Notes under the pieces: model-generated
What the model saw: only the letters and a program-made list of their open reading frames with translations
Database searches by the model: none
What the model was told of the DNA's origin: nothing
Program-made: the position numbers and the translations under genes
NCBI GenBank assembly: GCA_005801425.1
Contig: SYDY01000121.1
Span: 19,722-83,721 of the forward strand
Direction of reading: 5' to 3'
Length of the DNA: 64,000 nt
Source of the DNA: Bdellovibrionales bacterium
Lineage (GTDB): Bacteria > Myxococcota > XYA12-FULL-58-9 > SYDY01
Part shown: positions 1 through 64,000 of the stretch, piece after piece
How the letters are laid out: each line of letters opens with the position of its first letter
How positions within the stretch are numbered: position 1 is the first letter of the stretch

Positions 1-8965: not shown

Positions 8966-9159
8966 AAGACGCATCCTCCATCATATCTCCCCACCATTGC
9001 TCCACTCAATCCGGCATGTATGCCAATGATTGTTAATGGACGATTAAAACATACCAATTCTCATTGGCACCTGACAATGCGGATCGACTCTCAAGAAAAA
9101 ATAACAAAAAATGACATTCTCTTGACGCGCTGCATGGAACCGTGGCGTGATAGGCCCGC

Positions 9160-10248
9160 ATGAAACGACTCCGCGAACTCGAAACGCATGCCACGGCTGC
9201 CTGCGCAGACGTGGGGTTGATCGGTCGCGATCTTGTTGCATCTGTAGTGCCTCATATCGTCAGTGGTTTGCTCCTACGCAGGGGCTCAGACATTGTTCAC
9301 ATTCAAGGCGATGTGGGATCAGGAAAAACACGCCTCGCCCATGCATGCCATCGCGCCATGGTACGAACTTTTGGTGAGCCACGAACTGTTATTGATGCCA
9401 TTGAACAAAAAGCGCATGACAACGGTACAGGGCTTCTTTTTGATCATGTCACAGAACTTGAATCAATCCATCAGCATCGCGTGATCACGGCACTTGATGC
9501 ATTTGAGCGTCATACCGCCGAAACTCCATCAAACGCAGCCTTGTGTTTGCTCACATCCTCGGTACCCGAGCACGGTGAGCCTTGCAAAATAACGGGAAGG
9601 GCGGCCGCGCACATCGTGATCCCGCCTCTCCATGAACGCAGCAACGACGCTGCAAGCATCGCCCAACACATTGCCATGGAAACCGCGCAGCATATCGCCA
9701 CCCAGGATTTTGCGGGGCTCACACGTCAAGCACAACAAGATGTCGTTGCCGCGGTAACACAAGCCAAAGTCACCAACGTACGAACATTGCGTACGGCAAT
9801 CCGTGAAGCCATGTTTCAACGCGAAGCGACGGGTGCTGCTTCCGATGTTCTTGATAGCATGGCCTTGATGCCCACACTTGAACGTCACTTTGCATTCAAT
9901 GAGACAAGCCGCCATGTCCATGAATTGCATGCGCTGCGCGGGCCCCATTCACCCACCGAACACATGCAATCGGTGGCCACACTGCACGACATTCCAGCCG
10001 AGGCATTGGAAGAACTGTGTCATGGGGTTCAAGGCATTATCAACGGGATGGACGAACCCTCGCGTTCCTACAAAAATATTGTTGAACGAACCAATCGCAT
10101 GTCAAAGATTGCTTTGTGGTTGCTGAGTGGTGCACAAACACAAGCCCAATTTCGACGATTTTTTGGTTCCACAGGCGTCACCATGCCACCCAAAAGTGTC
10201 GCCCATCAAATTTACCACGAAGTGTTTCCGGAGCAGCGCGCACCATGA
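9160..10248 (+). CDS. Degenerate sigma-54-activator (bEBP)-like AAA+ protein lacking the GAFTGA loop and Walker B Glu
   Basis: Collinear with the bEBP central domain: LIGRD, Walker A GDVGSGKTRLAHA, Walker B-like GLLFDHVTEL (DH instead of DE), QHRVITALD, ALCLLTSS, IVIPPLHERSNDAASI and VTNVRTLRTAIREA (compare WPGNVRELEN). About 25 aa where GAFTGA should lie are missing. No receiver or sensory N-domain. Confidence 0.6.
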   Translation: MKRLRELETHATAACADVGLIGRDLVASVVPHIVSGLLLRRGSDIVHIQGDVGSGKTRLAHACHRAMVRTFGEPRTVIDAIEQKAHDNGTGLLFDHVTELESIHQHRVITALDAFERHTAETPSNAALCLLTSSVPEHGEPCKITGRAAAHIVIPPLHERSNDAASIAQHIAMETAQHIATQDFAGLTRQAQQDVVAAVTQAKVTNVRTLRTAIREAMFQREATGAASDVLDSMALMPTLERHFAFNETSRHVHELHALRGPHSPTEHMQSVATLHDIPAEALEELCHGVQGIINGMDEPSRSYKNIVERTNRMSKIALWLLSGAQTQAQFRRFFGSTGVTMPPKSVAHQIYHEVFPEQRAP

Positions 10249-10967
10249 CAACCTCCGGATCCATGGTTATTCAAACAGAGGCCGGTTACGATCTCATTCG
10301 TGCCCATTTCGATTTAATTTTAGAGCTGCAAGCCACACCTCTCCCGGTTCAAACCGTTGCGGATCGCATCAAAGACAACATCACATTACAAAGACTTATC
10401 AAACACGGCATTTTGCGCCAAGATCGAGGAAAAATTACTGCGGCAAACGCCGTAATATCTCAGTGGCGTCGTGAAGGCATGGTGGCATTTCTTGAAAAAT
10501 ATGTATTGCCGGCCATACGGGCCAACTTACATAATGTGAGTTATACCCATGCAACACTTTTAGAATTATCCATGCCTGCAGCAGAAATCGGCCTGGTACG
10601 TGAAGGTACCATCGCTGCATTGCTTAATGATTTAGCCTCCATCCCCGAAGCAATCGATGAAAAGGCATCCACAGCACGCCTCACGATCAGTCTAGTGGGC
10701 GCGACCACATCACTGCCCCCTGGTGAGGACAGCGAACGCTTTGCACAGCTTGTTCGTGCTGCATGCGAACAGCGCTCCATGAACCCCACGCCCAGCACCG
10801 CTGTTCTCACGCAATTTGATTGTCTTGCTGACATAGAACGGTACCATGCCACGCTGTCACGTGCCCAAGAATTCTGTGATGCCCTTGACTCGAAGTGGAA
10901 AAACAACGACCAAAGTAATTTTCACCTTCTCGTCACAACCCACTGGCAACAAACATGCGGAAATTAA
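10245..10967 (+). CDS. Hypothetical protein, translationally coupled to the upstream AAA+ gene (ATGA overlap)
   Basis: ATG at 10245 overlaps the TGA of the upstream ORF. MTTSGSMVIQTEAGYDLIRAHF... has no recognisable motif. Confidence 0.5.
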   Translation: MTTSGSMVIQTEAGYDLIRAHFDLILELQATPLPVQTVADRIKDNITLQRLIKHGILRQDRGKITAANAVISQWRREGMVAFLEKYVLPAIRANLHNVSYTHATLLELSMPAAEIGLVREGTIAALLNDLASIPEAIDEKASTARLTISLVGATTSLPPGEDSERFAQLVRAACEQRSMNPTPSTAVLTQFDCLADIERYHATLSRAQEFCDALDSKWKNNDQSNFHLLVTTHWQQTCGN

Positions 10968-11209
10968 TCTTCACCACCGCGATCACACTCATCCTGTCAT
11001 CCACCGCACAGGCTGGTGGCGTTATCACCGACGGCAAGTGCAAGAGTTACTATCAACCGGGCTGTGGCTACGACGGATATCGCGATGAATCATTGTACGA
11101 CGACGATGAATGGGAATTGTTCATTTTACTTTGGTACTGGTTTTATTCCCATCAGCCCCAGCCAACAACTGACGATGGCAATCAATCAGAATGTGGATCA
11201 AAGAAGTAA
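10955..11209 (+). CDS. Small secreted Cys-containing protein (84 aa)
   Basis: Signal peptide MRKLIFTTAITLILSSTAQA, then a Cys/Tyr/Asp-rich mature region. Overlaps the upstream stop by 13 nt. Weak support. Confidence 0.35.
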   Translation: MRKLIFTTAITLILSSTAQAGGVITDGKCKSYYQPGCGYDGYRDESLYDDDEWELFILLWYWFYSHQPQPTTDDGNQSECGSKK

Positions 11210-11619
11210 TCAGGCACAAGCTCTCTCAATGGTATAAGCACAAACAAACGTTCATGCATCGCGGGATGTGGGATCGTAAGCCTGGGATGGTTGATCACCT
11301 CATCCCCATACAACAAGATGTCCAAATCGAGTGTACGCGGTGCCCAACGCTTATCGCGCACGCGACCATGCTTCTGCTCGATCAAAAGCAAGATATCCAA
11401 GAGTTCAAGCGCTGAGAGATCTGTCTGAACTTCGGCCACTGCATTTAAAAAATCGGGGCCTGGTGGAGACCCGGGCAAAACAAGCGCTTCGGTTTGGTGA
11501 ATGGAAGAGATGCGAACAACAGCAATACCATGCTCTTGCAACATACGCAGCCCCGATGCAAAGGCGGATCGTACATCCCCCACATTGCCGCCCAATGCGA
11601 TGTACGCGGTGACCATCAA
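11182..11619 (-). CDS. folK: 2-amino-4-hydroxy-6-hydroxymethyldihydropteridine pyrophosphokinase (HPPK)
   Basis: YIALGGNVGD, LDLDILLY and TIPHPAMHERLFVLIPL motifs. Confidence 0.85.
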   Translation of the reverse strand: MMVTAYIALGGNVGDVRSAFASGLRMLQEHGIAVVRISSIHQTEALVLPGSPPGPDFLNAVAEVQTDLSALELLDILLLIEQKHGRVRDKRWAPRTLDLDILLYGDEVINHPRLTIPHPAMHERLFVLIPLRELVPDYFFDPHSD

Positions 11620-12400
11620 TCGTTACCAGCCAACACATCACGCATGCTGTATAGCCCCGGCGTTCGGCCTAAAAGCCAGCGTGCGGCCCTAAGTGCGCCT
11701 GCAGCGAAAATATCGCCACTTGAACTGCGATGGGTAATTTCCAAACGTTCACCATCACCTAGAAAAAATACGGTATGATCGCCACTGGCATCGCCACCAC
11801 GCATCGGCGCATAACCGAGCTCGGACGACTGGCGTGCTTCTGTATGCTGGCAACGGTCAAGCACATCATGCACATCAGGGCGACCTGCTTTGACCGCACG
11901 GCCAAGCGCAAGACCTGTACCGCTGGGCGCATCGCGTTTGTGACGATGATGGATCTCACTGATCTCCACATCAAATGGCACGCCCAAACGTGCAGCCGCG
12001 AGTTCTACAAGTTCGAGCATCACGTTGACACCGGTACTTAAATTGGCCGCCTGCACCACTGCGCAGCGTTCCGCAAGCGATCGTATCGTTAGGTTATCGG
12101 ATGCAGACATGCCCGTAGAAGCAAGCACGTAGCCCGTACCATGGGCCGCACAAAGCGCCGCCACAGAGGACACAGCCGCTGGTGCTGTAAAATCAATGAC
12201 CACATCGGCTTTGGGTATCACGACTTCGGCGTGCTCAATCACAAGGCCACCTTCGATGCGATCACCAAGACGTTCTTCGCGATCGATACCGCCCACCACC
12301 ACAATGTCCGTCGACTCTGCCGCCAAACGCAACACACGACCGCCCATGCGTCCTGTCGCACCCAAAACAGCAAGTCCACAACGTTTTTTATTGTTCACGA
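11616..12400 (-). CDS. dapB: 4-hydroxy-tetrahydrodipicolinate reductase
   Basis: LAVLGATGRMGG N-terminus and EISEIHHRHKRDAPSGTG C-domain. The track ORF extends to 12539, but the DapB fold begins near a GTG at about 12400 (VNNKKRCGLAVLG). The start is uncertain. Confidence 0.8.
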
Positions 12401-12418
12401 CCAAATCATCCTTACAAA

Positions 12419-12447
12419 GGGCGGTTCGCGAACCGCCCCTACATATG
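12419..12447 (+). repeat. REP-like palindromic element copy A (GGGCGGTTCGCGAACCGCCC + CTACATATG), overlapping the stop codon of lat
   Basis: Seen directly. A 9-bp stem palindrome with the conserved 3' tail CCTACA. Confidence 0.85.
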
Positions 12448-13746
12448 ACCCAAGGCAGCATCGAGCTGTGCACCTGCACGCCCCACGGCATCGGCTGTAA
12501 CATCCAACGCGGGCCGGAGCCGAATACTGCGTTCACCACAGGGTAAAATCAATAACTTAAGCTCAAAACACGCATCAATCAGGCGATTGCGTTCATCGAT
12601 AGACGGCATATCAAAGGCTGTCCACAGGCCACGACCACGTACCCCGGTGATCTGCGCGTGTTCGTCGGCCAATTCACCCAACACATCCACAAGATAGGCC
12701 CCCATGGTGGCTGCATTGTCGAGCAAACGTTCTTCAACAACAATATCAATCACACGATCGCATCGCACCATGTCCACCAAATCACCACCAAACGTACTTG
12801 AAATACGCGATGGGATTTTGAACACCGAATCGACATCGTCAATACGATCCGTGGCCGCAAAACCACATACCTGGGTTTTTTTACCAAATACCATGAGATC
12901 GGGTTTCACATCATGGTTCATCCAATCCCACCAGCGCCCCGTCGCGCCAAAACCGGTTTGGATCTCATCAAAAATTAAAATCACTTCGCGTTCGTCACAA
13001 ATCATACGCAATGCACGTAAAAATTCGGAACGGAAATAATTATCACCACCTTCGCCTTGAATAGGTTCGATGATGATGGCCGCAATCTCATGATTTGCTT
13101 CATCAAGTACACGGTGAATTTCCGCAAGCGCTTGTTTTTCGCGCTGCTCTACATCGCGTTTGGCAGCATCATCAAAAGGAAAACCCATACGAGGCGCTTC
13201 AACTTTTGGCCATTTAAAACGGGGAAAATAATCAACCTTGCGACGATCGAATGGATCGGTGATCGACAAAGCGTAACCCGTTCGTCCATGAAATGCGCGA
13301 CTAAAATAAAGTATCTGATTGCCTTTATCGCCACGCCCTGCTGCAATATTTTTACGATGCTTCCAATCAAATGCAGTTTTCAACGCATTTTCGACCGCAG
13401 GCCCGCCGCCTTCAATCAAAAATAAATGTTTGAATGCGCCTTGCAATGCAGTTTCGCAAAAGTTTTTTACAAATCGCGCATAATGGGTGGTGTATACATC
13501 GCAGTTGGCAAGTTTGTGGCGCGATACCTCGTCAAGACGCGCGGAAAATGCCGCATCATGCAATCCTGGATGATTGAAGCCTACAGGCCGTGCTGCAAAA
13601 AAACCAAAAAAATCGAGAAATTCAGTATTGGTTTTGGCATCGTAAAGGTACGAACCATGACTTTTGGATAAATCGCACACAATCGGCATACCATCGGCAA
13701 GTACATATTGCTCAAGGATCGGCCATACCTCGGATACTTTTGTCAT
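12439..13746 (-). CDS. lat: L-lysine 6-(epsilon)-aminotransferase, class III PLP aminotransferase
   Basis: 435 aa. DLSKSHGSYLYDA N-terminal motif, EPIQGEGG, and FDEIQTGFGATG with a K-containing active-site region, typical of the LAT family. Confidence 0.75.
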   Translation of the reverse strand: MTKVSEVWPILEQYVLADGMPIVCDLSKSHGSYLYDAKTNTEFLDFFGFFAARPVGFNHPGLHDAAFSARLDEVSRHKLANCDVYTTHYARFVKNFCETALQGAFKHLFLIEGGGPAVENALKTAFDWKHRKNIAAGRGDKGNQILYFSRAFHGRTGYALSITDPFDRRKVDYFPRFKWPKVEAPRMGFPFDDAAKRDVEQREKQALAEIHRVLDEANHEIAAIIIEPIQGEGGDNYFRSEFLRALRMICDEREVILIFDEIQTGFGATGRWWDWMNHDVKPDLMVFGKKTQVCGFAATDRIDDVDSVFKIPSRISSTFGGDLVDMVRCDRVIDIVVEERLLDNAATMGAYLVDVLGELADEHAQITGVRGRGLWTAFDMPSIDERNRLIDACFELKLLILPCGERSIRLRPALDVTADAVGRAGAQLDAALGHM

Positions 13747-13776
13747 TGGTTTCCCCCACCCATAACGCGCGCGCCA

Positions 13777-15000
13777 TCACACCGACGGCGCATCAACATG
13801 CTGCTCTCGCACCATCATCGGCTGCGGCGCTCCTTGCAATGCCCACGGACTCGCAAGCCATGCAAGTACCATCAGCCCGCCGCCAAGCCACAATGGCCAA
13901 TTTTCATTGCCCATATCAAATAAGAACCCGGCAACCATAGGCCCCAAACAACGGGCCAACGCCGAAAGCGATTGCGCTGTCCCCATGACCATACCCTGAT
14001 TTTGATTGTCTGCAGAACGTGAAATCAAACTGTTAAGCGCCGGGCCTTGCAAGCCCTGACCTACCGCAAAAAGCGTCACGAACAACACCATAACATGCCA
14101 ATCGCCTGCGGGAGTCCACGGAATAAGTACCATGCCCAAGGCCGTCGCAAGCAATCCCGTTTTTAAAATCACGTGTTCACCAAAACGGCGGGTAAGCACC
14201 CGCGTGAAGCCGCCTTGAAGCAACACCATAATCAGGCCCATATAACCAAACACCCAGCCGCATTCTCTGACATCAAAACCAACGCGTTGATAGGCAAACA
14301 GTACAAACGCCATTTCAAGCATGGAGAACGCAAACACCGCGCTGAACAACAGCATTACCAAGGGACGTGCACGTCCTCCTCTTCGCAAGATATCCAATCG
14401 TGCTCGCAAGGATGTGACCGTTGATCTCTCCCTATTTTCGGCGGTCCGCGTTTCTGGAAGCCAAAGAAACGCACCAATCAAATTGCATACCGCAAGAAGT
14501 GCCGCAACCGCGCCAGGTCCGCTATAACCGAGTGTACTTGCCTGAGCACCAATCAAAGGCCCCAGCACAAAACCCAACCCAAATGCCGCACCGACAATCC
14601 CCATACCGCGTGCACGATCTTTTTCTGGGGTAATATCGGCCACGTAAGCATTTGCGACAGAAATATTGGCAGTGCACATGCCGGAGATCAAACGTGACGC
14701 CAAGATCCATCCATAGCTATCGGCAAGCGCAAGCACCGTCAGAGACAACACGTTTCCAGCAATCGACACGAGCAGCACAGGACGACGCCCAACCACATCC
14801 GACAAACGTCCCCAAAGCGGCGCGCAGATGAATTGCATCAACGAATAGGCTGCCATCAGAAAACCAATCTGACGGCCATTGGCACCGAAATGCTTGGCAT
14901 ACAACGACAAGAGCGGCACAATCATGCCGAAGCCGATTAAGTCGATGGTGATCGTGAGAAATACGAGCATCAACGCTCGTTTGCGTGCTACCGCATCCAT
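13777..15000 (-). CDS. MFS transporter (12 TMS, drug:H+ antiporter-like)
   Basis: GRLSDVVGRRPVLL motif A and multiple hydrophobic segments. Confidence 0.85.
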   Translation of the reverse strand: MDAVARKRALMLVFLTITIDLIGFGMIVPLLSLYAKHFGANGRQIGFLMAAYSLMQFICAPLWGRLSDVVGRRPVLLVSIAGNVLSLTVLALADSYGWILASRLISGMCTANISVANAYVADITPEKDRARGMGIVGAAFGLGFVLGPLIGAQASTLGYSGPGAVAALLAVCNLIGAFLWLPETRTAENRERSTVTSLRARLDILRRGGRARPLVMLLFSAVFAFSMLEMAFVLFAYQRVGFDVRECGWVFGYMGLIMVLLQGGFTRVLTRRFGEHVILKTGLLATALGMVLIPWTPAGDWHVMVLFVTLFAVGQGLQGPALNSLISRSADNQNQGMVMGTAQSLSALARCLGPMVAGFLFDMGNENWPLWLGGGLMVLAWLASPWALQGAPQPMMVREQHVDAPSV

Positions 15001-15705
15001 CTAAACTCCTCTTCGATCGGGTTCCCAAATATACTTGTGCATCTGGATCTGCATACGTGCGGGCACGGTATCTTCCACCATCCACGCCGCCAAGTCCTTT
15101 TCGGCAAGTTTTCCAAAAACCGTTCCCATGAGAACGGTACAGCGCGAGGAGATCTCATATGTTTCCATGAGAACCCGCGACCACAGATAATCCGTACGAT
15201 CGCCGATCACGAATTTCACCTCGTCATGAGGACGGAGATCTTTCAAATTTTCGTAGCGATTAGAAGAAACTTCCCCGCTGGAAGGTGTTTTCATATCAAC
15301 AATACGGCATACCCGAGGATCCACCGACTCAATCGGCAAACTTCCACTGGTTTCAAGCAGCACCTGAAGACCGCAATCGCACATGGCAGACATCAGTGGA
15401 AAAATTCCGGCCTGCAACAACGGTTCGCCTCCGGTCAATTCCACGAGCGGAAGACCAAACGACAGCACCTTTTCCATGATGGCATCGGGCGTCATCCACG
15501 AACCATGATTAAAAGCATGGGCCGTATCGCAATAACCACAGCGCAAATGGCACGCAGTGGTTCGTACAAAAACACACGGACGACCCGCGTGCGTCGACTC
15601 ACCTTGTACCGAGGCATAGATCTCGTGGATCCGAAGAGCACCCGCAGGTCCATCTTGAAGGGGCCGCAAGCGTTTTTGTCTTTGGGCTTCTGGTGTTAAT
15701 GACAT
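15001..15705 (-). CDS. queE: 7-carboxy-7-deazaguanine synthase (radical SAM)
   Basis: CHLRCGYCDT radical-SAM cysteine motif and LTGGEPLL. Start at MSLTPEAQ. Confidence 0.85.
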   Translation of the reverse strand: MSLTPEAQRQKRLRPLQDGPAGALRIHEIYASVQGESTHAGRPCVFVRTTACHLRCGYCDTAHAFNHGSWMTPDAIMEKVLSFGLPLVELTGGEPLLQAGIFPLMSAMCDCGLQVLLETSGSLPIESVDPRVCRIVDMKTPSSGEVSSNRYENLKDLRPHDEVKFVIGDRTDYLWSRVLMETYEISSRCTVLMGTVFGKLAEKDLAAWMVEDTVPARMQIQMHKYIWEPDRRGV

Positions 15706-15762
15706 CGTAACCACGGGATAGCACAGACATGCTTCTTCATAGGAGGCCTAAAAAAGAGTGCT

Positions 15763-17916
15763 TTGCAGCCACCTTGCGGCTACATATGGAACATGAACTT
15801 ACACTTAGCCACCCAAAAGAGGTGGTGGCACGGGCTACTCGCACCTATGCTCGTGATCTTGCTCGGCTGGGCCCCCAGCACACCACCTCCATGGGCGGCA
15901 CAATGGTGTCCAAGCATTCCCGCACTTTTGCAGCATGATTGGCGCGATAGCTCGGGCATCGCAGTGAGATCCGTCAAACGAGAACCCACAGGCACTGAAC
16001 TTGAACAAAGCGCCGGATCTCTGCTCGGTGTTCCCTACTCATGGGGCGGAAACACCGAAGGTGGGCTCGATTGTAGCGGTTTCGTGAACAAAGTTTATGC
16101 CAGCCACGGTTACGACTTACCACGTACAGCACGCGAACAATTTAAAGTAGGGCTTGATATTAAGAAAGAAGATCTTGATCGCGGTGATTTGATCTTTTTC
16201 ACATCCGAGCCAGGTTCTACCGATGTCACCCATGTGGCTATGTATCTCGATGATGGCCAGTTTATTCACGCCGCGCGCGGCAAAGGCGAAGTATCGTTTG
16301 ACGCACTAAACACCACCTATTACAAAAATCGTTATCTTGGTGGGCGCCGTGTGCTGGCACTTCCGGTGGGCCGCTATTCTACTTTGTGGGGATCAGCACG
16401 GCCGGGATTTTTCGCAAAAACACCCATGGAACTGGCATTGCTACCGCCCTCAACATTGCCACCCAGCGCTGAAGAAATGCCTGATCACCGAACCATCGAA
16501 GCCATTCTTACTGAGCATGACGAAAGCCAAAAATCAGTGTTGTTGGCGCATGGTTTTGTGAAAGGCGCCATCACCCGCGTTGGACCTGATTCGATGATCA
16601 GGCAAGCCACAGAATTAAGCATGAAATTAGGATACGGTCGATTCGACAACATTTCGTCCCTATTCTTAATGCCGCAATTCACCTATTTCAATCACGCCAA
16701 TGCCATTTTAGCTTCCATCGCAGTCCCCCTTCAATTACCGATGAATGATGGTTCTGTTGCCGATTCATTGCGCAATAATTGGAATAGCGTACGCAAAGCC
16801 TCAAGGGTGATCCGTCAAGTACGCTTTGGACAAAAAGAAGCCAGCATCTATGTCGATCTAGGAAGAACCACCAGCGGTTCCATTGGTCATGGACACCTGA
16901 TGCGTATGTTTACACCCAATTTCGTCACCCAAGGCTTGCCATCATTTCCCATGGGAACCGAAGCGCTACCCTTGGCCATGGACGGCTATATTGACCAAAT
17001 CGGTGGAGAATTTTTTCTCGATGATCTCTTTGATCCCAAAGTGTTCGGTATCCTCGCTTTTGGAAAACCTTGGAATCGCCCCTCAGCGCCCCTGTGGCTT
17101 CAAAGCACATCCCTTGGGCTTGCCTACGCAGGCGATATGAAAGCGCCAACCTCGGTCAACATTCAGGATCCAATCGATATTTCGACCCGCACAGAAAAAG
17201 TCCATGGCATGTCATTGAGTACCGAAACCAAATTAATCAAAGATAATACGCTTAATCTTAAGTTTTACACCGACTTATCGGTTCTGTTTAATGGCGATTT
17301 TGGTGGTGTTGGAGGTGCCCCAGGTCTTCTTTTTCGTTCCAATTTAGGTGCAAAACACAACCACTTGATACGCGCAGTCCTTGAAATGCGATTCAGTGGT
17401 GCTCATTTTATTCCGTCGTATTTTGGCGCCAATTACAACATCGTTAAAAACAATGCGCCCGATGATCGCGATCTCGATGCAAAAAAACCATTGCTGGATC
17501 GTCTCAAACTGCTCACATCCAATTCACCGCGCATCGGTTTTTTCGCAATGTTTTCCTATCAGTTTTACAGGCGTGTCGGTGCAGGAATTTCCTACGACAA
17601 TGAATGGTCAACATCCGGCGATACCTCTGCCAAAGCACGTATGGGGCAAAATTTGATGCTATTCGTGGATGTGGAAAACATCATGCTGCCCAAACGACGA
17701 AGCATGAGTTTCTATTTTGCCTATCACTTGCGTAATTTTGACAGTCTTACATCGCTATTTTCAAAGCATCGCGACAACGAATTTATTTTTGCGAGTCTGT
17801 CCGTAGACTTCAATCGTTACTTCAGCGTTTCGGGAACGTTGCGCAAAGCCCTCGCCAATGATCGCGATACCACAGTTGATGGGGGTCTCAACCTGATTGT
17901 ACGCTATGAATTATAA
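15763..17916 (+). CDS. NlpC/P60 peptidase domain fused to a large C-terminal putative outer-membrane beta-barrel
   Basis: The N-terminal domain has YSWGGNTEGGLDCSGFV ... HVAMYL ... GQFIHA (Cys-His NlpC/P60 catalytic core) after a hydrophobic signal (LLAPMLVILLGWA; likely start MNLHLATQ at about 15793). The C-terminal ~480 aa show alternating amphipathic strands (FYFAYHLRNF, IFASLSVDFN, GLNLIVRYEL). Confidence 0.7.
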   Translation: MQPPCGYIWNMNLHLATQKRWWHGLLAPMLVILLGWAPSTPPPWAAQWCPSIPALLQHDWRDSSGIAVRSVKREPTGTELEQSAGSLLGVPYSWGGNTEGGLDCSGFVNKVYASHGYDLPRTAREQFKVGLDIKKEDLDRGDLIFFTSEPGSTDVTHVAMYLDDGQFIHAARGKGEVSFDALNTTYYKNRYLGGRRVLALPVGRYSTLWGSARPGFFAKTPMELALLPPSTLPPSAEEMPDHRTIEAILTEHDESQKSVLLAHGFVKGAITRVGPDSMIRQATELSMKLGYGRFDNISSLFLMPQFTYFNHANAILASIAVPLQLPMNDGSVADSLRNNWNSVRKASRVIRQVRFGQKEASIYVDLGRTTSGSIGHGHLMRMFTPNFVTQGLPSFPMGTEALPLAMDGYIDQIGGEFFLDDLFDPKVFGILAFGKPWNRPSAPLWLQSTSLGLAYAGDMKAPTSVNIQDPIDISTRTEKVHGMSLSTETKLIKDNTLNLKFYTDLSVLFNGDFGGVGGAPGLLFRSNLGAKHNHLIRAVLEMRFSGAHFIPSYFGANYNIVKNNAPDDRDLDAKKPLLDRLKLLTSNSPRIGFFAMFSYQFYRRVGAGISYDNEWSTSGDTSAKARMGQNLMLFVDVENIMLPKRRSMSFYFAYHLRNFDSLTSLFSKHRDNEFIFASLSVDFNRYFSVSGTLRKALANDRDTTVDGGLNLIVRYEL

Positions 17917-17923
17917 TCATTCC

Positions 17924-18322
17924 TCACATCGGTGGAAGATCCCAGATTGTCATTTCGTTCGATGAACGCGAAGCATTCGACACTTTCGAGACCATCGAAT
18001 CCATACGATGCATCTCATGACTTTCAGGCGTTGGAGAATCACCGTAGTCGCCGCTGATCATCGCACTGGGAATGATATAGAATGCGCTCATTGACGACTG
18101 TGAAACGGATTTGCGAAAAGTGGGCACAGCCGGAGCCGGGCTTAGAGTGGGCAACAAAAACGACGAGGGCATACTGCCTCCGTGTGACGCCCCTACCCAC
18201 GCCAAAGCCGTCACGAGGTTATCTTTAAATGCCTGCCAAGCGCTGGGTTTGGATACTTGTGCTTCGTTCAGCGACTTTGTGACATATGGTGTATTTTGAA
18301 TTTTCGATGCTGCACCGCCCAT
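17924..18322 (-). CDS. Hypothetical Ser-rich protein, possible start MGGAASK (N-myristoylation-like motif); doubtful gene
   Basis: Minus-strand ORF between the NlpC/P60 gene and mutY. Internal start MGGAASKIQNTPYVTKSLNEAQVSK is preceded by GGTGGGG. Low-complexity Ser-rich sequence. Weak support. Confidence 0.25.
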   Translation of the reverse strand: MGGAASKIQNTPYVTKSLNEAQVSKPSAWQAFKDNLVTALAWVGASHGGSMPSSFLLPTLSPAPAVPTFRKSVSQSSMSAFYIIPSAMISGDYGDSPTPESHEMHRMDSMVSKVSNASRSSNEMTIWDLPPM

Positions 18323-18389
18323 GAGAATTCCCCACCTGGCGGCCATGACACAACATGTCATGTATTCGCGCATGAATGCAAGATGTTCT

Positions 18390-19442
18390 TTATGGCGCAG
18401 CAAGCTGCGCCGCTACCTGCGCCATCACCACCTTGCGCGCAAGCGCACTCAGCGGTGCTGCGAGAGGATCAACGACCGCATGAAGCGCAAGACGTCGTGC
18501 CAAAGAATTTTTCTTTTTTGTCGGCACATAAACCGTTGCACGAACATCACGATGGGTCAGTTGATGGGACACCGAGATACCCGATGAAACAAGATCACAC
18601 CCGCATTGTTCCATGAGTTCTGCATGGGCTGTCTTGCCTTCGCATGAATAGGGTTCCCACAAACCCGCCCACAAGCCTTCTAAACCCCGTTGGCGCAAAT
18701 ACACACGACCATCGGATGCAGAAAGCCACAGATACGCCACTTCTAAAATTTGACGTTTGGGCGGCGGATTAGGCACAGGCAATTCATTCACACGATCGTT
18801 CGCCAATGCCCCACAATGCATACGCAGCGGGCAAACAGTACATTGGGGTTGTTTGGGCGTGCAAATCAATGCGCCCAATTCCATGAGCGACTGGTTCAAA
18901 TCGCCAGGACGTTCGCCTTGAACCAATGCCTCAGCCAAAGCCCAAAGTTTTTTTTGTCCCGCGGATGATTTCGGCGCGTCATCGATCAAAAAAATACGAC
19001 ACAGCACACGCTCGACGTTACCATCCACCAACGGGGCTCGTTGCTTAAAAGCAATCGAAGCGATGGCACCTGCGGTGTATCGTCCTATGCCTGGCAAGGT
19101 TTGCAATGTGAGCGCATCGCCTGGGATCACCCCTTGATATTCTTCAACAACGGCACGCGCACCGCGATGCAAAAGCCGAGCACGACGATAATAACCAAGC
19201 CCAGCCCATGCTTCGCAAACCGACAATTCTTCGGCCTCAGCCAATGCCTGTACTGTGGGAAATCGTTCAAGAAACGCATCATAGCGCTTCATGACCGTAT
19301 CCACTTGGGTTTGCTGAAGCATAATTTCGGAGACCCAAATGGCATAGGGATCTTGATTGCGACGCCATGGAAGAACACGTTTGGATGCTTCGTAAAATGC
19401 CAAGAACTTTTCTCTTATTTTTTTTATTTCAGAGAGGTCCAT
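18390..19442 (-). CDS. mutY: A/G-specific adenine DNA glycosylase
   Basis: HhH-GPD domain (VLPWRRNQDPYAIWVSEIMLQQTQV), the [4Fe-4S] loop CTPKQPQCTVCPLRMHC, and a C-terminal NUDIX-like domain. Start at MDLSEIKK. Confidence 0.85.
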   Translation of the reverse strand: MDLSEIKKIREKFLAFYEASKRVLPWRRNQDPYAIWVSEIMLQQTQVDTVMKRYDAFLERFPTVQALAEAEELSVCEAWAGLGYYRRARLLHRGARAVVEEYQGVIPGDALTLQTLPGIGRYTAGAIASIAFKQRAPLVDGNVERVLCRIFLIDDAPKSSAGQKKLWALAEALVQGERPGDLNQSLMELGALICTPKQPQCTVCPLRMHCGALANDRVNELPVPNPPPKRQILEVAYLWLSASDGRVYLRQRGLEGLWAGLWEPYSCEGKTAHAELMEQCGCDLVSSGISVSHQLTHRDVRATVYVPTKKKNSLARRLALHAVVDPLAAPLSALARKVVMAQVAAQLAAP

Positions 19443-20160
19443 CAAGCGATCCTCGTACAAATTGTGCAACCACAGGATCCGTACTTTCGTAAATTTTATC
19501 GGCATTTCCCTGGTACAAAACAGCGCCTTGATAAAGCATCAAGATCTGCTTGCATAATGGAAAAATCAAATCCAAAGCATTGGAAACAATCACAGAAGCC
19601 ATGCCCACGTCACGTGCCAACATGCTCAATCTATCAAGCACCTGTACGCTGGTTTCTGGATCAAGTCCTGCCGTGGGATCATCAAAAAGACCAAGTTTGG
19701 GCTTTGCAACTACAGCGCGCGCAACACCCACGCGTTTACGCATACCCCCCGATATTTCGTGGGGAAATTTATCTTTGGCGTCCCACAACCCGATGCTTTG
19801 TAAAATTTCATGGATCCTGAGTTCCAGTGATGATTCGTCGACACCCGCACGGCGCAACACAAACGCGACATTTTCAAACACCGACAGTGAATCAAACAAG
19901 GCATCGTGTTGAAACGCCATGCCTACCTTGCTACGCCATGCATCGCTGCGAAGCATATCTGGCTCCCATGCCTGTCCATGTGCATTGATATCGCCAACCG
20001 TCATAGGCATCAAACCGGCCAATGCTTTAAGCAGCACTGTTTTCCCGGATCCTGGAGGTCCTATGATGCCCATCATTTCACCCGGTGCAATATGCAAAAA
20101 ATCGAGCAGCAACAGCGTTCGATCGTGATGACAGACCAGAATATCACGCAGCGTAATCAC
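19429..20160 (-). CDS. ABC transporter ATP-binding protein (MlaF-like)
   Basis: Walker A GPPGSGKT, signature ISGGMRKRVGVARA, Walker B LGLFDDP. Confidence 0.85.
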   Translation of the reverse strand: MITLRDILVCHHDRTLLLLDFLHIAPGEMMGIIGPPGSGKTVLLKALAGLMPMTVGDINAHGQAWEPDMLRSDAWRSKVGMAFQHDALFDSLSVFENVAFVLRRAGVDESSLELRIHEILQSIGLWDAKDKFPHEISGGMRKRVGVARAVVAKPKLGLFDDPTAGLDPETSVQVLDRLSMLARDVGMASVIVSNALDLIFPLCKQILMLYQGAVLYQGNADKIYESTDPVVAQFVRGSLDGPL

Positions 20161-21842
20161 GACCTTTCACTCTCGGTCCAACGATCAAGAATCTTCGCCA
20201 TGGAGATCCTCGGCAAACGGGGTGCCAACACCTGACGCCCCAAAACCACACCAAAAATCAAACTGGCAAGCCACAAACACACAATAGGCACAACCGGGAT
20301 CCCCCATACTTCGGCTTTAACATTGGACAATAAAAATAACGACCCCGTGATAAGTCCACATGCCACAAGCCCAGCAAATACAGTAAGACCCATGGCATCA
20401 ATACTACGGCGCAACTTTTCAATATGGGGGATCTCCGCTCGGATCTGCAAACGACCCGATTCAAGATCCATCATCACTTGCGACAACGCCGTAGGCATTT
20501 CTTTGAGAAGATCTCTGGCCCTCAGCATATTACGAAGCGCCGTATCCCCAAATTCACCAAGTGCAAATCGCTCTTCAAGAAGTCCATGAACCAAAGGTTT
20601 TGCCAATTCGAGAATTGGGATCTCCGGGTCCAATTGCCTGATCACACCTTCAAGCGTGGCCCCTGCACGGGACACAAGCATGTACTCACTTGCAATACGA
20701 ATTTTAAAGCGCGCCGCAAGATCCAAAAGTTCAGCCAACAGATCTGTGGCATTGATTTCTGAAATTTTGGATGTATCGCGAAAGAACTGATCAAATAAAC
20801 CGGCGCATGCATCACGCAGATGATGGAGTGAAACACGCGCATCGGTGGTTCCTATGCGATATAGCAAACGTGCCGCTGCATCGGCATCACGTGTGCCGAT
20901 GGCAAGCACCAACACTGCCAGAGTTTCACGCATGGCATAGGAAATTTCGCCGACCGATCCAAAATCGATCAACACCAAACGATTGTCATCAAGAATAAAC
21001 GAATTCCCCGGATGGGGATCGGCATGAAATAAGCCATGAATAAAAATCTGATGAAATGCGCCCGAAATAATGTTTTGTGCGATTTTTCGACGATTGTGGT
21101 GGGGCTTTAATGCATCAATACGGCTGCCTCGCATAAATTCCATCACGATCACATCGCTGCTACAAAGTTCTAAATAAACATCAGGCACGACATAATAATT
21201 TTGACCTTCGGCCTGCTTGCGAAAGCGCGCAATCATCTGGGCTTCGCGGTGAAAATCCAGTTCGCGCAGCAATGCAATTTCAAATTCACCCACAATCGCT
21301 TTGGTGGTGATAATCCCTGACGCTTCAACAACGCGATCAAGAAGCCGCGCCAGGATGCCGAGCAAATCGAGATCCTGTATGATGGCAGCCCGTGCATTCG
21401 GCCTTTGAACTTTCACAGCCACTTCGCGTCCATCACGCGTGCGTGCACGATGCACCTGGGCGATGCTGGCACTGGCAATAGGCTTTCGATCGAACTCCGA
21501 AAAAACATCATCGATGGATCTTCCGAGGCTCTTTTCAATCACCGAAATGGCCATTTTTTCAGGCATGGGCGCAACATCGTCTTGCAACCCCACAAGCTCT
21601 GCGGTGAATTTCGGTGGCAGCAGATCTGGGCGTGTGCTCATGATCTGGCCAAACTTCACAAACGTAGGTCCCAGCTCTTCAAGAGCAGCGCGAAAACGGC
21701 GGCCCACCCGGGACATATCAGGCTTGGCCGCACCAGACGCCTTGGCCTCTCGTTTCTCCGTAAAGTGATTGAGGCGATGGCGCACCAACACCGCTGTAAT
21801 TTGCTTGATGCGCGACAGTCGTGATGCAGTCTGGTGGAACAT
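20157..21842 (-). CDS. ubiB: ABC1/UbiB family atypical protein kinase
   Basis: FVKFGQIMSTRPDLLP, ASASIAQVHRA and AVKVQRP motifs. The C-terminus has TM helices. Confidence 0.85.
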   Translation of the reverse strand: MFHQTASRLSRIKQITAVLVRHRLNHFTEKREAKASGAAKPDMSRVGRRFRAALEELGPTFVKFGQIMSTRPDLLPPKFTAELVGLQDDVAPMPEKMAISVIEKSLGRSIDDVFSEFDRKPIASASIAQVHRARTRDGREVAVKVQRPNARAAIIQDLDLLGILARLLDRVVEASGIITTKAIVGEFEIALLRELDFHREAQMIARFRKQAEGQNYYVVPDVYLELCSSDVIVMEFMRGSRIDALKPHHNRRKIAQNIISGAFHQIFIHGLFHADPHPGNSFILDDNRLVLIDFGSVGEISYAMRETLAVLVLAIGTRDADAAARLLYRIGTTDARVSLHHLRDACAGLFDQFFRDTSKISEINATDLLAELLDLAARFKIRIASEYMLVSRAGATLEGVIRQLDPEIPILELAKPLVHGLLEERFALGEFGDTALRNMLRARDLLKEMPTALSQVMMDLESGRLQIRAEIPHIEKLRRSIDAMGLTVFAGLVACGLITGSLFLLSNVKAEVWGIPVVPIVCLWLASLIFGVVLGRQVLAPRLPRISMAKILDRWTESERS

Positions 21843-21937
21843 GGGGACATCCTAGTTTATCGCGTCATTCTGAGATACATTCCAGCCAGAAAAATGACGC
21901 GATAAAGTAGCTTTTTAAACACAATAGGAACACTTTG

Positions 21938-23983
21938 ATGGACTCTCTTATGAATCAAAATCCTAACTTCATTATTGAAACAATCATCACCTACGGACCG
22001 CTTTGCGCCGCTTTGCTGGCTCTGCTTTGGCTTCTCACACGTTGTATCGTCAATATTGGTCCTACAGAAATCGGAATTTTAGAACGACGTTTTTTTGGTC
22101 AATCACTGCCCACAGGCCGTGCTTTTGCAACCGGTCTCGAAGTCGGTGTTCTTGCAAAATACCTTCAGCCTGGTTTGCATTTTGTGGCGTGGCCCTTGAT
22201 GGCTGTGATCAAAAAAGTTCCCTTCGTAATCATTTCTTCCGATGAACTTGGTGTCATTACCGCTGCCGATGGCGAGACCATGCCATCAGGACGTATTTTT
22301 GCAGAAGACAAAGCGGGCGATCATCATGATAGTTTTCAAGATCCTGTGGGCTTTCTCACCCATGGCGGCATTCGAGGCAAACAGCTCCGATTTCTAACCA
22401 ACGGTACCTACAAAATTCATCCATTGCTTTTTCATGTTCAAAAAATTCTTAAGACAAAAATTCCCGAGGGTTTAATTGGTGTTGTCACGGCTTCAGACGG
22501 ACTGGCTCTTGACAATGGCCAATTGCTTGGTCGCCATGTCGAAGGACATGATCATTTCCAAAAAGCCGAAATATTTTTGCAAGCCGACGGCCAAAAAGGT
22601 CCGCAAATCGATTTTTTACGACCTGGTTCATACAATATTCTTACCGACGTTTTTACCGTTGAAATGCGCAAAGCCACGCAAATCATTGAAGACCAAATTG
22701 GTTTGGTCGAAGCCCGCGATGGTGCGCCCATGGAGCGCAATGAGATCGTCGCCTCAACACCCGATCTTGCAAAACACAAAGGCTATCAAGACGGCGAAGC
22801 ATTTTTACAGTGCGGCGGTCAACGCGGCCCTCAAGAAACAGTACTTCGTCCCGGCACCTACTACATCAATCCCTACTTGTTTGAAGTAAGCATTCGCCCT
22901 GTCACCGTGATCAACCAAGGCGAAGTGGGCGTTTTGATTTCCAATATTGGACGCGATCCCATGGATCTCACCGAAGCGTCACCCGAATCTGAATCGGGCA
23001 AACTTCGCCATGTGGTTCCCGAAGGATACCGCGGAATTCAGCGCAATGTGATTGGACCTGGCAAATACAATCTCAATCCTCTTGTCTTTTCGTTGGTCAA
23101 AGTGCCAACAACCATGCGTTCTGTGGAATGGGCACAGGATGCGCAAAGTGGCTTTAATCCGTTTGAAGTGGTGTCTCACGATGGTTTTGAAATGCGTGTG
23201 GAAGTTCGATGCCAATACCGTATTCAACCTGAAGATGCACCCTATGTGGTTCAACGCTTGGGATCGGTTGCTGAACTTGAACGCAACGTGATCCATCCAC
23301 AAATCGACGGCATCTTTCGTGCACAGGTGTCACGATCGCCCGCGATTTCTTATCAACAAAACCGTGCGGTTGAGCAAAGTGCTGCCGAAAACGCCGTGCG
23401 TGACGATCTGTTAAAATACCGCGTAGATGTGGTGTCGGTGATGATCACCAATATCCATCTTCCAGAAGCCTTGATGCGAACAACGCAGCAAAAAAATCTT
23501 GCCGAGCAAGAAGAATCCATGTTTGACGCAAAGAAAAAAGCCGAAGAACGTCGCATTGAATTTGAAAAAACAAAATCAGAAGCTGACCAACAAAGCCCGT
23601 TGATGCAGGCACGCATCGGCGTTGAAATCACAGAGCATGAAGCGAAACAGACCCAAAAACGCGCGGAAGGCGAAGCCGCTCGCATTCGTATTACGGCCAT
23701 CGCTGAGGCCGAACGTACACAGGCCATCGGTAATGCGGAAGCACACGTGACCCAAGTACGCGGTGAAGCCCAAGCCAAGGCGTATCAGGATCAAGTCAAA
23801 GCCCTCAGCGCGCAAGGCGTTACCGCCGTAGAACTTATCAAAGCGATTTCAGCCGCAGGCTTGCGCATCACGCCCGACGTGATTGTGTCTGGTACAACGG
23901 GTAGTGAAGGCAGTGGCGGCCTTGTGCAAGCACTTCTAGCGCAGGTGGTGTCGCAGCAGATCAAAACGCCTGTTGCGAAATAG
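21938..23983 (+). CDS. Flotillin-like SPFH/band-7 protein (YqiK-like) with a C-terminal coiled coil
   Basis: N-terminal TM segment, SPFH domain, and an EA-rich coiled coil (KKKAEERRIEFEKTKSEADQQ ... AEGEAARIRITAIAEAERTQ). ATG at 21938 is preceded by AGGAA. Confidence 0.8.
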   Translation: MDSLMNQNPNFIIETIITYGPLCAALLALLWLLTRCIVNIGPTEIGILERRFFGQSLPTGRAFATGLEVGVLAKYLQPGLHFVAWPLMAVIKKVPFVIISSDELGVITAADGETMPSGRIFAEDKAGDHHDSFQDPVGFLTHGGIRGKQLRFLTNGTYKIHPLLFHVQKILKTKIPEGLIGVVTASDGLALDNGQLLGRHVEGHDHFQKAEIFLQADGQKGPQIDFLRPGSYNILTDVFTVEMRKATQIIEDQIGLVEARDGAPMERNEIVASTPDLAKHKGYQDGEAFLQCGGQRGPQETVLRPGTYYINPYLFEVSIRPVTVINQGEVGVLISNIGRDPMDLTEASPESESGKLRHVVPEGYRGIQRNVIGPGKYNLNPLVFSLVKVPTTMRSVEWAQDAQSGFNPFEVVSHDGFEMRVEVRCQYRIQPEDAPYVVQRLGSVAELERNVIHPQIDGIFRAQVSRSPAISYQQNRAVEQSAAENAVRDDLLKYRVDVVSVMITNIHLPEALMRTTQQKNLAEQEESMFDAKKKAEERRIEFEKTKSEADQQSPLMQARIGVEITEHEAKQTQKRAEGEAARIRITAIAEAERTQAIGNAEAHVTQVRGEAQAKAYQDQVKALSAQGVTAVELIKAISAAGLRITPDVIVSGTTGSEGSGGLVQALLAQVVSQQIKTPVAK

Positions 23984-23992
23984 TAGGTCGAT

Positions 23993-24757
23993 TCACTCGG
24001 AAAACGCGATCAAAATCACGGTAATATTGTCTTGACCACCATTGCGATTGGCCTGACTGATAAGCTTTTGCGAAATGGCTTCAAGATCATCATGCCCGCC
24101 CGCAATCGTCTCTTCCATGTCGCGATCGTCGATCATGCCTGATAATCCATCGGAGCATAGCATATAAATATCACCAGGACGCGGTGAGAGTTTCTGGCTC
24201 TCAACCAACACCGTCGACTTCATCCCCAGTGCACGCACGATCACGTTCTTATGAGGAAAATGTTCTATTTCTTCCGGCGTGAGTTTGTGCACTTTCAGAT
24301 AATCATTGAGCAGAGAATGGTCTTCGGTCACTTGCGTCAATCGCCCATCGCGCATGAGGTACCCACGGCTATCACCCACGTGCGCCATGTATGCGCCCCC
24401 TGGGCCCGCGCTCATGGCAACCACCGTTGTCCCCATGCCCGCATAACGCGCATCGCTCTGAGACATCTCCCAGACGCGTAAATTCGCCACTTTGATGGCC
24501 GTCGACAAACGATTTTGGTCATAAACAAGCGTTTTGTCTTCTTTAAAAGGCCAGGTCATTTCCTGATCAGCCGCCGTCATTCGAAAAAATTCGGCCATGG
24601 TTTCTACCGCCAAACGCGACGCAACCTCACCACTAGCATGTCCCCCCATGCCATCGGCCACCACATAAAGGTTTTCTTCGGGAAAGAGATAAAGACTGTC
24701 CTCGTTAAGAGAACGTTTCATCCCCACGTGAGTGCTGCCCGCATACCGGATCTTCAT
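23993..24757 (-). CDS. PP2C-family Ser/Thr protein phosphatase
   Basis: GSTHVGMKRSLNEDS, VADGMGGHASGEVAS, CSDGL and GGQDNITV motifs. Confidence 0.85.
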   Translation of the reverse strand: MKIRYAGSTHVGMKRSLNEDSLYLFPEENLYVVADGMGGHASGEVASRLAVETMAEFFRMTAADQEMTWPFKEDKTLVYDQNRLSTAIKVANLRVWEMSQSDARYAGMGTTVVAMSAGPGGAYMAHVGDSRGYLMRDGRLTQVTEDHSLLNDYLKVHKLTPEEIEHFPHKNVIVRALGMKSTVLVESQKLSPRPGDIYMLCSDGLSGMIDDRDMEETIAGGHDDLEAISQKLISQANRNGGQDNITVILIAFSE

Positions 24758-24948
24758 TGCAAGCGTCGTTTCGGTTGGAGCACGGAGATTTCCTCTGCCT
24801 TATGTAAGTTTTACCACGGAGCCAAACCCCCAAGCAAGCATCGTAACACCATCCAAAAGGTTATTGACAATCAGACATGTCATAAACCATCGTCATAGAC
24901 GAGGAATTCGTTGTAAAATAAATACCAGACCCGGAGTAACAACATCCC

Positions 24949-27096
24949 ATGAGTTCCATGATCAGTTCATTTGCGGGCACAGACGTCGGCAGCATTGCCA
25001 AAAAATATGCCGATATCCTTTTGGCCGGGCTCATTATGGGGGTCATCGGGATGATGATCATCCCCTTGCCAACACATGTCCTCGATCTTCTCATTGTGCT
25101 CAACATCACGATCGCCGTCGCGATGCTGATGATCGTCATTTACATCAAACACGCACTCGAATTAACAACGTACCCCACCCTTATTCTTATCACGACACTC
25201 TTTCGACTCGCACTCAACGTATCCAGCACACGCCTTATTTTACTCGACGGTGATGCAGGCGATGTCATTTATGCCTTCGGAAACTTCGTTGTTCGCGGAA
25301 ACTTCGTCGTTGGCGCGGTGATCTTTTTGATCCTCACGCTCATTCAATTTTTGGTCGTTGCGAAAGGTGCCGAACGCGTTGCCGAAGTTGCTGCCCGCTT
25401 TACCTTGGATGCCATGCCCGGCAAACAAATGTCTATCGATGCGGATTTGCGTGCAGGTGCCTTCGATCTTGAAGAAGCCCAACGCCGCCGCGGACGCCTA
25501 GGCCGTGAATCCCAATTGTTTGGCGCCATGGACGGTGCCATGAAATTCGTCAAAGGCGATACCATCGCAGGCCTTATCATCACCGTCATCAATATCATCG
25601 CGGGCATCATCATTGGTATCACCATGATGGAACTTTCCGCCGCCGAAGCGGTTCAAAAATTTGGTATTCTCACCATCGGTGACGGTCTTGTGTCGCAAAT
25701 ACCCGCCCTTCTCGGCGCCATGACCGCCGGTATCATCGTGACCCGTGTAGGCGGCGATGATGAAAACGCAAACTTGGGCGATGACATCGCCAAACAGGTT
25801 CTTGCACAACCCAAAGCATTTGCCATTTCCGCAGGTCTTTTGTTTGGCATCGGCCTCGTGCCAGGCCTACCTACTTTCGCCTTTATGACCATGGCACTCG
25901 CGGTCGGCTTTATGGCCTACAGCCTCATGCGCGGAAAAATAGGACCCAAAAACAAAGACGATCCGGCCGCGCTCAACGAAGTCCAGCAACAAGGCGACGA
26001 TACCCGCAAGAAACAAATTCAAGCGGCAAAGCGGCAAGAAGGTCAGTCCCAACAAATGCTGCCGGTTGTTACGCCTATTGCATTGGAAGTGGCATCCGAT
26101 CTTATCCCCTTGGTGGAAGATTCCGGATCCAACAAGTTCCTGGGCGAGATGATCCCAATGATGCGCGATGGTCTCTTCTACGAAATCGGCGTCAAGTTTC
26201 CAGGTCTTCGCGTACGTGGCAACGAAGCCGATCTCGCACCTGGCACATACATCATTATGATCAACGAAGTACCTTTGGTTTCCGGCACCGTCTCTCTGAA
26301 CAAAGTGCTGGTCAACGACACGGTCGATCGCCTCACGTTGCTCAATATTCAAGGCGAATCGGCCATCAATCCTGCCAATGGATCCGAGTGCGCGTGGATC
26401 CCTGCAGTCCATGCCGACATCGCCGAACAGGCGGGCCTCACCACCTGGGATGCATCCGGCTATATCGTGCTGCATCTATCCAGTGTGCTGCGTAAAAATG
26501 CCGCCGAATTTGTGGGCATCCAAGAAGTTCAAAATATGCTCGAACAACTCGAGCAGGCCTTTCCAGCCTTGGTCAAAGAAGTCGTGCCTAAATCTGTATC
26601 GCCTTTCCAGCTCACCGACATCATGCGTCGTTTGGTGGAAGAGGAAATTTCCATCCGCGATTTGCGATCGATTTTGCAAGCCCTCGCCGAATGGGGCCAA
26701 GTCGAGAACGACACGGTCATGCTCACCGAATACGTGCGCAATGCCCTTAAACGTTACATCTCACACAAATTCACCCGAGGCGGAAATACACTGGTTGTGT
26801 ATCTCCTCGATCCACACATCGAAGAAACCGTCCGTGGTGCCATTCAGCATACCCAAAGCGGTTCGTTCTTGGCCCTCGAACCCGAAGTCACCCAAGAAAT
26901 TCTATCCGCAGTCCGCACCGAAGTTGGCAACCTGCCGCCCACGGCGCAAAACCCTGTCATCCTTACCACCATGGAAATTCGCCGCTACATGCGCAAGCTT
27001 GTTGAACTCGAATTCCCTCACCTCGCCGTATTGAGCTACCAAGAATTGTCGCCAGACATGAACATCCAGCCGATTGCGCGTATTACGTTGGATTAA
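24949..27096 (+). CDS. sctV: Type III secretion system export apparatus major subunit SctV (YscV/LcrD/InvA family), non-flagellar type
   Basis: 715 aa, FHIPEP family. Closer to YscV than FlhA: DAGDVIYAFGNFVV, GAERVAEVAARFTLDAMPGKQMSIDADLRAG, ESQLFGAMDGAMKFVKGD, LGDDIAKQVLAQPKA, and C-terminus LSYQELSPDMNIQPIARITLD. Has the 8-TM N-domain plus a cytoplasmic domain. Confidence 0.85.
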   Translation: MSSMISSFAGTDVGSIAKKYADILLAGLIMGVIGMMIIPLPTHVLDLLIVLNITIAVAMLMIVIYIKHALELTTYPTLILITTLFRLALNVSSTRLILLDGDAGDVIYAFGNFVVRGNFVVGAVIFLILTLIQFLVVAKGAERVAEVAARFTLDAMPGKQMSIDADLRAGAFDLEEAQRRRGRLGRESQLFGAMDGAMKFVKGDTIAGLIITVINIIAGIIIGITMMELSAAEAVQKFGILTIGDGLVSQIPALLGAMTAGIIVTRVGGDDENANLGDDIAKQVLAQPKAFAISAGLLFGIGLVPGLPTFAFMTMALAVGFMAYSLMRGKIGPKNKDDPAALNEVQQQGDDTRKKQIQAAKRQEGQSQQMLPVVTPIALEVASDLIPLVEDSGSNKFLGEMIPMMRDGLFYEIGVKFPGLRVRGNEADLAPGTYIIMINEVPLVSGTVSLNKVLVNDTVDRLTLLNIQGESAINPANGSECAWIPAVHADIAEQAGLTTWDASGYIVLHLSSVLRKNAAEFVGIQEVQNMLEQLEQAFPALVKEVVPKSVSPFQLTDIMRRLVEEEISIRDLRSILQALAEWGQVENDTVMLTEYVRNALKRYISHKFTRGGNTLVVYLLDPHIEETVRGAIQHTQSGSFLALEPEVTQEILSAVRTEVGNLPPTAQNPVILTTMEIRRYMRKLVELEFPHLAVLSYQELSPDMNIQPIARITLD

Positions 27097-27106
27097 CGTA
27101 AGAAAG

Positions 27107-27286
27107 ATCCGGCATTGCGAGCCCGAGTCATCGGGCAAAGCAACCCCGGCCCAGAGATATCTTCGCCCTACAGCGGACTCGCAATAAAATGGCGACCTCA
27201 CTGTCGGAAAATAACATGGCCGATTTATATGAACGATGAGTCTAAAAGCCTGGATTGCTTCACCCGATGACTCGGGCTCGCAATGA
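27107..27286. repeat. MITE-like element or large stem-loop: 23-bp perfect inverted repeats (CATTGCGAGCCCGAGTCATCGGG / CCCGATGACTCGGGCTCGCAATG) flanking about 130 bp
   Basis: Seen directly at 27110-27132 and 27264-27286, between the convergent sctV and rpsI genes. Each arm also contains a small palindrome GCCCGA-GTCA-TCGGGC. TTTTGTTTTTT follows at 27294-27304. Confidence 0.6.
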
Positions 27287-27348
27287 CGAACATTTTGTTT
27301 TTTGGGGGGCTATAGCGATAAGTTCGCGGATCGCGATCTGAAGAATGA

Positions 27349-27744
27349 TTAACGCTTCGAGAACTGGAAGCGCTTACGTGCACCTGGTTGGCCGTATTTC
27401 TTACGCTCAACCTTACGAGGATCGCGGGTCATGAAACCAGCTTTTTTGAGTTCAACGCGGTGGCCGATTTCCATTTCGCACAAAGCACGCGAAATGCCGT
27501 GACGAATCGCACCTGCTTGACCAGCCAAACCACCACCGCAAACGTTCACGGAGATGTCGAGTTTGCCATTCTGAGCAGTCACATCAAGCGCTTGGCGAAT
27601 GATAAGACGAAGCGAAGGCCTGCCGAAGTAATTTTCCAACGAACGATTGTTTACGGTGATTTCACCGGAACCCGCTCTGATCCAAACGCGTGCACTGGAT
27701 TCTTTACGACGACCTGTACCGTACCACTTCAATTGCTCAGACAT
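27349..27744 (-). CDS. rpsI: 30S ribosomal protein S9
   Basis: [22 protein letters not shown] ... [17 protein letters not shown]. Confidence 0.95.
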
Positions 27745-27760
27745 CTTTTGTTACCCTAAT

Positions 27761-28201
27761 TTAAGCTGCGATGATGAGTTCTTGGGGCTGTTGGGCACCA
27801 TGAGGATGCTCACTGCCTTTGTAGACCTTCAGTTTCTTAAACGTCGCACGTCCCAATGTTCCCTTAGGAAGCATGCCCTTCACCGCAATCTCAATCATGC
27901 GCTCAGGATGAGCGGCACGCATTTGTGATGCAGTTTTTGAAACCACGCCACCCACCCAACCGGTGTGATGATGGTAAAGCTTCTTATTTTCTTTATCACC
28001 GGTGAGACGCACTTTTTCAGCGTTAATCACAATGACGAAATCGCCACAATCGGTGTGGGGTGTAAACCCAGGACTTCGCTTGCCACGAAGAACCGAAGCA
28101 ATCTCGGTGCAAAGACGACCCAAAACTTTGTTTTCGGCATCGACGATGAACCAACGACGCGCTTCTAAGGCCTCTTCTTTGCTTACGCTGACCGTAGGCA
28201 T
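27761..28201 (-). CDS. rplM: 50S ribosomal protein L13
   Basis: [35 protein letters not shown] ... [19 protein letters not shown]. The track ORF extends 23 codons upstream to 28270, with an N-terminal near-duplicate (see findings). Confidence 0.9.
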
Positions 28202-28480
28202 AGCGACACTGGCGCGCTTATGCTTTTTTGCTCGATCTTTAATTTCTTTGCTAACGCTAATCGTATGCATTGCGCTTCCACCCGTTCTTTGCTGCTTCGC
28301 TTCACATGATACAAATAGAGCGAAGGCGGTCGTTTTAAAGCGGAAGACCCCAAGATGTCAAGCAAACTGGGGTACCATCACAGTAACTTATCTCCAACCC
28401 TCACCCGCCTTGCCAAGGCTCGGCGACCACTCCCGCAAGCGGGAGAGGTGAGACATTATCACCCGCCCCGCCTTATGTGA

Positions 28481-31051
28481 CTAAGGCTTACATTGCCCTA
28501 CTGTCACCTGAACCATGCGCTCGGGTGAAAAATACGTCTTGGCGACCCGCTGCACATCGGCAGCCGTAACCGCTTGGATGGCGGCAGGATAGCCGGTGAA
28601 ATGATCGTAGCCAAGACCCACGCTCTCACACAACGCCATAGAAGAAGCGCGCGATCCCGTGCGCTGCAACTGCACCGTATGGTTGCCTGCCAAATAACGC
28701 TTGGCGCGGTTGAGTTCGTCGTCAGGAATAAGCGTGTTGATTACCTGGGTCATATGTCCACGCAATCCTGCAAGTGCCGCATCGACTTTTTCAGGCGATG
28801 TACCGATGTACAAATACACCTGGCCGGGATGCACACCTTCTACACTGCTCGCCGCCAAACTGTACGCAAGGCTTTGTTTGTCGCGGAGATCTAAAAACAA
28901 TCGTCCACCCTGCCCCGATAATACGCTGGTTAACACATCGATGGCATAACGATCGGGATCTTTCAGCGTCGTCCCTAGACCGCCCAGCACCACATGAACC
29001 TGGGCTTTATCGAGTTTTTCGTGAAGCGTAAGCGCTTTCGCGGGCGGCGTGGGCAATGCCGGTTGTGTGAAGCCCTGTCCTTCACAATGCAGATCGAGCA
29101 ATCCCATAAGAAGTTGGTCGATCTGTGTTTTTGTAAAACCACCTGTGGCCACCACCACAAGATTTTCGCGATGCATAAGACGACGCCAATGATCGCGAAT
29201 ATGATCAGGTGTTGCGCTCGCAATCACCGCAGGATCGCCGATGCTATGAAATCCATAAGGATGTGAACCGTACAACGCATTGGCAAACATATCGAATGCA
29301 ATGCTTGAGGGTTGATCGCGACGCGACTCAATGGCCGCAAGGGCTTGGCGTTTTTCACGCTCAACATCATCAAGGGCAAACGACGGAAGTCCTAAATTGG
29401 CCAAAAAGAGTTCAACGGCAACCGATGCGGCCTGCGCAGGAAAATCAGCACGCAGTCCCACCGAGTTGCGACCCGCGAAAGCACCAATGCCACCGCCCAA
29501 ACGCTCGCATTCAGAAGCCAATCGCTCGGCTGGCCATCCTTCGGCAGCAAGCCCCCAAATAGACGACAACAATGTGCCATATCCATTGGTGGCCGATGAT
29601 TCGGCCAACTGACCGCCTGGCACGACAGCACGAAGCGCCACCATGGGGCAATCAGACTCCATGCGAACCAATAAAGTACCGCCGCCTGGCAAGCGCAAAC
29701 GATCGGTGGCGTAAGAGCCACGCGTGGCCGAAGTCATGTCATGCTTGGCAGGTATGGGCGCAAGCTTCGCTGTCAGGGCATCGATGCGAGACACTTCAGG
29801 AATATTGGCATCGTCTTTGGGCCACTGCAGAACCGTATGAGGCTTTGAAGTCAAATAGCGTTTGGCCACGGCGTGAAGATCAGCCGGTGTTAATTGACGC
29901 AAACGTTCGAGATAAACCTCTTCATAGGCATAATCACCTGCGACCACCTGATAAAACCCACGCTTGCGTGCCTGTCCTTGCACCGCTTCGCGCTGATGAG
30001 CCGCTTGGGCCAAGGTCATGCCACGCACACGATCAAGCTCTTCTTGACTTGGTGGGAGATCAAACACCCGCTGCATTTCGCACGCCACACTTTCGAAAAA
30101 TGCAGGTACATGCTCCGCAGAAAGTTCACCACCGACCACAAATAATCCGCGATCCTGCGGCGTATAGGCATAGCCATAGACCGAGTGCACCAATTCTTCT
30201 TCACGGTACAATTTGACATGCAAGCGCGAGGCTTCGCCGTCGCCCAGAATACTGCCAAGCATATCAAGAGCCGCAACATCGTCATGCATCGCGCCTGGGA
30301 TGGTCCATGAACACATGATGCGTGCATGGGGCGTATCATCGCTGCGCACAATCACGCGCGATTGTTCTGTTTTGGATTGCATCGTACGCGGTGGTTTTTC
30401 CCATGCCGCAATATCAGTCCAATCGCCGAGATGTTTTTCGATATGCCCACGTACGTCTGATTCAGACACATCGCCCGCAATCACCACCGTGACATTGCTT
30501 GGACGATAAAATTTTCGATAAAATCGCAAGATCTCATCGCGCGACATAGCCGATACGGACGCTGTCGTCCCTAGCACAGGAAGCGCGTACGGATGGCCAT
30601 TGAACACCTGCCCAAAGGCGCTATGAAAAACCTGACGACTTGGATTGTCGGTGTCACGATTGATTTCTTCGAGAACCACTTCACGCTCACGCGCAAGCTC
30701 TTCAGGATCAAACGCTGAATGGCGAAGGGCATCGGACAACACATCGATGCCAAGTCCCACTTCAGAGGCAGGAAGCACCACGTGGTACATGGTTTGATCG
30801 TGGGACGTCCATGCATTGATATCGCCGCCTACGCCTTCGACAGATTGCGCGATTTCTCCCACGCCTCGGCGCGATGTTCCCTTAAAAAGCATGTGTTCGT
30901 GCAAATGGGCCACACCACGGCATGCGTCATCTTCATCGGCCGCGCCTGCATTGACCCATGCTTGCACCGCAACGACGGGTGCATGATGCATGGGTTCGAT
31001 GAGCACTGTTAAACCGTTATTCAGCGTGTATCGGATCACCGATTCAGACAT
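28481..31051 (-). CDS. M16-family zinc metalloprotease (two fused insulinase-like halves, PqqL-like)
   Basis: HxxEH zinc motif (AHLHEHMLFKGT) near the N-terminus. 856 aa, consistent with an M16 pair (active plus inactive domains). Confidence 0.8.
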   Translation of the reverse strand: MSESVIRYTLNNGLTVLIEPMHHAPVVAVQAWVNAGAADEDDACRGVAHLHEHMLFKGTSRRGVGEIAQSVEGVGGDINAWTSHDQTMYHVVLPASEVGLGIDVLSDALRHSAFDPEELAREREVVLEEINRDTDNPSRQVFHSAFGQVFNGHPYALPVLGTTASVSAMSRDEILRFYRKFYRPSNVTVVIAGDVSESDVRGHIEKHLGDWTDIAAWEKPPRTMQSKTEQSRVIVRSDDTPHARIMCSWTIPGAMHDDVAALDMLGSILGDGEASRLHVKLYREEELVHSVYGYAYTPQDRGLFVVGGELSAEHVPAFFESVACEMQRVFDLPPSQEELDRVRGMTLAQAAHQREAVQGQARKRGFYQVVAGDYAYEEVYLERLRQLTPADLHAVAKRYLTSKPHTVLQWPKDDANIPEVSRIDALTAKLAPIPAKHDMTSATRGSYATDRLRLPGGGTLLVRMESDCPMVALRAVVPGGQLAESSATNGYGTLLSSIWGLAAEGWPAERLASECERLGGGIGAFAGRNSVGLRADFPAQAASVAVELFLANLGLPSFALDDVEREKRQALAAIESRRDQPSSIAFDMFANALYGSHPYGFHSIGDPAVIASATPDHIRDHWRRLMHRENLVVVATGGFTKTQIDQLLMGLLDLHCEGQGFTQPALPTPPAKALTLHEKLDKAQVHVVLGGLGTTLKDPDRYAIDVLTSVLSGQGGRLFLDLRDKQSLAYSLAASSVEGVHPGQVYLYIGTSPEKVDAALAGLRGHMTQVINTLIPDDELNRAKRYLAGNHTVQLQRTGSRASSMALCESVGLGYDHFTGYPAAIQAVTAADVQRVAKTYFSPERMVQVTVGQCKP

Positions 31052-31649
31052 CGTTTTTACGTCCTTCTTTATGCCCTAAACCAATCAAGAAAACTTCGGA
31101 TGATTCACTTCGTGTCGCTTTGGGACGCAGTCGCTCAACGCGGTCATAGGTTGCACGCATTTGAAGTATGATCGCTTGAATATCACGTCCTTCAAGCAAC
31201 TTCACCACCACATGGCCGCCTTGACAAAGAACGCGATCGGCAAGCCACAGCGCCTGTTCCGCAAGTCCTGCGGAACGCGCCGTATCGGTGTCGCGATGGC
31301 CCGTCGTTGAGGGCGCCATATCTGAGAGCACCACGTTGTAGGATTTTACGTCGATGAGTCCCGAGCTACAATCGTAAATGTCTGCCACACGCGTTTCGGC
31401 ATACCCAGGCACACTGATGGACACTGGCTTTAAATCGACACCAAGAACATAGCCTGAAGGCCCCACTTCATTGGCGGCATAGGTTGTCCAAGAACCTGGA
31501 GAACAACCCAAATCCAAAACACGATCACCGCGTTTGAAAAGTTTCCAACGTTTGTCGATTTCCTCAAGCTTGTACACAGAGCGTGCCGCATAGCCTTCGG
31601 CTTTGGCGCGCTTGCTAAAATGATCCAGTTGATCGCGGGACGTGGCCAT
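31044..31649 (-). CDS. rlmE: 23S rRNA (uridine2552-2'-O)-methyltransferase
   Basis: FtsJ/RrmJ motifs: RSVYKLEEIDKRWKLFKRGDRVLDLGCSPGSWT, VLSDMAP. Confidence 0.85.
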   Translation of the reverse strand: MATSRDQLDHFSKRAKAEGYAARSVYKLEEIDKRWKLFKRGDRVLDLGCSPGSWTTYAANEVGPSGYVLGVDLKPVSISVPGYAETRVADIYDCSSGLIDVKSYNVVLSDMAPSTTGHRDTDTARSAGLAEQALWLADRVLCQGGHVVVKLLEGRDIQAIILQMRATYDRVERLRPKATRSESSEVFLIGLGHKEGRKNDV

Positions 31650-31670
31650 GGGGCTACGTACCTTAAGGGA

Positions 31671-32507
31671 TCAGAGGCGTCCAGGTTCTAGCGCTTCGGC
31701 GAAGCGCTGCCAGGTTGCCATATCGAGGGTTTCAGGACGAAGGCGTGGATCAATGCCCGCCGCATCCAGCGCTCCGACAGCTTCCGGCCAGGACCCAAGG
31801 CCAGCGCGCAATGTTTTGCGACGATGTTGGAAAGCCAGTTTGGCCACACGAACCAATGCAGCATCGGCCGCATCAGAAATGGCCAAAGGACGGGCCACAA
31901 GCTTGACCACCGCCGAATGGATTTTGGGCGCAGGATGAAACGAGCCAGGAGAAACCTTCCGATAGAGCTGCACATCAAACGTGCGTTGCATCAGCACCGA
32001 AAGCAATCCGAAGGTTTTACTCCCAGGAGCAGCCACCATGCGTTGAACCACTTCACGTTGCAGCATCAACAAGGCGCATCCAACATCGCCACGCATATCG
32101 GCCAAATTCACCGAAATACGACCACCGATTTGATAGGGCAAATTGCCAACCACGGTCATCGGCCCCTGGATCCCATGTTCACGTGCGATGGCGCGGTAAT
32201 CAAGATGCCCAGCGTCTGCCGCAAGCAGTGTAAAACCCGGATACTCAGCAAAACGTGCACGAAGCACGTGCTGCATATCAGGATCACGTTCAACTGCTAT
32301 CACCCGAAATCCCGCATCAAGCATCGGTGCGGTGAGCGCACCCAAACCTGAACCCAATTCAATCACGGGCTCTGATGACATGGGAATGCCACGCACAATA
32401 TCGTTCAGCACACGTTCGTCGATGAGAAAATTTTGTCCCCAGCTTTTTTTGGCTTCCAAACCGTGTTCATGCAAAAGCGCTTGGGGTGTTGGGTATTGTC
32501 TGCTCAC
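31671..32507 (-). CDS. rsmA: 16S rRNA (adenine1518/1519-N6)-dimethyltransferase
   Basis: KsgA motifs KSWGQNFLID, VIELGSGLGALT and VVGNLPYQI. Confidence 0.9.
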   Translation of the reverse strand: MSRQYPTPQALLHEHGLEAKKSWGQNFLIDERVLNDIVRGIPMSSEPVIELGSGLGALTAPMLDAGFRVIAVERDPDMQHVLRARFAEYPGFTLLAADAGHLDYRAIAREHGIQGPMTVVGNLPYQIGGRISVNLADMRGDVGCALLMLQREVVQRMVAAPGSKTFGLLSVLMQRTFDVQLYRKVSPGSFHPAPKIHSAVVKLVARPLAISDAADAALVRVAKLAFQHRRKTLRAGLGSWPEAVGALDAAGIDPRLRPETLDMATWQRFAEALEPGRL

Positions 32508-33532
32508 GCGCGACGTCCTTTGATGCGCGGATCGCGCGGTAATGGAGGCGCCAAGGGCCAGCGCGAACGAATAGGGACATCCATGGGACTTTGTTCACCA
32601 CGTTCTAAACGCTGCAAACCGGCCATGGCTATCATGGCGGCATTGTCGGTGCATAAGGCTTTAGGTGGCGCAAAACCGCGTATGCCGGAAGCTGCACAAC
32701 GTTCATCGAGAAGAGATCGCAAACGACTGTTCGCCGCAACGCCGCCCGCAAGCACAATCGTTTTAACACCATACTCTTTTGCAGCACGCATGGTTTTGTG
32801 AACAAGCACATCGGCGATGGCTTCTTGCAACGACGCACAAAAATCGCGCAACGCATCGCCCGATAAACTATGGGTCGCAAGATAGTTCGCCGCCGACGTT
32901 TTTAAACCCGAAAAAGAAAACTCATAACTCGGATGAAATTTGAGGCCTCTCGGCAATTCTACCGCATGAGGATTGCCCCCCACTGCCGTGCGATCAATGC
33001 ACACGCCACCAGGGTAGCCAAGTCCTAAAAGTTTGGCGACTTTGTCGAATGCTTCACCCGCCGCATCATCGCGGGTTCCACCCAGCAAGGTGTAATCGCC
33101 CCATGCACGTGCAAGGTACAAATGCGTGTGACCGCCGCTCACCACAAGCACAATTTGTGGGAAAGGCGGTGCCTCAGGTGCAAGCAACGCCGCAGCCAAA
33201 TGTCCTTCAAGATGATTGATGCCTATAAACGGAATGCCACGGGCCAACGCAAATGCCTTCGCAAATTGCGCACCCACCAAAAGCGCACCCAAAAGACCGG
33301 GGCCTATGGTTGCAGCCACAGCGTCCACATGGGACACCTGATCCAAAACGTTCTGCACCACAGGACCGATACGAAGAATATGCTCGCGGGAAGCCACCTC
33401 CGGTACCACACCGCCAAAACGCGCGTGGGTCTCCACCTGGGAAGACACCAGGTTGGCAAGCACGCAAGGCCCCGACGCAACCACGGCGGCTGCCGTTTCA
33501 TCACAGCTTGATTCAATTCCAAGGACGTTCAT
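32504..33532 (-). CDS. tsaD: tRNA N6-adenosine threonylcarbamoyltransferase (Kae1/Gcp family)
   Basis: VLGIESSCDETAAAV, GINHLEGHLAAALL and VVSGGHTHLY. Start chosen at MNVLGIESS; the track start at 33640 is probably too long. Confidence 0.9.
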   Translation of the reverse strand: MNVLGIESSCDETAAAVVASGPCVLANLVSSQVETHARFGGVVPEVASREHILRIGPVVQNVLDQVSHVDAVAATIGPGLLGALLVGAQFAKAFALARGIPFIGINHLEGHLAAALLAPEAPPFPQIVLVVSGGHTHLYLARAWGDYTLLGGTRDDAAGEAFDKVAKLLGLGYPGGVCIDRTAVGGNPHAVELPRGLKFHPSYEFSFSGLKTSAANYLATHSLSGDALRDFCASLQEAIADVLVHKTMRAAKEYGVKTIVLAGGVAANSRLRSLLDERCAASGIRGFAPPKALCTDNAAMIAMAGLQRLERGEQSPMDVPIRSRWPLAPPLPRDPRIKGRRA

Positions 33533-33614
33533 GAAGTGCCCGTGGTAACCGATGCCATTCATAGGTGCAACCCTTACATCGATCACGTTTCTTCGGTGTG
33601 TTAGGTCGGCGACC

Positions 33615-34238
33615 ATGACGCGGGCATTGTTTTTTATCACTCAACTCTTCGTATTGACTGGCACAGCCCATGCTGCCGTACCTATCAAACAAGAACCACG
33701 TCGCTTCAATATTGCAGCCCATGGGGGATTTGCCTTTCATCCAAGCAGCGATCACAACGCACAAGGCTACGGCTTCGATGCCATGTTGCGCTACGACCGC
33801 GGCACATGGTGGGGCGCCGAAGTCGCGCGGATCGGCTGGGCAGGATTTGAATCCATCACCCAAGACCAAAGCGACAACACAACCCGCATTTTCAGTAGCC
33901 AAACCATTTTATTGGGCAGCGCTGCACGGGTTTTTGCGCCTGACCCATTTCGTCAAAAAGCGTGGGGATTTGCACCATGGGCATCCCTAGGCCCTACCCT
34001 ACAGGTGACGATAGAAGGCAAAGGATCGGTTCTACGCCAAGACAGCAATCTGCGCGCCGGAGAAACCTCTCAACGTGTCTTGGCCGGTCTCGCGGCCGAT
34101 GTGGCCTTAGGATTTGATTGGTTTATCGATGACAATGTGGCCCTGGCCGTAGAAAGTCGCATGGGCATGCCGCTCACATCCAGCGCACAGTGGATAGGCT
34201 TCGTGGGTGCGTTTGTGTCGTATAAGTTGGCGAATTAG
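33615..34238 (+). CDS. Putative small outer-membrane beta-barrel protein (OmpW/opacity-like) with signal peptide
   Basis: Signal MTRALFFITQLFVLTGTAHA, then alternating amphipathic strands rich in aromatic and Gly residues. The C-terminus ...VSYKLAN is not a canonical terminal Phe. Confidence 0.5.
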   Translation: MTRALFFITQLFVLTGTAHAAVPIKQEPRRFNIAAHGGFAFHPSSDHNAQGYGFDAMLRYDRGTWWGAEVARIGWAGFESITQDQSDNTTRIFSSQTILLGSAARVFAPDPFRQKAWGFAPWASLGPTLQVTIEGKGSVLRQDSNLRAGETSQRVLAGLAADVALGFDWFIDDNVALAVESRMGMPLTSSAQWIGFVGAFVSYKLAN

Positions 34239-34327
34239 CCTAGAATTACCTTAAAATGCTTCCAAAGCGGCATCGGTTATCAGTAATAATTTCTGTGTGC
34301 CTATTTATTTAATGTCATAATATCCAT

Positions 34328-35338
34328 ATGAGTAGCACAGAAAGACCCACTGGCCGACGTTTCTCGGAATATGACAGATCGACATCAGCCTCACCCGTGC
34401 CAACGGATGAGCAACGCAAAGCCGTTAAAGCTGTTGATGTTCAGGAACCTCAAAAAGGTCCAGTGGCACACGGCCACCCACAGACCCATGGCCGACTTAA
34501 AATATTAGACAAGCCTCGTGACAAAGAACTCCCTAGGCTTGCAGACATAGCAAGTCTCGTTCTGCAGTTGGCAACTCTGCCAAGCACTGGGGAAGATGCC
34601 CCCCATGTTGCTCAAGCCATGCTCTATGAGCTCAAATCTCTTCAAATATATGTCCACAGCAAACAGACCAAGCATGATCCTGTCTATGACAATGCGCTGC
34701 TAGGATTGCTCGGCGGGAAGAACGATGGCAGCAGTCTCTCGAAAGCACTTGAAGCCTTCATCAGTGCCATCGATGCAAAAAGTCCCAACCCGAAGCAAGC
34801 CGAGGCCTATATTCGTGAACATGCTTGCGTGGGATGGGCGCTTCTCTCCGCATCGCAAGGCACCCGTGAACGTGTCATGGCTGCCGCAACCTCAGACAAA
34901 AAGGCAGAAGTTTTAGACCAAATATTAGACAGTATGCACAATGCACAAACCGCAAAACCAGGCACCGATGAATATGAACACGCGAGCGCCCAACTCACAT
35001 CAGCGCTGGCAAACTGGTGCACAACATTCAAAGGCAGAGATGCTGCTGGAATGATGGCTGAACGACTGCAGCGTTTGGCTCCCGGAACCACTCAGTATTC
35101 AACGATCCAGGATGCATGTGTCGGATTTATGAATGCTTGCGTCGTTAAGCATAGTGAAGCCAGCGTTGGACTCGGACAAAAAATGTTTGGAAATGCAGAT
35201 AGACGTGATGCAATTGCAGAAGCCGTTTTGGATCCAGCGCTCAAAGAAAGACAGTTTATGTGGGACACAGGCCCTGGCGTCGATGAACTCTCGAGGCCAG
35301 AGCGCCATCCGGACTGGGACACCACAGCAGATCCTTAA
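34328..35338 (+). CDS. Hypothetical hydrophilic protein (no recognisable domain)
   Basis: 336 aa, no TM or signal, Ser/Thr-rich N-terminus with no acidic residues in the first 12 aa. A very AT-rich region lies upstream (34239-34327). Confidence 0.45.
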   Translation: MSSTERPTGRRFSEYDRSTSASPVPTDEQRKAVKAVDVQEPQKGPVAHGHPQTHGRLKILDKPRDKELPRLADIASLVLQLATLPSTGEDAPHVAQAMLYELKSLQIYVHSKQTKHDPVYDNALLGLLGGKNDGSSLSKALEAFISAIDAKSPNPKQAEAYIREHACVGWALLSASQGTRERVMAAATSDKKAEVLDQILDSMHNAQTAKPGTDEYEHASAQLTSALANWCTTFKGRDAAGMMAERLQRLAPGTTQYSTIQDACVGFMNACVVKHSEASVGLGQKMFGNADRRDAIAEAVLDPALKERQFMWDTGPGVDELSRPERHPDWDTTADP

Positions 35339-35343
35339 AGACT

Positions 35344-35997
35344 CTACCTGCGCACCCGCTGCCCGCGGAATGTATTAATAAAGCCTTTGGACGTTTGAGC
35401 GGGATCGAGACCTAAAACCATGGCCATTTGCTGCACAAAACCACGAACATAAATCTCTGCGGGCAATGCGGAAAACTCGTTGGATTCGATGGCCACAAGA
35501 TGATGCCGGCCTATTTTGGTCAGTTGGGCGATTTGTTCAAGGGAAAGCGATTGCGACTCACGGGTGCTTTTTAGAAAAAAACCATCCACGACAGAAGGCA
35601 GAGGGGTTGGCGCAGGTGCTGCAATGGGTGCTGCTCGTGATTCATTTTTTGTATGGGCAGCCACTGGAGGTTGCTCTTTGATAGGCTCATCAATGCGGGC
35701 ACCTCCGTTTTCGCGAGGTCGATCTTGCTCTGCCCTTGCCGAAGACGTACCTGAAGCGAGGTATCCGTCGTATTCGCAACGCCGCTTTGCATCGCTTAAC
35801 ACCCAAAATGCTTCATCGATTTCGTGTTTGAGTTCTTCGATCTCATGGGGATCATGAATGTTGTAACTGGCCAGGGTCTCAGGGCTTAAAAAACCGCAGA
35901 TCCTGCGGTATGCAACGGTCACTTCCCGATCCGATGCGCGGGAATCGATATCAAGTGTGTCGTAATAAGAACGAGATCTTTTCTGTGCCTGCTTCAT
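35344..35997 (-). CDS. J-domain-like N-terminus fused to a RodZ-like HTH (HTH_25) domain
   Basis: The N-terminus YYDTLDIDSRASDREVTVAYRRICGFL ... resembles a DnaJ J-domain, though the HPD tripeptide is not clear. The C-terminus LSLEQIAQLTKIGRHHLVAIESNEFSALPAEIYVRGFVQQMAMVLGLDP matches the RodZ/XRE HTH. Confidence 0.5.
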   Translation of the reverse strand: MKQAQKRSRSYYDTLDIDSRASDREVTVAYRRICGFLSPETLASYNIHDPHEIEELKHEIDEAFWVLSDAKRRCEYDGYLASGTSSARAEQDRPRENGGARIDEPIKEQPPVAAHTKNESRAAPIAAPAPTPLPSVVDGFFLKSTRESQSLSLEQIAQLTKIGRHHLVAIESNEFSALPAEIYVRGFVQQMAMVLGLDPAQTSKGFINTFRGQRVRR

Positions 35998-36168
35998 GCC
36001 CTACCCAAATCGCTGCAACACAACGAAGTTCGCGTCAATCACGGGAGGACACGAGCGTCAAGCCGAAGTTTCGAAGAACAACCGCTTGCACACCGAAGCC
36101 TGCCATGTGACCGATGCAATTCCCATTATGCTTGAAAGTTTGCAGACACCTAAAAAATATCAAAAACG

Positions 36169-37230
36169 TCAAACATACTCTGCAATGAAATCGAGGATCG
36201 GTGGGTAAACATCTTCAGGTGCATGACGGCCGACCAGCAAATCCACATGACCATAATCAATACGATCACCCATTTTTGTGCCTATTTCGCGCAGTCGAAC
36301 ATCCGAAGATCGTAATCGGCGAGAAAGCGCAACCATGGATGCTGGCGGTACAATGCGATCGATGCTTCCGCTAAGCAAAAGGATCGGCGCGCTGATCTTC
36401 TCCAAATGAAATTCGTGGGCATAGGGACTGCTAAGTGAAGGTTCTCGGATAGCGGTCGCAAGCTCGTGGATCATCTGGAAAGGCACATCATCGATGGATT
36501 CTCGGACAAAACGCGTCACAATTTCTTCGTCCATATTGCTTGGATTAAGTGCAACACCATCGCGTACCCAGGTCGCAAGTGGCATGAACATACGCCCTGC
36601 CATCCCGGAAAGCCGACGCAAGGGCAACACCCCACCAAGACTCTGGGCATCGGCCCAGCGCATGGCCAAATCAAGAAACTGCTGCTCCTTAAGTCCCAAT
36701 GGAAGGTAGCCTAAGAGCGGTGTACCCACCGCGACAATCCCTTTGAAAAAATTTTTGTCGCAACGCACCGCTGATGCGAGAAGCAACATGCCTCCCATGG
36801 AATGACCGACACCAAAAACACGATCACAACCCGCATGTTGACGGATAGCCGCAAAAACTGCCGGCAGATCATGTTCAAGATACGAGAGAAATCCCCAAGA
36901 GTCGGAAACTGAAGAGGCTGTTTCCTTCATGGGCCTGCTTAAGCCTGCACCACGCAGCTCCACGATATAAACCGGATATCCCCGTGCAGCCGCTGCGCGG
37001 GCGAGAGAATATCGGGAAGAAAGATCAAAATGCAGTCGATTCCCACCAAGGCCATGCAGCATGACAATAGGCTCTGATGTCACCGATATTGCCGGATGTA
37101 ATACATGAACAGCCAGCAACCAAGACCGTTCCACAGGCACAGTGAAGGTTTCGCTATGCAATGCGCTCAAATCCCCATCACCTTTCTGAATACCTAAGAT
37201 ATGGTGCAGAGAAGAACGCGCTACAAGCAA
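36169..37230 (-). CDS. Alpha/beta-hydrolase fold protein
   Basis: Nucleophile elbow GHSMGG with an HG oxyanion motif (MLHGLGGN). Confidence 0.7.
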   Translation of the reverse strand: MLVARSSLHHILGIQKGDGDLSALHSETFTVPVERSWLLAVHVLHPAISVTSEPIVMLHGLGGNRLHFDLSSRYSLARAAAARGYPVYIVELRGAGLSRPMKETASSVSDSWGFLSYLEHDLPAVFAAIRQHAGCDRVFGVGHSMGGMLLLASAVRCDKNFFKGIVAVGTPLLGYLPLGLKEQQFLDLAMRWADAQSLGGVLPLRRLSGMAGRMFMPLATWVRDGVALNPSNMDEEIVTRFVRESIDDVPFQMIHELATAIREPSLSSPYAHEFHLEKISAPILLLSGSIDRIVPPASMVALSRRLRSSDVRLREIGTKMGDRIDYGHVDLLVGRHAPEDVYPPILDFIAEYV

Positions 37231-37387
37231 TTATTTGACATGGTGCATCATGACTTTTATCCTGTGGCCGCTTTCTTGGTGATCCGAAGAATGGGGGCTG
37301 AAAATGAGAGAACAGATTCTTCTGACAATCAATTCACGGTCAGTCCGACGCGAATGGGTTGCAGGAACCTGGGAAAGCCTTGGAGTT

Positions 37388-37594
37388 ATGAAACATAAGA
37401 AGCCTAATAATCCCTCTTTAAATCCTCACGAAGAAAAAGTTCTTCATCTGCGAGGGCAACTTGAAGTCGATGACGATTGTGCCTTGGAGCTCGCATCCAA
37501 CGACCCCATGGTGATGCAACGCCTCCTCGCTATTGAAGCCAATATTATTGCTGCCGCACGAGCACGGGCCGCGATCAAGGACGATGAAGATTGA
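37388..37594 (+). CDS. Small hypothetical protein (68 aa) immediately upstream of recJ
   Basis: ATG at 37388 after GGAG. Acidic C-terminus ...AAARARAAIKDDED. Weak support. Confidence 0.3.
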   Translation: MKHKKPNNPSLNPHEEKVLHLRGQLEVDDDCALELASNDPMVMQRLLAIEANIIAAARARAAIKDDED

Positions 37595-37630
37595 TTGTAT
37601 ATTAAGAGAACGCAGGCTAATGGCCAACGC

Positions 37631-39316
37631 ATGAATAAATTAAGTGCTGCGGGACGTTTATGGCGCGATGCGCCCACAGTGTCGCTCAAAGAACCCCGGC
37701 GATTTATTCGATTGCTTCTCGAACAGCGCGGGCTTGTGGATGACACTTCACGAGAAATTTATCTTGCGCCCAGTTTAAGCCATATTCCCGATCCTGCGTT
37801 GATGGCGGATATGGATATCGCTGTCAAACGGATTATTTCTGCCATCAAAAGCCAAGAACACATCACGGTTTATGGGGACTACGATGTGGATGGTGTTTCT
37901 TCAGCGACCATTTTGGTGTCATTTCTTCGCAAACTTGGTGCCAAAGCAGATTTTTATATTCCTGACAGACGAACCGAAGGCTACGGACTCAATCTTGCAG
38001 CCGTGGAGCATATTGCTACACAAAGCCCACTGATGATCACGGTCGATTGCGGTATTACAAGTGTTGCTGAAGTGGCACGCGCCAATGAACTTGGTTGCAA
38101 CGTGATCATTGTTGACCATCATCAAGTTCCCGATCCCATGCCTGCGGCCATTGCATGTTTAAATCCACACAGGCCCGATTGCCGCTATCCATTCAAACCC
38201 CTCTGTGCGGCCGGTGTAGCCTTTATGCTCGCCATCGCGTTGCGGCGGACACTTCGGGAGCAAGGCTATTTTACGGTCTACAAAGAACCCGATGTTCGCG
38301 AATTATTGGACGTCGTCGCCCTTGCCACTGTGGCTGATATGGTACCACTTGAAGGTATCAATCGCATTTTGGTGCATGCGGGATTGCAACGCATGACCAC
38401 CCATCCCCGTGCTGGGATCTACGCGCTCATGAAAGTTGCAGGCATCGATCCTGAACAAATCAAAGCGAGCCATCTTGGGTTTCAATTGGGACCGCGTATC
38501 AATGCGCGTGGACGCTTGGAACACGCTGGGCAAGCCGTCGAATTGCTTCTTTCTGATGATAAATATTTGTCAGAGCACATTGCCCAAATGCTCGATCATG
38601 CCAATCGCGAACGCAGACGGATTGAATCCGAAACCGTTGAAATCGCCATGAAGCGTATTCAAGAAGAAGGCACATGGAAAAAAACATCGGGTCTCGTACT
38701 GTATGATCCCACATGGCATCCCGGTATTTTAGGACTTGTCGCAAGCCGCGTCATGCAAAAATACCACAGACCTACGATTGTGATCGGCGAAGGCGGCAAA
38801 GGATCGGGACGCAGTATTCCAGGCGTCGATCTCCATCATGCTATGCATGCTGGTTCTGCCCTTCTTGAAAAATTTGGTGGGCATAAAGCAGCTGCCGGAC
38901 TCACAATTATTGAAGAAAATATTGATGCCTTTCGAGCGTGTTTTCAACAGGACGTCATTGAGCAAATAGGCGAGCCTCCTTATACGCCTGAAATGATACC
39001 CGATCTCACGGTAAACACCTCAGAACTCAATCTCGGCGTGATCGAACACCTGCGCCAAATGGAACCCTTTGGGCATCACAATCCCGCACCGTTGTTTGTC
39101 GCCCATCATGTGCCCATCAAAGAAATGCGCATTGTGGGCGAAAAACATTTGAAGCTCCGCTTGGGCAATGAAAAACATGATGCGATCATGTTTAATCAAG
39201 CGCCTCTCATGCAAACCTTGGGATCCCATGCGGATATCGTTTTTGGCATCGAGGAAAATCATTACCGAGGAAACACCACGCTGCAATTGCGGGTGGAGGA
39301 TGTGCGAACGGCATAA
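37631..39316 (+). CDS. recJ: Single-stranded-DNA-specific exonuclease RecJ (DHH/DHHA1)
   Basis: HITVYGDYDVDGVSSATIL, TVDCGITS and IVDHHQ motifs. The first in-frame ATG at 37631 is used; the track start at 37595 is TTG. Confidence 0.9.
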   Translation: MNKLSAAGRLWRDAPTVSLKEPRRFIRLLLEQRGLVDDTSREIYLAPSLSHIPDPALMADMDIAVKRIISAIKSQEHITVYGDYDVDGVSSATILVSFLRKLGAKADFYIPDRRTEGYGLNLAAVEHIATQSPLMITVDCGITSVAEVARANELGCNVIIVDHHQVPDPMPAAIACLNPHRPDCRYPFKPLCAAGVAFMLAIALRRTLREQGYFTVYKEPDVRELLDVVALATVADMVPLEGINRILVHAGLQRMTTHPRAGIYALMKVAGIDPEQIKASHLGFQLGPRINARGRLEHAGQAVELLLSDDKYLSEHIAQMLDHANRERRRIESETVEIAMKRIQEEGTWKKTSGLVLYDPTWHPGILGLVASRVMQKYHRPTIVIGEGGKGSGRSIPGVDLHHAMHAGSALLEKFGGHKAAAGLTIIEENIDAFRACFQQDVIEQIGEPPYTPEMIPDLTVNTSELNLGVIEHLRQMEPFGHHNPAPLFVAHHVPIKEMRIVGEKHLKLRLGNEKHDAIMFNQAPLMQTLGSHADIVFGIEENHYRGNTTLQLRVEDVRTA

Positions 39317-40105
39317 TCAAGGCTGCATGCCGCTCAAACTAAAGCTCACACCTGCATAGGGAAGAACTTTCGGATCTTTTAAACCGAGAAGCAACGTATC
39401 GGCCCGCTTCTTTGAAATAAAATCAACCTGGGGTGCATTGAGTTTATCAAATACGTTGAGGACATTGCGTGTAAAACTTAAACGCCGCCAATTTTGAAAA
39501 TAAGCATAATACGGCAGGAACTTCACCGGTAACAAGTAAATGCTGTAAATAGGCAACACCATGCATGCCGCGATCACACGCGAAAGCTGCAAAAGCCATG
39601 AACGTGGTAAGAAGCGCAAAAATACTTTCCTTATAGGCTCAACGCCATAGCGCACCAGTGCATTACCCTCTTCCGAGTAAACCCACACGATCAAACGTCC
39701 ACCTGGTTTAAGGTGCCGTCTTAAGTTGTGGATAGTCGCTTCTGGACTGTCGGTATGGTGCACCACTCCGATGCTCATCACAATATCGAACTTACGACCA
39801 AGATCCATGGTTGCAATATCCGCCTGGACATAGGTCACATTACGAACATCTTTATTTCGTTGTTGCGCAATGGATACCGCATTGAGATCGACTGCTGTCA
39901 CATGCCGCGCAATGGGCGCAACAAAACCTGTATGCTGTCCAGAACCACATCCCGCATCCAGAACATCTTTGCCACGAAAGTCTTCCAAAACGAGTGGTTG
40001 GATCCAGTCCTTGAACAAAAATAATTCGCGATCCTCTAACATGGACCACTGCTCAAACCACTCCGATTGTTGCTTTTGTACTACACCCTGGGCATTTCCC
40101 ACCAT
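39317..40105 (-). CDS. Class I SAM-dependent methyltransferase (type 11)
   Basis: VLDAGCGSGQHT motif I and LKPGGRLIVW. ATG at 40105 is preceded by GGAGG with a 5-nt spacer. The track's longer start is likely wrong. Confidence 0.75.
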   Translation of the reverse strand: MVGNAQGVVQKQQSEWFEQWSMLEDRELFLFKDWIQPLVLEDFRGKDVLDAGCGSGQHTGFVAPIARHVTAVDLNAVSIAQQRNKDVRNVTYVQADIATMDLGRKFDIVMSIGVVHHTDSPEATIHNLRRHLKPGGRLIVWVYSEEGNALVRYGVEPIRKVFLRFLPRSWLLQLSRVIAACMVLPIYSIYLLPVKFLPYYAYFQNWRRLSFTRNVLNVFDKLNAPQVDFISKKRADTLLLGLKDPKVLPYAGVSFSLSGMQP

Positions 40106-40158
40106 GTGAACCTCCAAATAGAGCAACAAACGAACATAACAACCTTGGCGAGAGCAAA

Positions 40159-40722
40159 ATGTTGGCCTCGGACACGGATAATAGGAACCCCATGATCCAC
40201 ACAGAGCGGTTGGAACTACGATTATGGCATGATGACGATCTCGCTGCTTTTGCTGCACTCAACGCGGATCCAGAAGTCATGCGCTTCATGCCGAACATGC
40301 TTACGCGCGATCAAAGCGATGCCGTGCTTCAGCGATTTGAACAGCATCACATCCAATATGGCTATGGGGTGTGGGCAGCCACATTGCGATCCACTGGTGA
40401 ATGGATTGGTGCCGTGGGACTCAATCATCCTATGCTCGTCGCGCATTTCACGCCATGTGTTGAAGTATTATGGCGCATCGCACGCAAGCACTGGAACCAG
40501 GGTTACGCCACCGAAAGTGCCCAAGCTGTGTTGGACTTTGGATTTCACACATTGAAGCTGCAAGAAATCGTAGCGTATACAACCGTGCCCAACACACCAT
40601 CGCGACGCGTGATGGAAAAATTGGGGATGACCCACGATCCAGTCGATGATTTTCAGCATCCCAATTTGCCCGAAGATCATCCATTGAGAACGCATGTGTT
40701 ATATCGGGCAAAATGGGACTAA
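40159..40722 (+). CDS. GNAT family N-acetyltransferase (RimJ/RimL-like)
   Basis: IHTERLELRLWHDDDLAAFAAL ... motif A region RIARKHWNQGYATE. Confidence 0.8.
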   Translation: MLASDTDNRNPMIHTERLELRLWHDDDLAAFAALNADPEVMRFMPNMLTRDQSDAVLQRFEQHHIQYGYGVWAATLRSTGEWIGAVGLNHPMLVAHFTPCVEVLWRIARKHWNQGYATESAQAVLDFGFHTLKLQEIVAYTTVPNTPSRRVMEKLGMTHDPVDDFQHPNLPEDHPLRTHVLYRAKWD

Positions 40723-40770
40723 AAATCACGGTTGAACCCAAGTACGACTTTCGGCACAATCCTGCCCATG

Positions 40771-41970
40771 AATGCTCAAGAACATATTGATCTCATCAAC
40801 CATTTCAGTGCGCACAATTATCACCCCTACCCTGTCGTTTTGGCCGAAGGCGAAGGCGTTTGGGTCAAGGATGTTGAGGGCAAACGTTATCTCGATATGC
40901 TGGCGGCCTATTCAGCGGTCAATTTCGGACATCGACATCCCGCATTGATTGCAGCTGCCAAAGCACAACTTGATAAAATAACACTCACAAGCCGTGCGTT
41001 TCATAATGACCAATTGGGTCCATTTTGTCGCGATCTCGCACAATTGTGCGGCATGGAAACTGTGCTTCCCATGAACACTGGAGCCGAAGGCGTGGAAACC
41101 GCCATCAAGCTTGCACGCAAATGGGGCTATGAGAAAAAAGGTGTTCCCGGCAATGAGGCAGTGATTTTGGTCTGTGATGGCAATTTTCACGGACGCACCA
41201 TCACCATCGTAAGCTTCAGCACCGATGATCAGGCACGCGGGGGATTTGGACCTTATACCCCTGGCTTTAAAGTCATCCCTTACGGTGATGCCGATGCCCT
41301 CGAAGCTGCAATCACCGATCGCGTCGTTGGATTTTTGTTTGAACCTGTCCAAGGCGAAGCGGGCGTTGTGTTCCCACAAGATGGCTACATCAAAAAAGTG
41401 CGCGAGATCTGTACACGCAAAAACGTGCTGATGATCGCCGATGAGATCCAATCAGGTCTTGGGCGCACAGGAAAAACGTTTGCCTGCGATCATGAAAACG
41501 TAAAACCCGATGTATACATTTTGGGCAAAGCGCTGGGCGGTGGGATCATGCCTATTTCGGCTGTAGTCTCATCCCATGATATTTTTAGCGTCATACGTCC
41601 TGGCGATCATGGCAGTACGTTTGGTGGTAATCCACTGGCAACCGCGATTGCACGCGAAGTGATCAGATTGCTTAGAACCGGCGAATTTCAAACCAATGCC
41701 ACAAAACTGGGCAAAGTACTCTTTGACGAACTGACAGCAGCACGTTTGCCTGCGGTCAAAGAAATCAGATCCCGTGGCTTATGGGCAGGTATCGTGGTGG
41801 ACACCAAGTTCGGCAATGGACGCCATTTTGGTGAAAAACTCATGGCCAATGGGCTTTTATGCAAAGAAACCCACGAGAATACGATCCGATTGGCACCCCC
41901 GCTTTGTATCAGTGAAAGTGACTTGGGCTTCGCGCTTGAGCGGTTGAAGAAGGTTTTGAACCCCAATTAA
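40771..41970 (+). CDS. rocD: Ornithine--oxo-acid aminotransferase
   Basis: Class III aminotransferase with the OAT-type N-terminus HNYHPYPVVLAEGEGVWVKDVEGKRYLDMLAAYSAVNFGHRHP and the GKALGGG PLP lysine region. Confidence 0.8.
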   Translation, partial: NAQEHIDLINHFSAHNYHPYPVVLAEGEGVWVKDVEGKRYLDMLAAYSAVNFGHRHPALIAAAKAQLDKITLTSRAFHNDQLGPFCRDLAQLCGMETVLPMNTGAEGVETAIKLARKWGYEKKGVPGNEAVILVCDGNFHGRTITIVSFSTDDQARGGFGPYTPGFKVIPYGDADALEAAITDRVVGFLFEPVQGEAGVVFPQDGYIKKVREICTRKNVLMIADEIQSGLGRTGKTFACDHENVKPDVYILGKALGGGIMPISAVVSSHDIFSVIRPGDHGSTFGGNPLATAIAREVIRLLRTGEFQTNATKLGKVLFDELTAARLPAVKEIRSRGLWAGIVVDTKFGNGRHFGEKLMANGLLCKETHENTIRLAPPLCISESDLGFALERLKKVLNPN

Positions 41971-41974
41971 CACA

Positions 41975-42005
41975 GGGCGGTTCACGAACCGCCCCTACAG
42001 AGAAC
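41975..42005 (+). repeat. REP-like element copy B (GGGCGGTTCACGAACCGCCC + CTACAGAGAAC) between convergent rocD and argF
   Basis: Seen directly. Confidence 0.85.
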
Positions 42006-42022
42006 AAGAAACCGATCCAAAT

Positions 42023-42940
42023 TCAACGATTTTCTAGCAAAAATGTCATGAGTGCCTTTTGCGCATGCAGACGATTTTCTGCTTGATCAAAAACACGCGA
42101 TTGCGGGCCATCTATCACTTCAGCGGACACTTCTTCGCCGCGATGTGCAGGCAAACAATGCAAGAATATGGCATCGGGCTTCGCACGTTTCATCAAACGT
42201 CCATCCACTTGGAAACCGGAAAAATCACGCACGCGTTTGGCTTGCTCTTCTTCTTGTCCCATAGAAGCCCAAACGTCGGTATACACCACATCGGCACCTT
42301 CAACGGCACCCAAATCATGACATACTTCAATTTTAGCACCCGAAGCCTTTGCGGCTGTCTGGGCCTCACGCACAATTTCATCTTTGGGCGCGTATTCTCG
42401 GGGCGTAATGATCCGCACATTCACGCCTGCCAATGCGCCGCCGAGCATCATGGAATGGGCCATATTGTTGCCATCGCCCACATACACCAATGTTTGTCCG
42501 GCCAAGGTCCCACGGTTTTCTTTGATGGTCTGCAAATCTGCCAAGATCTGACACGGATGCAATAAATCATCCAAACCGTTGATCACGGGCACGCGCGACG
42601 CCGAGGCCAATCCTTGAACCTCTTCATGCTTGTAGGTTCGGATCATCAAAATATCGAGATAGCGCGACAATACTTTGGCAGTATCCGTAATCGGTTCACC
42701 ACGACCAATCTGAATGTCACGGGAGGACAAAAAGATGGCCTGTCCGCCCATTTGAATGGCGCCAGCTTCAAAAGATACCCGTGTGCGTGTCGAACTCTTC
42801 TGGAAAATCATACCGAGCACTTTGCCGCGCATGGCTTGGGCATAGGCTTCGGGGCGTTGCTTCATGTGCGCAGCACGGTCGAGCACCAATGTTTGTTCTG
42901 CGGCTGAAAGATCGAGATCACGGAGAAAATGTCGTGTCAT
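42023..42940 (-). CDS. argF: Ornithine carbamoyltransferase
   Basis: STRTRVSFE carbamoyl-phosphate motif and HCLPAHRGEEV ornithine-binding motif. Confidence 0.9.
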   Translation of the reverse strand: MTRHFLRDLDLSAAEQTLVLDRAAHMKQRPEAYAQAMRGKVLGMIFQKSSTRTRVSFEAGAIQMGGQAIFLSSRDIQIGRGEPITDTAKVLSRYLDILMIRTYKHEEVQGLASASRVPVINGLDDLLHPCQILADLQTIKENRGTLAGQTLVYVGDGNNMAHSMMLGGALAGVNVRIITPREYAPKDEIVREAQTAAKASGAKIEVCHDLGAVEGADVVYTDVWASMGQEEEQAKRVRDFSGFQVDGRLMKRAKPDAIFLHCLPAHRGEEVSAEVIDGPQSRVFDQAENRLHAQKALMTFLLENR

Positions 42941-43019
42941 GGGTGGATGATATAACCAACCCATCACCCCGTTACAAGAAGAGCAAAACTATGATAAATC
43001 ATGTGCATAATAACTTCAC

Positions 43020-43051
43020 GGGCGATTCACGAATCGCCCCTACAAGAAAAC
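43020..43051 (+). repeat. REP-like element copy C (GGGCGATTCACGAATCGCCC + CTACAAGAAAAC) between argF and thiI
   Basis: Seen directly. Compensatory G-to-A and C-to-T changes in the stem preserve pairing. Confidence 0.85.
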
Positions 43052-43052
43052 A

Positions 43053-44237
43053 ATGAGACCACCCGTGAACCATGACCATTGCACTGTTCTTTTGCATTAC
43101 GGCGAATTGGCGCTTAAAGGCAGAAACAAACACCGATTTATTCGGCAATTGTTGCTCAATCTTCGGGACAACTTTCCCGCAAACGATATTGCCAAGATTG
43201 AACGCTTAGAAGGCCGTGCGATGGTCAAATTTAGCCGGCCATGGGACGATGAGCTCCATACACGTTTGCAATGTGTCTATGGGTTTGCCGATTATTCACC
43301 CGCTCACGTCTGCGCGCCCACGCTTGATGCCCTCAAATCAACCGCCTGCGATGTAGCATCCAAACTTTCTTATGAGAGCATGCGGGTTACAGCACGTCGA
43401 GGCGTCAAAAAGTTCCCATACGACAGCATGGAGATCCAACGCGTTGTGGGATCTGCATTGATGGATCTACGTCCTGTTCCCGTCAAAATGAAACATGCGG
43501 ATCTCAACGTACGCATTGAAGTCATGGAAGATCGTGCGTTTGTGTTTGCCGAAAAGATAAAAGCCGCAGGTGGACTTCCCGTTGGAAGCAGTGGACGTGT
43601 GCTTGCGCTGCTTTCGGGCGGCATTGATTCACCGGTTGCAGCCGCACGCATGCAGCGACGTGGATGTCAGGTGGTGTTTTTACACTTCCATAGCCAACCC
43701 TATCAATCAAGCGCAGGACGCGACAAAGCCATGGCGTTGGCACAGCATTTGGCGCGTTATCAAGTACATACCAAAATAATTCTCGCACCCCTCGGCGATT
43801 TACAGCGCGAGATCATTACCCATTGTCCACACAAATTGGTCGTTGTGCTTTATCGGCGTTTTATGTTTCGGATCGCCGAACGACTTGCCAAACAAAATCG
43901 TTGCAAAGCATTGATCACAGGCGAAAGTCTTGGTCAAGTTGCGTCACAAACATTGACCAATATTCAAACCATTAATGAAGCCATATCACTTCCTGTGTTG
44001 CGTCCATTGATTGGATTTGACAAACTTGAAATCATCAATCAAGCCATTCAATTGGGCACCTATGACACCTCGATACAACCCGATCAGGATTGCTGTCAGC
44101 TATTCATGCCCACATCACCTGAAACCCACGCCTCCATTGATGAGATCATGGAAGCCGAATCAGCGCTTAATATCAAAGTATTGTGTGATGATGTGATCAA
44201 GCGCACAGAATTACTTTCTGTGGAGGCATGTTGGTGA
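43053..44237 (+). CDS. thiI: tRNA uracil 4-sulfurtransferase ThiI (short form, no rhodanese domain)
   Basis: THUMP region LHYGELALKGRNK and the PP-loop LALLSGGIDSPVAAARM. Confidence 0.85.
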   Translation: MRPPVNHDHCTVLLHYGELALKGRNKHRFIRQLLLNLRDNFPANDIAKIERLEGRAMVKFSRPWDDELHTRLQCVYGFADYSPAHVCAPTLDALKSTACDVASKLSYESMRVTARRGVKKFPYDSMEIQRVVGSALMDLRPVPVKMKHADLNVRIEVMEDRAFVFAEKIKAAGGLPVGSSGRVLALLSGGIDSPVAAARMQRRGCQVVFLHFHSQPYQSSAGRDKAMALAQHLARYQVHTKIILAPLGDLQREIITHCPHKLVVVLYRRFMFRIAERLAKQNRCKALITGESLGQVASQTLTNIQTINEAISLPVLRPLIGFDKLEIINQAIQLGTYDTSIQPDQDCCQLFMPTSPETHASIDEIMEAESALNIKVLCDDVIKRTELLSVEACW

Positions 44238-45508
44238 CGCTCTTTTCTGCTGCCTATGATCGAACATTTCGTGGACCGTTGGCTGAACGCATGCGACCCA
44301 AATCGCTCGCCGATTATGTGGGCCAAGATCACATTGCGGGCAAAAGCAGCATGCTCATACGGATGCTCCAACGAGGACATTTGCCTTCGATGATCTTGTG
44401 GGGTCCCCCAGGAAGCGGAAAAACAACGCTGGCACAATGTTTGGCCGCCGATTTTAAAGCGATATTTGAATCGGTTTCTGCCGTACTAGCAGGCGTCAAA
44501 GAACTTCGTGAAGTCATCGAACGTGCCGGGCAACGTCGTGCGCAACGTGCAGAGCGAACATTGCTTTTTGTTGATGAAATTCATCGATTCAACAAAGCCC
44601 AACAAGATGCTTTGTTGCCCTATGTGGAATCGGGTCTTTTAACACTGATTGGTGCAACCACAGAAAACCCTTCGTTTGAAGTCAACAGTGCCTTGCTCTC
44701 GCGCTGTCGTGTTCTCGTGTTGAAACCACTGACCGGTGAGCAGCTGATCACCATTTTAAAACATGCATTGACTGATCGTGATCGCGGTTTAGGTGCTCTA
44801 CGATTAAATGCAGACAAAGCCACACTCGCTGCCATGGCCGCCGCAGCCCACGGTGATGCGCGACGTGCACTCACCACGCTTGAAATATCTGCCGATCTCG
44901 TTGACGATGGTGGGACGATTACACCCGCAGAAGTTGAACAAGCCATTCAAGATCGAACCATTCGCTATGACAAAGCGGGAGAAGAGCACTACAACGTCGT
45001 AAGTGCATTCATCAAAAGCATGCGTGGGTCGGATGCAAATGCCTCTATCTATTGGATGACCCGCATGCTCGAAGCGGGCGAGCCACCTCGTTTTATTCTG
45101 CGACGCATGGTCATTTTTGCGAGCGAAGATATCGGCAATGCTGATCCGCGAGCGCTTGAGGTGGCAATCAACGCACATCGTGCCTATGAATTTGTGGGCC
45201 TTCCAGAGGCTGCGTTGGCCATGAGCCAAGCTGCCGCGTATTTGGCGCACGCACCAAAATCCAATGCATCCATCATGGCCTACGTGGCCGCACGCAAGGA
45301 TGTGAAGCAATTGGGTGCACTTCCTGTCCCCATGAAACTTCGCAATGCAACAACCGGTTTGATGGCACATTTAGGTTATGGTGAAAACTACAAATATCCG
45401 CACAACTTTGAAAATCATTATGTTGAAGAGACATATCTGCCGGATGAGTTGATTGGGCGGGAATATTACAAACGGGACCCCCGCATTCGCGAGGATGACA
45501 CGACCTAA
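44228..45508 (+). CDS. rarA: Replication-associated recombination protein A (AAA+ ATPase)
   Basis: LWGPPGSGKTTLAQ Walker A, LLFVDEIHRFNK Walker B, MgsA C-terminal domain. Confidence 0.9.
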   Translation: MLVTLFSAAYDRTFRGPLAERMRPKSLADYVGQDHIAGKSSMLIRMLQRGHLPSMILWGPPGSGKTTLAQCLAADFKAIFESVSAVLAGVKELREVIERAGQRRAQRAERTLLFVDEIHRFNKAQQDALLPYVESGLLTLIGATTENPSFEVNSALLSRCRVLVLKPLTGEQLITILKHALTDRDRGLGALRLNADKATLAAMAAAAHGDARRALTTLEISADLVDDGGTITPAEVEQAIQDRTIRYDKAGEEHYNVVSAFIKSMRGSDANASIYWMTRMLEAGEPPRFILRRMVIFASEDIGNADPRALEVAINAHRAYEFVGLPEAALAMSQAAAYLAHAPKSNASIMAYVAARKDVKQLGALPVPMKLRNATTGLMAHLGYGENYKYPHNFENHYVEETYLPDELIGREYYKRDPRIREDDTT

Positions 45509-46131
45509 TGCACCCTCGCCGTAATTCCCTGCTGCATCATGATCTCACCTTCTGTGAGCAATAATTCATCAAGACGTGCTGCAATGATTTCTGGGGATGC
45601 CTCTTTGCATGCAAGACGCACAAAAAGTCGATAATGCCCAGCTTCTGCACGAGCAAGCCGTGAATAAAATGTGCGAAGCGACGGATCTTCCAAGTATTCG
45701 CCCAGTAAAAACAGCCGTTCCCAAGAACGTGCTTCGACAATGCCAACAATCAGAAGCCAGTCGATCTTACGCGCACTGGGATGGCCTTGTCGCCGAAGTT
45801 TCATCAACGCAACCACGTAAGGATCACCCCGGTCTGAACCAAGCATGGCACCACGTGCATGAAGCAAATCAACAACCTGTTGAAAATGTCGCAATTCCTC
45901 TTGCGCCAATCGTGCCATAGCCAACAAAAGATCTGTGTCTTCAGGATATGAACTGATCAAAGAGATCGCAGTCGCGGCCGCCTTGCGTTCGCAATGGGCA
46001 TGATCTTGTAACAATGCAATGAGATCGCTTTTGGCAACATCAACCCATATTCTAGGGGTAGGAACTTTAAGGATCTGATGCGGATGTTGCATTTCGGCAT
46101 CGATACGTTCAAGGGAAATGGCGACGCTCAT
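45505..46131 (-). CDS. Putative tRNA-(ms2io6A37)-hydroxylase MiaE-like ferritin-fold diiron protein
   Basis: HCERKAAATAISLI and EELRHF ... EARSWERL ... EAGHYRLF fit two E..H diiron motifs of the MiaE family. Moderate confidence. Confidence 0.5.
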   Translation of the reverse strand: MSVAISLERIDAEMQHPHQILKVPTPRIWVDVAKSDLIALLQDHAHCERKAAATAISLISSYPEDTDLLLAMARLAQEELRHFQQVVDLLHARGAMLGSDRGDPYVVALMKLRRQGHPSARKIDWLLIVGIVEARSWERLFLLGEYLEDPSLRTFYSRLARAEAGHYRLFVRLACKEASPEIIAARLDELLLTEGEIMMQQGITARVH

Positions 46132-48446
46132 ATATCCGCACCTATTTCAATTTCAATGGCTTGAAATCCTGCATCGCGAATAGCGCGTGCCACAGAGGAA
46201 GTGCCTTCTGGGCACACGGCGATCATCGATCCTCCACCCCCACCGCCGGTAAGTTTCGCACCTGTTGCACCGTGATTGCGCGCAAGATCAACAAGCATTT
46301 CAAGTTCAGGACAGGAAACCTGCAATGCATTCAAAAGGCCATGGTTAAGATTGAATAACAAACCCAGTTCTTGCCAATCGCCTTTTTTGAGTGCTTCAGC
46401 ACCCGCAAGAACCAAAGTATCAATGTCCTGGAAAATGCGTTGATACAAATGAGGAGACGCATCAAAACCTGCACGCACGCGTGCCACCATTTTTGCGGTC
46501 AGGCTTTGAACGCCCGTCATACCGATCACCAATGGTAAAGGCTCCCCAAGTGCAATATTTGTGATGATAGGAGCTTCACCTTTTTGAAACATCATCAAAC
46601 GGCCATAGGTGGCCATGGTGTTATCAATCCCCGATGCCGTGCCATGGGCGATGGTTTCCGACGCATAGGCCAAGGCATTGACGCGTTCATTTGAAAGACC
46701 TAGCGCAAAATACGTATCCAATGCGCGTACAACAGCAACAGCCAAGGCAGCTGAGCTACCAAGCCCTGCGGCACGTGGAATTTGTGGATCGATACGGATA
46801 ATCATATCGCGATCATTCAAACCAAGATCATCCAAAATGACCGAAAGACAATCTTCCAAAGAGCTTGCATTGGCTTGCTTTCGGACCACACGTTCGACAC
46901 CCCAGGTTGGGATCACAAGTCGTATGCCGGGTGTATCAGAAGCAAGAACGCGCGCACCCACGGCCAATGGAACAGGCGCTGCAATCGCATGGGTTCCATA
47001 CACCACCGCATGTTCACCAAGTAAAATCACTTTGCCCGCACCCGTACATTCGGGTGAAAAAGCAACCTGCGGCTCAGTATCGTACGTCGTAAGTTCGCGG
47101 ATAATTTCTTGGGCCTTCCACATTTTAACTTCACCACTGGCCACCAAGGATTTTACCACCTGTTCAAAAATAGCCGATGAAGCCCCTGCGGACGCCGCCA
47201 CACTGCGTGCATGCAAATTCATATGGCCACGCTGGATCCCATCGGTGACCAAGGCACGAAGTGCCGAAAAATTTTGTGCAAGTCCTGCTGCAACCATCAC
47301 TTCAGAGAGTTGCGCTGCGGAGGGTGTCCCCAAAATACGATGGGCAAGCGCTACCATGGGATTAGACTGTAAATTACCGCCCACAACACCCACTTTGATG
47401 GGCATTTTCAGACGGCCACGTAAATTGCCTTCGGCATCTTTCCACCATTGTGTAAGCGACGTGTAAGATCCGGTACGTGCAGCATAAGCATGAGCGCCTG
47501 CTTCCATGGAACGCCAATCGTTGCCTGTCGCGATGGCAACGGCATCAATGCCATTCATAATCCCTTTGTTGTGTGTTGCGGCTCTGTACGGATCGACCGC
47601 CGCAAAATCATTGGCCAGGATCACGCCATCACATACTTCTTCGCCGCTGTAGCCTTTGCCCTCAAGACTCCTCAATGAAAACACCACTTCAGCGCATGCA
47701 AGCGCGCGATCGGCGAGATTTGATAAGATCCGAAGAAAAGCTTTTCCACCAGTCAGTTCTTCCAAGAGCGGCGCCACTTCTTCACACATACTATTCACCA
47801 TATTGGCGCCCATGGCATCGCACGTATTCACCACCAGATGTATTACAAGCATTTCGGCTTTGGTGGTCGGTGCACGATGACGAACCACTTCGACATCAAG
47901 CGCCCCACCACCGCGGGCGACCATCCGAGGATGCAAGCTGTTGGCAAGCTCAAGGATCGTTTGACGTGCCGCCATCACCGCTTGGCGTGCTTTTGTAATG
48001 GATGGAACTTGGGTAATTTGCACTTGTCCCAAAAGAACAGATTCTGCTGGAATACAACGAAAGCCACCACCAGCACGTGCTGCTAACGCAGCAGAACTGA
48101 TGGCCGCAATGATCGACGGTTCTTCAACCACCATAGGAATAATGCGTTCTACATCGTTGATCACAAAATTAAGGCCCAAGCCCATCGGTAAGCCAAAAAC
48201 ACCGATGACGTTTTCAACCATTTTATCGGCATCGCGATCGGTCAAACGAAATCGTCCCGCCAACAATGCATCGCGATCGGTCGCGCTTAAAATATTTTTT
48301 TCAACAAGAATGCGAAGGCGATCCTGTCCTGAAAGTCTGTAAAATCCTGAAAGACGCGAGGTTACCACATCATGCTCCTGCAACAACCGAAACACCTGCT
48401 TGGGCCTTATGGAGATCCAAATCGACAAGATGATTTTCTTGGGCAA
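46128..48446 (-). CDS. Fused class II HMG-CoA reductase / mevalonate kinase
   Basis: The N-terminal ~430 aa have ENVIGVFGLPMGL, DAMGANMVN, TGNDWR and GIQRGHMNLHAR (class II HMGR). After a short linker (TYDTEPQVAFSPEC) the GHMP kinase begins: TGAGKVILLGEHAVVYG, PRAAGLGSSAA, KLTGGGGGGS. No stop separates the two halves. The track start at 48446 is TTG and overlaps the upstream PMK gene by 77 nt, so the true start is probably internal. Confidence 0.8.
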   Translation of the reverse strand: MPKKIILSIWISIRPKQVFRLLQEHDVVTSRLSGFYRLSGQDRLRILVEKNILSATDRDALLAGRFRLTDRDADKMVENVIGVFGLPMGLGLNFVINDVERIIPMVVEEPSIIAAISSAALAARAGGGFRCIPAESVLLGQVQITQVPSITKARQAVMAARQTILELANSLHPRMVARGGGALDVEVVRHRAPTTKAEMLVIHLVVNTCDAMGANMVNSMCEEVAPLLEELTGGKAFLRILSNLADRALACAEVVFSLRSLEGKGYSGEEVCDGVILANDFAAVDPYRAATHNKGIMNGIDAVAIATGNDWRSMEAGAHAYAARTGSYTSLTQWWKDAEGNLRGRLKMPIKVGVVGGNLQSNPMVALAHRILGTPSAAQLSEVMVAAGLAQNFSALRALVTDGIQRGHMNLHARSVAASAGASSAIFEQVVKSLVASGEVKMWKAQEIIRELTTYDTEPQVAFSPECTGAGKVILLGEHAVVYGTHAIAAPVPLAVGARVLASDTPGIRLVIPTWGVERVVRKQANASSLEDCLSVILDDLGLNDRDMIIRIDPQIPRAAGLGSSAALAVAVVRALDTYFALGLSNERVNALAYASETIAHGTASGIDNTMATYGRLMMFQKGEAPIITNIALGEPLPLVIGMTGVQSLTAKMVARVRAGFDASPHLYQRIFQDIDTLVLAGAEALKKGDWQELGLLFNLNHGLLNALQVSCPELEMLVDLARNHGATGAKLTGGGGGGSMIAVCPEGTSSVARAIRDAGFQAIEIEIGADI

Positions 48447-49419
48447 TCAAAATACGAAATTTATCGCAAGCATCGCGATCAGCAAACCACGCCATTCCGA
48501 GATCGCCCCCACCTGCGCCCGAAGGTTTATACACGCCACCACAATAATGGGCCAGCTTGCGTGCTCTTGCATGCCCTGGCGTTAGCATCGGTAAATCCAT
48601 CAGATCGCCTAGGCGACACAACATCGATGAATAGGAATCTACGATTGAAATAAAACGATTGATGTCGCCCTCGGCCCAAGCCGCCAGACCTTCTTCAGCA
48701 AGCGCACAGAGATCACGAACCACGGGCATCATCTGTTTAGGATTTTCGGAACATGCCCAATGAAATTTTTCGAGCCTGGTGGCTGTGTTGCTGCTTTCTT
48801 GGGGCCAGATATAAACCGCATGCAGGTTTTGAGGCCAAGCAAGATCGTCACTGATTGTCACGTCATCCCCATGCCATTGTACCGAACGTATGCCGCCGAA
48901 ATAGCTTGCAACAACGTCCATACCACTGCCACGATGATTTTGTTCTGCTTGGTGCAATGCAATCAATTGACGCCACGAGAACACGGGCGGTTCACGAACC
49001 GCCCCTACAGAAGAACCACAACAATCTGATTTTTTTTCACGAACCAACGCCCCTACATATTCTTCAACTGCTTTCGCGGTTGCGACCATCAATGCTGCGC
49101 TTGAACCAATGCCAAGCTTGATGCCCGTTTTGAGATCGGAAAACGCGGACGTGTCCACCGTAATCGCAGCATCGTGTAGATCCGGTGCACTCGCTTCAAT
49201 CACCCGACGAACAAATCCGAAATATGGATCTAACTCACTAAAAATATCTGGTGATGTTTTATGGCCCGAAGAAACACAAACATGTCCAGGATGCGTACAA
49301 ATCGTTGTTTCGGCAAATCGATCGACAGCCATCACAAGACCTGGTGCACCATGCAATACAGCATACTCCCCAAGAAGAACCACTTTCCCGGGTGCTCGCG
49401 CCGTCAACATGCGCTTCAC
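48370..49419 (-). CDS. Phosphomevalonate kinase (GHMP family) carrying an in-frame tandem REP-element insertion
   Basis: APGKVVLLGEYAVLHG, GIGSSAALMVA and GSGMDVVASYFGG motifs. Residues VGALVREKKSDCCGSSVGAVREPPVFSW are encoded by the REP copies at 48985-49062. Confidence 0.7.
   Translation of the reverse strand: MKRMLTARAPGKVVLLGEYAVLHGAPGLVMAVDRFAETTICTHPGHVCVSSGHKTSPDIFSELDPYFGFVRRVIEASAPDLHDAAITVDTSAFSDLKTGIKLGIGSSAALMVATAKAVEEYVGALVREKKSDCCGSSVGAVREPPVFSWRQLIALHQAEQNHRGSGMDVVASYFGGIRSVQWHGDDVTISDDLAWPQNLHAVYIWPQESSNTATRLEKFHWACSENPKQMMPVVRDLCALAEEGLAAWAEGDINRFISIVDSYSSMLCRLGDLMDLPMLTPGHARARKLAHYCGGVYKPSGAGGGDLGMAWFADRDACDKFRILIAQENHLVDLDLHKAQAGVSVVAGA
48985..49062 (+). repeat. REP-like element copy D plus a degenerate half-copy D', in frame inside the phosphomevalonate kinase gene
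   Basis: GGGCGGTTCACGAACCGCCC CTACAGAAGAACC at 48985-49017. TTCACGAACCAACGCCCCTACATATTC at 49036-49062. Confidence 0.85.
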
Positions 49420-50417
49420 TGAAGAACCTCATTGACCTGAACACCTGAGCCCAATCCCACAATTTGCACCGCTTCAACACCCGGTACAGATCGAAGATCT
49501 TCGGCAATACGTTCGGCGTCATCGCCCTGGCAAATGACTTTGACCTGCGGCCCTGCATCCATGGTAAAGCATGCAGCAATACCCGAGGCACGAAGCGCAC
49601 GAACACGATGCATCACTTCAACCGACGCACCATTCCAGTACAAAAGTCCGGGATCTGCCGCCAACATCACTGCATGCATTTTGAGGCAGCTTTGTTCGGT
49701 AACAGAGGCAAGTAAATCAAAATCACGCGTCGCAATCGCACCGCGCATAGCATCGAGATCCTGCGACGATGTTTCAACCCATGCAGGGTAATAAGGTGAT
49801 GTGGATGCTGTGAGTTCCATCCCTGCCGATGAAGATGTTATTTTACGATCCAAGCGCGTCATCACAACAACTATTTTTAATGGCCATTGATCGCCCGAAA
49901 GGAGTTGTTCAGCATAGGCACTCCGATTATCTCCTGGCGATCCCCTATGCATTTCAACAAAGCCACCAAAAATAGACCTCGCCGCCGAACCTGATCCGCG
50001 CCTGGCCAAGCATGTCAATTCACGGGGCGTAAGATTTAAATTTGCCGCCGTAGAGGCTGCCGAAGCCAGTGCTGCAAAACCCGAGGCAGAAGAGGCAAGA
50101 CCTACTGCAAGAGGAACAGTGCTTGTGCTCACCACATGGGCCGCATCACTTCGACCCGCAATCGTACGAACAAGATCCAGAAATTCTGTCACACGTGCGT
50201 ATTCACGCCCTTGTGCAGCAAGCCCATTGATTTCAACAATGTCGGGGCCTGATATACCTAAAAACGTCACCGCTGTTGTGCTGTTAAGCTTACCCAACGT
50301 GACCGAGATAGAACCAACAGCAGGAATATTCAGCGCAGCGTCACTCTTGCCCCAGTACTTCACGAGAGCAATATTGGCACCGGCCACCGCCTGCATCGTT
50401 TTACTTCTCAAATGCAC
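49416..50417 (-). CDS. mvaD: Diphosphomevalonate decarboxylase
   Basis: ANIALVKYWGK hallmark and the GHMP fold. Confidence 0.85.
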   Translation of the reverse strand: MHLRSKTMQAVAGANIALVKYWGKSDAALNIPAVGSISVTLGKLNSTTAVTFLGISGPDIVEINGLAAQGREYARVTEFLDLVRTIAGRSDAAHVVSTSTVPLAVGLASSASGFAALASAASTAANLNLTPRELTCLARRGSGSAARSIFGGFVEMHRGSPGDNRSAYAEQLLSGDQWPLKIVVVMTRLDRKITSSSAGMELTASTSPYYPAWVETSSQDLDAMRGAIATRDFDLLASVTEQSCLKMHAVMLAADPGLLYWNGASVEVMHRVRALRASGIAACFTMDAGPQVKVICQGDDAERIAEDLRSVPGVEAVQIVGLGSGVQVNEVLQ

Positions 50418-51190
50418 TGTGTTCGTCCTCCATCGACGGCTATTGATGTACCACGCATATAGGCGGCACTAGGGCTTGCAAGAAAAACAGCAAGTGCCGC
50501 AATTTCACGAGGTTCTGCCAAACGATGTTCGGGAACTGCAGCGGTCCATCCTGCAAGAATGGACTCGGGCGAAACATGGTTGTTCGTGGCAAGAGTGTCA
50601 CGAAGTTTTGTTAAACGATCGGTATTGGTGAACCCAGGCAAAATATTATTCACCGTGATCCCAGGAGGAAGTTCTTTGGACAATGTTTTTGACCAGCCTC
50701 CCATGGCCGCACGCACGGTATTGGATACGCCCAAATGGTGAATCGGTTCACGCACCGATGTCGATACAATGTTGATGATGCGGCCATAGCCCAGCCGCTC
50801 CATGCCAGGAACAAAATTTTGTGCCAGCACATGAGACGCCAACACGTGCTGCGTAAAAACGCGCATCATCGTGTTTGTTGTGGCCTTAAGCAACGGTCCT
50901 GGCTCAGGACCGCCCGAGTTGTTGATCAAAATATGCACATCACCCATACGAACAGAAATTTCTTCTGCAGCACGCGCCGTTGCATCCAGATCAGTAAGAT
51001 CGACCGAAACAGAAATTGCATCCACGCCTTTGGCATTAAGCGCACGTGTTGTTTCTTCAAGTGATTTTGGATCGCGACCAAGAATAGCCACGGAAACGCC
51101 TTCGTCCGCCAAGGCGTCGGCAATGGCCCGACCAATGCCACGACTTCCTCCGCACACCACAGCACGTTTTCCATGAAGACCTTCGGACAT
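50408..51190 (-). CDS. Short-chain dehydrogenase/reductase (SDR)
   Basis: Cofactor motif VVCGGSRGIGRAIA, NNSG, and the catalytic Y-x3-K region. Confidence 0.8.
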   Translation of the reverse strand: MSEGLHGKRAVVCGGSRGIGRAIADALADEGVSVAILGRDPKSLEETTRALNAKGVDAISVSVDLTDLDATARAAEEISVRMGDVHILINNSGGPEPGPLLKATTNTMMRVFTQHVLASHVLAQNFVPGMERLGYGRIINIVSTSVREPIHHLGVSNTVRAAMGGWSKTLSKELPPGITVNNILPGFTNTDRLTKLRDTLATNNHVSPESILAGWTAAVPEHRLAEPREIAALAVFLASPSAAYMRGTSIAVDGGRTQCI

Positions 51191-51191
51191 G

Positions 51192-52235
51192 TTACGCGTC
51201 TCCTTGAAATTCTCTCACCAGAACACTGGCATAGCCACCCGAAGGCAATGAAAAGCAAAGACGCAAATCCTCGCCGTCCATCGAAACATCAAGTTCTTCA
51301 GGAATAACAACATAGGGCCGACGTGTACCCTCTGCAATGGATCCAATGCGCGCAAACATGTCCACATCCATCCCAAAGCGTTCATAGACGGATGCTTCCT
51401 GTGCAGCAGTCTCCCCTTCGGTCATCAACATTTTGGGTCCAAGCATCGGGCCTGTCACACACAATTCACCTTGATCCAGACGGGTTTGATCATGCGCAGG
51501 ATCTTCACACAAAAATGCCGAACGGCCAGCATGACGTTGCAGAGCATCACCTGCCTGCACCACATTCAAAGTGCCTGCACGCATGCGTTCAGACAAACAA
51601 ACATTAAACAAAGCCGACTGAACCGATGAAATAGCCATGCGGTACTGGCGTTTGTCGGGATGACGTTTCGACGCGCCCTGAAGTGCAAGAAGCCCCTCCC
51701 GGATTGTATTGCCATCGTAACCAAACCGTTGCGAGCCATAAAAGTTAGGAAAACCCACCGTGCGTATATGTTGCGCGATCTCAGCGCAGCGCTGTTCCGC
51801 ATCCGCTCCCACGCCTCGCAACCAAAGAAGAAATCGATTGCCGCGAAGATGCCCTGTTTTCAATTTATTGCCATGACGCGCCCAGTGCAGAACTTTAAAT
51901 TTTTCGCCTGAAAAGTTCCAATCCATGTCCACTTTGTCGGCACGCACTGACACATATTGGCGCGTGATCCCTATTTTGTCTTTCATCCCTGCCACGCCCA
52001 GATCACGAACAGGAATGCCTGTATGGCGTGAAATTTCATCTAACAGAGAAGGCGTGGTGAGATTTTTCTTTTCAATCCAAAGATAAACATGGTCACCTTC
52101 GCCGCTGGGCTCATACGCAGGAATTTCTTCTACACAAAAATCTTCGTCGCCTGATTTAAAGATACCGCCACATCCAGGAATATGTGCGGACATACGTGGC
52201 ATCTTCGATGCTGCAAAAAAAAGGTCATTAATCAT
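51192..52235 (-). CDS. truD: tRNA pseudouridine(13) synthase
   Basis: TruD family motifs GVAGMKDKIGITRQ, FPNFYGSQRFG. Confidence 0.8.
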   Translation of the reverse strand: MINDLFFAASKMPRMSAHIPGCGGIFKSGDEDFCVEEIPAYEPSGEGDHVYLWIEKKNLTTPSLLDEISRHTGIPVRDLGVAGMKDKIGITRQYVSVRADKVDMDWNFSGEKFKVLHWARHGNKLKTGHLRGNRFLLWLRGVGADAEQRCAEIAQHIRTVGFPNFYGSQRFGYDGNTIREGLLALQGASKRHPDKRQYRMAISSVQSALFNVCLSERMRAGTLNVVQAGDALQRHAGRSAFLCEDPAHDQTRLDQGELCVTGPMLGPKMLMTEGETAAQEASVYERFGMDVDMFARIGSIAEGTRRPYVVIPEELDVSMDGEDLRLCFSLPSGGYASVLVREFQGDA

Positions 52236-52933
52236 TATTTTACTATCCCAACATAAAGATGTGCTGCACCAAAACTTAATCGCGAAAATTTAACATCACG
52301 AAGACCCGCACGGACCATCGAAGCAGCAAATACTTCTGGTGCAGGAAATTTCGCAACGGAGTCTTTAAGATACGTATATTCTGTCGACCGGCCTGCAAAA
52401 ATTCGTCCCAAGAGAGGAACCACACGGTGAACATACAGACGTGCAAAAAAGCCAAAGGGGCCAGTACTCGGCTCGCCCAATTCAAGCACCGCAACCCGAC
52501 CACCTGATTTTGTCACGCGGATCATTTCACGCAATCCCAGATCGCGATCAGGTACATTGCGAATGCCAAAGCTGATGCATGTCCCCGAAAATTGTTGGTC
52601 CACAAAGGGCAAAGCCTCGGCGCTTCCGCCCAGCAGTTCAATCCTTTGCTGCAATTGTGATGCAATAATTTTTTGGCGGCCGACGGCCAACATCGCATTG
52701 CTTGGATCCACACCCACCACCATGCTTTGTGGGATTGTCTGTGCAATCGCAAGCGCAACATCGGCAGTTCCTGTGGCCACATCAAGGACGCGATCACCTG
52801 GTTTAAGTTCCAACATCGCAATCAATTTTCGACGCCAACGTTGATCAAGGCCCAAGCTCATCATGCGATTCATGACGTCGTATTTAGGCGCGATTCTATC
52901 AAACATCGCGCCACTTCCCAAACGTGTTTCCAT
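52235..52933 (-). CDS. ubiE: Demethylmenaquinone/ubiquinone C-methyltransferase
   Basis: FDRIAPKYDVMNRMMSLGLDQRWRR and VLDVATGTADVA motif I. Confidence 0.85.
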   Translation of the reverse strand: METRLGSGAMFDRIAPKYDVMNRMMSLGLDQRWRRKLIAMLELKPGDRVLDVATGTADVALAIAQTIPQSMVVGVDPSNAMLAVGRQKIIASQLQQRIELLGGSAEALPFVDQQFSGTCISFGIRNVPDRDLGLREMIRVTKSGGRVAVLELGEPSTGPFGFFARLYVHRVVPLLGRIFAGRSTEYTYLKDSVAKFPAPEVFAASMVRAGLRDVKFSRLSFGAAHLYVGIVK

Positions 52934-52946
52934 ATTCAGTTCCTCG

Positions 52947-54047
52947 TTATCTTACGCGCTGCACAGATGCTTCTACCACGAAACGCAAAGGTTCTAGGGC
53001 ATCACTTGGTGGCAATCGATCAATGGCCAGCGTTGCTTCTTCGGCATAGCGCAAAGCCAATGCTTTGGTATCTTCAATCACTTCAAGTTTTTTTGCACGA
53101 ACCACAAGTTCATTCATTTCGGCGAGAGATGCATCTTGGGTGATCACATGACGCAGTTCAGCAAGCAAAGAGGGATCGCGTTCGGCGGCCAAGATCCATG
53201 GCCATGTCAACTTGCCCTCTTTTAAATCAACCAGAGGATCCTTGCCCAAAACGGCGGCATTTCCGTCCAAGTCAAGAAGATCATCCACCAATTGGAATGC
53301 CATCCCCAAACTGGTGCCCATGGTGCACAGTTCGGTTTCAATGCTTTTTTCTGCTGAAGCGACCCGAGCACCCGCACACAACGCCCATGAAAACAAACGT
53401 GCTGTTTTTCCACGAATAATTTCCAAATAAAGATCTTGGTTGGGAGAAAATGTCCCACGGCGTTCAAGCTGCAATGCTTCACCGGCAACCATGTCGCGCA
53501 GCGTATCCAACATATCGCATAACAGGTCAAAATGTCCTGTATTTGCAATAAAACGCAATGCAGTAACAAGAAGGTGATCACCGCCCAAAATACTGGCCGC
53601 ATTGCCGTAAATCACGCGCGATGCTGTCGCGCCTCGGCGTTCATCGGCATCATCGATCACATCATCATGAAGCAGTGTTGCGGCATGAACCAACTCTGCC
53701 GCAATGGCGAGATCATGGCGTTCAGGCGCGTTCTTGGTCCCAAGGCGAGCGCCCAGCAAAACACACAAAGCGCGCACACGCTTTCCTGGAAGTGAAAGCA
53801 ATTGCGCAGCAGCAGCCGAAACATGTTCAGATCGCGTTCCTGAAGCTCCTTCCAGTGCATCAATTTTTGATATCACTGTTTCGATCTCCGAGAGATCTGA
53901 AGCAAGCCAAAGTCTGATCTCTTCCAGTCGCGTGGAGGTATCCGTGCAACCATGACGCTCTGTCGTCAGCTGAAGTAGCGGCAAAACTTCCGATGCTGAC
54001 ACCGCTGTGGAATAACTGCTATGTTTCTGTATCACGATGCTCTCCAC
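52947..54047 (-). CDS. Polyprenyl diphosphate synthase (IspB-like; supplies the menaquinone side chain)
   Basis: First DDxxD LLHDDVIDDADERRG and second FQLVDDLLD. The start is uncertain because of the divergent neighbour. Confidence 0.85.
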   Translation of the reverse strand: MESIVIQKHSSYSTAVSASEVLPLLQLTTERHGCTDTSTRLEEIRLWLASDLSEIETVISKIDALEGASGTRSEHVSAAAAQLLSLPGKRVRALCVLLGARLGTKNAPERHDLAIAAELVHAATLLHDDVIDDADERRGATASRVIYGNAASILGGDHLLVTALRFIANTGHFDLLCDMLDTLRDMVAGEALQLERRGTFSPNQDLYLEIIRGKTARLFSWALCAGARVASAEKSIETELCTMGTSLGMAFQLVDDLLDLDGNAAVLGKDPLVDLKEGKLTWPWILAAERDPSLLAELRHVITQDASLAEMNELVVRAKKLEVIEDTKALALRYAEEATLAIDRLPPSDALEPLRFVVEASVQRVR

Positions 54048-55818
54048 GGAAGATCACAGGGGAATTCGCATGGTTTTTACCCATACGCTTACCGCGCGTT
54101 TGTTTGACATCGACCGCGCAGGTATTGTCTTTTTCGGTCGTTTTTTTGAATACTGCCAGGCCGCCCTCGAAGAGCTCACAACTCATATCTTTGGACGATC
54201 CGATGCCGGTTTCACTGCCGGGTGGGGCATGCCGGTCGTCCACACCGATGCCGACTACCGTGCTCCCACGCATATGGGTGATCGACTTCGTGTTGAGGTT
54301 CGCATCGAAAAGATCGGAACCAAATCCATCACATTTCAATATACCATCATGGGTGATGAGGATTGCGTCATCCGAGCGATCTGTCGCATCACGCATGTTT
54401 GCGTCGATCTTAAAACTTTCAAAAGCTGCACTGTTCCCGCTGCATTCGTCGATGCCATGCGACGCCACGGTATGTTGGATCCCCTGCCTTAAAGCAGATC
54501 GGTCTATTTTCCCCATGCGATTCATGGGAAATTCCAAACACACGATAAAGTGTTTGGGAACTTGGGTTGCAGGCAAATGCGCTTTGCACCAAGACCGTAC
54601 TTCGTTCACAGACAATTCGAACTCTGGTTTGGCAACAAGTGCAGCCAACAGCACTTGCCCCATGCAAGCATCATCCAATCCAACCACACACACGGAGGAT
54701 ACTCCGGGATGTTTCTCAAGAACACGTTCAATGGCCGATGGGCTTATATTTTCGCCGCCAGAAATAATCACATCATCACTGCGACCTTGAATTATCACGT
54801 GGCCATCGTGCACTGCACCGAGATCATGGGTTAAAAGTTCGTCTTGAAAACCAGGACCGTGCACCGCCAAATGCCCATCATGTGAAGTCACCTGACAAAA
54901 AGGCAAAGGCCATACATGCGCGTGGGGATCATCGGCAAATGATGTTGCGATTTGCGATCCTGCTTCGGTCATTCCCCATGACATCACAACAGGGATCTCA
55001 GCCGCACGCGCGCGTTGCAACAATGACTCTGGACATGCGGAACCGCCGATAAGTGCTGCACGCAATTTCGATTGCACCGGCAATCCTGGTTTTACATCAA
55101 GCAATTGATGCAGCATGGCGGGCACTAGGGATACAAGATGCACATCGCCTGTTTCGATTCGGGCATGGACCCTCGGTGCAGAAAACGGCAAACTCAGTTC
55201 AACGCACGTTGCGTACCACAAACAGCGCAAAAGCACCGCGATACCACCCACATGATCAAGCGGCAGACATAAAAGCCATGTGTCACTGGGCAAATGTCCC
55301 ATGCGGATCATGGAACCCATGGCAGAAAAAAACAGTGTTTGCGTGGTAAGGATCACCAAGCGATTGCGACCGGTGGTGCCTGATGTAAAAACGCCCACGC
55401 GGGGTGCATTCATGGGCCATGCTACCGCCTGGAACACCCCCACCGCCTCGCTATCGCTCAGCGACTCCCCAAAAGGGAGAGTGTTAGCGGCAAGATCAAC
55501 CGAACTCACCAGAAACGCTGCTTCTGATATTTTCAGCGCCTCTTGTATCTGAGACGAAGAAAAATCCCTGGGTGGGATCACAGCACACGCGCCAAGCCAG
55601 CCTATGGCGTGAAAATCGACGACCCAATCCATATCAAAGGGTCGATGCAGAAAAACACGGGACGTTTCGACAACACCTTGCGAGGCCATGAACGCTGCAC
55701 GTTGCATCACGCGATCGCGCAATTCACGATAAGTCCATTGTAATGCACCATCACGTAGCGCAATATGATCAACCCGCGTGTTTGCTGCCACGTCAAGAGG
55801 ATTGGGTAACTTACTCAT
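54019..55818 (-). CDS. menE: O-succinylbenzoate--CoA ligase (adenylate-forming); the ORF's last ~150 codons run antisense through the thioesterase gene
   Basis: AMP-binding motifs FTSGTTGRNRLV, the hinge region, and C-terminal MGKIDRSALRQG. No in-frame stop until 54019, so the 3' end is uncertain. Confidence 0.7.
   Translation of the reverse strand: MSKLPNPLDVAANTRVDHIALRDGALQWTYRELRDRVMQRAAFMASQGVVETSRVFLHRPFDMDWVVDFHAIGWLGACAVIPPRDFSSSQIQEALKISEAAFLVSSVDLAANTLPFGESLSDSEAVGVFQAVAWPMNAPRVGVFTSGTTGRNRLVILTTQTLFFSAMGSMIRMGHLPSDTWLLCLPLDHVGGIAVLLRCLWYATCVELSLPFSAPRVHARIETGDVHLVSLVPAMLHQLLDVKPGLPVQSKLRAALIGGSACPESLLQRARAAEIPVVMSWGMTEAGSQIATSFADDPHAHVWPLPFCQVTSHDGHLAVHGPGFQDELLTHDLGAVHDGHVIIQGRSDDVIISGGENISPSAIERVLEKHPGVSSVCVVGLDDACMGQVLLAALVAKPEFELSVNEVRSWCKAHLPATQVPKHFIVCLEFPMNRMGKIDRSALRQGIQHTVASHGIDECSGNSAAFESFKIDANMRDATDRSDDAILITHDGILKCDGFGSDLFDANLNTKSITHMRGSTVVGIGVDDRHAPPGSETGIGSSKDMSCELFEGGLAVFKKTTEKDNTCAVDVKQTRGKRMGKNHANSPVIFRGEHRDTET
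54070..54492 (+). CDS. Hotdog-fold acyl-CoA thioesterase (4HBT/YbgC family), probably 1,4-dihydroxy-2-naphthoyl-CoA hydrolase of the menaquinone pathway
   Basis: ARLFDIDRAGIVFFGRFFEYCQAALEEL and VVHTDADYRAPTHMGDRLRVEVRIEKIGTKSITFQY match the 4HBT core. It lies inside the men cluster. Confidence 0.7.
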   Translation: MVFTHTLTARLFDIDRAGIVFFGRFFEYCQAALEELTTHIFGRSDAGFTAGWGMPVVHTDADYRAPTHMGDRLRVEVRIEKIGTKSITFQYTIMGDEDCVIRAICRITHVCVDLKTFKSCTVPAAFVDAMRRHGMLDPLP

Positions 55819-56780
55819 CCAACCCTCTCTATGGGATCGAATGGTGTGTACAAACTTTCCACATCAAGCATGCCATCAACCACCAAAGGACTTACTTGAG
55901 GGATCTCCAACAAGGGCCCCAAAAATCCACAAGGCAAGAGGGGAACATCAAGAGAAGCGGCAACACAAGCCGCAGCATGACGACCGATACTCGACTCAAG
56001 TGCATGGGTGATCGTAATTTCAAAACCTGCAGCAATGGCCTTTCGCGCCATGTCTGTTGTGACCGACAAACCGCCTAAAAACATGGGTTTAAGCACAATG
56101 ACATCCGCCGCACCCATTTCCAGTAATCGCAAAAATCCACCCGGTGTCACCACAGATTCATCGGCCGCAATTTTCATATCCACGCGCTCGCGGAGCCATC
56201 GCATGCCTGCGAGATCATCATGGGCGACCGGTTGTTCTGCAAGCGCAATATTCGCGGTATCAAACGTTCGCAAGGCATGCAGCGCCTCCTCGGCCGTCCA
56301 CACACCATTGGCATCAACCCAAAGTGCAACGTCATTGCCAAGGGCTTCGCGTAAGGCATGAAGCAATCGTGCATCTTCATCGAGTGCACCGCGACCTACT
56401 TTGATTTTAAACGTTCGGATCCCTTGGCTGTAAGCAATCAATGCTTCGTCAACTGAGGAAACCAGTGCGTGAACAGGAACCAACGTTTTATCGGGCGGTT
56501 CACGAACCGCCCCTACAAGAGAACACCTGAGAGAAAGTTCTAAAAACGCTGTTTCTACCGCAAAATCCCATGCCTTCGCCCCATCGCCAAACCCTGGCCA
56601 GGGTGCCGATTCACCAACACCAATATCTCCGTCTTCATTTTCAAGACGCAACCATACACCCCGGCGCATTATCTTTTCAGATAAATGCTGCTCATAGGGA
56701 TGCAAAGTCGCGCGTGAAATTTTCACAGAAGTGCTCCTGCCGTCAGCAATAGGGAAAAACGCACCATCATACGTGGGCAT
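55815..56780 (-). CDS. menC: o-succinylbenzoate synthase (enolase superfamily), carrying an in-frame REP insertion
   Basis: Enolase-superfamily metal ligands (KIKVG ... WVDANG ... DESV). Position in the men operon supports the call. Residues LVGAVREPP are encoded by the REP copy at 56493-56524. Confidence 0.7.
   Translation of the reverse strand: MPTYDGAFFPIADGRSTSVKISRATLHPYEQHLSEKIMRRGVWLRLENEDGDIGVGESAPWPGFGDGAKAWDFAVETAFLELSLRCSLVGAVREPPDKTLVPVHALVSSVDEALIAYSQGIRTFKIKVGRGALDEDARLLHALREALGNDVALWVDANGVWTAEEALHALRTFDTANIALAEQPVAHDDLAGMRWLRERVDMKIAADESVVTPGGFLRLLEMGAADVIVLKPMFLGGLSVTTDMARKAIAAGFEITITHALESSIGRHAAACVAASLDVPLLPCGFLGPLLEIPQVSPLVVDGMLDVESLYTPFDPIERVG
56493..56524 (+). repeat. REP-like element copy E (GGGCGGTTCACGAACCGCCC + CTACAAGAGAAC), in frame inside menC
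   Basis: Seen directly. Confidence 0.85.
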
Positions 56781-57610
56781 TCAGAAAAAGAGGCGTTAAG
56801 CGCGGCACCCGACGATTGATTGATTTTTTGAATCAAACGGATTGTAGGGATTAGCAATACGGTAGGAAGTGCCCATTCCCATCGGTGCGTTTGCACAGCC
56901 AATGCAACAATCAACAACAACGGAAGAATCAGCAACATAGCGATGAGACGACGCTGCCATGAAACGCCAAACCGCACCGCCAATGTGCGCTTGCCTGCAG
57001 CGGCATCGCTTGTTACATCACGAAGATTATTCAGTCCCAAAATGGCTGCGGCATAGTACCCAAGCGCAAATCCTGCGACCCATGCCTCTTGCGATACCCA
57101 TCCTGTATGCAAAAAATAAGCACCGCACACCGCCACAGGACCAAAGAATAAAAACGCAACGCATTCACCAAGGCCATGGTAAGCAAGCGGCCAGGGGCCA
57201 CCGGTATAGGCAATTGCCGTGATGGCAGACACCACGCCAATAGCACAAATAATCCATCCGCCGTACCAGACAAGCCACCCACCACAGAGCGCTGCTATCA
57301 ACAGACTGATCAACGTGCCCACGTGCAATTGTGACGGAGTCAACCATCCCATGCTTGCGGCACGCGGGGGCCCTAAACGCTGATCCTGCTTGTCGGTTCC
57401 GCGTTCAAAATCAGCAGCATCGTTGTGCAAATTGGTTGCGATTTGCAAACACAATGTGGTCACCAAAGTCACGCCAAAAACGAGAAGTGAAGCATGCTTT
57501 TTCGCCGATGCAAGCACAAACGCCACCACAACGGGCGCTGCACCGATCACCAACGTAGGAAGGCGCATGGCCAAAAGCCATGCTCTTGTTTGCGTGTTGA
57601 CACTCATCAA
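56723..57610 (-). CDS. menA: 1,4-dihydroxy-2-naphthoate polyprenyltransferase (UbiA family)
   Basis: Multi-TM UbiA-type protein with [15 protein letters not shown] (the NDxxD-like Asp-rich motif). Confidence 0.8.

Positions 57611-64000: not shown

Follow-up and report, generated by a model that had tools for sequence, protein, structure and literature searches.

Results

[quoted passage not shown] The gene starts with ATG and encodes 715 amino acids in a full-length, intact reading frame, with a putative GGAG ribosome-binding site at 24933–24936. A 191-bp intergenic region (24758–24948), presumed to hold the sctV promoter, separates it from a divergently transcribed gene for a PP2C Ser/Thr phosphatase of the Stp1/IreP type (23993–24757, reverse strand). 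Beyond the phosphatase gene lies a forward-strand gene (21935–23983) for a 682-aa SPFH/flotillin-like membrane protein with a Band_7 domain at residues 360–537, while downstream rpsI (27349–27744) and rplM (27761–28270) are on the reverse strand, convergent with sctV. These neighbors agree with the housekeeping and signaling surroundings described in the original prediction, with PP2C divergent upstream, the flotillin-like gene next to it, and rpsI and rplM downstream. The GC content is flat across the locus and shows no compositional anomaly.

SctV is the nonameric inner-membrane export gate of the nonflagellar type III machine, in which it couples the proton-motive force to protein export and takes up chaperone–substrate complexes through its cytoplasmic ring. 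Sequence comparisons identify the product of 24949–27096(+) as a full-length nonflagellar SctV. It scores 833.8 bits against the SctV family model (NCBIfam TIGR01399), above the cutoff of 692.25, and 673.1 bits against the FlhA model (TIGR01398), below the cutoff of 772.1. The Pfam FHIPEP profile is matched at positions 1–656 of 657 with 779 bits, and the architecture is complete, comprising an N-terminal membrane domain, a linker, and a C-terminal cytoplasmic ring domain. Among solved structures the best match is full-length YscV (PDB 7alw), onto residues 16–704 of which residues 21–714 align with 674 bits, as compared with 404 bits for FlhA. In a tree of 54 sequences, built by neighbor joining only from the listed SctV matches in a species-representative genome collection and with Myxococcus xanthus not among them, the split between nonflagellar and flagellar proteins is recovered in 100 of 100 bootstraps, and the window protein falls outside the flagellar side. 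The assignment to SctV instead of FlhA, made originally from four peptide blocks of the YscV/LcrD/InvA type, is therefore upheld by the family scores, the YscV match, and the tree, and all four blocks are present in the 715-aa translation.

Within the tree, the window SctV sits in a clade made up solely of Myxococcota proteins. It groups with the SctV of Archangium, to which it is 58–60% identical, in 100 of 100 bootstraps, and a wider grouping with Polyangiaceae-type SctV is found in only 19 of 100. Among the matches listed, the closest homologs are proteins of Myxococcota/Deltaproteobacteria MAGs, consistent with the myxobacterial genome originally proposed. YscV/LcrD of Yersinia shares all the conserved gate motifs, among them DAMPGKQMSID, MDGAMKFVKGD, and, at the C terminus, LSYQEL, but belongs to a different T3SS family, with identity in the 45–50% range; a Ysc-type homolog from Achromobacter is 46% identical. 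The Yersinia gene lies in the plasmid virB/virC operons together with all of its partners. FlhA has in common with the window protein the FHIPEP fold and a role in type III export, but is only 37–42% identical and lies on the opposite side of the fully supported split.

Purifying selection on sctV is strong. In the same genome pairs, amino-acid identity is 78–82% for SctV, 64–72% for RpsI, and 58–66% for RplM; the dN of sctV is 0.13–0.16, with dS saturated. The most conserved part is the cytoplasmic, partner-binding domain, with 89% identity and 197 of 340 columns invariant among 120 proteins. Because SctV varies less than ribosomal proteins S9 and L13 across these genome pairs, the gene is judged to be functional and its predicted product to be a working gate protein. 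That the gene instead encodes a flagellar FlhA, or is a decaying remnant of a flagellum or injectisome that has been lost, is refuted: although FHIPEP proteins are common to both machines and the FlhA model yields 673 bits even so, the score lies below the FlhA cutoff but above that for SctV, the structure scores and the tree place the protein on the nonflagellar side, the whole profile is matched in an intact frame, and the constraint exceeds that on the ribosomal proteins.

No other sct gene was detected in the window, either by a Pfam scan (50 of 59 open reading frames of at least 90 aa) or by tblastn (4,862 open frames from 28 nonflagellar T3SS loci), searches that could miss small, fast-evolving parts such as the needle, rod, and chaperones; the only tblastn matches were sctV itself, the PP2C gene, and two unrelated housekeeping genes. 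The solitary state of sctV, first noted for flanks of about 20 kb, thus extends across the whole 64-kb window, which reaches about 25 kb upstream of the gene and 37 kb downstream. Neither the rpsD product nor that of the MORN-repeat gene has an exact match on record that would extend the view beyond these limits.

The window does contain a candidate secreted effector. A forward-strand gene at 4726–7176 encodes a protein of 816 amino acids whose phosphoinositide phosphatase domain, of the IpgD/SopB type, scores 59 bits against PF05925 (cutoff 22) and retains an intact active-site motif, CKSGKDRT, with FNCKSGKDRTSQ in the translation. We tentatively regard it as an effector of this T3SS. Rfam and tRNA scans gave nothing near sctV, their sole match in the window being a tRNA-Leu at 8520–8605.

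sctV in related Myxococcota

Comparison with relatives suggests a stepwise dissolution of the T3SS gene cluster. In Archangium (locus L006), the genes scanned form one cluster of sctQ, fliO, sctR, sctT, sctU, a TPR gene, and sctV, with the presumed place of sctS between sctR and sctT. In a sister clade, clade B (L003, an 11.5-Mb contig), only sctU, a 151-aa gene, a TPR gene, a 407-aa gene, a second TPR gene, and sctV are kept. In each of the five members of clade A, comprising the window and loci L005, L100, L101, and L102, sctV stands by itself, with a divergent PP2C gene on one side and rpsI/rplM on the other, and no partner sct gene was found within ±10 kb of it in the four further genomes. 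No conserved gene was found 3′ of sctV across clade A, and a search of the window for homologs of the clade-B genes flanking sctU and sctV, or of the solitary-sctU module genes described below, found none.

The GC content of clade A ranges from 50 to 66%, and the GC3 of sctV tracks each host genome (0.60 as against 0.78–0.92). Recent horizontal transfer of sctV was considered and is ruled out by the flat GC content, the host-like GC3, and the rpsI/rplM synteny.

The nonflagellar T3SS of the Myxococcales, including the “needleless” T3SS* of M. xanthus (mxan_2434–2464), one of two such systems in that species, is described as conserved, as lacking secretin, needle, and translocon, and as having a role in prey lysis (PMC3459982; PMC12075869), and FliO has been reported in Myxococcota T3SS operons (PMC12403147). 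The window SctV belongs to the same phylum-specific branch, but the core genes are clustered there, whereas sctV is a singleton here. Set against the “Myxo” NF-T3SS of Abby and Rocha (2012), it branches with the Myxococcales systems but does not share the gene order of their clustered long or short loci, since each of the five clade-A genomes has sctV as a single gene. The locus presents a known kind of gene in a probably scattered layout, which differs only modestly from systems already known.

Solitary sctU genes also occur on Myxococcota contigs. Their products are 48–53% identical to clade-B SctU, a value that fits what paired comparisons of SctV and SctU predict. They stand in housekeeping contexts as a small module, the same as that in clade B, consisting of a divergent gene of ~350 aa, sctU, and then a gene of ~158 aa; no sctR, sctS, or sctT was found beside them. 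The contigs that carry them have a GC content of 64–69%, as compared with 50% in the window. The listed matches compared gave no link between sctU, or another sct gene, and a genome with clade-A sctV: SctU and clade-A SctV matches share no NCBI accession block and no sample identifier, and none of the listed SctU proteins is encoded on the clade-A sctV contigs of 238–372 kb. Amino-acid composition, tried as a proxy for GC content in pairing SctU with SctV genomes, was uninformative.

The sctV upstream region

Alignment of the regions upstream of sctV from four relatives revealed a motif, TTGACT-N17/18-GA[C/G]AAT, directly upstream of the gene in three of them; L102 is among the bearers, although its upstream gene is not PP2C. 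The window keeps only half of this conserved, putative promoter motif, with GACAATCAGACA at 24866–24877 matching the −10-like half. A generic promoter and terminator scan found one consensus promoter site at 24890–24919, which did not exceed shuffle expectation. The motif suggests that sctV is served by a promoter of its own, and we infer that it is transcribed alone.

The PP2C and flotillin-like neighbors

The phosphatase was originally described as eukaryotic-like, but it proves to be of the ordinary bacterial Stp1/IreP type, with 250.6 bits against NF033484 (cutoff 230). An ortholog lies beside sctV in the window, L100, L101, and L005 (where it is fragmented) and one gene away in L102, where an acetyl-CoA hydrolase gene intervenes. 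A separate arrangement, PP2C–FIST–sctV, is found at a Polyangiaceae locus (L024), and in clade B and Archangium no PP2C gene adjoins sctV. The adjacency emphasized in the original prediction holds up as a feature kept across five clade-A genomes. The two genes diverge, however, which excludes their co-transcription, and where another gene is inserted between them, the promoter-like motif remains upstream of sctV. The suggestion of a flotillin scaffold has little or no support. By tblastn, the flotillin-like gene is present only at L001/L002, which are from the same organism, and at none of the relatives' sctV loci; it adjoins PP2C in this organism only, and its co-transcription with sctV would require read-through antisense to PP2C. 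We do not consider its product part of the system.

Discussion

Collectively, these comparisons suggest that the window carries the working SctV of a Myxococcota T3SS branch in which the ancestral operon has been broken up, so that sctV is now a single-gene unit with its partners elsewhere in the genome, an interpretation that we consider probable. According to this model, an ancestral sctQ–fliO–sctR–sctS–sctT–sctU…TPR–sctV operon would have been dismantled in the Myxococcota branch, and sctV of clade A would have become a single-gene unit under its own σ70-like promoter, lodged in a stable housekeeping neighborhood (σ-factor, PP2C/sctV…rpsI, rplM). Its partners among the core genes, such as sctU, would then be expected elsewhere in the same genome.

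The core T3SS genes of Chlamydiae are likewise distributed over several loci amid housekeeping genes (PMC3459982). The chlamydial gate, CdsV, is about 48% identical to the window SctV and forms a separate clade, and nothing points to obligate intracellular life in the Myxococcota MAG that carries the window gene. The Chlamydia-like dispersal put forward in the original prediction is plausible for this organism: the stepwise breakup of the cluster and the solitary sctU genes on other Myxococcota contigs speak for it, but no partner sct gene could be linked with a clade-A sctV genome, and the gate itself is of the Myxococcota type. In Chlamydiae, cdsV adjoins cdsU and copN and so is not a single-gene locus.

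If the partners do lie elsewhere, this would be a second, independent scattered T3SS besides that of Chlamydiae. In a large uncultured Myxococcota clade, the gate is more tightly constrained than ribosomal proteins S9 and L13, though detached from the other sct genes. The natural series from full cluster to sctU…sctV to singletons could serve as a model for operon breakup and for the co-regulation of parts, and T3SS detectors that rely on gene clusters would overlook or undercount such systems in MAGs.

PP2C is a conserved neighbor of sctV within the clade, and, as the original prediction hinted, the two might form a regulatory pair, in which PP2C reverses Ser/Thr phosphorylation of a T3SS component and so switches secretion, while the flotillin-like protein organizes a membrane microdomain. 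A PP2C ortholog near sctV in all five clade-A genomes, where other neighbors vary, and the PP2C–FIST–sctV order at the unrelated Polyangiaceae locus are suggestive of such a pair. Myxobacterial genomes also contain few PP2C genes (4 in M. xanthus, 16 in S. cellulosum; PMC2887360), and Ser/Thr phosphorylation of a T3SS component is known from Chlamydiae, where the kinase PknD phosphorylates CdsD (PMC2765968). We nevertheless consider the pairing unlikely, given the divergent orientation, the intervening gene in L102 with the motif retained at sctV, the lack of PP2C beside sctV in clade B and Archangium, the restriction of the flotillin gene to this organism, and the lack of any adjacent kinase or FHA-domain gene. 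Moreover, synteny extends over the whole σ-factor–PP2C–sctV–rpsI–rplM block, and inheritance alone would be enough to account for the adjacency.

A bolder form of the preferred, broken-up operon model, which we think quite improbable, would have single-gene sct loci with their own promoters (with sctU accompanied by two small partners), more extreme than in Chlamydiae, together with a PP2C switch acting on the gate and effectors directed at eukaryotes, such as the IpgD/SopB-type phosphatase encoded 18 kb away. If true, it would describe a “needleless” myxobacterial T3SS lineage used against eukaryotic cells. Myxobacterial nonflagellar T3SSs are thought to be the earliest-branching relatives of injectisomes and have been tied to prey lysis only recently.

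It is very unlikely, in our assessment, that sctV is a true orphan, that is, that most or all of the T3SS has disappeared from the clade and that SctV, perhaps with SctU, has been kept for a lesser or altered role in the membrane that requires neither needle complex nor sorting platform. The isolation of sctV, both in the 64-kb window and within ±10 kb in four further clade-A genomes, is what an orphan would show, as are long clade-A contigs devoid of any of the listed SctU proteins and solitary sctU loci without adjoining sctRST. To our knowledge, however, no T3SS-independent role is on record for SctV or FlhA. Furthermore, conservation of the protein is highest in the cytoplasmic ring domain, the part to which chaperones, the gatekeeper, and the ATPase stalk bind in known systems; the opposite would be expected if those partners were gone.

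Identity and Phylogenetic Placement of SctV

The sctV gene (24949–27096, +) begins with ATG and encodes a 715-aa protein that aligns across the full Pfam FHIPEP profile (779 bits; positions 1–656 of 657), and all four peptide blocks originally quoted for it are present in its translation. Specifically, its score exceeds the cutoff of the NCBIfam SctV equivalog model TIGR01399 (833.8 bits; cutoff 692) but stays below that of the FlhA equivalog model TIGR01398 (673 bits; cutoff 772). Its top match among solved structures is full-length Yersinia YscV (7alw; 674 bits, SctV residues 21–714 aligned), with SsaV (416 bits) and FlhA (404 bits) far behind. The original prediction had named placement within the FlhA clade as one result that would count against it. 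In a neighbor-joining tree of the window SctV and 53 gate proteins of named genomes (100 bootstraps), the nonflagellar gates are split from FlhA of the Firmicutes and other flagellated phyla in 100/100 bootstraps, and the window SctV falls outside FlhA. Collectively, the two equivalog models, the structural match, and the tree bear out the predicted nonflagellar SctV, and the FlhA model score and the tree split rule out an FlhA identity.

Within this tree, the window SctV belongs to a group composed only of Myxococcota. Together with four loci from relatives (L005, L100, L101, and L102) it forms clade A (78–83% identity, locus GC 0.50–0.67, 100/100 bootstraps), the sister of which, clade B, contains L003, on an 11.5-Mb contig, and L021 (72–74% identity, 100/100). 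Two Archangium metagenome-assembled genomes (MAGs) form the next branch out (58–60% identity, 100/100). Identity to the window SctV is 45–48% for chlamydial, Desulfovibrionaceae, and Ysc-type gates and 37–42% for FlhA sequences. A broader grouping that takes in a second Polyangiaceae/Archangiaceae SctV type is unsupported (19/100). Homologs at 72–83% identity are many, and the named ones belong to MAGs of the Myxococcota, the Myxococcales, or the “Deltaproteobacteria”; an identical protein is on record in NCBI metagenome assembly GCA_005801925.1, in Logan run SRR8894381, and on a 297-kb contig. GC content is flat across the window at ~0.50, with no anomaly at sctV.

A Solitary Gene at the End of a Fragmentation Series

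Upstream of sctV lies a divergent gene for a Stp1/IreP-type PP2C phosphatase (23993–24757, −), then a gene for an SPFH/flotillin-like protein (21935–23983, +) and, farther out, genes for a UbiB/ABC1 kinase and MutY. Downstream, rpsI and rplM are encoded on the opposite strand, with genes for a double M16 peptidase, rlmE, ksgA, and tsaD beyond them; the PP2C, flotillin, and ribosomal protein neighbors are as originally described. A Pfam scan of 50 of the 59 window ORFs of at least 90 aa revealed no T3SS or flagellar gene besides sctV; the ORFs scanned are housekeeping in character (menaquinone and mevalonate operons, tRNA modification, arginine synthesis, recJ, and rpsD). When 4,862 translated open frames from 28 nonflagellar T3SS loci were compared with the window by tblastn, the only matches beyond sctV were PP2C and two unrelated housekeeping genes, although both searches could miss small, fast-evolving components. 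The spacers flanking sctV (191 bp and 252 bp) are too short to conceal a gene. Thus, the predicted isolation of sctV holds, and extends over ~25 kb on the upstream side and ~37 kb on the downstream side.

In the Archangium locus (L006), sctV is the last gene of a cluster comprising sctQ (FliM/FliN), fliO, sctR, sctT, sctU, a 92-aa FlhB C-domain ORF, and a TPR protein gene. The 92-aa ORF (L006 7256–7534, +), immediately 3′ of full-length sctU, consists of the FlhB/SctU C-terminal domain alone. In clade B (L003/L004), only sctU, a 151-aa ORF, a TPR gene, a 407-aa ORF, a second TPR gene, and sctV are still joined; a 332-aa gene diverges from sctU on its upstream side, and sctRST is not found within 10 kb. 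In clade A, sctV is solitary in every locus. L100 and L101 share the order sigma-70 (−), PP2C (−), sctV (+), rpsI (−), rplM (−). L102 follows this order too, except that an inserted acetyl-CoA hydrolase gene separates PP2C from sctV; L005 lacks rpsI/rplM and keeps the sigma factor along with a PP2C whose frame is broken. The window retains PP2C, rpsI, and rplM, with the flotillin-like gene in the place occupied elsewhere in clade A by the sigma factor. No conserved gene was found 3′ of sctV in this clade. SctV, myxobacterial T3SSs, and scattered T3SS loci are already known; the new element is that the gate gene forms a highly constrained single-gene locus across a broad clade of uncultured Myxococcota, where a visible series of fragmentation ends.

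Transcription

The orientation of PP2C, opposite to sctV, excludes an operon of the two genes. The flotillin gene is on the sctV strand with PP2C between them, so cotranscription would need read-through antisense to PP2C; at its 3′ end, sctV meets rpsI in convergent orientation. Just upstream of sctV, the motif TTGACT-N17/18-GA(C/G)AAT is found in L005 (~9870–9910), L101 (~9900–9940), and L102 (~3975–4010). Because it follows the inserted gene in L102, the motif belongs to sctV rather than to a region shared with PP2C. Only the second half of the motif is left in the window (GACAATCAGACA, 24866–24877), and a generic promoter scan did not rise above chance. From these sequence features we infer that sctV is expressed monocistronically from its own promoter.

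Purifying Selection and the Probable Function of SctV

When the window is compared with L100, L101, and L102, SctV is 81–82% identical, compared with 64–72% for RpsI, 58–66% for RplM, and 63–70% for PP2C. dN is 0.13–0.16 for sctV versus 0.24–0.40 for the ribosomal genes, with dS saturated, and sctV GC3 tracks the host genome (0.60 in the window, 0.78–0.92 in relatives). These patterns indicate that sctV is an old gene with vertical inheritance, on which purifying selection is very strong; its reading as a relic is refuted. Among clade-A-like matches the cytoplasmic domain (residues 376–715) is 89% identical and the membrane domain 74%, an unusual direction, and 197 of 340 cytoplasmic columns are invariant across 120 homologs (P0001–P0120). 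In the alignment to YscV the direction is reversed, the membrane half visibly matching better.

In known systems the cytoplasmic domain of SctV binds the gatekeeper and the ATPase stalk as well as chaperone–substrate complexes, and its conservation here argues that such partners still exist. The main rival explanation, that the protein is a true orphan gate without them, is improbable. SctV is instead quite likely an ordinary export gate of a Myxococcota-type T3SS, the remaining sct genes of which would lie elsewhere in the same genome. Myxobacterial T3SSs branch early among nonflagellar systems and have been described without secretin, needle, or translocon (PMC3459982), and prey lysis by M. 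xanthus depends on one of its T3SSs, which acts together with a Tad-like pilus (PMC12075869).

PP2C and Flotillin

The original prediction saw a hint of a PP2C and flotillin context for secretion. PP2C is the most persistent clade-A neighbor of sctV (5/5 genomes; sigma factor and rpsI/rplM, 4/5 each). A Polyangiaceae MAG with a 44% identical SctV (L024 3721–7762) has the order ddl (−), PP2C (−), FIST-domain gene, sctV. This second, independent PP2C–sctV neighborhood likewise lacks further sct genes on its upstream side. PP2C genes are few in myxobacteria (4 in M. xanthus, 16 in S. cellulosum; PMC2887360), and part of the Chlamydia T3SS undergoes phosphorylation (PMC2765968). Together these observations make a regulatory link conceivable, judging from adjacency. 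PP2C is absent beside sctV in clade B and Archangium, and inherited synteny could explain the adjacency. The flotillin gene neighbors sctV in this organism only and is therefore left out of the system.

Solitary sctU Genes in Myxococcota

On contigs carrying both genes, SctV identities of 87–91% correspond to SctU identities of 65–75%, from which a clade-A SctU is expected to be roughly 45–52% identical to clade-B SctU. A large SctU group at 48–53% matches this divergence. Its members are solitary in all contexts examined, with housekeeping neighbors such as pilQ, efp, a 2-oxoglutarate dehydrogenase gene, pyrG, and prkA, and the contigs are from Myxococcota (GC 0.64–0.69). The sctU module (L086, L089, L092, and L096, ~8000–11700 in each) comprises a divergent ~350-aa gene, sctU, and a ~158-aa gene; both partners also flank sctU in clade B (L003), have no Pfam match, and may be undescribed T3SS parts. 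These sctU loci are good evidence for a scattered T3SS layout in Myxococcota. In a comparison of sample identifiers and NCBI accession blocks, none was shared between the solitary sctU and clade-A sctV sequences.

Other Genes of the Window

IpgD/SopB-type proteins are T3SS effectors in Shigella and Salmonella. An 816-aa protein with this phosphoinositide phosphatase domain (4726–7176, +; PF05925, 59 bits), unexpected for a myxobacterial MAG, is encoded 18 kb upstream of sctV and keeps an intact active-site motif, CKSGKDRT (FNCKSGKDRTSQ). It hints at eukaryotic targets and is a tentative candidate for an effector of this T3SS. Divergent from it is a gene for a 281-aa MORN-variant repeat protein (3731–4576, −), the hydrophobic N terminus of which resembles, by eye, a signal peptide; neither this gene nor rpsD (61868–62488) has an entry in the gene-position index at the starts chosen. 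An open frame of >1,032 aa (3–3098, −) continues past the first base of the window and, being truncated there, is absent from the ORF lists. Its sequence combines a lipoprotein signal (LGLGAC) with many cysteine-rich repeats and, C-terminally, a Gly-rich, β-helix-like part. Finally, a single 772-aa ORF (46128–48446, −) fuses HMG-CoA reductase to a GHMP-family (mevalonate-type) kinase, with a diphosphomevalonate decarboxylase gene ~1 kb (969 bp) away.

What the first reader, a model, noticed from the sequence alone, without database searches (positions are those of the whole stretch)
46128..49419. Compact mevalonate operon with a fused HMG-CoA reductase / mevalonate kinase gene and overlapping downstream ORFs
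Class II HMGR (ENVIG, DAMGANM, GIQRGHMNLHAR) continues without a stop into a complete mevalonate kinase (GKVILLGEHAVVYG, GLGSSAA, KLTGGGGGG). As far as I know the bifunctional arrangement is not the common one for bacterial mevalonate-pathway operons, where mvaA and mvk are separate. Upstream lie phosphomevalonate kinase and diphosphomevalonate decarboxylase with 4-nt and 77-nt overlaps. The true start of the fusion protein is probably internal to the track ORF. An SDR, truD and a miaE-like gene follow with no gaps, suggesting one long transcript. No mvaS or idi is present in the window.
Basis: partly seen in the sequence, partly recalled or inferred. Interest (0 to 1): 0.5.

Follow-up and report, generated by a model that had tools for sequence, protein, structure and literature searches.

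The report
Natural HMG-CoA reductase–mevalonate kinase fusion gene
One gene in an uncultured myxobacterium really does encode two consecutive mevalonate-pathway enzymes as a single protein, but the same fusion is already present, under an incomplete name, in hundreds of database sequences from at least five bacterial phyla, so it is real and uncharacterised rather than rare.

Summary
The fused ORF is real. Minus-strand gene 46128-48368 (746 aa, GTG start) encodes a complete class II HMG-CoA reductase followed by a complete mevalonate kinase. Both score above curated cut-offs and keep their catalytic residues. They are joined by a short, poorly conserved linker. It is not an assembly artefact: more than 120 database clusters at 55-60% identity share the architecture. 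They come from Gammaproteobacteria, Calditrichota, Acidobacteriota, Ignavibacteriota-type MAGs and a syntenic Myxococcota contig, and include a cultured Halomonadaceae RefSeq protein.

The gene order mvd-pmk-hmgr::mvk is conserved. The closest unfused relative has the same order, with hmgr and mvk overlapping as ATGA, so one frame change fuses them. Relatives also carry PMK-HMGR-MVK and HMGR-MVK-IDI triple fusions.

- The 77-nt overlap is a longest-ORF artefact. The start lies 1 nt after the pmk stop, behind an AGGAG.
- SDR and truD lie upstream, not downstream.
- The array is a 14-gene, 16-kb menaquinone + mevalonate + tRNA-modification cluster.

His replaces the NADH-determining Asp146, so the "degradative" database name is probably wrong. 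I found no paper or solved structure for the fusion. Modest interest.

The parts
46128..48368 (-). hmgr::mvk fusion gene, 746 aa plus stop (GTG start at 48368; stop 46130-46128)
   Evidence: Identical to database protein P0001. Pfam and NCBIfam domains. Homologue N-termini align to this start.
47085..48368 (-). Class II HMG-CoA reductase domain (residues 1-428), including the C-terminal flap subdomain
   Evidence: Aligns end to end with solved class II HMGRs: 6dio, E=4e-116, residues 3-426 to chain 4-425; 1qax, E=7e-113. E83, K267, N271, D283 and H381 are conserved. Asp146 is replaced by His and Leu148 by Arg.
47061..47084 (-). Interdomain linker (residues 429-436; the variable stretch reaches to about residue 444)
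   Evidence: pLDDT is below 50 in the AlphaFold2 model. This is the only length- and sequence-variable stretch in alignments A1 and A2. There is no stop, ATG or Shine-Dalgarno-like sequence in the DNA.
46131..47060 (-). Mevalonate kinase domain (residues 437-746)
   Evidence: TIGR00549: 251.5 bits, cut-off 163. Solved MVKs 2hfs (E=1e-44) and 6mde (E=2e-40). Motifs GKVILLGEHAVVYG, GLGSSAA, SGIDN and KLTGGGGGG are intact.
48375..48379 (-). AGGAG Shine-Dalgarno-like sequence, 6 nt upstream of the GTG start and inside the end of pmk
   Evidence: Read directly from the sequence.
48370..49419 (-). Divergent GHMP kinase, probable phosphomevalonate kinase (349 aa)
   Evidence: Best NCBIfam hit is TIGR01220 PMK at 66.5 bits, below the cut-off of 165.7. 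It sits between mvd and hmgr::mvk in every relative examined. Its homologue is fused to the N-terminus of HMGR-MVK in P0054.
49416..50417 (-). Diphosphomevalonate decarboxylase (333 aa)
   Evidence: TIGR01240: 273 bits, cut-off 171. Pfam MVD-like_N and MDD_C.
50408..51190 (-). Short-chain dehydrogenase/reductase (260 aa), role unknown. It overlaps mvd by 10 nt.
   Evidence: Pfam adh_short. The TruD-SDR pair also lies upstream of mvd in the syntenic Myxococcota contig L016, but not in other phyla.
51192..52235 (-). tRNA pseudouridine(13) synthase TruD (347 aa)
   Evidence: Pfam TruD, 236 bits.
45505..46131 (-). MiaE, tRNA ms2io6A hydroxylase (208 aa). Last gene of the array; 4-nt overlap with the fusion's stop.
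   Evidence: Pfam MiaE, 160 bits. In relatives a type-1 IPP isomerase occupies this slot.
52235..54047 (-). UbiE/MenG methyltransferase (52235-52933) and long-chain polyprenyl diphosphate synthase (52947-54047)
   Evidence: Pfam and NCBIfam.
54019..61698 (-). Menaquinone genes: menE (54019-55818), menC (55815-56780), menA (56723-57610), menB (57607-58443), menD (58424-60148), menF (60133-61698)
   Evidence: Pfam AMP-binding, MR_MLE_C, UbiA, ECH_1, TPP_enzyme and Chorismate_bind. The men names are inferred from these domain families and the gene order. The gene calls on the identical contig L001 agree.
61699..61774 (.). 76-nt intergenic region between menF and divergent rpsD (61775-62488, +). 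Only plausible place for the array's promoter.
   Evidence: rpsD from Pfam. A weak sigma-70-like match lies at 61767-61738 (-), but such matches are no commoner than chance in this region.

Best explanation
Gene 46128-48368 encodes a genuine bifunctional enzyme. The N-terminal class II HMG-CoA reductase reduces HMG-CoA to mevalonate, probably using NADPH. The C-terminal GHMP-family mevalonate kinase phosphorylates that mevalonate with ATP. The two domains are joined by a flexible linker of about 8-16 residues attached to the end of the reductase's mobile flap subdomain.

Together with the probable phosphomevalonate kinase and the diphosphomevalonate decarboxylase encoded just upstream, it forms the lower half of a classical biosynthetic mevalonate pathway. 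In this uncultured Myxococcota bacterium the pathway genes are packed into one 14-gene co-directional array with menaquinone biosynthesis, a polyprenyl diphosphate synthase, truD and miaE. I infer that the pathway feeds IPP into the menaquinone side chain and other isoprenoids.

The fusion arose from an mvd-pmk-hmgr-mvk-idi operon in which the hmgr stop and mvk start overlapped, through loss of the stop or a frame change.

Shown: domain content, intact catalytic residues, conserved architecture, conserved synteny, and the split ancestral-type arrangement.
Inferred: both activities, NADPH preference, co-transcription, and any kinetic benefit (1:1 stoichiometry, trapping mevalonate so that the reversible class II reductase runs in the synthetic direction).
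For: 1. Both domains exceed the curated equivalog cut-offs: TIGR00532 at 363 vs 260 and TIGR00549 at 251.5 vs 163.
2. The HMGR part aligns over the whole length of solved class II enzymes. E83, K267, N271, D283 and H381 are conserved.
3. The MVK part aligns over the whole length of solved MVKs. The phosphate-binding and catalytic motifs are conserved.
4. All 120 best homologue clusters share the three Pfam domains. All but one are 743-780 aa; the exception is a 1131-aa triple fusion. They include RefSeq WP_189470949.1 from a cultured Halomonadaceae.
5. The fusion appears in MAGs of Acidobacteriota, Calditrichota and Pseudomonadota and in a syntenic Myxococcota contig from a different sample.
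6. In alignments of 12 and 42 fusions, conservation runs through both domains. Only the linker varies in length and sequence.
7. The AlphaFold2 model has mean pLDDT 82. The interdomain linker, residues 429-436, is the longest segment below 50; three 3-5-residue loops also fall below 50.
8. mvd-pmk-hmgr::mvk order is conserved in 8 loci from three phyla.
9. The closest unfused HMGR (L017) has mvd-pmk-hmgr-mvk-idi, with hmgr and mvk overlapping as ATGA.
10. The residue equivalent to the NADH-determining Asp146 is His, invariant in 42 fusions. PMC12292504 reports Asp at this position in NADH-dependent class II HMGRs and Tyr or His in NADPH-dependent ones.
11. An AGGAG lies 6 nt before the GTG start, and the pmk stop is 1 nt before it.
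Against: - No activity, transcript or protein data exist for this or any HMGR-MVK fusion that I could find.
- The upstream kinase is called PMK only by best sub-threshold hit, position and elimination (66.5 bits against a cut-off of 165.7).
- The window holds no HMG-CoA synthase, thiolase or IPP isomerase, so pathway completeness in this genome is unproven.
- The cofactor inference rests on one position.
- The promoter and terminator scans carry no signal above chance, so a single transcript is inferred from spacing alone.
- The two assemblies that contain the identical sequence (L001, L002) may derive from the same reads.
Confidence: 0.85

Rival explanations
1. The fusion is an artefact. A sequencing or assembly error removed a stop codon or shifted the frame between two separate genes, hmgr and mvk.
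For: The closest unfused relative has hmgr and mvk overlapping by 4 nt (ATGA), so a single-base error could fuse them. The window comes from a metagenome assembly. The two identical copies (L001, L002) may share reads.
Against: More than 120 independent clusters at 55-60% identity have the same uninterrupted architecture. They come from many samples, assemblers and phyla, and include an isolate genome. The linker here is in frame and continuous with conserved sequence on both sides. 18 representatives at the 50%-identity level have the same HMGR-then-MVK order.
Confidence: 0.02
2. The reductase works in the catabolic direction, as its database name "degradative" implies. It would oxidise mevalonate to HMG-CoA as in Pseudomonas mevalonii, and the cluster would serve mevalonate utilisation.
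For: The best NCBIfam model is TIGR00532, named "degradative". The closest solved structures are the P. mevalonii, Delftia and Burkholderia-type enzymes.
Against: - It is fused to a kinase that consumes mevalonate.
- It is flanked by PMK, MVD, a polyprenyl diphosphate synthase and menaquinone genes.
- No HMG-CoA lyase is in the window.
- The NADH-determining Asp146 is replaced by His, as in NADPH-dependent biosynthetic class II enzymes.
- Relatives add IPP isomerase and, in L017, HMG-CoA synthase to the same cluster.
Confidence: 0.04
3. Only one domain is catalytically active. The other has become a regulatory or scaffolding module, for example a mevalonate or diphosphomevalonate sensor.
For: Nothing specific. 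This is a general possibility for fused paralogous GHMP domains. A second GHMP kinase lies next door.
Against: All catalytic and ligand-binding motifs of both domains are conserved here and invariant across 42 fusions. No other MVK candidate is in the cluster. The neighbouring GHMP kinase scores slightly better as PMK (66.5 vs 64.9 bits), both far below the cut-offs.
Confidence: 0.05
4. The ORF is translated as a fusion but yields two separate enzymes, through proteolytic cleavage in the linker or internal initiation. In that case the fusion has no functional consequence beyond co-expression.
For: The linker is short, variable and predicted to be disordered.
Against: The linker DNA contains no ATG and no Shine-Dalgarno-like sequence. 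The only in-frame GTG lies inside the conserved GKVILLGEH motif. Persistence of the fused state across five phyla, and its extension to triple fusions, suggests the covalent link is tolerated or selected.
Confidence: 0.04

Closest known systems
Class II HMG-CoA reductases with solved structures (Pseudomonas mevalonii 1qax/4i4b; 6dio; 6p7k; Streptococcus pneumoniae 5wpj, organism as listed in PMC12292504)
   Same: Full-length alignment: residues 3-426 of the fusion to 4-425 of the chain, E=1e-113 to 1e-116. The catalytic residues Glu83, Lys267, Asp283 and His381 are the same, and the C-terminal flap subdomain is present.
   Different: Those enzymes are stand-alone proteins of about 428 aa. Here the flap's C-terminus continues into a kinase. 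Asp146 is His and Leu148 is Arg, unlike the NADH-dependent P. mevalonii enzyme.
Stand-alone GHMP-family mevalonate kinases (2hfs, 6mde, 4hac, 8teb, 2x7i)
   Same: The whole domain aligns (E=1e-44 to 1e-31). It has the conserved N-terminal Lys/Glu/His motif, the GLGSSAA phosphate loop, the catalytic Asp in SGIDN and the Gly-rich motif 3.
   Different: It has no start codon of its own. The 10-15 residue N-terminal leader of free MVKs has become the linker (compare L017).
Unfused mvd-pmk-hmgr-mvk-idi operon of NCBI assembly GCA_000381645.1 (L017, HMGR P0264)
   Same: Same gene order and tight coupling. The HMGR is about 52% identical and the MVK 41% identical.
   Different: There, hmgr ends in a TGA that overlaps the mvk ATG (ATGA). 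That cluster also contains idi, HMG-CoA synthase and hopanoid-type genes, none of which are in this window.
MvaE of Enterococcus faecalis (acetoacetyl-CoA thiolase fused to HMG-CoA reductase; PDB 7m1z chain named acetyl-CoA C-acetyltransferase)
   Same: It is a natural bifunctional mevalonate-pathway protein containing a class II HMGR. That it is the textbook precedent for such fusions is from general knowledge.
   Different: In MvaE the partner is N-terminal and catalyses a non-adjacent step. Here the partner is C-terminal and catalyses the very next step. No thiolase domain is present.
Database HMGR-MVK fusions (e.g. WP_189470949.1 Halomonas/Litchfieldella qijiaojingensis; HGY56346.1 Caldithrix abyssi MAG; P0059 Myxococcota contig)
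   Same: Same two-enzyme architecture and length, 55-60% identity over 96% of the protein, and the same mvd-pmk upstream context.
   Different: This copy has the shortest linker of the 12 sequences aligned. It is followed by miaE instead of idi, and it is embedded behind a menaquinone operon.

Membership tests
Class II (bacterial-type) HMG-CoA reductase, TIGR00532 / PF00368 | Profile score above the curated cut-off over the full profile length | tested here: met
   TIGR00532: 363.2 bits against a cut-off of 259.95, profile positions 19-395 of 395. PF00368: 340.6 bits.
Class II (bacterial-type) HMG-CoA reductase, TIGR00532 / PF00368 | Catalytic Glu83, Lys267, Asp283 and His381 (P. mevalonii numbering) and a C-terminal flap subdomain | tested here: met
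   All four residues, plus Asn271, are identical in the pairwise alignment to 1qax. The alignment runs to chain residue 423 of 428. Residue roles are as listed in PMC12292504.
"Degradative", NAD(H)-dependent subgroup of class II HMGR (the name databases give this protein) | Asp at position 146, which contacts the adenosine ribose 2'-OH in NADH-dependent enzymes | tested here: not met
   His aligns with Asp146 and Arg with Leu148. The His is invariant in 42 fusions (H146 in A2). PMC12292504 reports Tyr or His here in NADPH-dependent class II enzymes.
Class II HMG-CoA reductase | HMG-CoA reductase activity and cofactor use | not testable with these tools
   Needs an enzyme assay.
Mevalonate kinase, TIGR00549 (GHMP superfamily) | Profile score above the curated cut-off; GHMP N and C domains | tested here: met
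   TIGR00549: 251.5 bits against a cut-off of 163.05, profile positions 3-275 of 276. PF00288 and PF08544 are both above their cut-offs.
Mevalonate kinase, TIGR00549 (GHMP superfamily) | Conserved N-terminal Lys/Glu/His motif, GLGSSAA loop, catalytic Asp and Gly-rich motif 3 | tested here: met
   GKVILLGEHAVVYG, GLGSSAA, SGIDN and KLTGGGGGG align with the same motifs of solved MVKs and are invariant among the fusions. The roles of these residues are taken from general knowledge of rat and archaeal MVK.
HMGR-MVK fusion proteins in public databases | A single polypeptide with HMGR N-terminal, MVK C-terminal and a short linker, alignable end to end | tested here: met
   55-60% identity over 96-97% of the query to 119 clusters. 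18 HMGR-then-MVK representatives at the 50%-identity level.
MvaE-type thiolase-HMGR fusion | Thiolase domain N-terminal to the HMGR | tested here: not met
   No thiolase family hit. The 26 residues upstream of the GTG in the longest ORF overlap pmk and have no counterpart at homologue N-termini.
Phosphomevalonate kinase, GHMP type (TIGR01220), for the upstream gene 48370-49419 | Profile score above the curated cut-off | tested here: not met
   66.5 bits against a cut-off of 165.7. It is the best-scoring family, narrowly ahead of MVK at 64.9 bits. Orthologues in L016 and L017 behave the same way, at 92-94 bits. The assignment rests on conserved position and on the pathway's need for a PMK.
Diphosphomevalonate decarboxylase, TIGR01240, for gene 49416-50417 | Profile score above the curated cut-off | tested here: met
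   273 bits against a cut-off of 171.35. The phosphomevalonate decarboxylase model NF040704 scores only 163 against 475.
Single operon (one transcript) | Co-directional genes with overlapping or near-touching ends | tested here: met
   14 genes from 61698 to 45505, all on the minus strand. Junctions range from a 20-nt overlap to a 13-nt gap. The array is bounded by divergent rpsD and convergent rarA.
Single operon (one transcript) | Demonstrated read-through transcript | not testable with these tools
   Consensus promoter and terminator scans are at or below chance. RNA-seq is needed.

The most novel reading that the evidence does not exclude
HMGR-MVK would be one stage of a collinear, stepwise fusion series (pmk | hmgr | mvk | idi) that yields true multi-enzyme mevalonate-pathway proteins. 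Because the kinase hangs directly on the reductase's mobile catalytic flap, flap opening (product release) would be coupled to mevalonate capture and phosphorylation. That amounts to substrate channelling that makes an otherwise reversible class II reductase effectively unidirectional. On this reading the family is a natural template for engineered pathways, and it is a reason many genomes are wrongly scored as lacking mvk.
Probability: 0.2. Interest if true: 0.55.

Novelty: new member of a known kind. Interest (0 to 1): 0.3.

Why it matters
1. Annotation. Databases name these proteins only "hydroxymethylglutaryl-CoA reductase, degradative". The kinase half is therefore invisible to name-based pathway reconstruction, and the reductase is given a catabolic label that the His146 substitution and the gene context contradict. 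Surveys of mevalonate versus MEP pathway distribution could score such genomes as lacking mvk.

2. Enzymology and engineering. Two consecutive steps, including the rate-limiting one, are covalently linked in nature. Natural triple fusions also exist (PMK-HMGR-MVK and HMGR-MVK-IDI). No structure or paper on any of them was found. They are ready-made test cases for channelling and for compact pathway design.

3. Evolution. The split (ATGA-overlap), double and triple forms in the same gene order give a clear picture of how operon neighbours become multidomain enzymes.

None of this is surprising in kind, so the interest is modest.

Tried and rejected
- Literature. Six of the seven full-text searches targeted the fusion: HMGR/MVK "fusion", "fused", "bifunctional", hyphenated names, domain phrases, Calditrichaeota and Gammaproteobacteria. 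None found a paper on a natural HMGR-MVK fusion. A 2026 review of bacterial isoprenoid pathway diversity notes IspDF fusions but nothing for HmgR or Mvk. Hoshino & Gaucher 2018 say only that fused partner sequences were trimmed. A 2026 HMGR preprint uses "fusion" only for MBP tags. Miller & Kung 2018 (PMC6170158) is not held. Absence from this library does not prove the fusion is undescribed.
- Source genome. The genome-contig scan did not return the window's own genome, so mvaS, idi, thiolase or a MEP pathway elsewhere in the genome could not be checked. Taxonomy was inferred instead from the SctV gene's nearest named homologues.
- Single origin of the fusion. A crude neighbour-joining tree of 121 HMGR domains (no support values, midpoint root) puts most fusions together. 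Five fall among stand-alone enzymes, and one protein has the reverse order, MVK-HMGR (P0265). I do not claim single or multiple origins.
- Promoter and terminator consensus scans gave counts at or below chance and were not used as evidence.
- I considered that the 26 extra N-terminal residues of the longest ORF might be real. I rejected this because they overlap pmk, have no counterpart in homologues, and a better start with an AGGAG exists.
- I considered internal initiation of a separate MVK. No start or Shine-Dalgarno-like sequence is present.
- The SDR as a pathway enzyme. It is conserved only with truD in the two Myxococcota loci and is absent from clusters in other phyla. No role is assigned.
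- I did not run a fold search on the model, because sequence-level matches to solved structures were already decisive.

Full report
**What is in the sequence.** All genes of the finding lie on the minus strand. The longest ORF, 46128-48446 (772 aa), contains Pfam HMG-CoA_red (residues 43-413, 340.6 bits) followed by GHMP_kinases_N and GHMP_kinases_C (534-758). Two NCBIfam equivalog models pass their curated cut-offs on the same polypeptide:
- TIGR00532, class II HMG-CoA reductase: 363 bits against 260.
- TIGR00549, mevalonate kinase: 251.5 bits against 163.

The DNA across the junction has no stop, no ATG and no Shine-Dalgarno-like sequence. The core observation is therefore correct.

**True gene boundaries.** A database protein identical to the ORF (P0001) is 746 aa. 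It starts at GTG 48368. The sequence there reads AGGAG-catgat-GTG, and the TGA inside "catgat" is the stop of the upstream kinase gene (48372-48370). The two genes are thus separated by 1 nt, and the ribosome-binding site lies inside the end of pmk. Homologue N-termini (M..SRIP.FYKLS) align with VVTSRLSGFYRLS at this start. The 3' end overlaps the miaE start by 4 nt.

**Integrity of the two halves.**
- The reductase half aligns end to end with solved class II enzymes: 6dio at E=4e-116 and P. mevalonii 1qax at E=7e-113, query residues 3-424/426 to chain 4-423/425. This includes the C-terminal flap subdomain of about 50 residues.
- Counting along the 1qax alignment, Glu83, Lys267, Asn271, Asp283 and His381 are all conserved. 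These are the catalytic residues listed in PMC12292504.
- The residue aligned with Asp146 is His, and Leu148 is Arg. The His is invariant in 42 fusion proteins.
- PMC12292504 reports that NADH-dependent class II enzymes have Asp at this position and NADPH-dependent ones have Tyr or His. It also reports that replacing the Asp raises NADPH use 54-fold. I therefore predict NADPH use, or dual use, and regard the database label "degradative" as a naming carry-over from TIGR00532.
- The kinase half aligns over its whole length with solved mevalonate kinases (2hfs at 1e-44; 6mde/4hac at about 2e-40) and keeps GKVILLGEHAVVYG, GLGSSAA, SGIDN and KLTGGGGGG.
- No PDB chain contains both domains.
- An AlphaFold2 model built on 42 fusions has mean pLDDT 82. 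It shows two well-folded halves. The interdomain linker, residues 429-436, is the longest stretch below pLDDT 50; three short 3-5-residue loops within the domains also fall below 50. pTM is 0.53, as expected when the relative domain orientation is undefined.

**Not an artefact, and not rare.**
- All 120 best clusters returned for the protein (55-60% identity, 96-97% coverage) carry the same three Pfam domains. All are 743-780 aa, except one of 1131 aa.
- Named sources include Gammaproteobacteria (Wenzhouxiangellaceae, Rhodanobacteraceae, Nevskiaceae, Oleiagrimonas), Calditrichota/Caldithrix, Melioribacteraceae, and the cultured Halomonas/Litchfieldella qijiaojingensis (WP_189470949.1).
- A genome scan adds Acidobacteriota/Holophagae, Calditrichia and Pseudomonadota MAGs.
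- Among 1.84 billion 50%-identity representatives, 18 of the top 150 are HMGR-then-MVK two-domain proteins and one has the reverse order.
- In alignments the two enzyme parts are conserved throughout. Only the 12-30-residue linker varies, and this window has the shortest one among the 12 sequences aligned.

**Context and origin.**
- tblastn with the window's proteins shows mvd-pmk-hmgr::mvk conserved in eight loci from three phyla.
- In Acidobacteriota, Calditrichia and Myxococcota relatives the next gene is a NUDIX protein. It passes the curated cut-offs for type-1 IPP isomerase.
- The window's organism is an uncultured Myxococcota. Its SctV gene is 79-83% identical to its nearest homologues, and those that carry a name are "Myxococcota/Myxococcales bacterium" MAG proteins.
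- A contig from another sample (L016) is syntenic: truD-SDR-(APS kinase)-mvd-pmk-hmgr::mvk-idi ... rarA-thiI-OTCase-recJ. The window has miaE where that relative has idi.
- The closest stand-alone HMGR (P0264, 52% identity) lies in an operon mvd-pmk-hmgr-mvk-idi-...-HMG-CoA synthase. There the hmgr TGA overlaps the mvk ATG (ATGA), and the MVK has a 15-residue leader before GKVIL. A single frame change there would produce exactly the fused form, with the leader becoming the linker.
- Further collinear fusions exist: PMK-HMGR-MVK (P0054, 1131 aa) and HMGR-MVK-IDI (P0244 and P0245, 952 and 928 aa). HMGR is also fused to polyprenyl synthase and squalene/phytoene synthase domains in other lineages.

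**The operon.** From menF (61698) to miaE (45505), fourteen genes run on the minus strand. Junctions range from a 20-nt overlap to a 13-nt gap. The order is menF, menD, menB, menA, menC, menE, a long-chain polyprenyl diphosphate synthase, ubiE/menG, truD, an SDR, mvd, pmk, hmgr::mvk, miaE. The men names are inferred from Pfam domain families and gene order.
- The array is bounded by divergent rpsD (61775-62488) and convergent rarA (44228-45508).
- Co-transcription is inferred from spacing only. Consensus promoter and terminator scans are uninformative.
- The grouping makes biochemical sense: IPP synthesis, then the prenyl chain, then menaquinone. MiaE acts on an isopentenylated tRNA base. The link to the men genes is not conserved in L016.

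**What is missing or weak.**
- No HMG-CoA synthase, thiolase or IPP isomerase domain was found among the ORFs scanned, which cover every non-nested ORF of 180 aa or more and most of those of 120-180 aa. In myxobacteria mvaS is known to lie apart from the other pathway genes (from memory, not tested here). The rest of the genome could not be reached.
- The gene called pmk is a divergent GHMP kinase. Its best family is PMK but far below the cut-off (66.5 against 165.7), as for its orthologues. The assignment rests on conserved position, its fusion to HMGR-MVK in P0054, and the need of a bona fide diphosphomevalonate decarboxylase (273 bits against 171) for its product.

**Mechanism (inferred).** The protein most likely makes mevalonate 5-phosphate from HMG-CoA using 2 NADPH and ATP. 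Fusion guarantees equal amounts of the two activities and places the kinase next to the site where mevalonate leaves. Class II reductases are readily reversible; the P. mevalonii enzyme works oxidatively, and PMC12292504 assays both directions. Immediate phosphorylation would therefore pull the reaction toward synthesis. Because the kinase is tethered to the end of the mobile flap that carries His381, some mechanical or kinetic coupling is conceivable, but nothing here shows it.

**Comparison and novelty.** Both halves are ordinary members of well-known families. The fused architecture is common in public sequence data but carries an incomplete and probably misleading name. I found no paper and no structure on it. 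I file this copy as a new member (at most 60% identity to anything else) of a database-visible, experimentally uncharacterised fusion family. Interest is modest, at 0.3. The value lies in correcting annotation, in a ready-made natural model for enzyme fusion and channelling in the mevalonate pathway, and in a tidy evolutionary series from overlapping genes to double and triple fusions.

Noticed in passing
window 4726-7176 (+), 3731-4576 (-), 24949-27096 (+): An 816-aa protein has an IpgD-type phosphoinositide phosphatase domain (59 bits). A MORN-repeat protein lies next to it, and a type III secretion SctV gene lies about 18 kb away. Together they suggest a T3SS effector in an uncultured Myxococcota.
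   Followed up: partly
window 54019-54510 (-): MenE is 599 aa. Its last 160 or so residues, beyond the AMP-binding domains, match no Pfam family. No menH or DHNA-CoA thioesterase gene was recognised in the array.
   Followed up: partly
P0054; P0244, P0245; P0265 (relatives, not in the window): Collinear higher-order fusions exist: PMK-HMGR-MVK (1131 aa), HMGR-MVK-NUDIX/IDI (952 and 928 aa), and one reverse-order MVK-HMGR protein (704 aa).
   Followed up: partly
P0303, P0288, P0285, P0280 (relatives): Class II HMGR is also fused C-terminally to polyprenyl synthase plus squalene/phytoene synthase, or to NAD-dependent epimerase-type domains. 43 of 95 full-length HMGR representatives without an MVK domain are longer than 470 aa.
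   Followed up: partly
L017 2961-10758 (NCBI GCA_000381645.1, KB906774.1): This is the unfused version of the cluster. hmgr and mvk overlap as ATGA. The cluster is flanked by hopanoid-type genes (SQS/PSY, PNP_UDP, epimerase, radical SAM), a type-1 IDI and HMG-CoA synthase.
   Followed up: yes
window 45505-46131 (-) versus L016 12290-12850: In the syntenic Myxococcota contig a type-1 IPP isomerase follows the fusion. In the window miaE occupies that slot and no IDI is present in the 64 kb. It is unclear where this organism makes DMAPP.
   Followed up: partly
window 50408-52235 (-) and L016 5105-7029: A truD-SDR gene pair sits immediately upstream of mvd in both Myxococcota loci but not in other phyla. 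The SDR's function is unknown.
   Followed up: partly
window 7501-8292, 9160-10248, 10116-10967, 33552-34238, 34328-35338 (+), 17924-18403 (-): Six sizeable ORFs (159-362 aa) have no significant Pfam family, even at E=0.05.
   Followed up: no
window 20157-21842 (-): An ABC1/UbiB-type atypical kinase (561 aa) occurs in an organism whose quinone genes in this window are of the menaquinone type.
   Followed up: no

Follow-up and report, generated by a model that had tools for sequence, protein, structure and literature searches.

In-frame palindromic repeats in two intact enzyme genes of an uncultured bacterium are probably tolerated GTAG-type REP elements

Introduction

Intragenic REPs of the GTAG and CGTC types were catalogued in many species by Di Nocera, De Gregorio and Rocco (2013, BMC Genomics 14:522, PMC3733652). 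In the GTAG elements of that catalogue a short G+C stem-loop comes after the GTAG foot. Most are situated in the gaps between genes that are unidirectional or convergent, near 3′ ends, and some overlap stop codons. A minority are in frame within known genes, where dimers code for 20–30 amino acids. In-frame REPs of exactly the type considered here were described for TnpA_REP subclass 2.4 by Quentin, Siguier, Chandler and Fichant (2018, BMC Genomics 19:475, PMC6006769), one example being a hairpin read in frame immediately behind the HUH motif of the transposase. The REPs of E. coli are recognised as single-stranded DNA and cut at a neighbouring CT, and their intergenic copies have known roles in stabilising mRNA 3′ ends (Ton-Hoang 2012; Corneloup 2021, PMC8266576). 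In vitro, TnpA_REP cleaves at CT or CA beside GTAG-footed hairpins (PMC8266576). In Rickettsia, palindromic repeats known as RPE reside in frame in functional genes and are tolerated as loops (Ogata et al. 2000, cited in PMC3733652).

We analysed a 64-kb stretch of DNA (the window) from an uncultured, deep-branching bacterium in which related repeats are present within two intact enzyme genes. Since in-frame REPs have already been described in many bacteria, this is not a new phenomenon, and the two genes are instead a clean new example of a known one. A first-pass annotation of the window had regarded such insertions as well known only in Rickettsia and a few other reduced genomes, which the intragenic REPs of many species (PMC3733652) and the in-frame REPs of the same type (PMC6006769) contradict. 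Our reading is that the repeats are very probably canonical GTAG-type REP elements, and that the copies in the enzyme genes arose via REP spread and were tolerated in permissive loops.

Repeat copies in the window

The copies listed in the first-pass annotation, at 12419, 41975, 43020, 48985, 56493 and 62493 with a half-copy at 49036, were all found to be real and in one orientation. The 20-nt palindrome was recovered at the first five of these positions (up to three mismatches allowed; no matches in shuffled sequences), and GGGCGGTTCRCGAACCGCCC followed by CTACA occurred five times in the window, on the plus strand in all five cases, versus about zero by chance. The remaining two, on the same strand, were a copy with a variant stem and a degenerate half-copy; the stem of the 62493 copy differs (GGGCAAGGCGAGCCTTGCCC) and its GCCCCTACAG end is unchanged. 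A conserved tail of CTACARRGAAC, as annotated, is true of four copies only, with CTACATAT present instead in the 12419 copy and the half-copy.

On the minus strand, every copy reads as a GTAG and then an 8-bp G+C hairpin. In all six full copies the GTAG foot is at offset 0 from the stem, and the stems are perfect, with 4-nt loops, folding energies of −15 to −16.6 kcal/mol and a GGG/CCC bottom, i.e., three G-C pairs first. The copy at 43020–43051 (minus strand) shows two stem changes, G>A and C>T, that compensate each other (G-C to A-T), and other genomes contain the identical variant. The foot is preceded by a 5′ flank that is short, rich in pyrimidines and contains CT dinucleotides, and CT lies 0–2 nt 5′ of the GTAG at 41975, 43020, 48985, 56493 and 62493. 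A generic scan of the window for GT[AG]G and a perfectly paired hairpin with 7 bp or more gave seven matches on the minus strand and none on the plus strand, compared with a chance level from shuffles of 0.74 matches for the two strands combined. This architecture is diagnostic for REPs moved by RAYT/TnpA_REP tyrosine transposases, and together with the excess over shuffles it bears out the annotation's term REP-like. One more possible GTAG hairpin (18394–18416, minus strand), whose 7-bp stem is unrelated to the others, lies at the 3′ terminus of a minus-strand ORF in the common orientation and may be a chance match.

The window holds seven copies in 64 kb, all of them single-foot, and no further copies were present in the 6 kb past its right side. 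Four of the seven are intergenic or on a stop codon, in agreement with the annotation. The copy at 12419–12443 (minus strand), which has the loop variant CGCG, supplies the TAG stop codon of a class-III aminotransferase gene and is itself separated by about 20 nt from the dapB ribosome-binding site downstream of it. The copy at 41975–42006 (minus strand) lies between convergent genes, starting 5 nt past the stop of a plus-strand aminotransferase gene, with the end of its tail 16 nt before the OTCase stop codon (42023–42025), and the 43020 copy lies between the divergent starts of OTCase and thiI. The variant-stem copy (62493–62517, minus strand, GTAG-GGGCAAGG..CCTTGCCC) is 4 nt past rpsD. An Rfam scan of the window identified one tRNA only and no match at the repeats.

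Two other identities were considered and rejected. The unit of about 33 nt is the hairpin itself, with no 70–300 bp body bearing terminal inverted repeats and, in five aligned copies and at one empty site, no target-site duplications, and is not a MITE. The canonical copies are not intrinsic terminators, as no T-run follows them on either strand. A second, separate hairpin (62532–62560) near the variant-stem copy does resemble an intrinsic terminator and has a T-run.

That hairpin and the variant-stem copy are both contained in an 80-nt segment (62489–62568, minus strand) directly after rpsD which has no counterpart in a close relative (S4 protein 97% identical; JGI sample 3300045502). In this one comparison, the REP-bearing indel is direct support for mobility. 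The annotation had proposed active or recent proliferation; mobility gains this one piece of support, whereas identity between copies is no sign of recent activity because the sequence is identical across phyla too. Flanking direct duplications of the target-site type were absent from five aligned copies and from the empty site at 62489–62568. Within the window, the strand carrying GTAG is the one rich in G, as predicted by a lagging-strand-template model. In other genomes, however, only 35% of 134 single-foot copies were on the locally G-rich strand, local skew being a poor proxy for replication direction. We do not claim a lagging-strand-template rule because the result for the 134 copies is opposite to that for the window and the proxy is untrustworthy.

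In-frame copies in two enzyme genes

The GHMP-kinase gene at 48370–49419 (minus strand) codes for an intact, phosphomevalonate-kinase-like (PMK-like) protein of 349 aa in which the family-invariant residues are all kept. Its operon neighbours are genes for diphosphomevalonate decarboxylase and an HMG-CoA reductase–mevalonate kinase fusion. The gene carries a head-to-tail pair of copies whose peptide, VGALVREKKSDCCGSSVGAVREPPVFSW, sits between the GIGSSAA and GSGMDVVASYFGG motifs, where the annotation had placed it. The full copy (48985–49017, minus strand, GGTTCTTCT-GTAG-GGGCGGTTCGTGAACCGCCC) codes for G135-S-S-V-G-A-V-R-E-P-P145, and its RNA hairpin has a folding energy of −15.9 kcal/mol. The degenerate half-copy (49036–49057, minus strand) is TTCACGAACC-AAC-GCCCCTACA, with a 3-nt indel and the left arm lost; it reads GTAGGGGCG+TTG+GTTCGTGAA, has an A-run in place of the 3′ arm and codes for V122-G-A-L-V-R-E-K-K130. 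Its stable hairpin is gone (−5.1 kcal/mol).

Alignment with 118 homologues showed that about 14 residues of the PMK-like protein (130–143) had no counterpart in any of them and that the REP-coded motif was absent from all. The spacing from A113 to Q160 is 48 residues, versus 28–40 (median 33) in the homologues. The alignment supports an assignment of the full copy as a lineage-specific extra segment. The residues of the degenerate copy, on the other hand, aligned with native helix positions of the homologues. The AlphaFold2 model (pLDDT 91.7) has a GHMP-kinase fold in which the extra residues are held in a loop (133–148) between two helices and the degenerate-copy residues form the C-terminal end of helix 106–132. 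The identical protein was found on four contigs from the NCBI, ENA and Logan collections. No relatives above 34% identity were present in the protein database, and a metagenome scan for relatives returned distant GHMP kinases only.

The second gene, for o-succinylbenzoate synthase (OSBS, MenC; 55815–56726, minus strand), is in a men operon and codes for an intact protein of 303 aa with the catalytic residues KxK, D, E, D and K conserved. Its REP copy (56493–56525, minus strand) codes for C68-S-L-V-G-A-V-R-E-P-P78 and is flanked on both sides by conserved OSBS residues in one frame. It stands where a native ‘G.sLa.LL’ segment would be, with no net gain in length. The annotation's expectation of lineage-specific insertions in both enzymes therefore held for the PMK-like protein and not for OSBS. 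The predicted structure has a low-confidence loop at residues 71–81 (mean pLDDT 54). Placement in loops, also suggested earlier, is consistent with the models for the full PMK copy and the OSBS copy, while the PMK half-copy is at a helix end. The end of one Logan contig falls exactly within the OSBS REP, a sign that the repeat disturbs assembly.

No OSBS relatives above about 45% identity were found in the protein database, and both proteins are singletons in 90%-identity clusters. As neither protein has a close relative, there is no empty-site comparison for these copies. Each gene shares a 4-nt overlap with its operon neighbours. Because all catalytic residues are kept and the operons are intact, both proteins are most likely functional, as far as can be told from their sequences.

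The copies in the two minus-strand ORFs are both in frame and both translate as VGAVREPP, as the annotation had stated. The GTAG strand of the repeat has stop codons in two of its three frames, leaving one open. With the other frames closed, the two enzymes share this peptide without any need for selection at the peptide level.

The same hairpin in other genomes

Viral contigs and members of at least 15 phyla carried an identical 24-nt sequence with unrelated flanks. Double-foot versions (GTAG...CTAC) were common in these other genomes. Enzymes of other phyla with in-frame copies included hydantoinase B, a PKS acyltransferase domain, Maf and DUF7948 (two copies), and proteins of other genomes read the identical DNA in different frames, as GGSRTAPT and GRFANRPY. 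Clustering of the ORFs from 118 hairpin loci revealed no dominant gene family adjoining the hairpin; RAYT-like ORFs were present at four loci (L019, L063, L078 and L080). At L063, L078 and L019 the hairpin is in frame as RGGSRTAPT right after MPNHLHG (HUH motif), and WQ and YIxxNP motifs are present. These ORFs matched Y1_Tnp and NF047646 (REP-associated tyrosine transposase), the latter slightly under the NCBIfam cut-off (68 versus 80 bits). A tblastn search of the 64-kb window with the RAYT-like proteins identified no RAYT gene. Exact DNA and peptide strings of the repeat had no match in a literature search, and the peptide was absent from those supplements of Di Nocera et al. (PMC3733652) that we compared.

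Discussion

The repeats resemble the REPs of Di Nocera et al. (PMC3733652) in their foot and stem-loop, in their positions relative to genes and in the minority that are in frame. The likeness drawn here to its 24 families is one of architecture. The two PMK copies are arranged head-to-tail, a form of dimer which Di Nocera et al. called rare, and the host is an uncultured, deep-branching lineage, unlike those of their set. Sequence comparison indicates that the repeats match the REP type tied in the literature to TnpA_REP/RAYT subclass 2.4 (Bertels group 4). Like those REPtrons (PMC6006769), they are ‘canonical long’ REPs with three G-C pairs at the bottom of the stem, with double-foot forms in other genomes and a patchy distribution over many phyla; unlike them, the window has only single-foot copies and no visible tnpA_REP gene. 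The REP/BIME of E. coli and group 2/3 REPtrons also combine a GTAG with a hairpin (Ton-Hoang 2012; Corneloup 2021, PMC8266576), but in E. coli the REP stem is bulged and the copies form inverted pairs (BIME/REPIN), whereas the stems here are perfect and the copies single or head-to-tail. The annotation's likening of the repeats to RPE is apt with regard to in-frame residence in intact, conserved enzyme genes. RPE-4 and RPE-6 are of the CGTC type (PMC3733652). The element here is GTAG-type, about 33 nt long and without sequence relation to RPE, and its host genome is not a reduced intracellular one. RPE-1 has a length of about 100–150 bp.

Most likely, the hairpin forms on single-stranded DNA, where a Y1 HUH tyrosine transposase would recognise it and cut at a nearby CT. 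This step would spread copies in a strand-specific manner, which would account for their uniform orientation. Surviving copies would be mostly intergenic and near gene ends. Survival inside a gene would need the stop-free frame of the strand, a length that is a multiple of three and a permissive loop between helices or domains, and the PMK and OSBS copies appear to combine all three. In the PMK-like protein the predicted outcome is a longer loop, by about 14 residues, at the distal end of the long helix that comes after the phosphate-binding motif, with the older, decayed copy absorbed into that helix. In OSBS, 11 REP-coded residues would replace a native segment leading from a capping-domain helix to the first barrel strand. 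The absence of a net length gain in OSBS is a point against this reading, as simple insertion does not explain it.

Alternatively, recombination or gene conversion among REPs, or template switching at hairpins, could have spread or homogenised the copies in place of transposase insertion, and the intragenic copies would then be patches written over native sequence. The OSBS copy does swap out a native segment of equal length, the degenerate PMK copy lies on native alignment positions, the window is without a RAYT gene and the copies are identical to one another, though the cross-phyla identity of the sequence applies here too. We nevertheless consider this explanation unlikely, as the full PMK copy is a clean net gain, 62489–62568 is a clean indel, RAYT-like genes are physically linked to the hairpin in other genomes and the single orientation of all copies suits a strand-specific enzyme. 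The possibility raised in the first-pass annotation that the peptide was exapted, i.e., that VGAVREPP and its flank were selected as, for example, an interaction or regulatory loop in both enzymes, is very improbable. The same 11-residue peptide in two enzymes of isoprenoid/quinone metabolism, and two copies in the PMK-like gene, might seem to favor it; yet the single open frame forces the shared peptide, other genomes read the same DNA as different peptides, the AlphaFold2 segments are without regular structure and of reduced confidence, and the second PMK copy has decayed in peptide. We found no evidence of exaptation, and the REP-coded peptide is a by-product, not a selected one.

We also do not believe that the two ORFs are pseudogenes or repeat-joined assembly chimeras. 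The Logan contig that ends within the OSBS REP is a point in favor of this, but both ORFs are uninterrupted, invariant residues are kept in the same frame on either side of the REP, the PMK-like protein is identical on its four contigs, the 4-nt operon overlaps are retained and the fold models are of high confidence, making this highly improbable. Descent from an ancestral coding sequence with a chance likeness to the intergenic repeat is the remotest of the alternatives and, from the alignments, appears effectively refuted. One OSBS homologue (P0168) has VGAVRE, but at another, native helix position that differs from the REP site, and we regard this match as coincidence; the motif and extra residues occur in 0 of 118 PMK homologues, and 25 of 25 nucleotides plus the tail are identical to intergenic copies.

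The preferred reading, of REP elements tolerated after REP spread, thus provides a clear case of REP hairpins residing in frame in two essential-pathway enzymes (mevalonate and menaquinone) of an uncultured, deep-branching bacterium. It corrects the view of in-frame palindromes as Rickettsia-specific, and it explains the shared peptide of in-frame copies by the stop codons that close the other frames. It also identifies two predicted fold sites, in the GHMP kinase and enolase superfamily folds, that accept about 11–14 extra or substituted residues. The wider point is the conservation at the nucleotide level across phyla and viral contigs, which merits a dedicated survey; sequence identity of such extent across phyla may be previously unreported. 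It is conceivable, though we hold it to be rather doubtful, that the GTAG-GGGCGGTTCGCGAACCGCCC REP, often with a second CTAC foot, belongs to one REP/RAYT system that moves horizontally among bacteria at large and whose transposase gene contains the hairpin. If this were correct, such a system would still be active today and would generally supply proteins with new loops.

REP copies in the window

Scanning the window with the 20-nt palindrome GGGCGGTTCACGAACCGCCC (up to three mismatches) identified copies at 12419, 41975, 43020, 48985 and 56493, and no match was obtained in 100 shuffles. Searched together with its tail (TTCACGAACCGCCCCTACA), the palindrome was on the plus strand in all five copies. 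The copy at 62493 had a divergent stem, GGGCAAGGCGAGCCTTGCCC, with the GCCCCTACAG end unchanged, and that at 49036-49057 was degenerate (TTCACGAACC-AAC-GCCCCTACA), with a T-run in place of the left arm. A scan free of any fixed stem sequence, which required only GT[AG]G and then a perfect hairpin of 7 bp or more, gave seven matches, all of them on the minus strand, versus 0.74 in shuffles with both strands summed. These scans confirmed the observation made in the first-pass annotation, whose coordinates, orientation and peptides were all correct. The RRGAAC tail it described was found in four copies, but the 12419 copy and the half-copy have CTACATAT.

In all copies the minus strand reads GTAG and then, directly, an 8-bp stem with a 4-nt loop, the stem opening with three G-C pairs. 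The short 5' flank is pyrimidine-rich (TGTTCTCT-like), with a CT dinucleotide 0-2 nt ahead of the GTAG. RNA folding of the hairpins gave -15 to -16.6 kcal/mol, and by the same analysis the degenerate copy had lost the hairpin fold. In the 43020 copy, paired changes (G>A / C>T) leave the stem intact.

REPs associated with REP-associated tyrosine transposases (RAYT/TnpA_REP) are defined by this architecture of GTAG plus a palindrome (PMC3733652, PMC2817692, PMC8266576). Subclass 2.4 of TnpA_REP (Quentin et al. 2018, PMC6006769), which is Bertels' RAYT group 4, has a patchy spread over Cyanobacteria, Bacteroidetes and various other phyla, and its REPs are described as "canonical long", their stems having three G-C pairs at the base, and include "double-foot" REPs. 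The window copies are REPs of the GTAG type, as associated with this subclass. A further sequence at 18394-18416 on the minus strand, GTAG-C-GGCGCAGC-TTGC-GCTGCGCC, folds into an unrelated 7-bp G+C hairpin, is oriented like the REPs and falls in the final codons of an ORF at 18390-19505; it may represent either another type of REP or a coincidental match.

Four REPs were outside, or at the ends of, genes. The 12419 copy occupies the spacer that separates a class-III aminotransferase gene from dapB, and its TAG serves as the aminotransferase stop codon; the dapB start is most likely a GTG near 12397, with an AAGGA ribosome-binding site ahead of it. The 41975 copy is within a 52-nt gap between convergent genes, the 43020 copy within the 100 nt that separate the divergent starts of OTCase and thiI, and the 62493 copy 4 nt past rpsD, with a second, terminator-like hairpin and its T-run after it.

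In-frame REPs in two enzyme genes

The remaining copies are in minus-strand genes. The phosphomevalonate kinase (PMK)-like ORF at 48370-49419 is intact (349 aa) and overlaps its operon neighbors, a diphosphomevalonate decarboxylase gene upstream and an HMG-CoA reductase/mevalonate kinase fusion downstream. Four contigs from the NCBI, ENA and Logan collections encode an identical protein, and the nearest other protein among 5.8 billion had 34% identity. Foldseek matches (3k17, mevalonate kinases and the PMK 3gon) confirmed a GHMP-kinase fold. As the NCBIfam PMK and MK models both matched below their cut-offs, the PMK assignment rests on the operon context and the names given to homologues.

Alignment with 118 homologues showed that all family-invariant residues were present and that the A113-Q160 span has 48 residues, versus 28-40 (median 33) in the homologues. 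Residues 130-143 were essentially without counterpart and the REP-coded motif was in none of the 118 homologues, supporting the proposal that the REP segment represents extra residues. The AlphaFold2 model (mean pLDDT 91.7) has a 27-residue helix (106-132) starting at the GSSAA phosphate-binding motif, a loop (133-148) and a second helix (149-159). The full REP unit encodes G135-SSVGAVREPP-145, and so sits in the modelled loop, at the helix end distant from the active site. The degenerate copy encodes V122-GALVREKK-130, with which the helix ends; in the alignment these residues match native positions.

The gene at 55815-56726 is identified as o-succinylbenzoate synthase (OSBS, MenC) by its operon context (menF-menD-menB-menA-[this gene]-menE) and by its NCBIfam and Pfam matches. 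Conserved residues flank its REP in the same frame on both sides, among them the GxGE.AP.PGFG motif at the N-terminus and the catalytic residues (KxK, D, E, D and K). The REP unit encodes C68-SLVGAVREPP-78, which in the AlphaFold2 model (mean pLDDT 89.6) forms the end of helix 49-70 and loop 71-81, directly preceding the first barrel strand; it is the least confident internal segment (block mean pLDDT 54, residues 73-75 below 50). The segment adds no length, aligning to the native "G.sLa.LL" segment of long-type homologues. For this copy, then, an origin by insertion into a surface loop describes only half of what is seen: it is in a modelled loop and helix end, with no net gain in length, and looks more like a replacement, or an insertion followed by deletion. 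An independently assembled Logan contig (L121, SRR8894381), 100% identical to the window over 7.5 kb, ends inside this REP (window 56501), which shows only that REP repeats fragment short-read assemblies. Across the two genes, both of them intact, two copies and one decayed copy are tolerated as in-frame loop sequence.

Leaving the REP segments aside, both enzymes are unusually trimmed: in their N-terminal regions the PMK-like protein is without approximately 18-25 residues after residue 62, and OSBS without approximately 40 residues of the capping domain, that most homologues have. The fusion gene in the PMK-like operon, at 46128-48368 on the minus strand, is a single 746-aa gene with a complete HMG-CoA reductase domain fused to a complete GHMP mevalonate-kinase domain, and shares the operon with the decarboxylase and the PMK-like kinase. 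The menaquinone operon (50408-61700, minus strand; menF, menD, menB, menA, menC, menE, polyprenyl synthase, ubiE/menG) continues on the same strand straight into truD, a gene for a short-chain dehydrogenase and the operon of the mevalonate pathway, so that quinone-head and isoprenoid-precursor genes are clustered together.

For the peptide VGAVREPP, common to both enzymes, exaptation at the peptide level had been raised as a possibility. On the GTAG strand, stop codons close frame 2 (TAG, from GTAG) and frame 3 (TGA, from the loop), and only frame 1 stays open, reading GSSVGAVREPPV; all three frames of the complementary strand are open. In all window copies the GTAG strand is the minus strand, which also encodes both host genes, so that an intragenic copy can survive only by encoding VGAVREPP. 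Based on this frame analysis, the common peptide is a survivorship effect and provides no evidence for exaptation.

Short palindromes tolerated in frame within genes were also considered to be well known only from Rickettsia and a few other reduced genomes, which is incorrect, as intragenic REPs had already been described (PMC3733652, PMC6006769). Di Nocera et al. 2013 reported GTAG and CGTC REPs within known genes of many species, REP dimers encoding 20-30 aa, and REPs overlapping ORF ends, and classed the short Rickettsia RPEs as CGTC-type (PMC3733652). Together, these two descriptions cover the behavior of the window REPs, which add an example to it, and the overall interpretation in the first-pass annotation was partly supported. 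The window matches the MAG GCA_005801925.1, and the best named relatives of its S4 protein were Myxococcota MAGs (approximately 62% identity); the host lineage is uncultured and deep-branching, with G+C near 50%, and the window data gave no sign of a reduced intracellular genome.

Orientation and mobility

Host or preceding genes are on both strands and the absolute orientation of the copies is uniform, tying orientation to the chromosome strand rather than to transcription. GC skew of the plus strand is negative across the whole window, making the GTAG strand the G-rich strand, that is, lagging-strand-template sequence, where an IS200/IS605-type single-strand model would predict REPs. However, among 134 single-foot copies from other genomes and viral contigs, the locally G-rich strand (skew over 8 kb) held only 35%, and multi-copy loci were of the same orientation in 11 cases and mixed in five. 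As 8-kb local skew is a weak proxy for replication direction, we regard the link between orientation and replication as unproven.

There was no RAYT gene within the 64-kb window, and the collections searched contained no relative close enough for an empty-site comparison at PMK or OSBS. One empty site was found, at rpsD on a JGI contig (L122) of a close relative, whose ribosomal protein S4 is 97% identical to that of the window. There, at L122:781-784, rpsD and the next gene (AAA_28) are 2-3 nt apart, versus 80 extra bases in the window (62489-62568) comprising the variant REP and the terminator-like hairpin with its T-run. Recent proliferation had been proposed, but identity among the window copies cannot be read as recency because the REP sequence is constant across phyla.

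The same REP in other genomes and viral contigs

A search with GGGCGRTTCRCGAAYCGCCCCTAC, using one genome per species, found it in at least 118 stretches from at least 15 phyla. Among the matches listed were Chloroflexota, Cyanobacteriota, Acidobacteriota, Omnitrophota, Nitrospinota, KSB1, Myxococcota, Thermodesulfobacteriota, Planctomycetota, Bacteroidota (Parabacteroides), Gamma- and Alphaproteobacteria, Actinomycetota (Rubrobacter), Kiritimatiellota, Calditrichota and Binatota. In these matches (L002-L119) the 24-nt core was identical across sites with unrelated flanks, and approximately half of the sites listed were 28-nt double-foot palindromes (GTAG...CTAC). The core was also in 37 IMG/VR viral-contig stretches (L129-L165), often as several copies in one orientation. 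The REP element itself is therefore not lineage-specific.

Among the matches listed, 28 of 129 sites were in frames open for at least 60 codons to each side. Pfam matches confirmed genuine in-frame residence in a hydantoinase B (L015:4240-5862, minus strand), a PKS acyltransferase domain (L030:3-6341, plus), a Maf protein (L009:1038-1772, minus) and, as two copies, a DUF7948 protein (L022:2980-5592, plus). The frames differed among these proteins (GGSRTAPT, VGAIRESPLL, VGAVREPP). In three IS200-like/RAYT-like ORFs (L063:187-765, plus; L078:1835-2449, minus; L019:1-282, plus) the hairpin was in frame as RGGSRTAPT, immediately past the HUH motif MPNHLHG. These ORFs also have WQ and YIxxNP motifs and match NF047646 ("REP-associated tyrosine transposase") and Y1_Tnp; another RAYT-like ORF, at L078:106-753 (minus), has a different G+C-rich peptide at the hairpin's place. 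RAYT-like ORFs with an internal in-frame hairpin agree with the published description of TnpA_REP subclass 2.4.

The literature consulted covers the cross-phylum and viral conservation of this REP only partly. REPs are usually regarded as species- or genus-specific, and identity across phyla is unusual for them. The nucleotide-level conservation of one REP across phyla and viral contigs is, in our view, the most interesting aspect that remains.

Follow-up and report, generated by a model that had tools for sequence, protein, structure and literature searches.

The 64-kb stretch of DNA analysed here (the window) contains two genes for biosynthetic enzymes, a menC-like gene and a phosphomevalonate kinase (PMK)-like gene 7.5 kb apart, that each carry the same short palindrome within the reading frame and on the same strand. 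What is this element, how do two enzymes come to accommodate it, and why do both copies face the same way? An earlier note on this DNA had read the menC copy as a second in-frame REP insertion that encodes the same peptide as the copy in the PMK gene, and had concluded that orientation is what is selected.

The menC palindrome and its copies in the window

On the minus strand, positions 56483–56534 read ...CTC AGG TGT TCT CTT GTA GGG GCG GTT CGT GAA CCG CCC GAT AAA ACG... and translate as L R C S L V G A V R E P P D K T. The surrounding ORF (55815–56780, minus strand) is uninterrupted, and its translation includes FLELSLRCSLVGAVREPPDKTLVPVHALV. Both readings bear out the claim that menC holds an in-frame REP encoding LVGAVREPP, the nine codons of which span 56493–56519 (minus strand). 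The host gene and the parts of the element are:

55815–56726, minus strand: menC-like gene for an MLE-subgroup enolase-superfamily enzyme, 303 aa as called in public assemblies
56493–56512, minus strand: 20-nt REP palindrome GGGCGGTTCGTGAACCGCCC in menC, with an 8-bp stem (GGGCGGTT/AACCGCCC) and a 4-nt loop
56513–56516, minus strand: GTAG head (guide tetranucleotide) at the hairpin foot; GTA is the Val codon of VGAVREPP
56517–56526, minus strand: CT-rich 5′ flank GTGTTCTCTT of the menC REP, similar in four of five copies (alignment A3)

The full unit, head plus hairpin (GTAG-GGGCGGTTCGYGAACCGCCC), measures 24 nt; counting the flank, it comes to about 33 nt. In a 52-nt context the menC REP folds as predicted with a minimum free energy of −18.2 kcal/mol, and its stem opens with GGG/CCC, giving three G–C pairs at the foot. 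Scanning the window with up to three mismatches allowed located the palindrome at five sites (12419, 41975, 43020, 48985, and 56493), whereas 0.01 would be expected by chance; a chance palindrome is thereby ruled out. In all five copies an invariant GTAG sits directly at the hairpin foot. Given this head, the short GC-rich palindrome with its stem-loop, and the covariation described below, the menC palindrome is, to judge from its sequence, a canonical GTAG-tagged REP. A CT lies within 3 nt 5′ of the GTAG in four of the five copies, and the CT-rich 5′ flank may represent a CT cleavage/ligation site or a piece of the mobilized unit.

Apart from the menC copy, the window contains the following elements:

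12419–12442, minus strand: REP with loop GC, between an L-lysine 6-transaminase gene and dapB; it differs in the loop from the 56493 copy
41975–41998, minus strand: intergenic REP between convergent argD-like (plus strand) and ornithine carbamoyltransferase (minus strand) genes
43020–43043, minus strand: intergenic REP in the divergent OTCase/thiI region, with compensatory G>A / C>T changes in the stem
48985–49008, minus strand: REP identical over 24 nt to the menC copy, in frame in the PMK-like gene; VGAVREPP forms residues 138–145
49036–49056, minus strand: degenerate REP GTAGGGGCGttgGTTCGTGAA in the same PMK gene, encoding VGALVRE
62493–62516, minus strand: second GTAG-REP family, GTAG GGGCAAGGC tc GCCTTGCCC, between the stop codon of rpsD (plus strand) and its plus-strand terminator

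The 41975, 48985, and 56493 copies do not differ in sequence. In the PMK gene the palindrome occupies 48985–49004 and the GTAG 49005–49008; the earlier note was right to count two in-frame events. The stop codon of the transaminase gene is the TAG (12439–12441) of the GTAG head of the 12419 REP. The ornithine carbamoyltransferase gene is flanked by REPs on its convergent side (41975) and its divergent side (43020). The second-family REP lies between the rpsD stop and terminator and precedes a plus-strand AAA_28 gene; with its head on the minus strand, it runs antisense to local transcription. In total, the 64 kb contain five canonical REPs, one degenerate REP, and one REP of the second family; the 9 kb past the right end of the window contain no further REP. 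Three of the five canonical copies are extragenic, one of them supplying a stop codon, and two are intragenic (three of six with the degenerate copy), an intragenic share that looks high.

Several trivial readings of the element were rejected. An assembly artefact is ruled out: two NCBI/ENA contigs, of which the longest has 297 kb, yield the identical MenC product; a 62-kb contig of GCA_005801925.1 matches the window exactly over the compared stretch (52571–64000); and an independent Logan assembly of SRR8894381, which starts inside the REP loop at window position 56501, is also an exact match. The REP copies are single and dispersed, which rules out CRISPR or attC-like arrays, and they have neither terminal inverted repeats nor a target duplication beyond the hairpin, which rules out a MITE.

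GTAG REP families with a GTAG head and a short GC-rich hairpin have been described across phyla by Di Nocera, De Gregorio, and Rocco (2013; PMC3733652). These REPs lie mostly just 3′ of ORFs, where the TAG of the head serves as a stop codon, and some, such as one in P. putida that yields VGAGLPA, are wholly intragenic and specify VGA... peptides (PMC3733652). The window REPs have in common with them the GTAG head, the GC-rich hairpin, the TAG stop, and the intragenic VGA... peptides. That study stresses DNA replication and repair genes, whereas the hosts here are OSBS-like and PMK biosynthetic enzymes of an isolated lineage. The hairpin sequence of the window REP was not found in the text of PMC3733652, and a search of the literature for the REP DNA sequence or the REP peptides found nothing. 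Intragenic, frame-preserving REPs and the use of TAG as a stop codon have already been published (Di Nocera 2013; Quentin 2018), and menC is a further example. Since frame-preserving intragenic REPs are documented, the menC REP by itself adds little conceptually.

Palindromic repeats of Rickettsia are tolerated by landing in protein surface regions, and RPE-1 is about 100–150 bp long. According to PMC3733652, these Rickettsia palindromic elements (Ogata et al., 2000) lie in frame in protein genes, and short rickettsial REPs carry a CGTC tag (PMC3733652). The menC REP resembles them in being palindromic and in frame in a coding gene; its 24-nt unit (about 33 nt with flank) and its GTAG rather than CGTC tag set it apart from RPE-1.

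The host enzymes and the position of the inserts

The menC-like gene belongs to a men cluster in the order menF-like (chorismate-binding), menD, menB, menA, menC, and menE, followed by polyprenyl synthase and UbiE/MenG-like methyltransferase genes, and the whole cluster is intact. Its product carries an enolase C-terminal domain (MR_MLE_C). Alignment A2 (n = 112) shows full or near-full conservation of the K-x-K motif, of three acidic metal ligands, and of the second Lys; these residues, K107, K109, D138, E164, D189, and K213 in the 303-aa numbering, are those of the MLE subgroup. Domain and catalytic residues thus agree with the assignment of menC to the enolase superfamily in the earlier note. 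The top NCBIfam matches are OSBS models, all scoring below their curated cut-offs (119.8 bits vs. 288 for NF002782; 117.3 vs. 130.55 for TIGR01927). MenC scores under every NCBIfam OSBS equivalog cut-off; its OSBS (MenC) function is assigned from gene context.

Modelled with the insert, MenC gave a confident AlphaFold2 structure (mean pLDDT 89.9, pTM 0.90) whose fold matches dipeptide epimerase 1jpm, muconate-lactonizing enzyme 3muc, and OSBS 2qvh. In this model the last helix of the capping domain comprises residues 49–65 and the first barrel strand residues 82–88, and the REP-encoded residues 71–78 lie between them, in the least confident linker: residues 71–80, predicted as coil or short helix, have a mean pLDDT of 58, among the lowest of the model. 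The eight REP residues VGAVREPP are thus a predicted addition to a surface linker that joins the capping domain to the barrel.

A native OSBS motif is ruled out as the source of this peptide, in line with the earlier note: the motif VGA[IV][RH]E[PS]P occurs in 0 of 111 MenC homologues. The linker between the anchors measures 18 residues in MenC, 19–27 in 70 homologues, and 9 in 40. The case for an insertion in MenC is that the segment is identical with the copies elsewhere, and protein length plays no part in it; because the linker is no longer than that of the nearest relatives, a pure insertion of eight codons and an insertion that replaced native residues are indistinguishable. The nearest other MenC homologue is only 39–45% identical, which makes the host lineage a very isolated one, and with no close relative for either protein (MenC 39–45%, PMK about 34%) an empty site is not demonstrable.

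One could suppose that menC is decaying or inactive, with menaquinone made in some other way or not at all. The score of 119.8 bits against an OSBS cut-off of 288, the absence of about 40 capping-domain residues present in the nearest homologues, and the position of the REP in the capping-to-barrel linker would all suit such a gene. However, its ORF is uninterrupted, all its catalytic and metal-binding residues are conserved, and the model is confident; a short capping domain and short linker are also found in 40 actinobacterial-type OSBS homologues; and the men cluster is intact, as are the genes for the polyprenyl synthase and the UbiE/MenG-like methyltransferase. We therefore regard decay as quite unlikely. 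Most likely, MenC has kept its function and the insert is neutral or nearly so.

The second host gene has the following coordinates:

48370–49419, minus strand: PMK-like GHMP kinase gene, 349 aa, with two REP units

The best matches of its product are phosphomevalonate kinase and mevalonate kinase, and the gene adjoins genes for diphosphomevalonate decarboxylase and an HMG-CoA reductase/kinase fusion. The REP peptide appears here in the context S-VGAVREPP-V. Degenerate REP, spacer, and intact REP add up to 72 nt, or 24 aa, of REP-derived sequence, and nothing in the 24 homologues compared corresponds to the segment VGALVREKKSDCCGSSVGAVREPP. Relative to these homologues, the 24 aa are clearly a net insertion. 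In the PMK model (mean pLDDT 90.3) the intact REP peptide falls in a coil between two helices, and the REP blocks are less confident (mean pLDDT 68 for residues 131–140 and 82 for 141–150).

Might the hairpin instead have been kept in the men and mevalonate operons as a functional RNA or DNA element, acting on the transcript through processing, stability, or translational pausing, or on DNA through binding of the gyrase or IHF type, as has been suggested for REPs outside genes? It is stable (about −15 to −20 kcal/mol in context), its sequence is perfectly conserved between copies, and many REPs have been argued to act as RNA elements (Di Nocera et al., PMC3733652). Perfect conservation is, however, equally expected of recent copies, a hairpin within an ORF would be opened by ribosomes during translation, and the menC and PMK sites have only loop tolerance in common. 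A search of Rfam gave a single tRNA match and no family for the REP hairpin. Such a role for the intragenic copies seems most improbable to us.

The same REP in other genomes and in RayT genes

We searched for GTAGGGGCGRTTCNNGAAYCGCCC as an exact pattern with one genome per species and found it at no fewer than 119 loci of other species, compared with about 0.3 chance matches as estimated from the degeneracy of the pattern and the size of the collection. Among the matches listed, the hosts include Clostridia, Dehalococcoidia, Cyanobacteria, Acidobacteriota, Omnitrophota, Desulfobacterota, Gammaproteobacteria, and others. The flanks of these loci are unrelated, and 33 elements among the matches listed have a double-foot form (GTAG...CTAC). 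At the loci listed, the variable stem position covaries: it is A–T in 88, G–C in 74, and mismatched in five, so that 162 of 167 are Watson–Crick pairs. The same stem position is the site of the compensatory change in the window copy at 43020.

Intragenic copies recur in these genomes. REPs lie in frame in the acyltransferase domain of a PKS-like ORF of 2,113 codons (locus L063), in an SMC gene (L069), and in a hydantoinase B gene (L029), all three Pfam-confirmed. A gene for a DUF7948/SBBP secreted protein (L048), likewise Pfam-confirmed, carries one sense copy, encoding LVGAVREPP, and one antisense copy, encoding GGSRTAPT. At the DNA level, the palindrome with loop GC also lies within RayT genes at L039, where the REP is in frame, and at L121, where the palindrome is perfect.

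A homologue search, together with an unbiased HMMER run against 1.84 billion representatives, showed this RayT family to be very large (27,354 representatives at E ≤ 1e-3). The loop that follows the HuH motif in the family holds REP-encoded peptides: among the best 149 of the 27,354 representatives, 33 have a GGSRTAP-type peptide and 99 have some GTAG-REP-like peptide. Quentin et al. (2018; PMC6006769) describe the REP of subclass 2.4 as "canonical long," with three G–C pairs at the stem foot and a 5′ GT[AG]G, and report that tnpA_REP genes of this subclass carry REPs in frame, between HuH and Y. The window REP has the same GTAG and GGG/CCC foot, and its counterparts in other genomes include the double-foot form and in-frame copies in tnpA_REP. 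The REP-bearing RayT family is TnpA_Y1 subclass 2.4 (RAYT group 4), and the window REP is tied to this subclass only through sequence identity with the REPs of other genomes.

Within 73 kb, comprising the window and 9 kb beyond its right end, we detected no RayT gene by a HUH/Y-motif regular expression, which was too strict, or by phmmer with an E. coli YafM query. With that query, L039 was the sole match among the window and the fetched loci. Corneloup et al. (2021; PMC8266576) showed that TnpA_REP recognises GTAG plus hairpin on one strand only and cuts at an adjacent CT, a cleavage site with which the CT-rich 5′ flank of the window REPs agrees. The REPtrons of E. coli, Stenotrophomonas, and Marinomonas studied in vitro in that work belong to RAYT groups 2 and 3, whereas the window REP is of the group 4 type; neither PMC6006769 nor PMC8266576 gave biochemical data on RAYT group 4 / subclass 2.4 enzymes.

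Frame, strand, and orientation

Reading the element in all frames explains why the two enzymes share a peptide. In the GTAG-sense orientation, frame 0 encodes VGAVREPP, frame 1 stops at the TAG of the head, and frame 2 stops at a TGA in the loop; read antisense, the element is open in each of the three frames, which encode GRFTNRPY, GGSRTAP, and AVHEPPL. The earlier note had correctly described the frames of the reverse complement as stop-free, and was imprecise in that the other two frames of the observed orientation hit TAG or TGA. Its statement that menC and PMK contain the same peptide stands for eight of nine residues; the residue before V is encoded by the flank and is L in MenC and S in PMK. 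Because only one head-sense frame is open, any surviving sense insertion yields VGAVREPP, and the identity of the two peptides is thus uninformative.

The distribution of heads in the window is one-sided. All eight GTAGGGGC heads map to the minus strand (total octamers expected: 0.64), and they include three intergenic REPs and the second REP family. Since intergenic heads and a transcription-antisense head share the strand of the intragenic ones, REP orientation appears to be a property of the strand or region rather than of the ORF. Each of the sixteen 4-kb bins of the window has a negative GC skew on the plus strand, which places the GTAGGGGC heads on the G-rich strand, the lagging-strand template. 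Most genes in the menC/PMK part of the window are also on the minus strand. In other genomes, head strand and local GC skew showed no correlation (44:47 among the loci listed), and inverted REP pairs are common.

These observations bear on the claim that orientation, or VGAVREPP itself, is selected, with intragenic REPs kept only in the GTAG-sense orientation because it is favoured. Both intact intragenic copies and the degenerate PMK copy are indeed in sense, even though three antisense frames are open. But the events number only two or three, and for two of them P = 1/16 under equal odds for the four viable combinations of orientation and frame. The intergenic copies and the transcription-antisense second family share the minus strand, the L048 gene carries a REP in each orientation, and RayT genes carry the antisense frame (GGSRTAPT). 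These findings leave the claim unsupported, and we consider selection on orientation very unlikely. A strand-linked regional bias explains the orientation better: that the two intragenic copies face the same way is most likely a result of strand-specific spread of REPs in this chromosomal region.

We thus read the menC element, with a probability of roughly 80%, as one copy of a GTAG-tagged REP that sits in the sole stop-free sense frame, is tolerated in a linker, and owes its orientation to the strand. A RayT/TnpA_REP HUH-Y1 transposase would recognise GTAG plus hairpin as single-stranded DNA, and the 24-nt unit would spread in the manner of ssDNA transposases, presumably by transposase-mediated insertion. 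Purifying selection would then remove copies read in other frames or located in structured protein regions, and frame-preserving copies would remain in tolerant linkers; because the others are lost, the surviving REPs would look aimed. In this part of the chromosome the spread would be strand-specific, with heads on the lagging-strand template. Spread of the ssDNA-transposase type combined with purifying selection is the best-supported mechanism for intragenic REPs. The chemistry of HUH-Y1 enzymes is single-stranded and strand-specific (PMC6006769; PMC8266576), and the one-strand heads would fit such chemistry and a coupling to replication.

A stronger version, that REP spread in this genome is locked to one strand, the lagging-strand template, and that survivors in leading-strand genes are forced into the single sense frame, is at present doubtful. 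If it were true, many enzymes would carry a VGAVREPP tag, the one-sided heads would be an in vivo footprint of replication-coupled TnpA_REP activity, and this would be a lineage with REPs actively invading essential biosynthetic genes. REP dissemination is still described as poorly understood (PMC8266576). The one-sided strand distribution is in this respect more useful than the menC copy itself: together with the single open sense frame, it predicts replication-coupled rather than orientation-selected spread. For annotators, our findings are a warning: in proteins of many phyla, peptides of the VGA...P(P/T/L) and GGSRTAPT types are REP-derived. For the organism, menC and PMK offer a natural example of a compact bacterial genome that tolerates small mobile palindromes in menaquinone and mevalonate enzymes, with the same eight-residue insert in surface linkers of two isoprenoid/quinone-pathway genes.

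REP-derived sequence in the menC and PMK genes

The MenC protein, whose gene (55815-56726, minus strand) carries the GTAG-tagged palindrome (REP) in frame, lacks about 40 capping-domain residues relative to its nearest homologues. The gap lies at residues about 45-52, between PWPGFGDGAK and AWDFAVE, and MenC resembles the short actinobacterial OSBS type, from which those residues are likewise missing. A Logan assembly contig of run SRR8894381 (L126) breaks off precisely within the loop of the REP in menC, its positions 1-16 corresponding to 56501-56516 of the window; here the repeat or palindrome has interrupted the assembly. Close by, a menE-like ORF (54019-55818, minus strand) is extended at its C terminus by about 150 aa without a Pfam match.

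The phosphomevalonate-kinase-like (PMK) gene contains a second, degenerate element 48 nt upstream of its intact REP:

49036-49056, minus strand: degenerate REP GTAGGGGCGttgGTTCGTGAA, encoding VGALVRE

REP-derived sequence in this gene therefore totals 72 nt, or 24 aa, and comparison with 24 homologues shows it to be a clear net insertion. The nearest homologues in a set of 5.8 billion protein clusters were 39-45% identical for MenC and about 34% identical for PMK; judged from sequence, the source organism is very isolated. Its DNA is recorded as contig SXGS01400698.1 in assembly GCA_005801925.1. We also noted that a single 772-aa ORF (46128-48446, minus strand; 746 aa as called) encodes a fusion of HMG-CoA reductase with a GHMP (mevalonate) kinase.

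The same element in other genomes and in RayT transposases

The identical 24-mer, GTAGGGGCGRTTCNNGAAYCGCCC, is present in more than 119 species of many phyla (L001-L119, one genome per species; a lower bound), and its flanks are unrelated across these loci. Among the matches listed, a quarter of the elements have the 'double-foot' form (GTAG...CTAC), and the variable stem position covaries, with Watson-Crick pairing in 162 of 167 pairs. Pfam-confirmed domains or proteins of other phyla also carry the menC-type REP in frame:

L063:2031-2058: acyltransferase domain of a 2,113-codon PKS-like ORF, encoding VGAIRESPL
L069:2328-2355: SMC, encoding VGAIHESPL
L029:5435-5462: hydantoinase B, encoding GRGGSRTAPT
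L048:3235-3258 and 3363-3386: DUF7948/SBBP protein with two REPs, one sense and one antisense

RayT-like transposases (TnpA_Y1 subclass 2.4) bear the menC-type REP in frame as well, directly after the HuH motif, where it encodes RGGSRTAPT:

L039:1-285; L121:10001-10405 and about 7590-7660; proteins P0241-P0509: RayT-like genes and proteins of this family

The palindrome is perfect at the DNA level inside these genes, and in many subclass 2.4 members the post-HuH loop holds tandem or different REP-encoded peptides. In-frame REPs in subclass 2.4 transposases have already been reported (Quentin et al., 2018, PMC6006769). Two REP-bearing RayT genes (L121, 1-20405; L122, 1-5446) are located in, or adjacent to, type I restriction-modification loci, with HsdM/HsdS upstream, HSDR_N and DEAD/ResIII downstream, and Fic and PIN genes also present.

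Gene context and strand of REPs in the window

The L-lysine 6-transaminase gene (12439-13746) ends in a TAG stop codon supplied by the GTAG head of the REP at 12419 (12439-12441, minus strand). Since DapB_N starts at residue 56, the true start of dapB probably lies downstream of the listed ORF start (12539). A second GTAG-REP family is also represented:

62493-62516, minus strand: GTAG GGGCAAGGC tc GCCTTGCCC

This element is flanked by the stop of rpsD (plus strand) and a plus-strand, intrinsic-terminator-like hairpin 3' of rpsD (GGGCC...GGGCCC followed by T8), and local transcription is antisense to it.

Elsewhere, the translations alone show repeated W-x-P-N-G/MORN-like motifs in one ORF (3731-4576, minus strand) and a CX5R phosphatase-like C-K-S-G-K-D-R-T-S motif in an 816-aa protein (4726-7176, plus strand); these proteins might hint that the organism lives in association with a host.

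The window contains eight GTAGGGGC octamers, against 0.64 expected in total, and every one of them lies on the minus strand:

12435-12442, 18189-18196, 41991-41998, 43036-43043, minus strand: GTAGGGGC
49001-49008, 49049-49056, 56509-56516, 62509-62516, minus strand: GTAGGGGC

GC skew of the plus strand is negative in every 4-kb bin of the window. Together, these observations suggest that REP orientation in this region is strand-linked and possibly replication-coupled.
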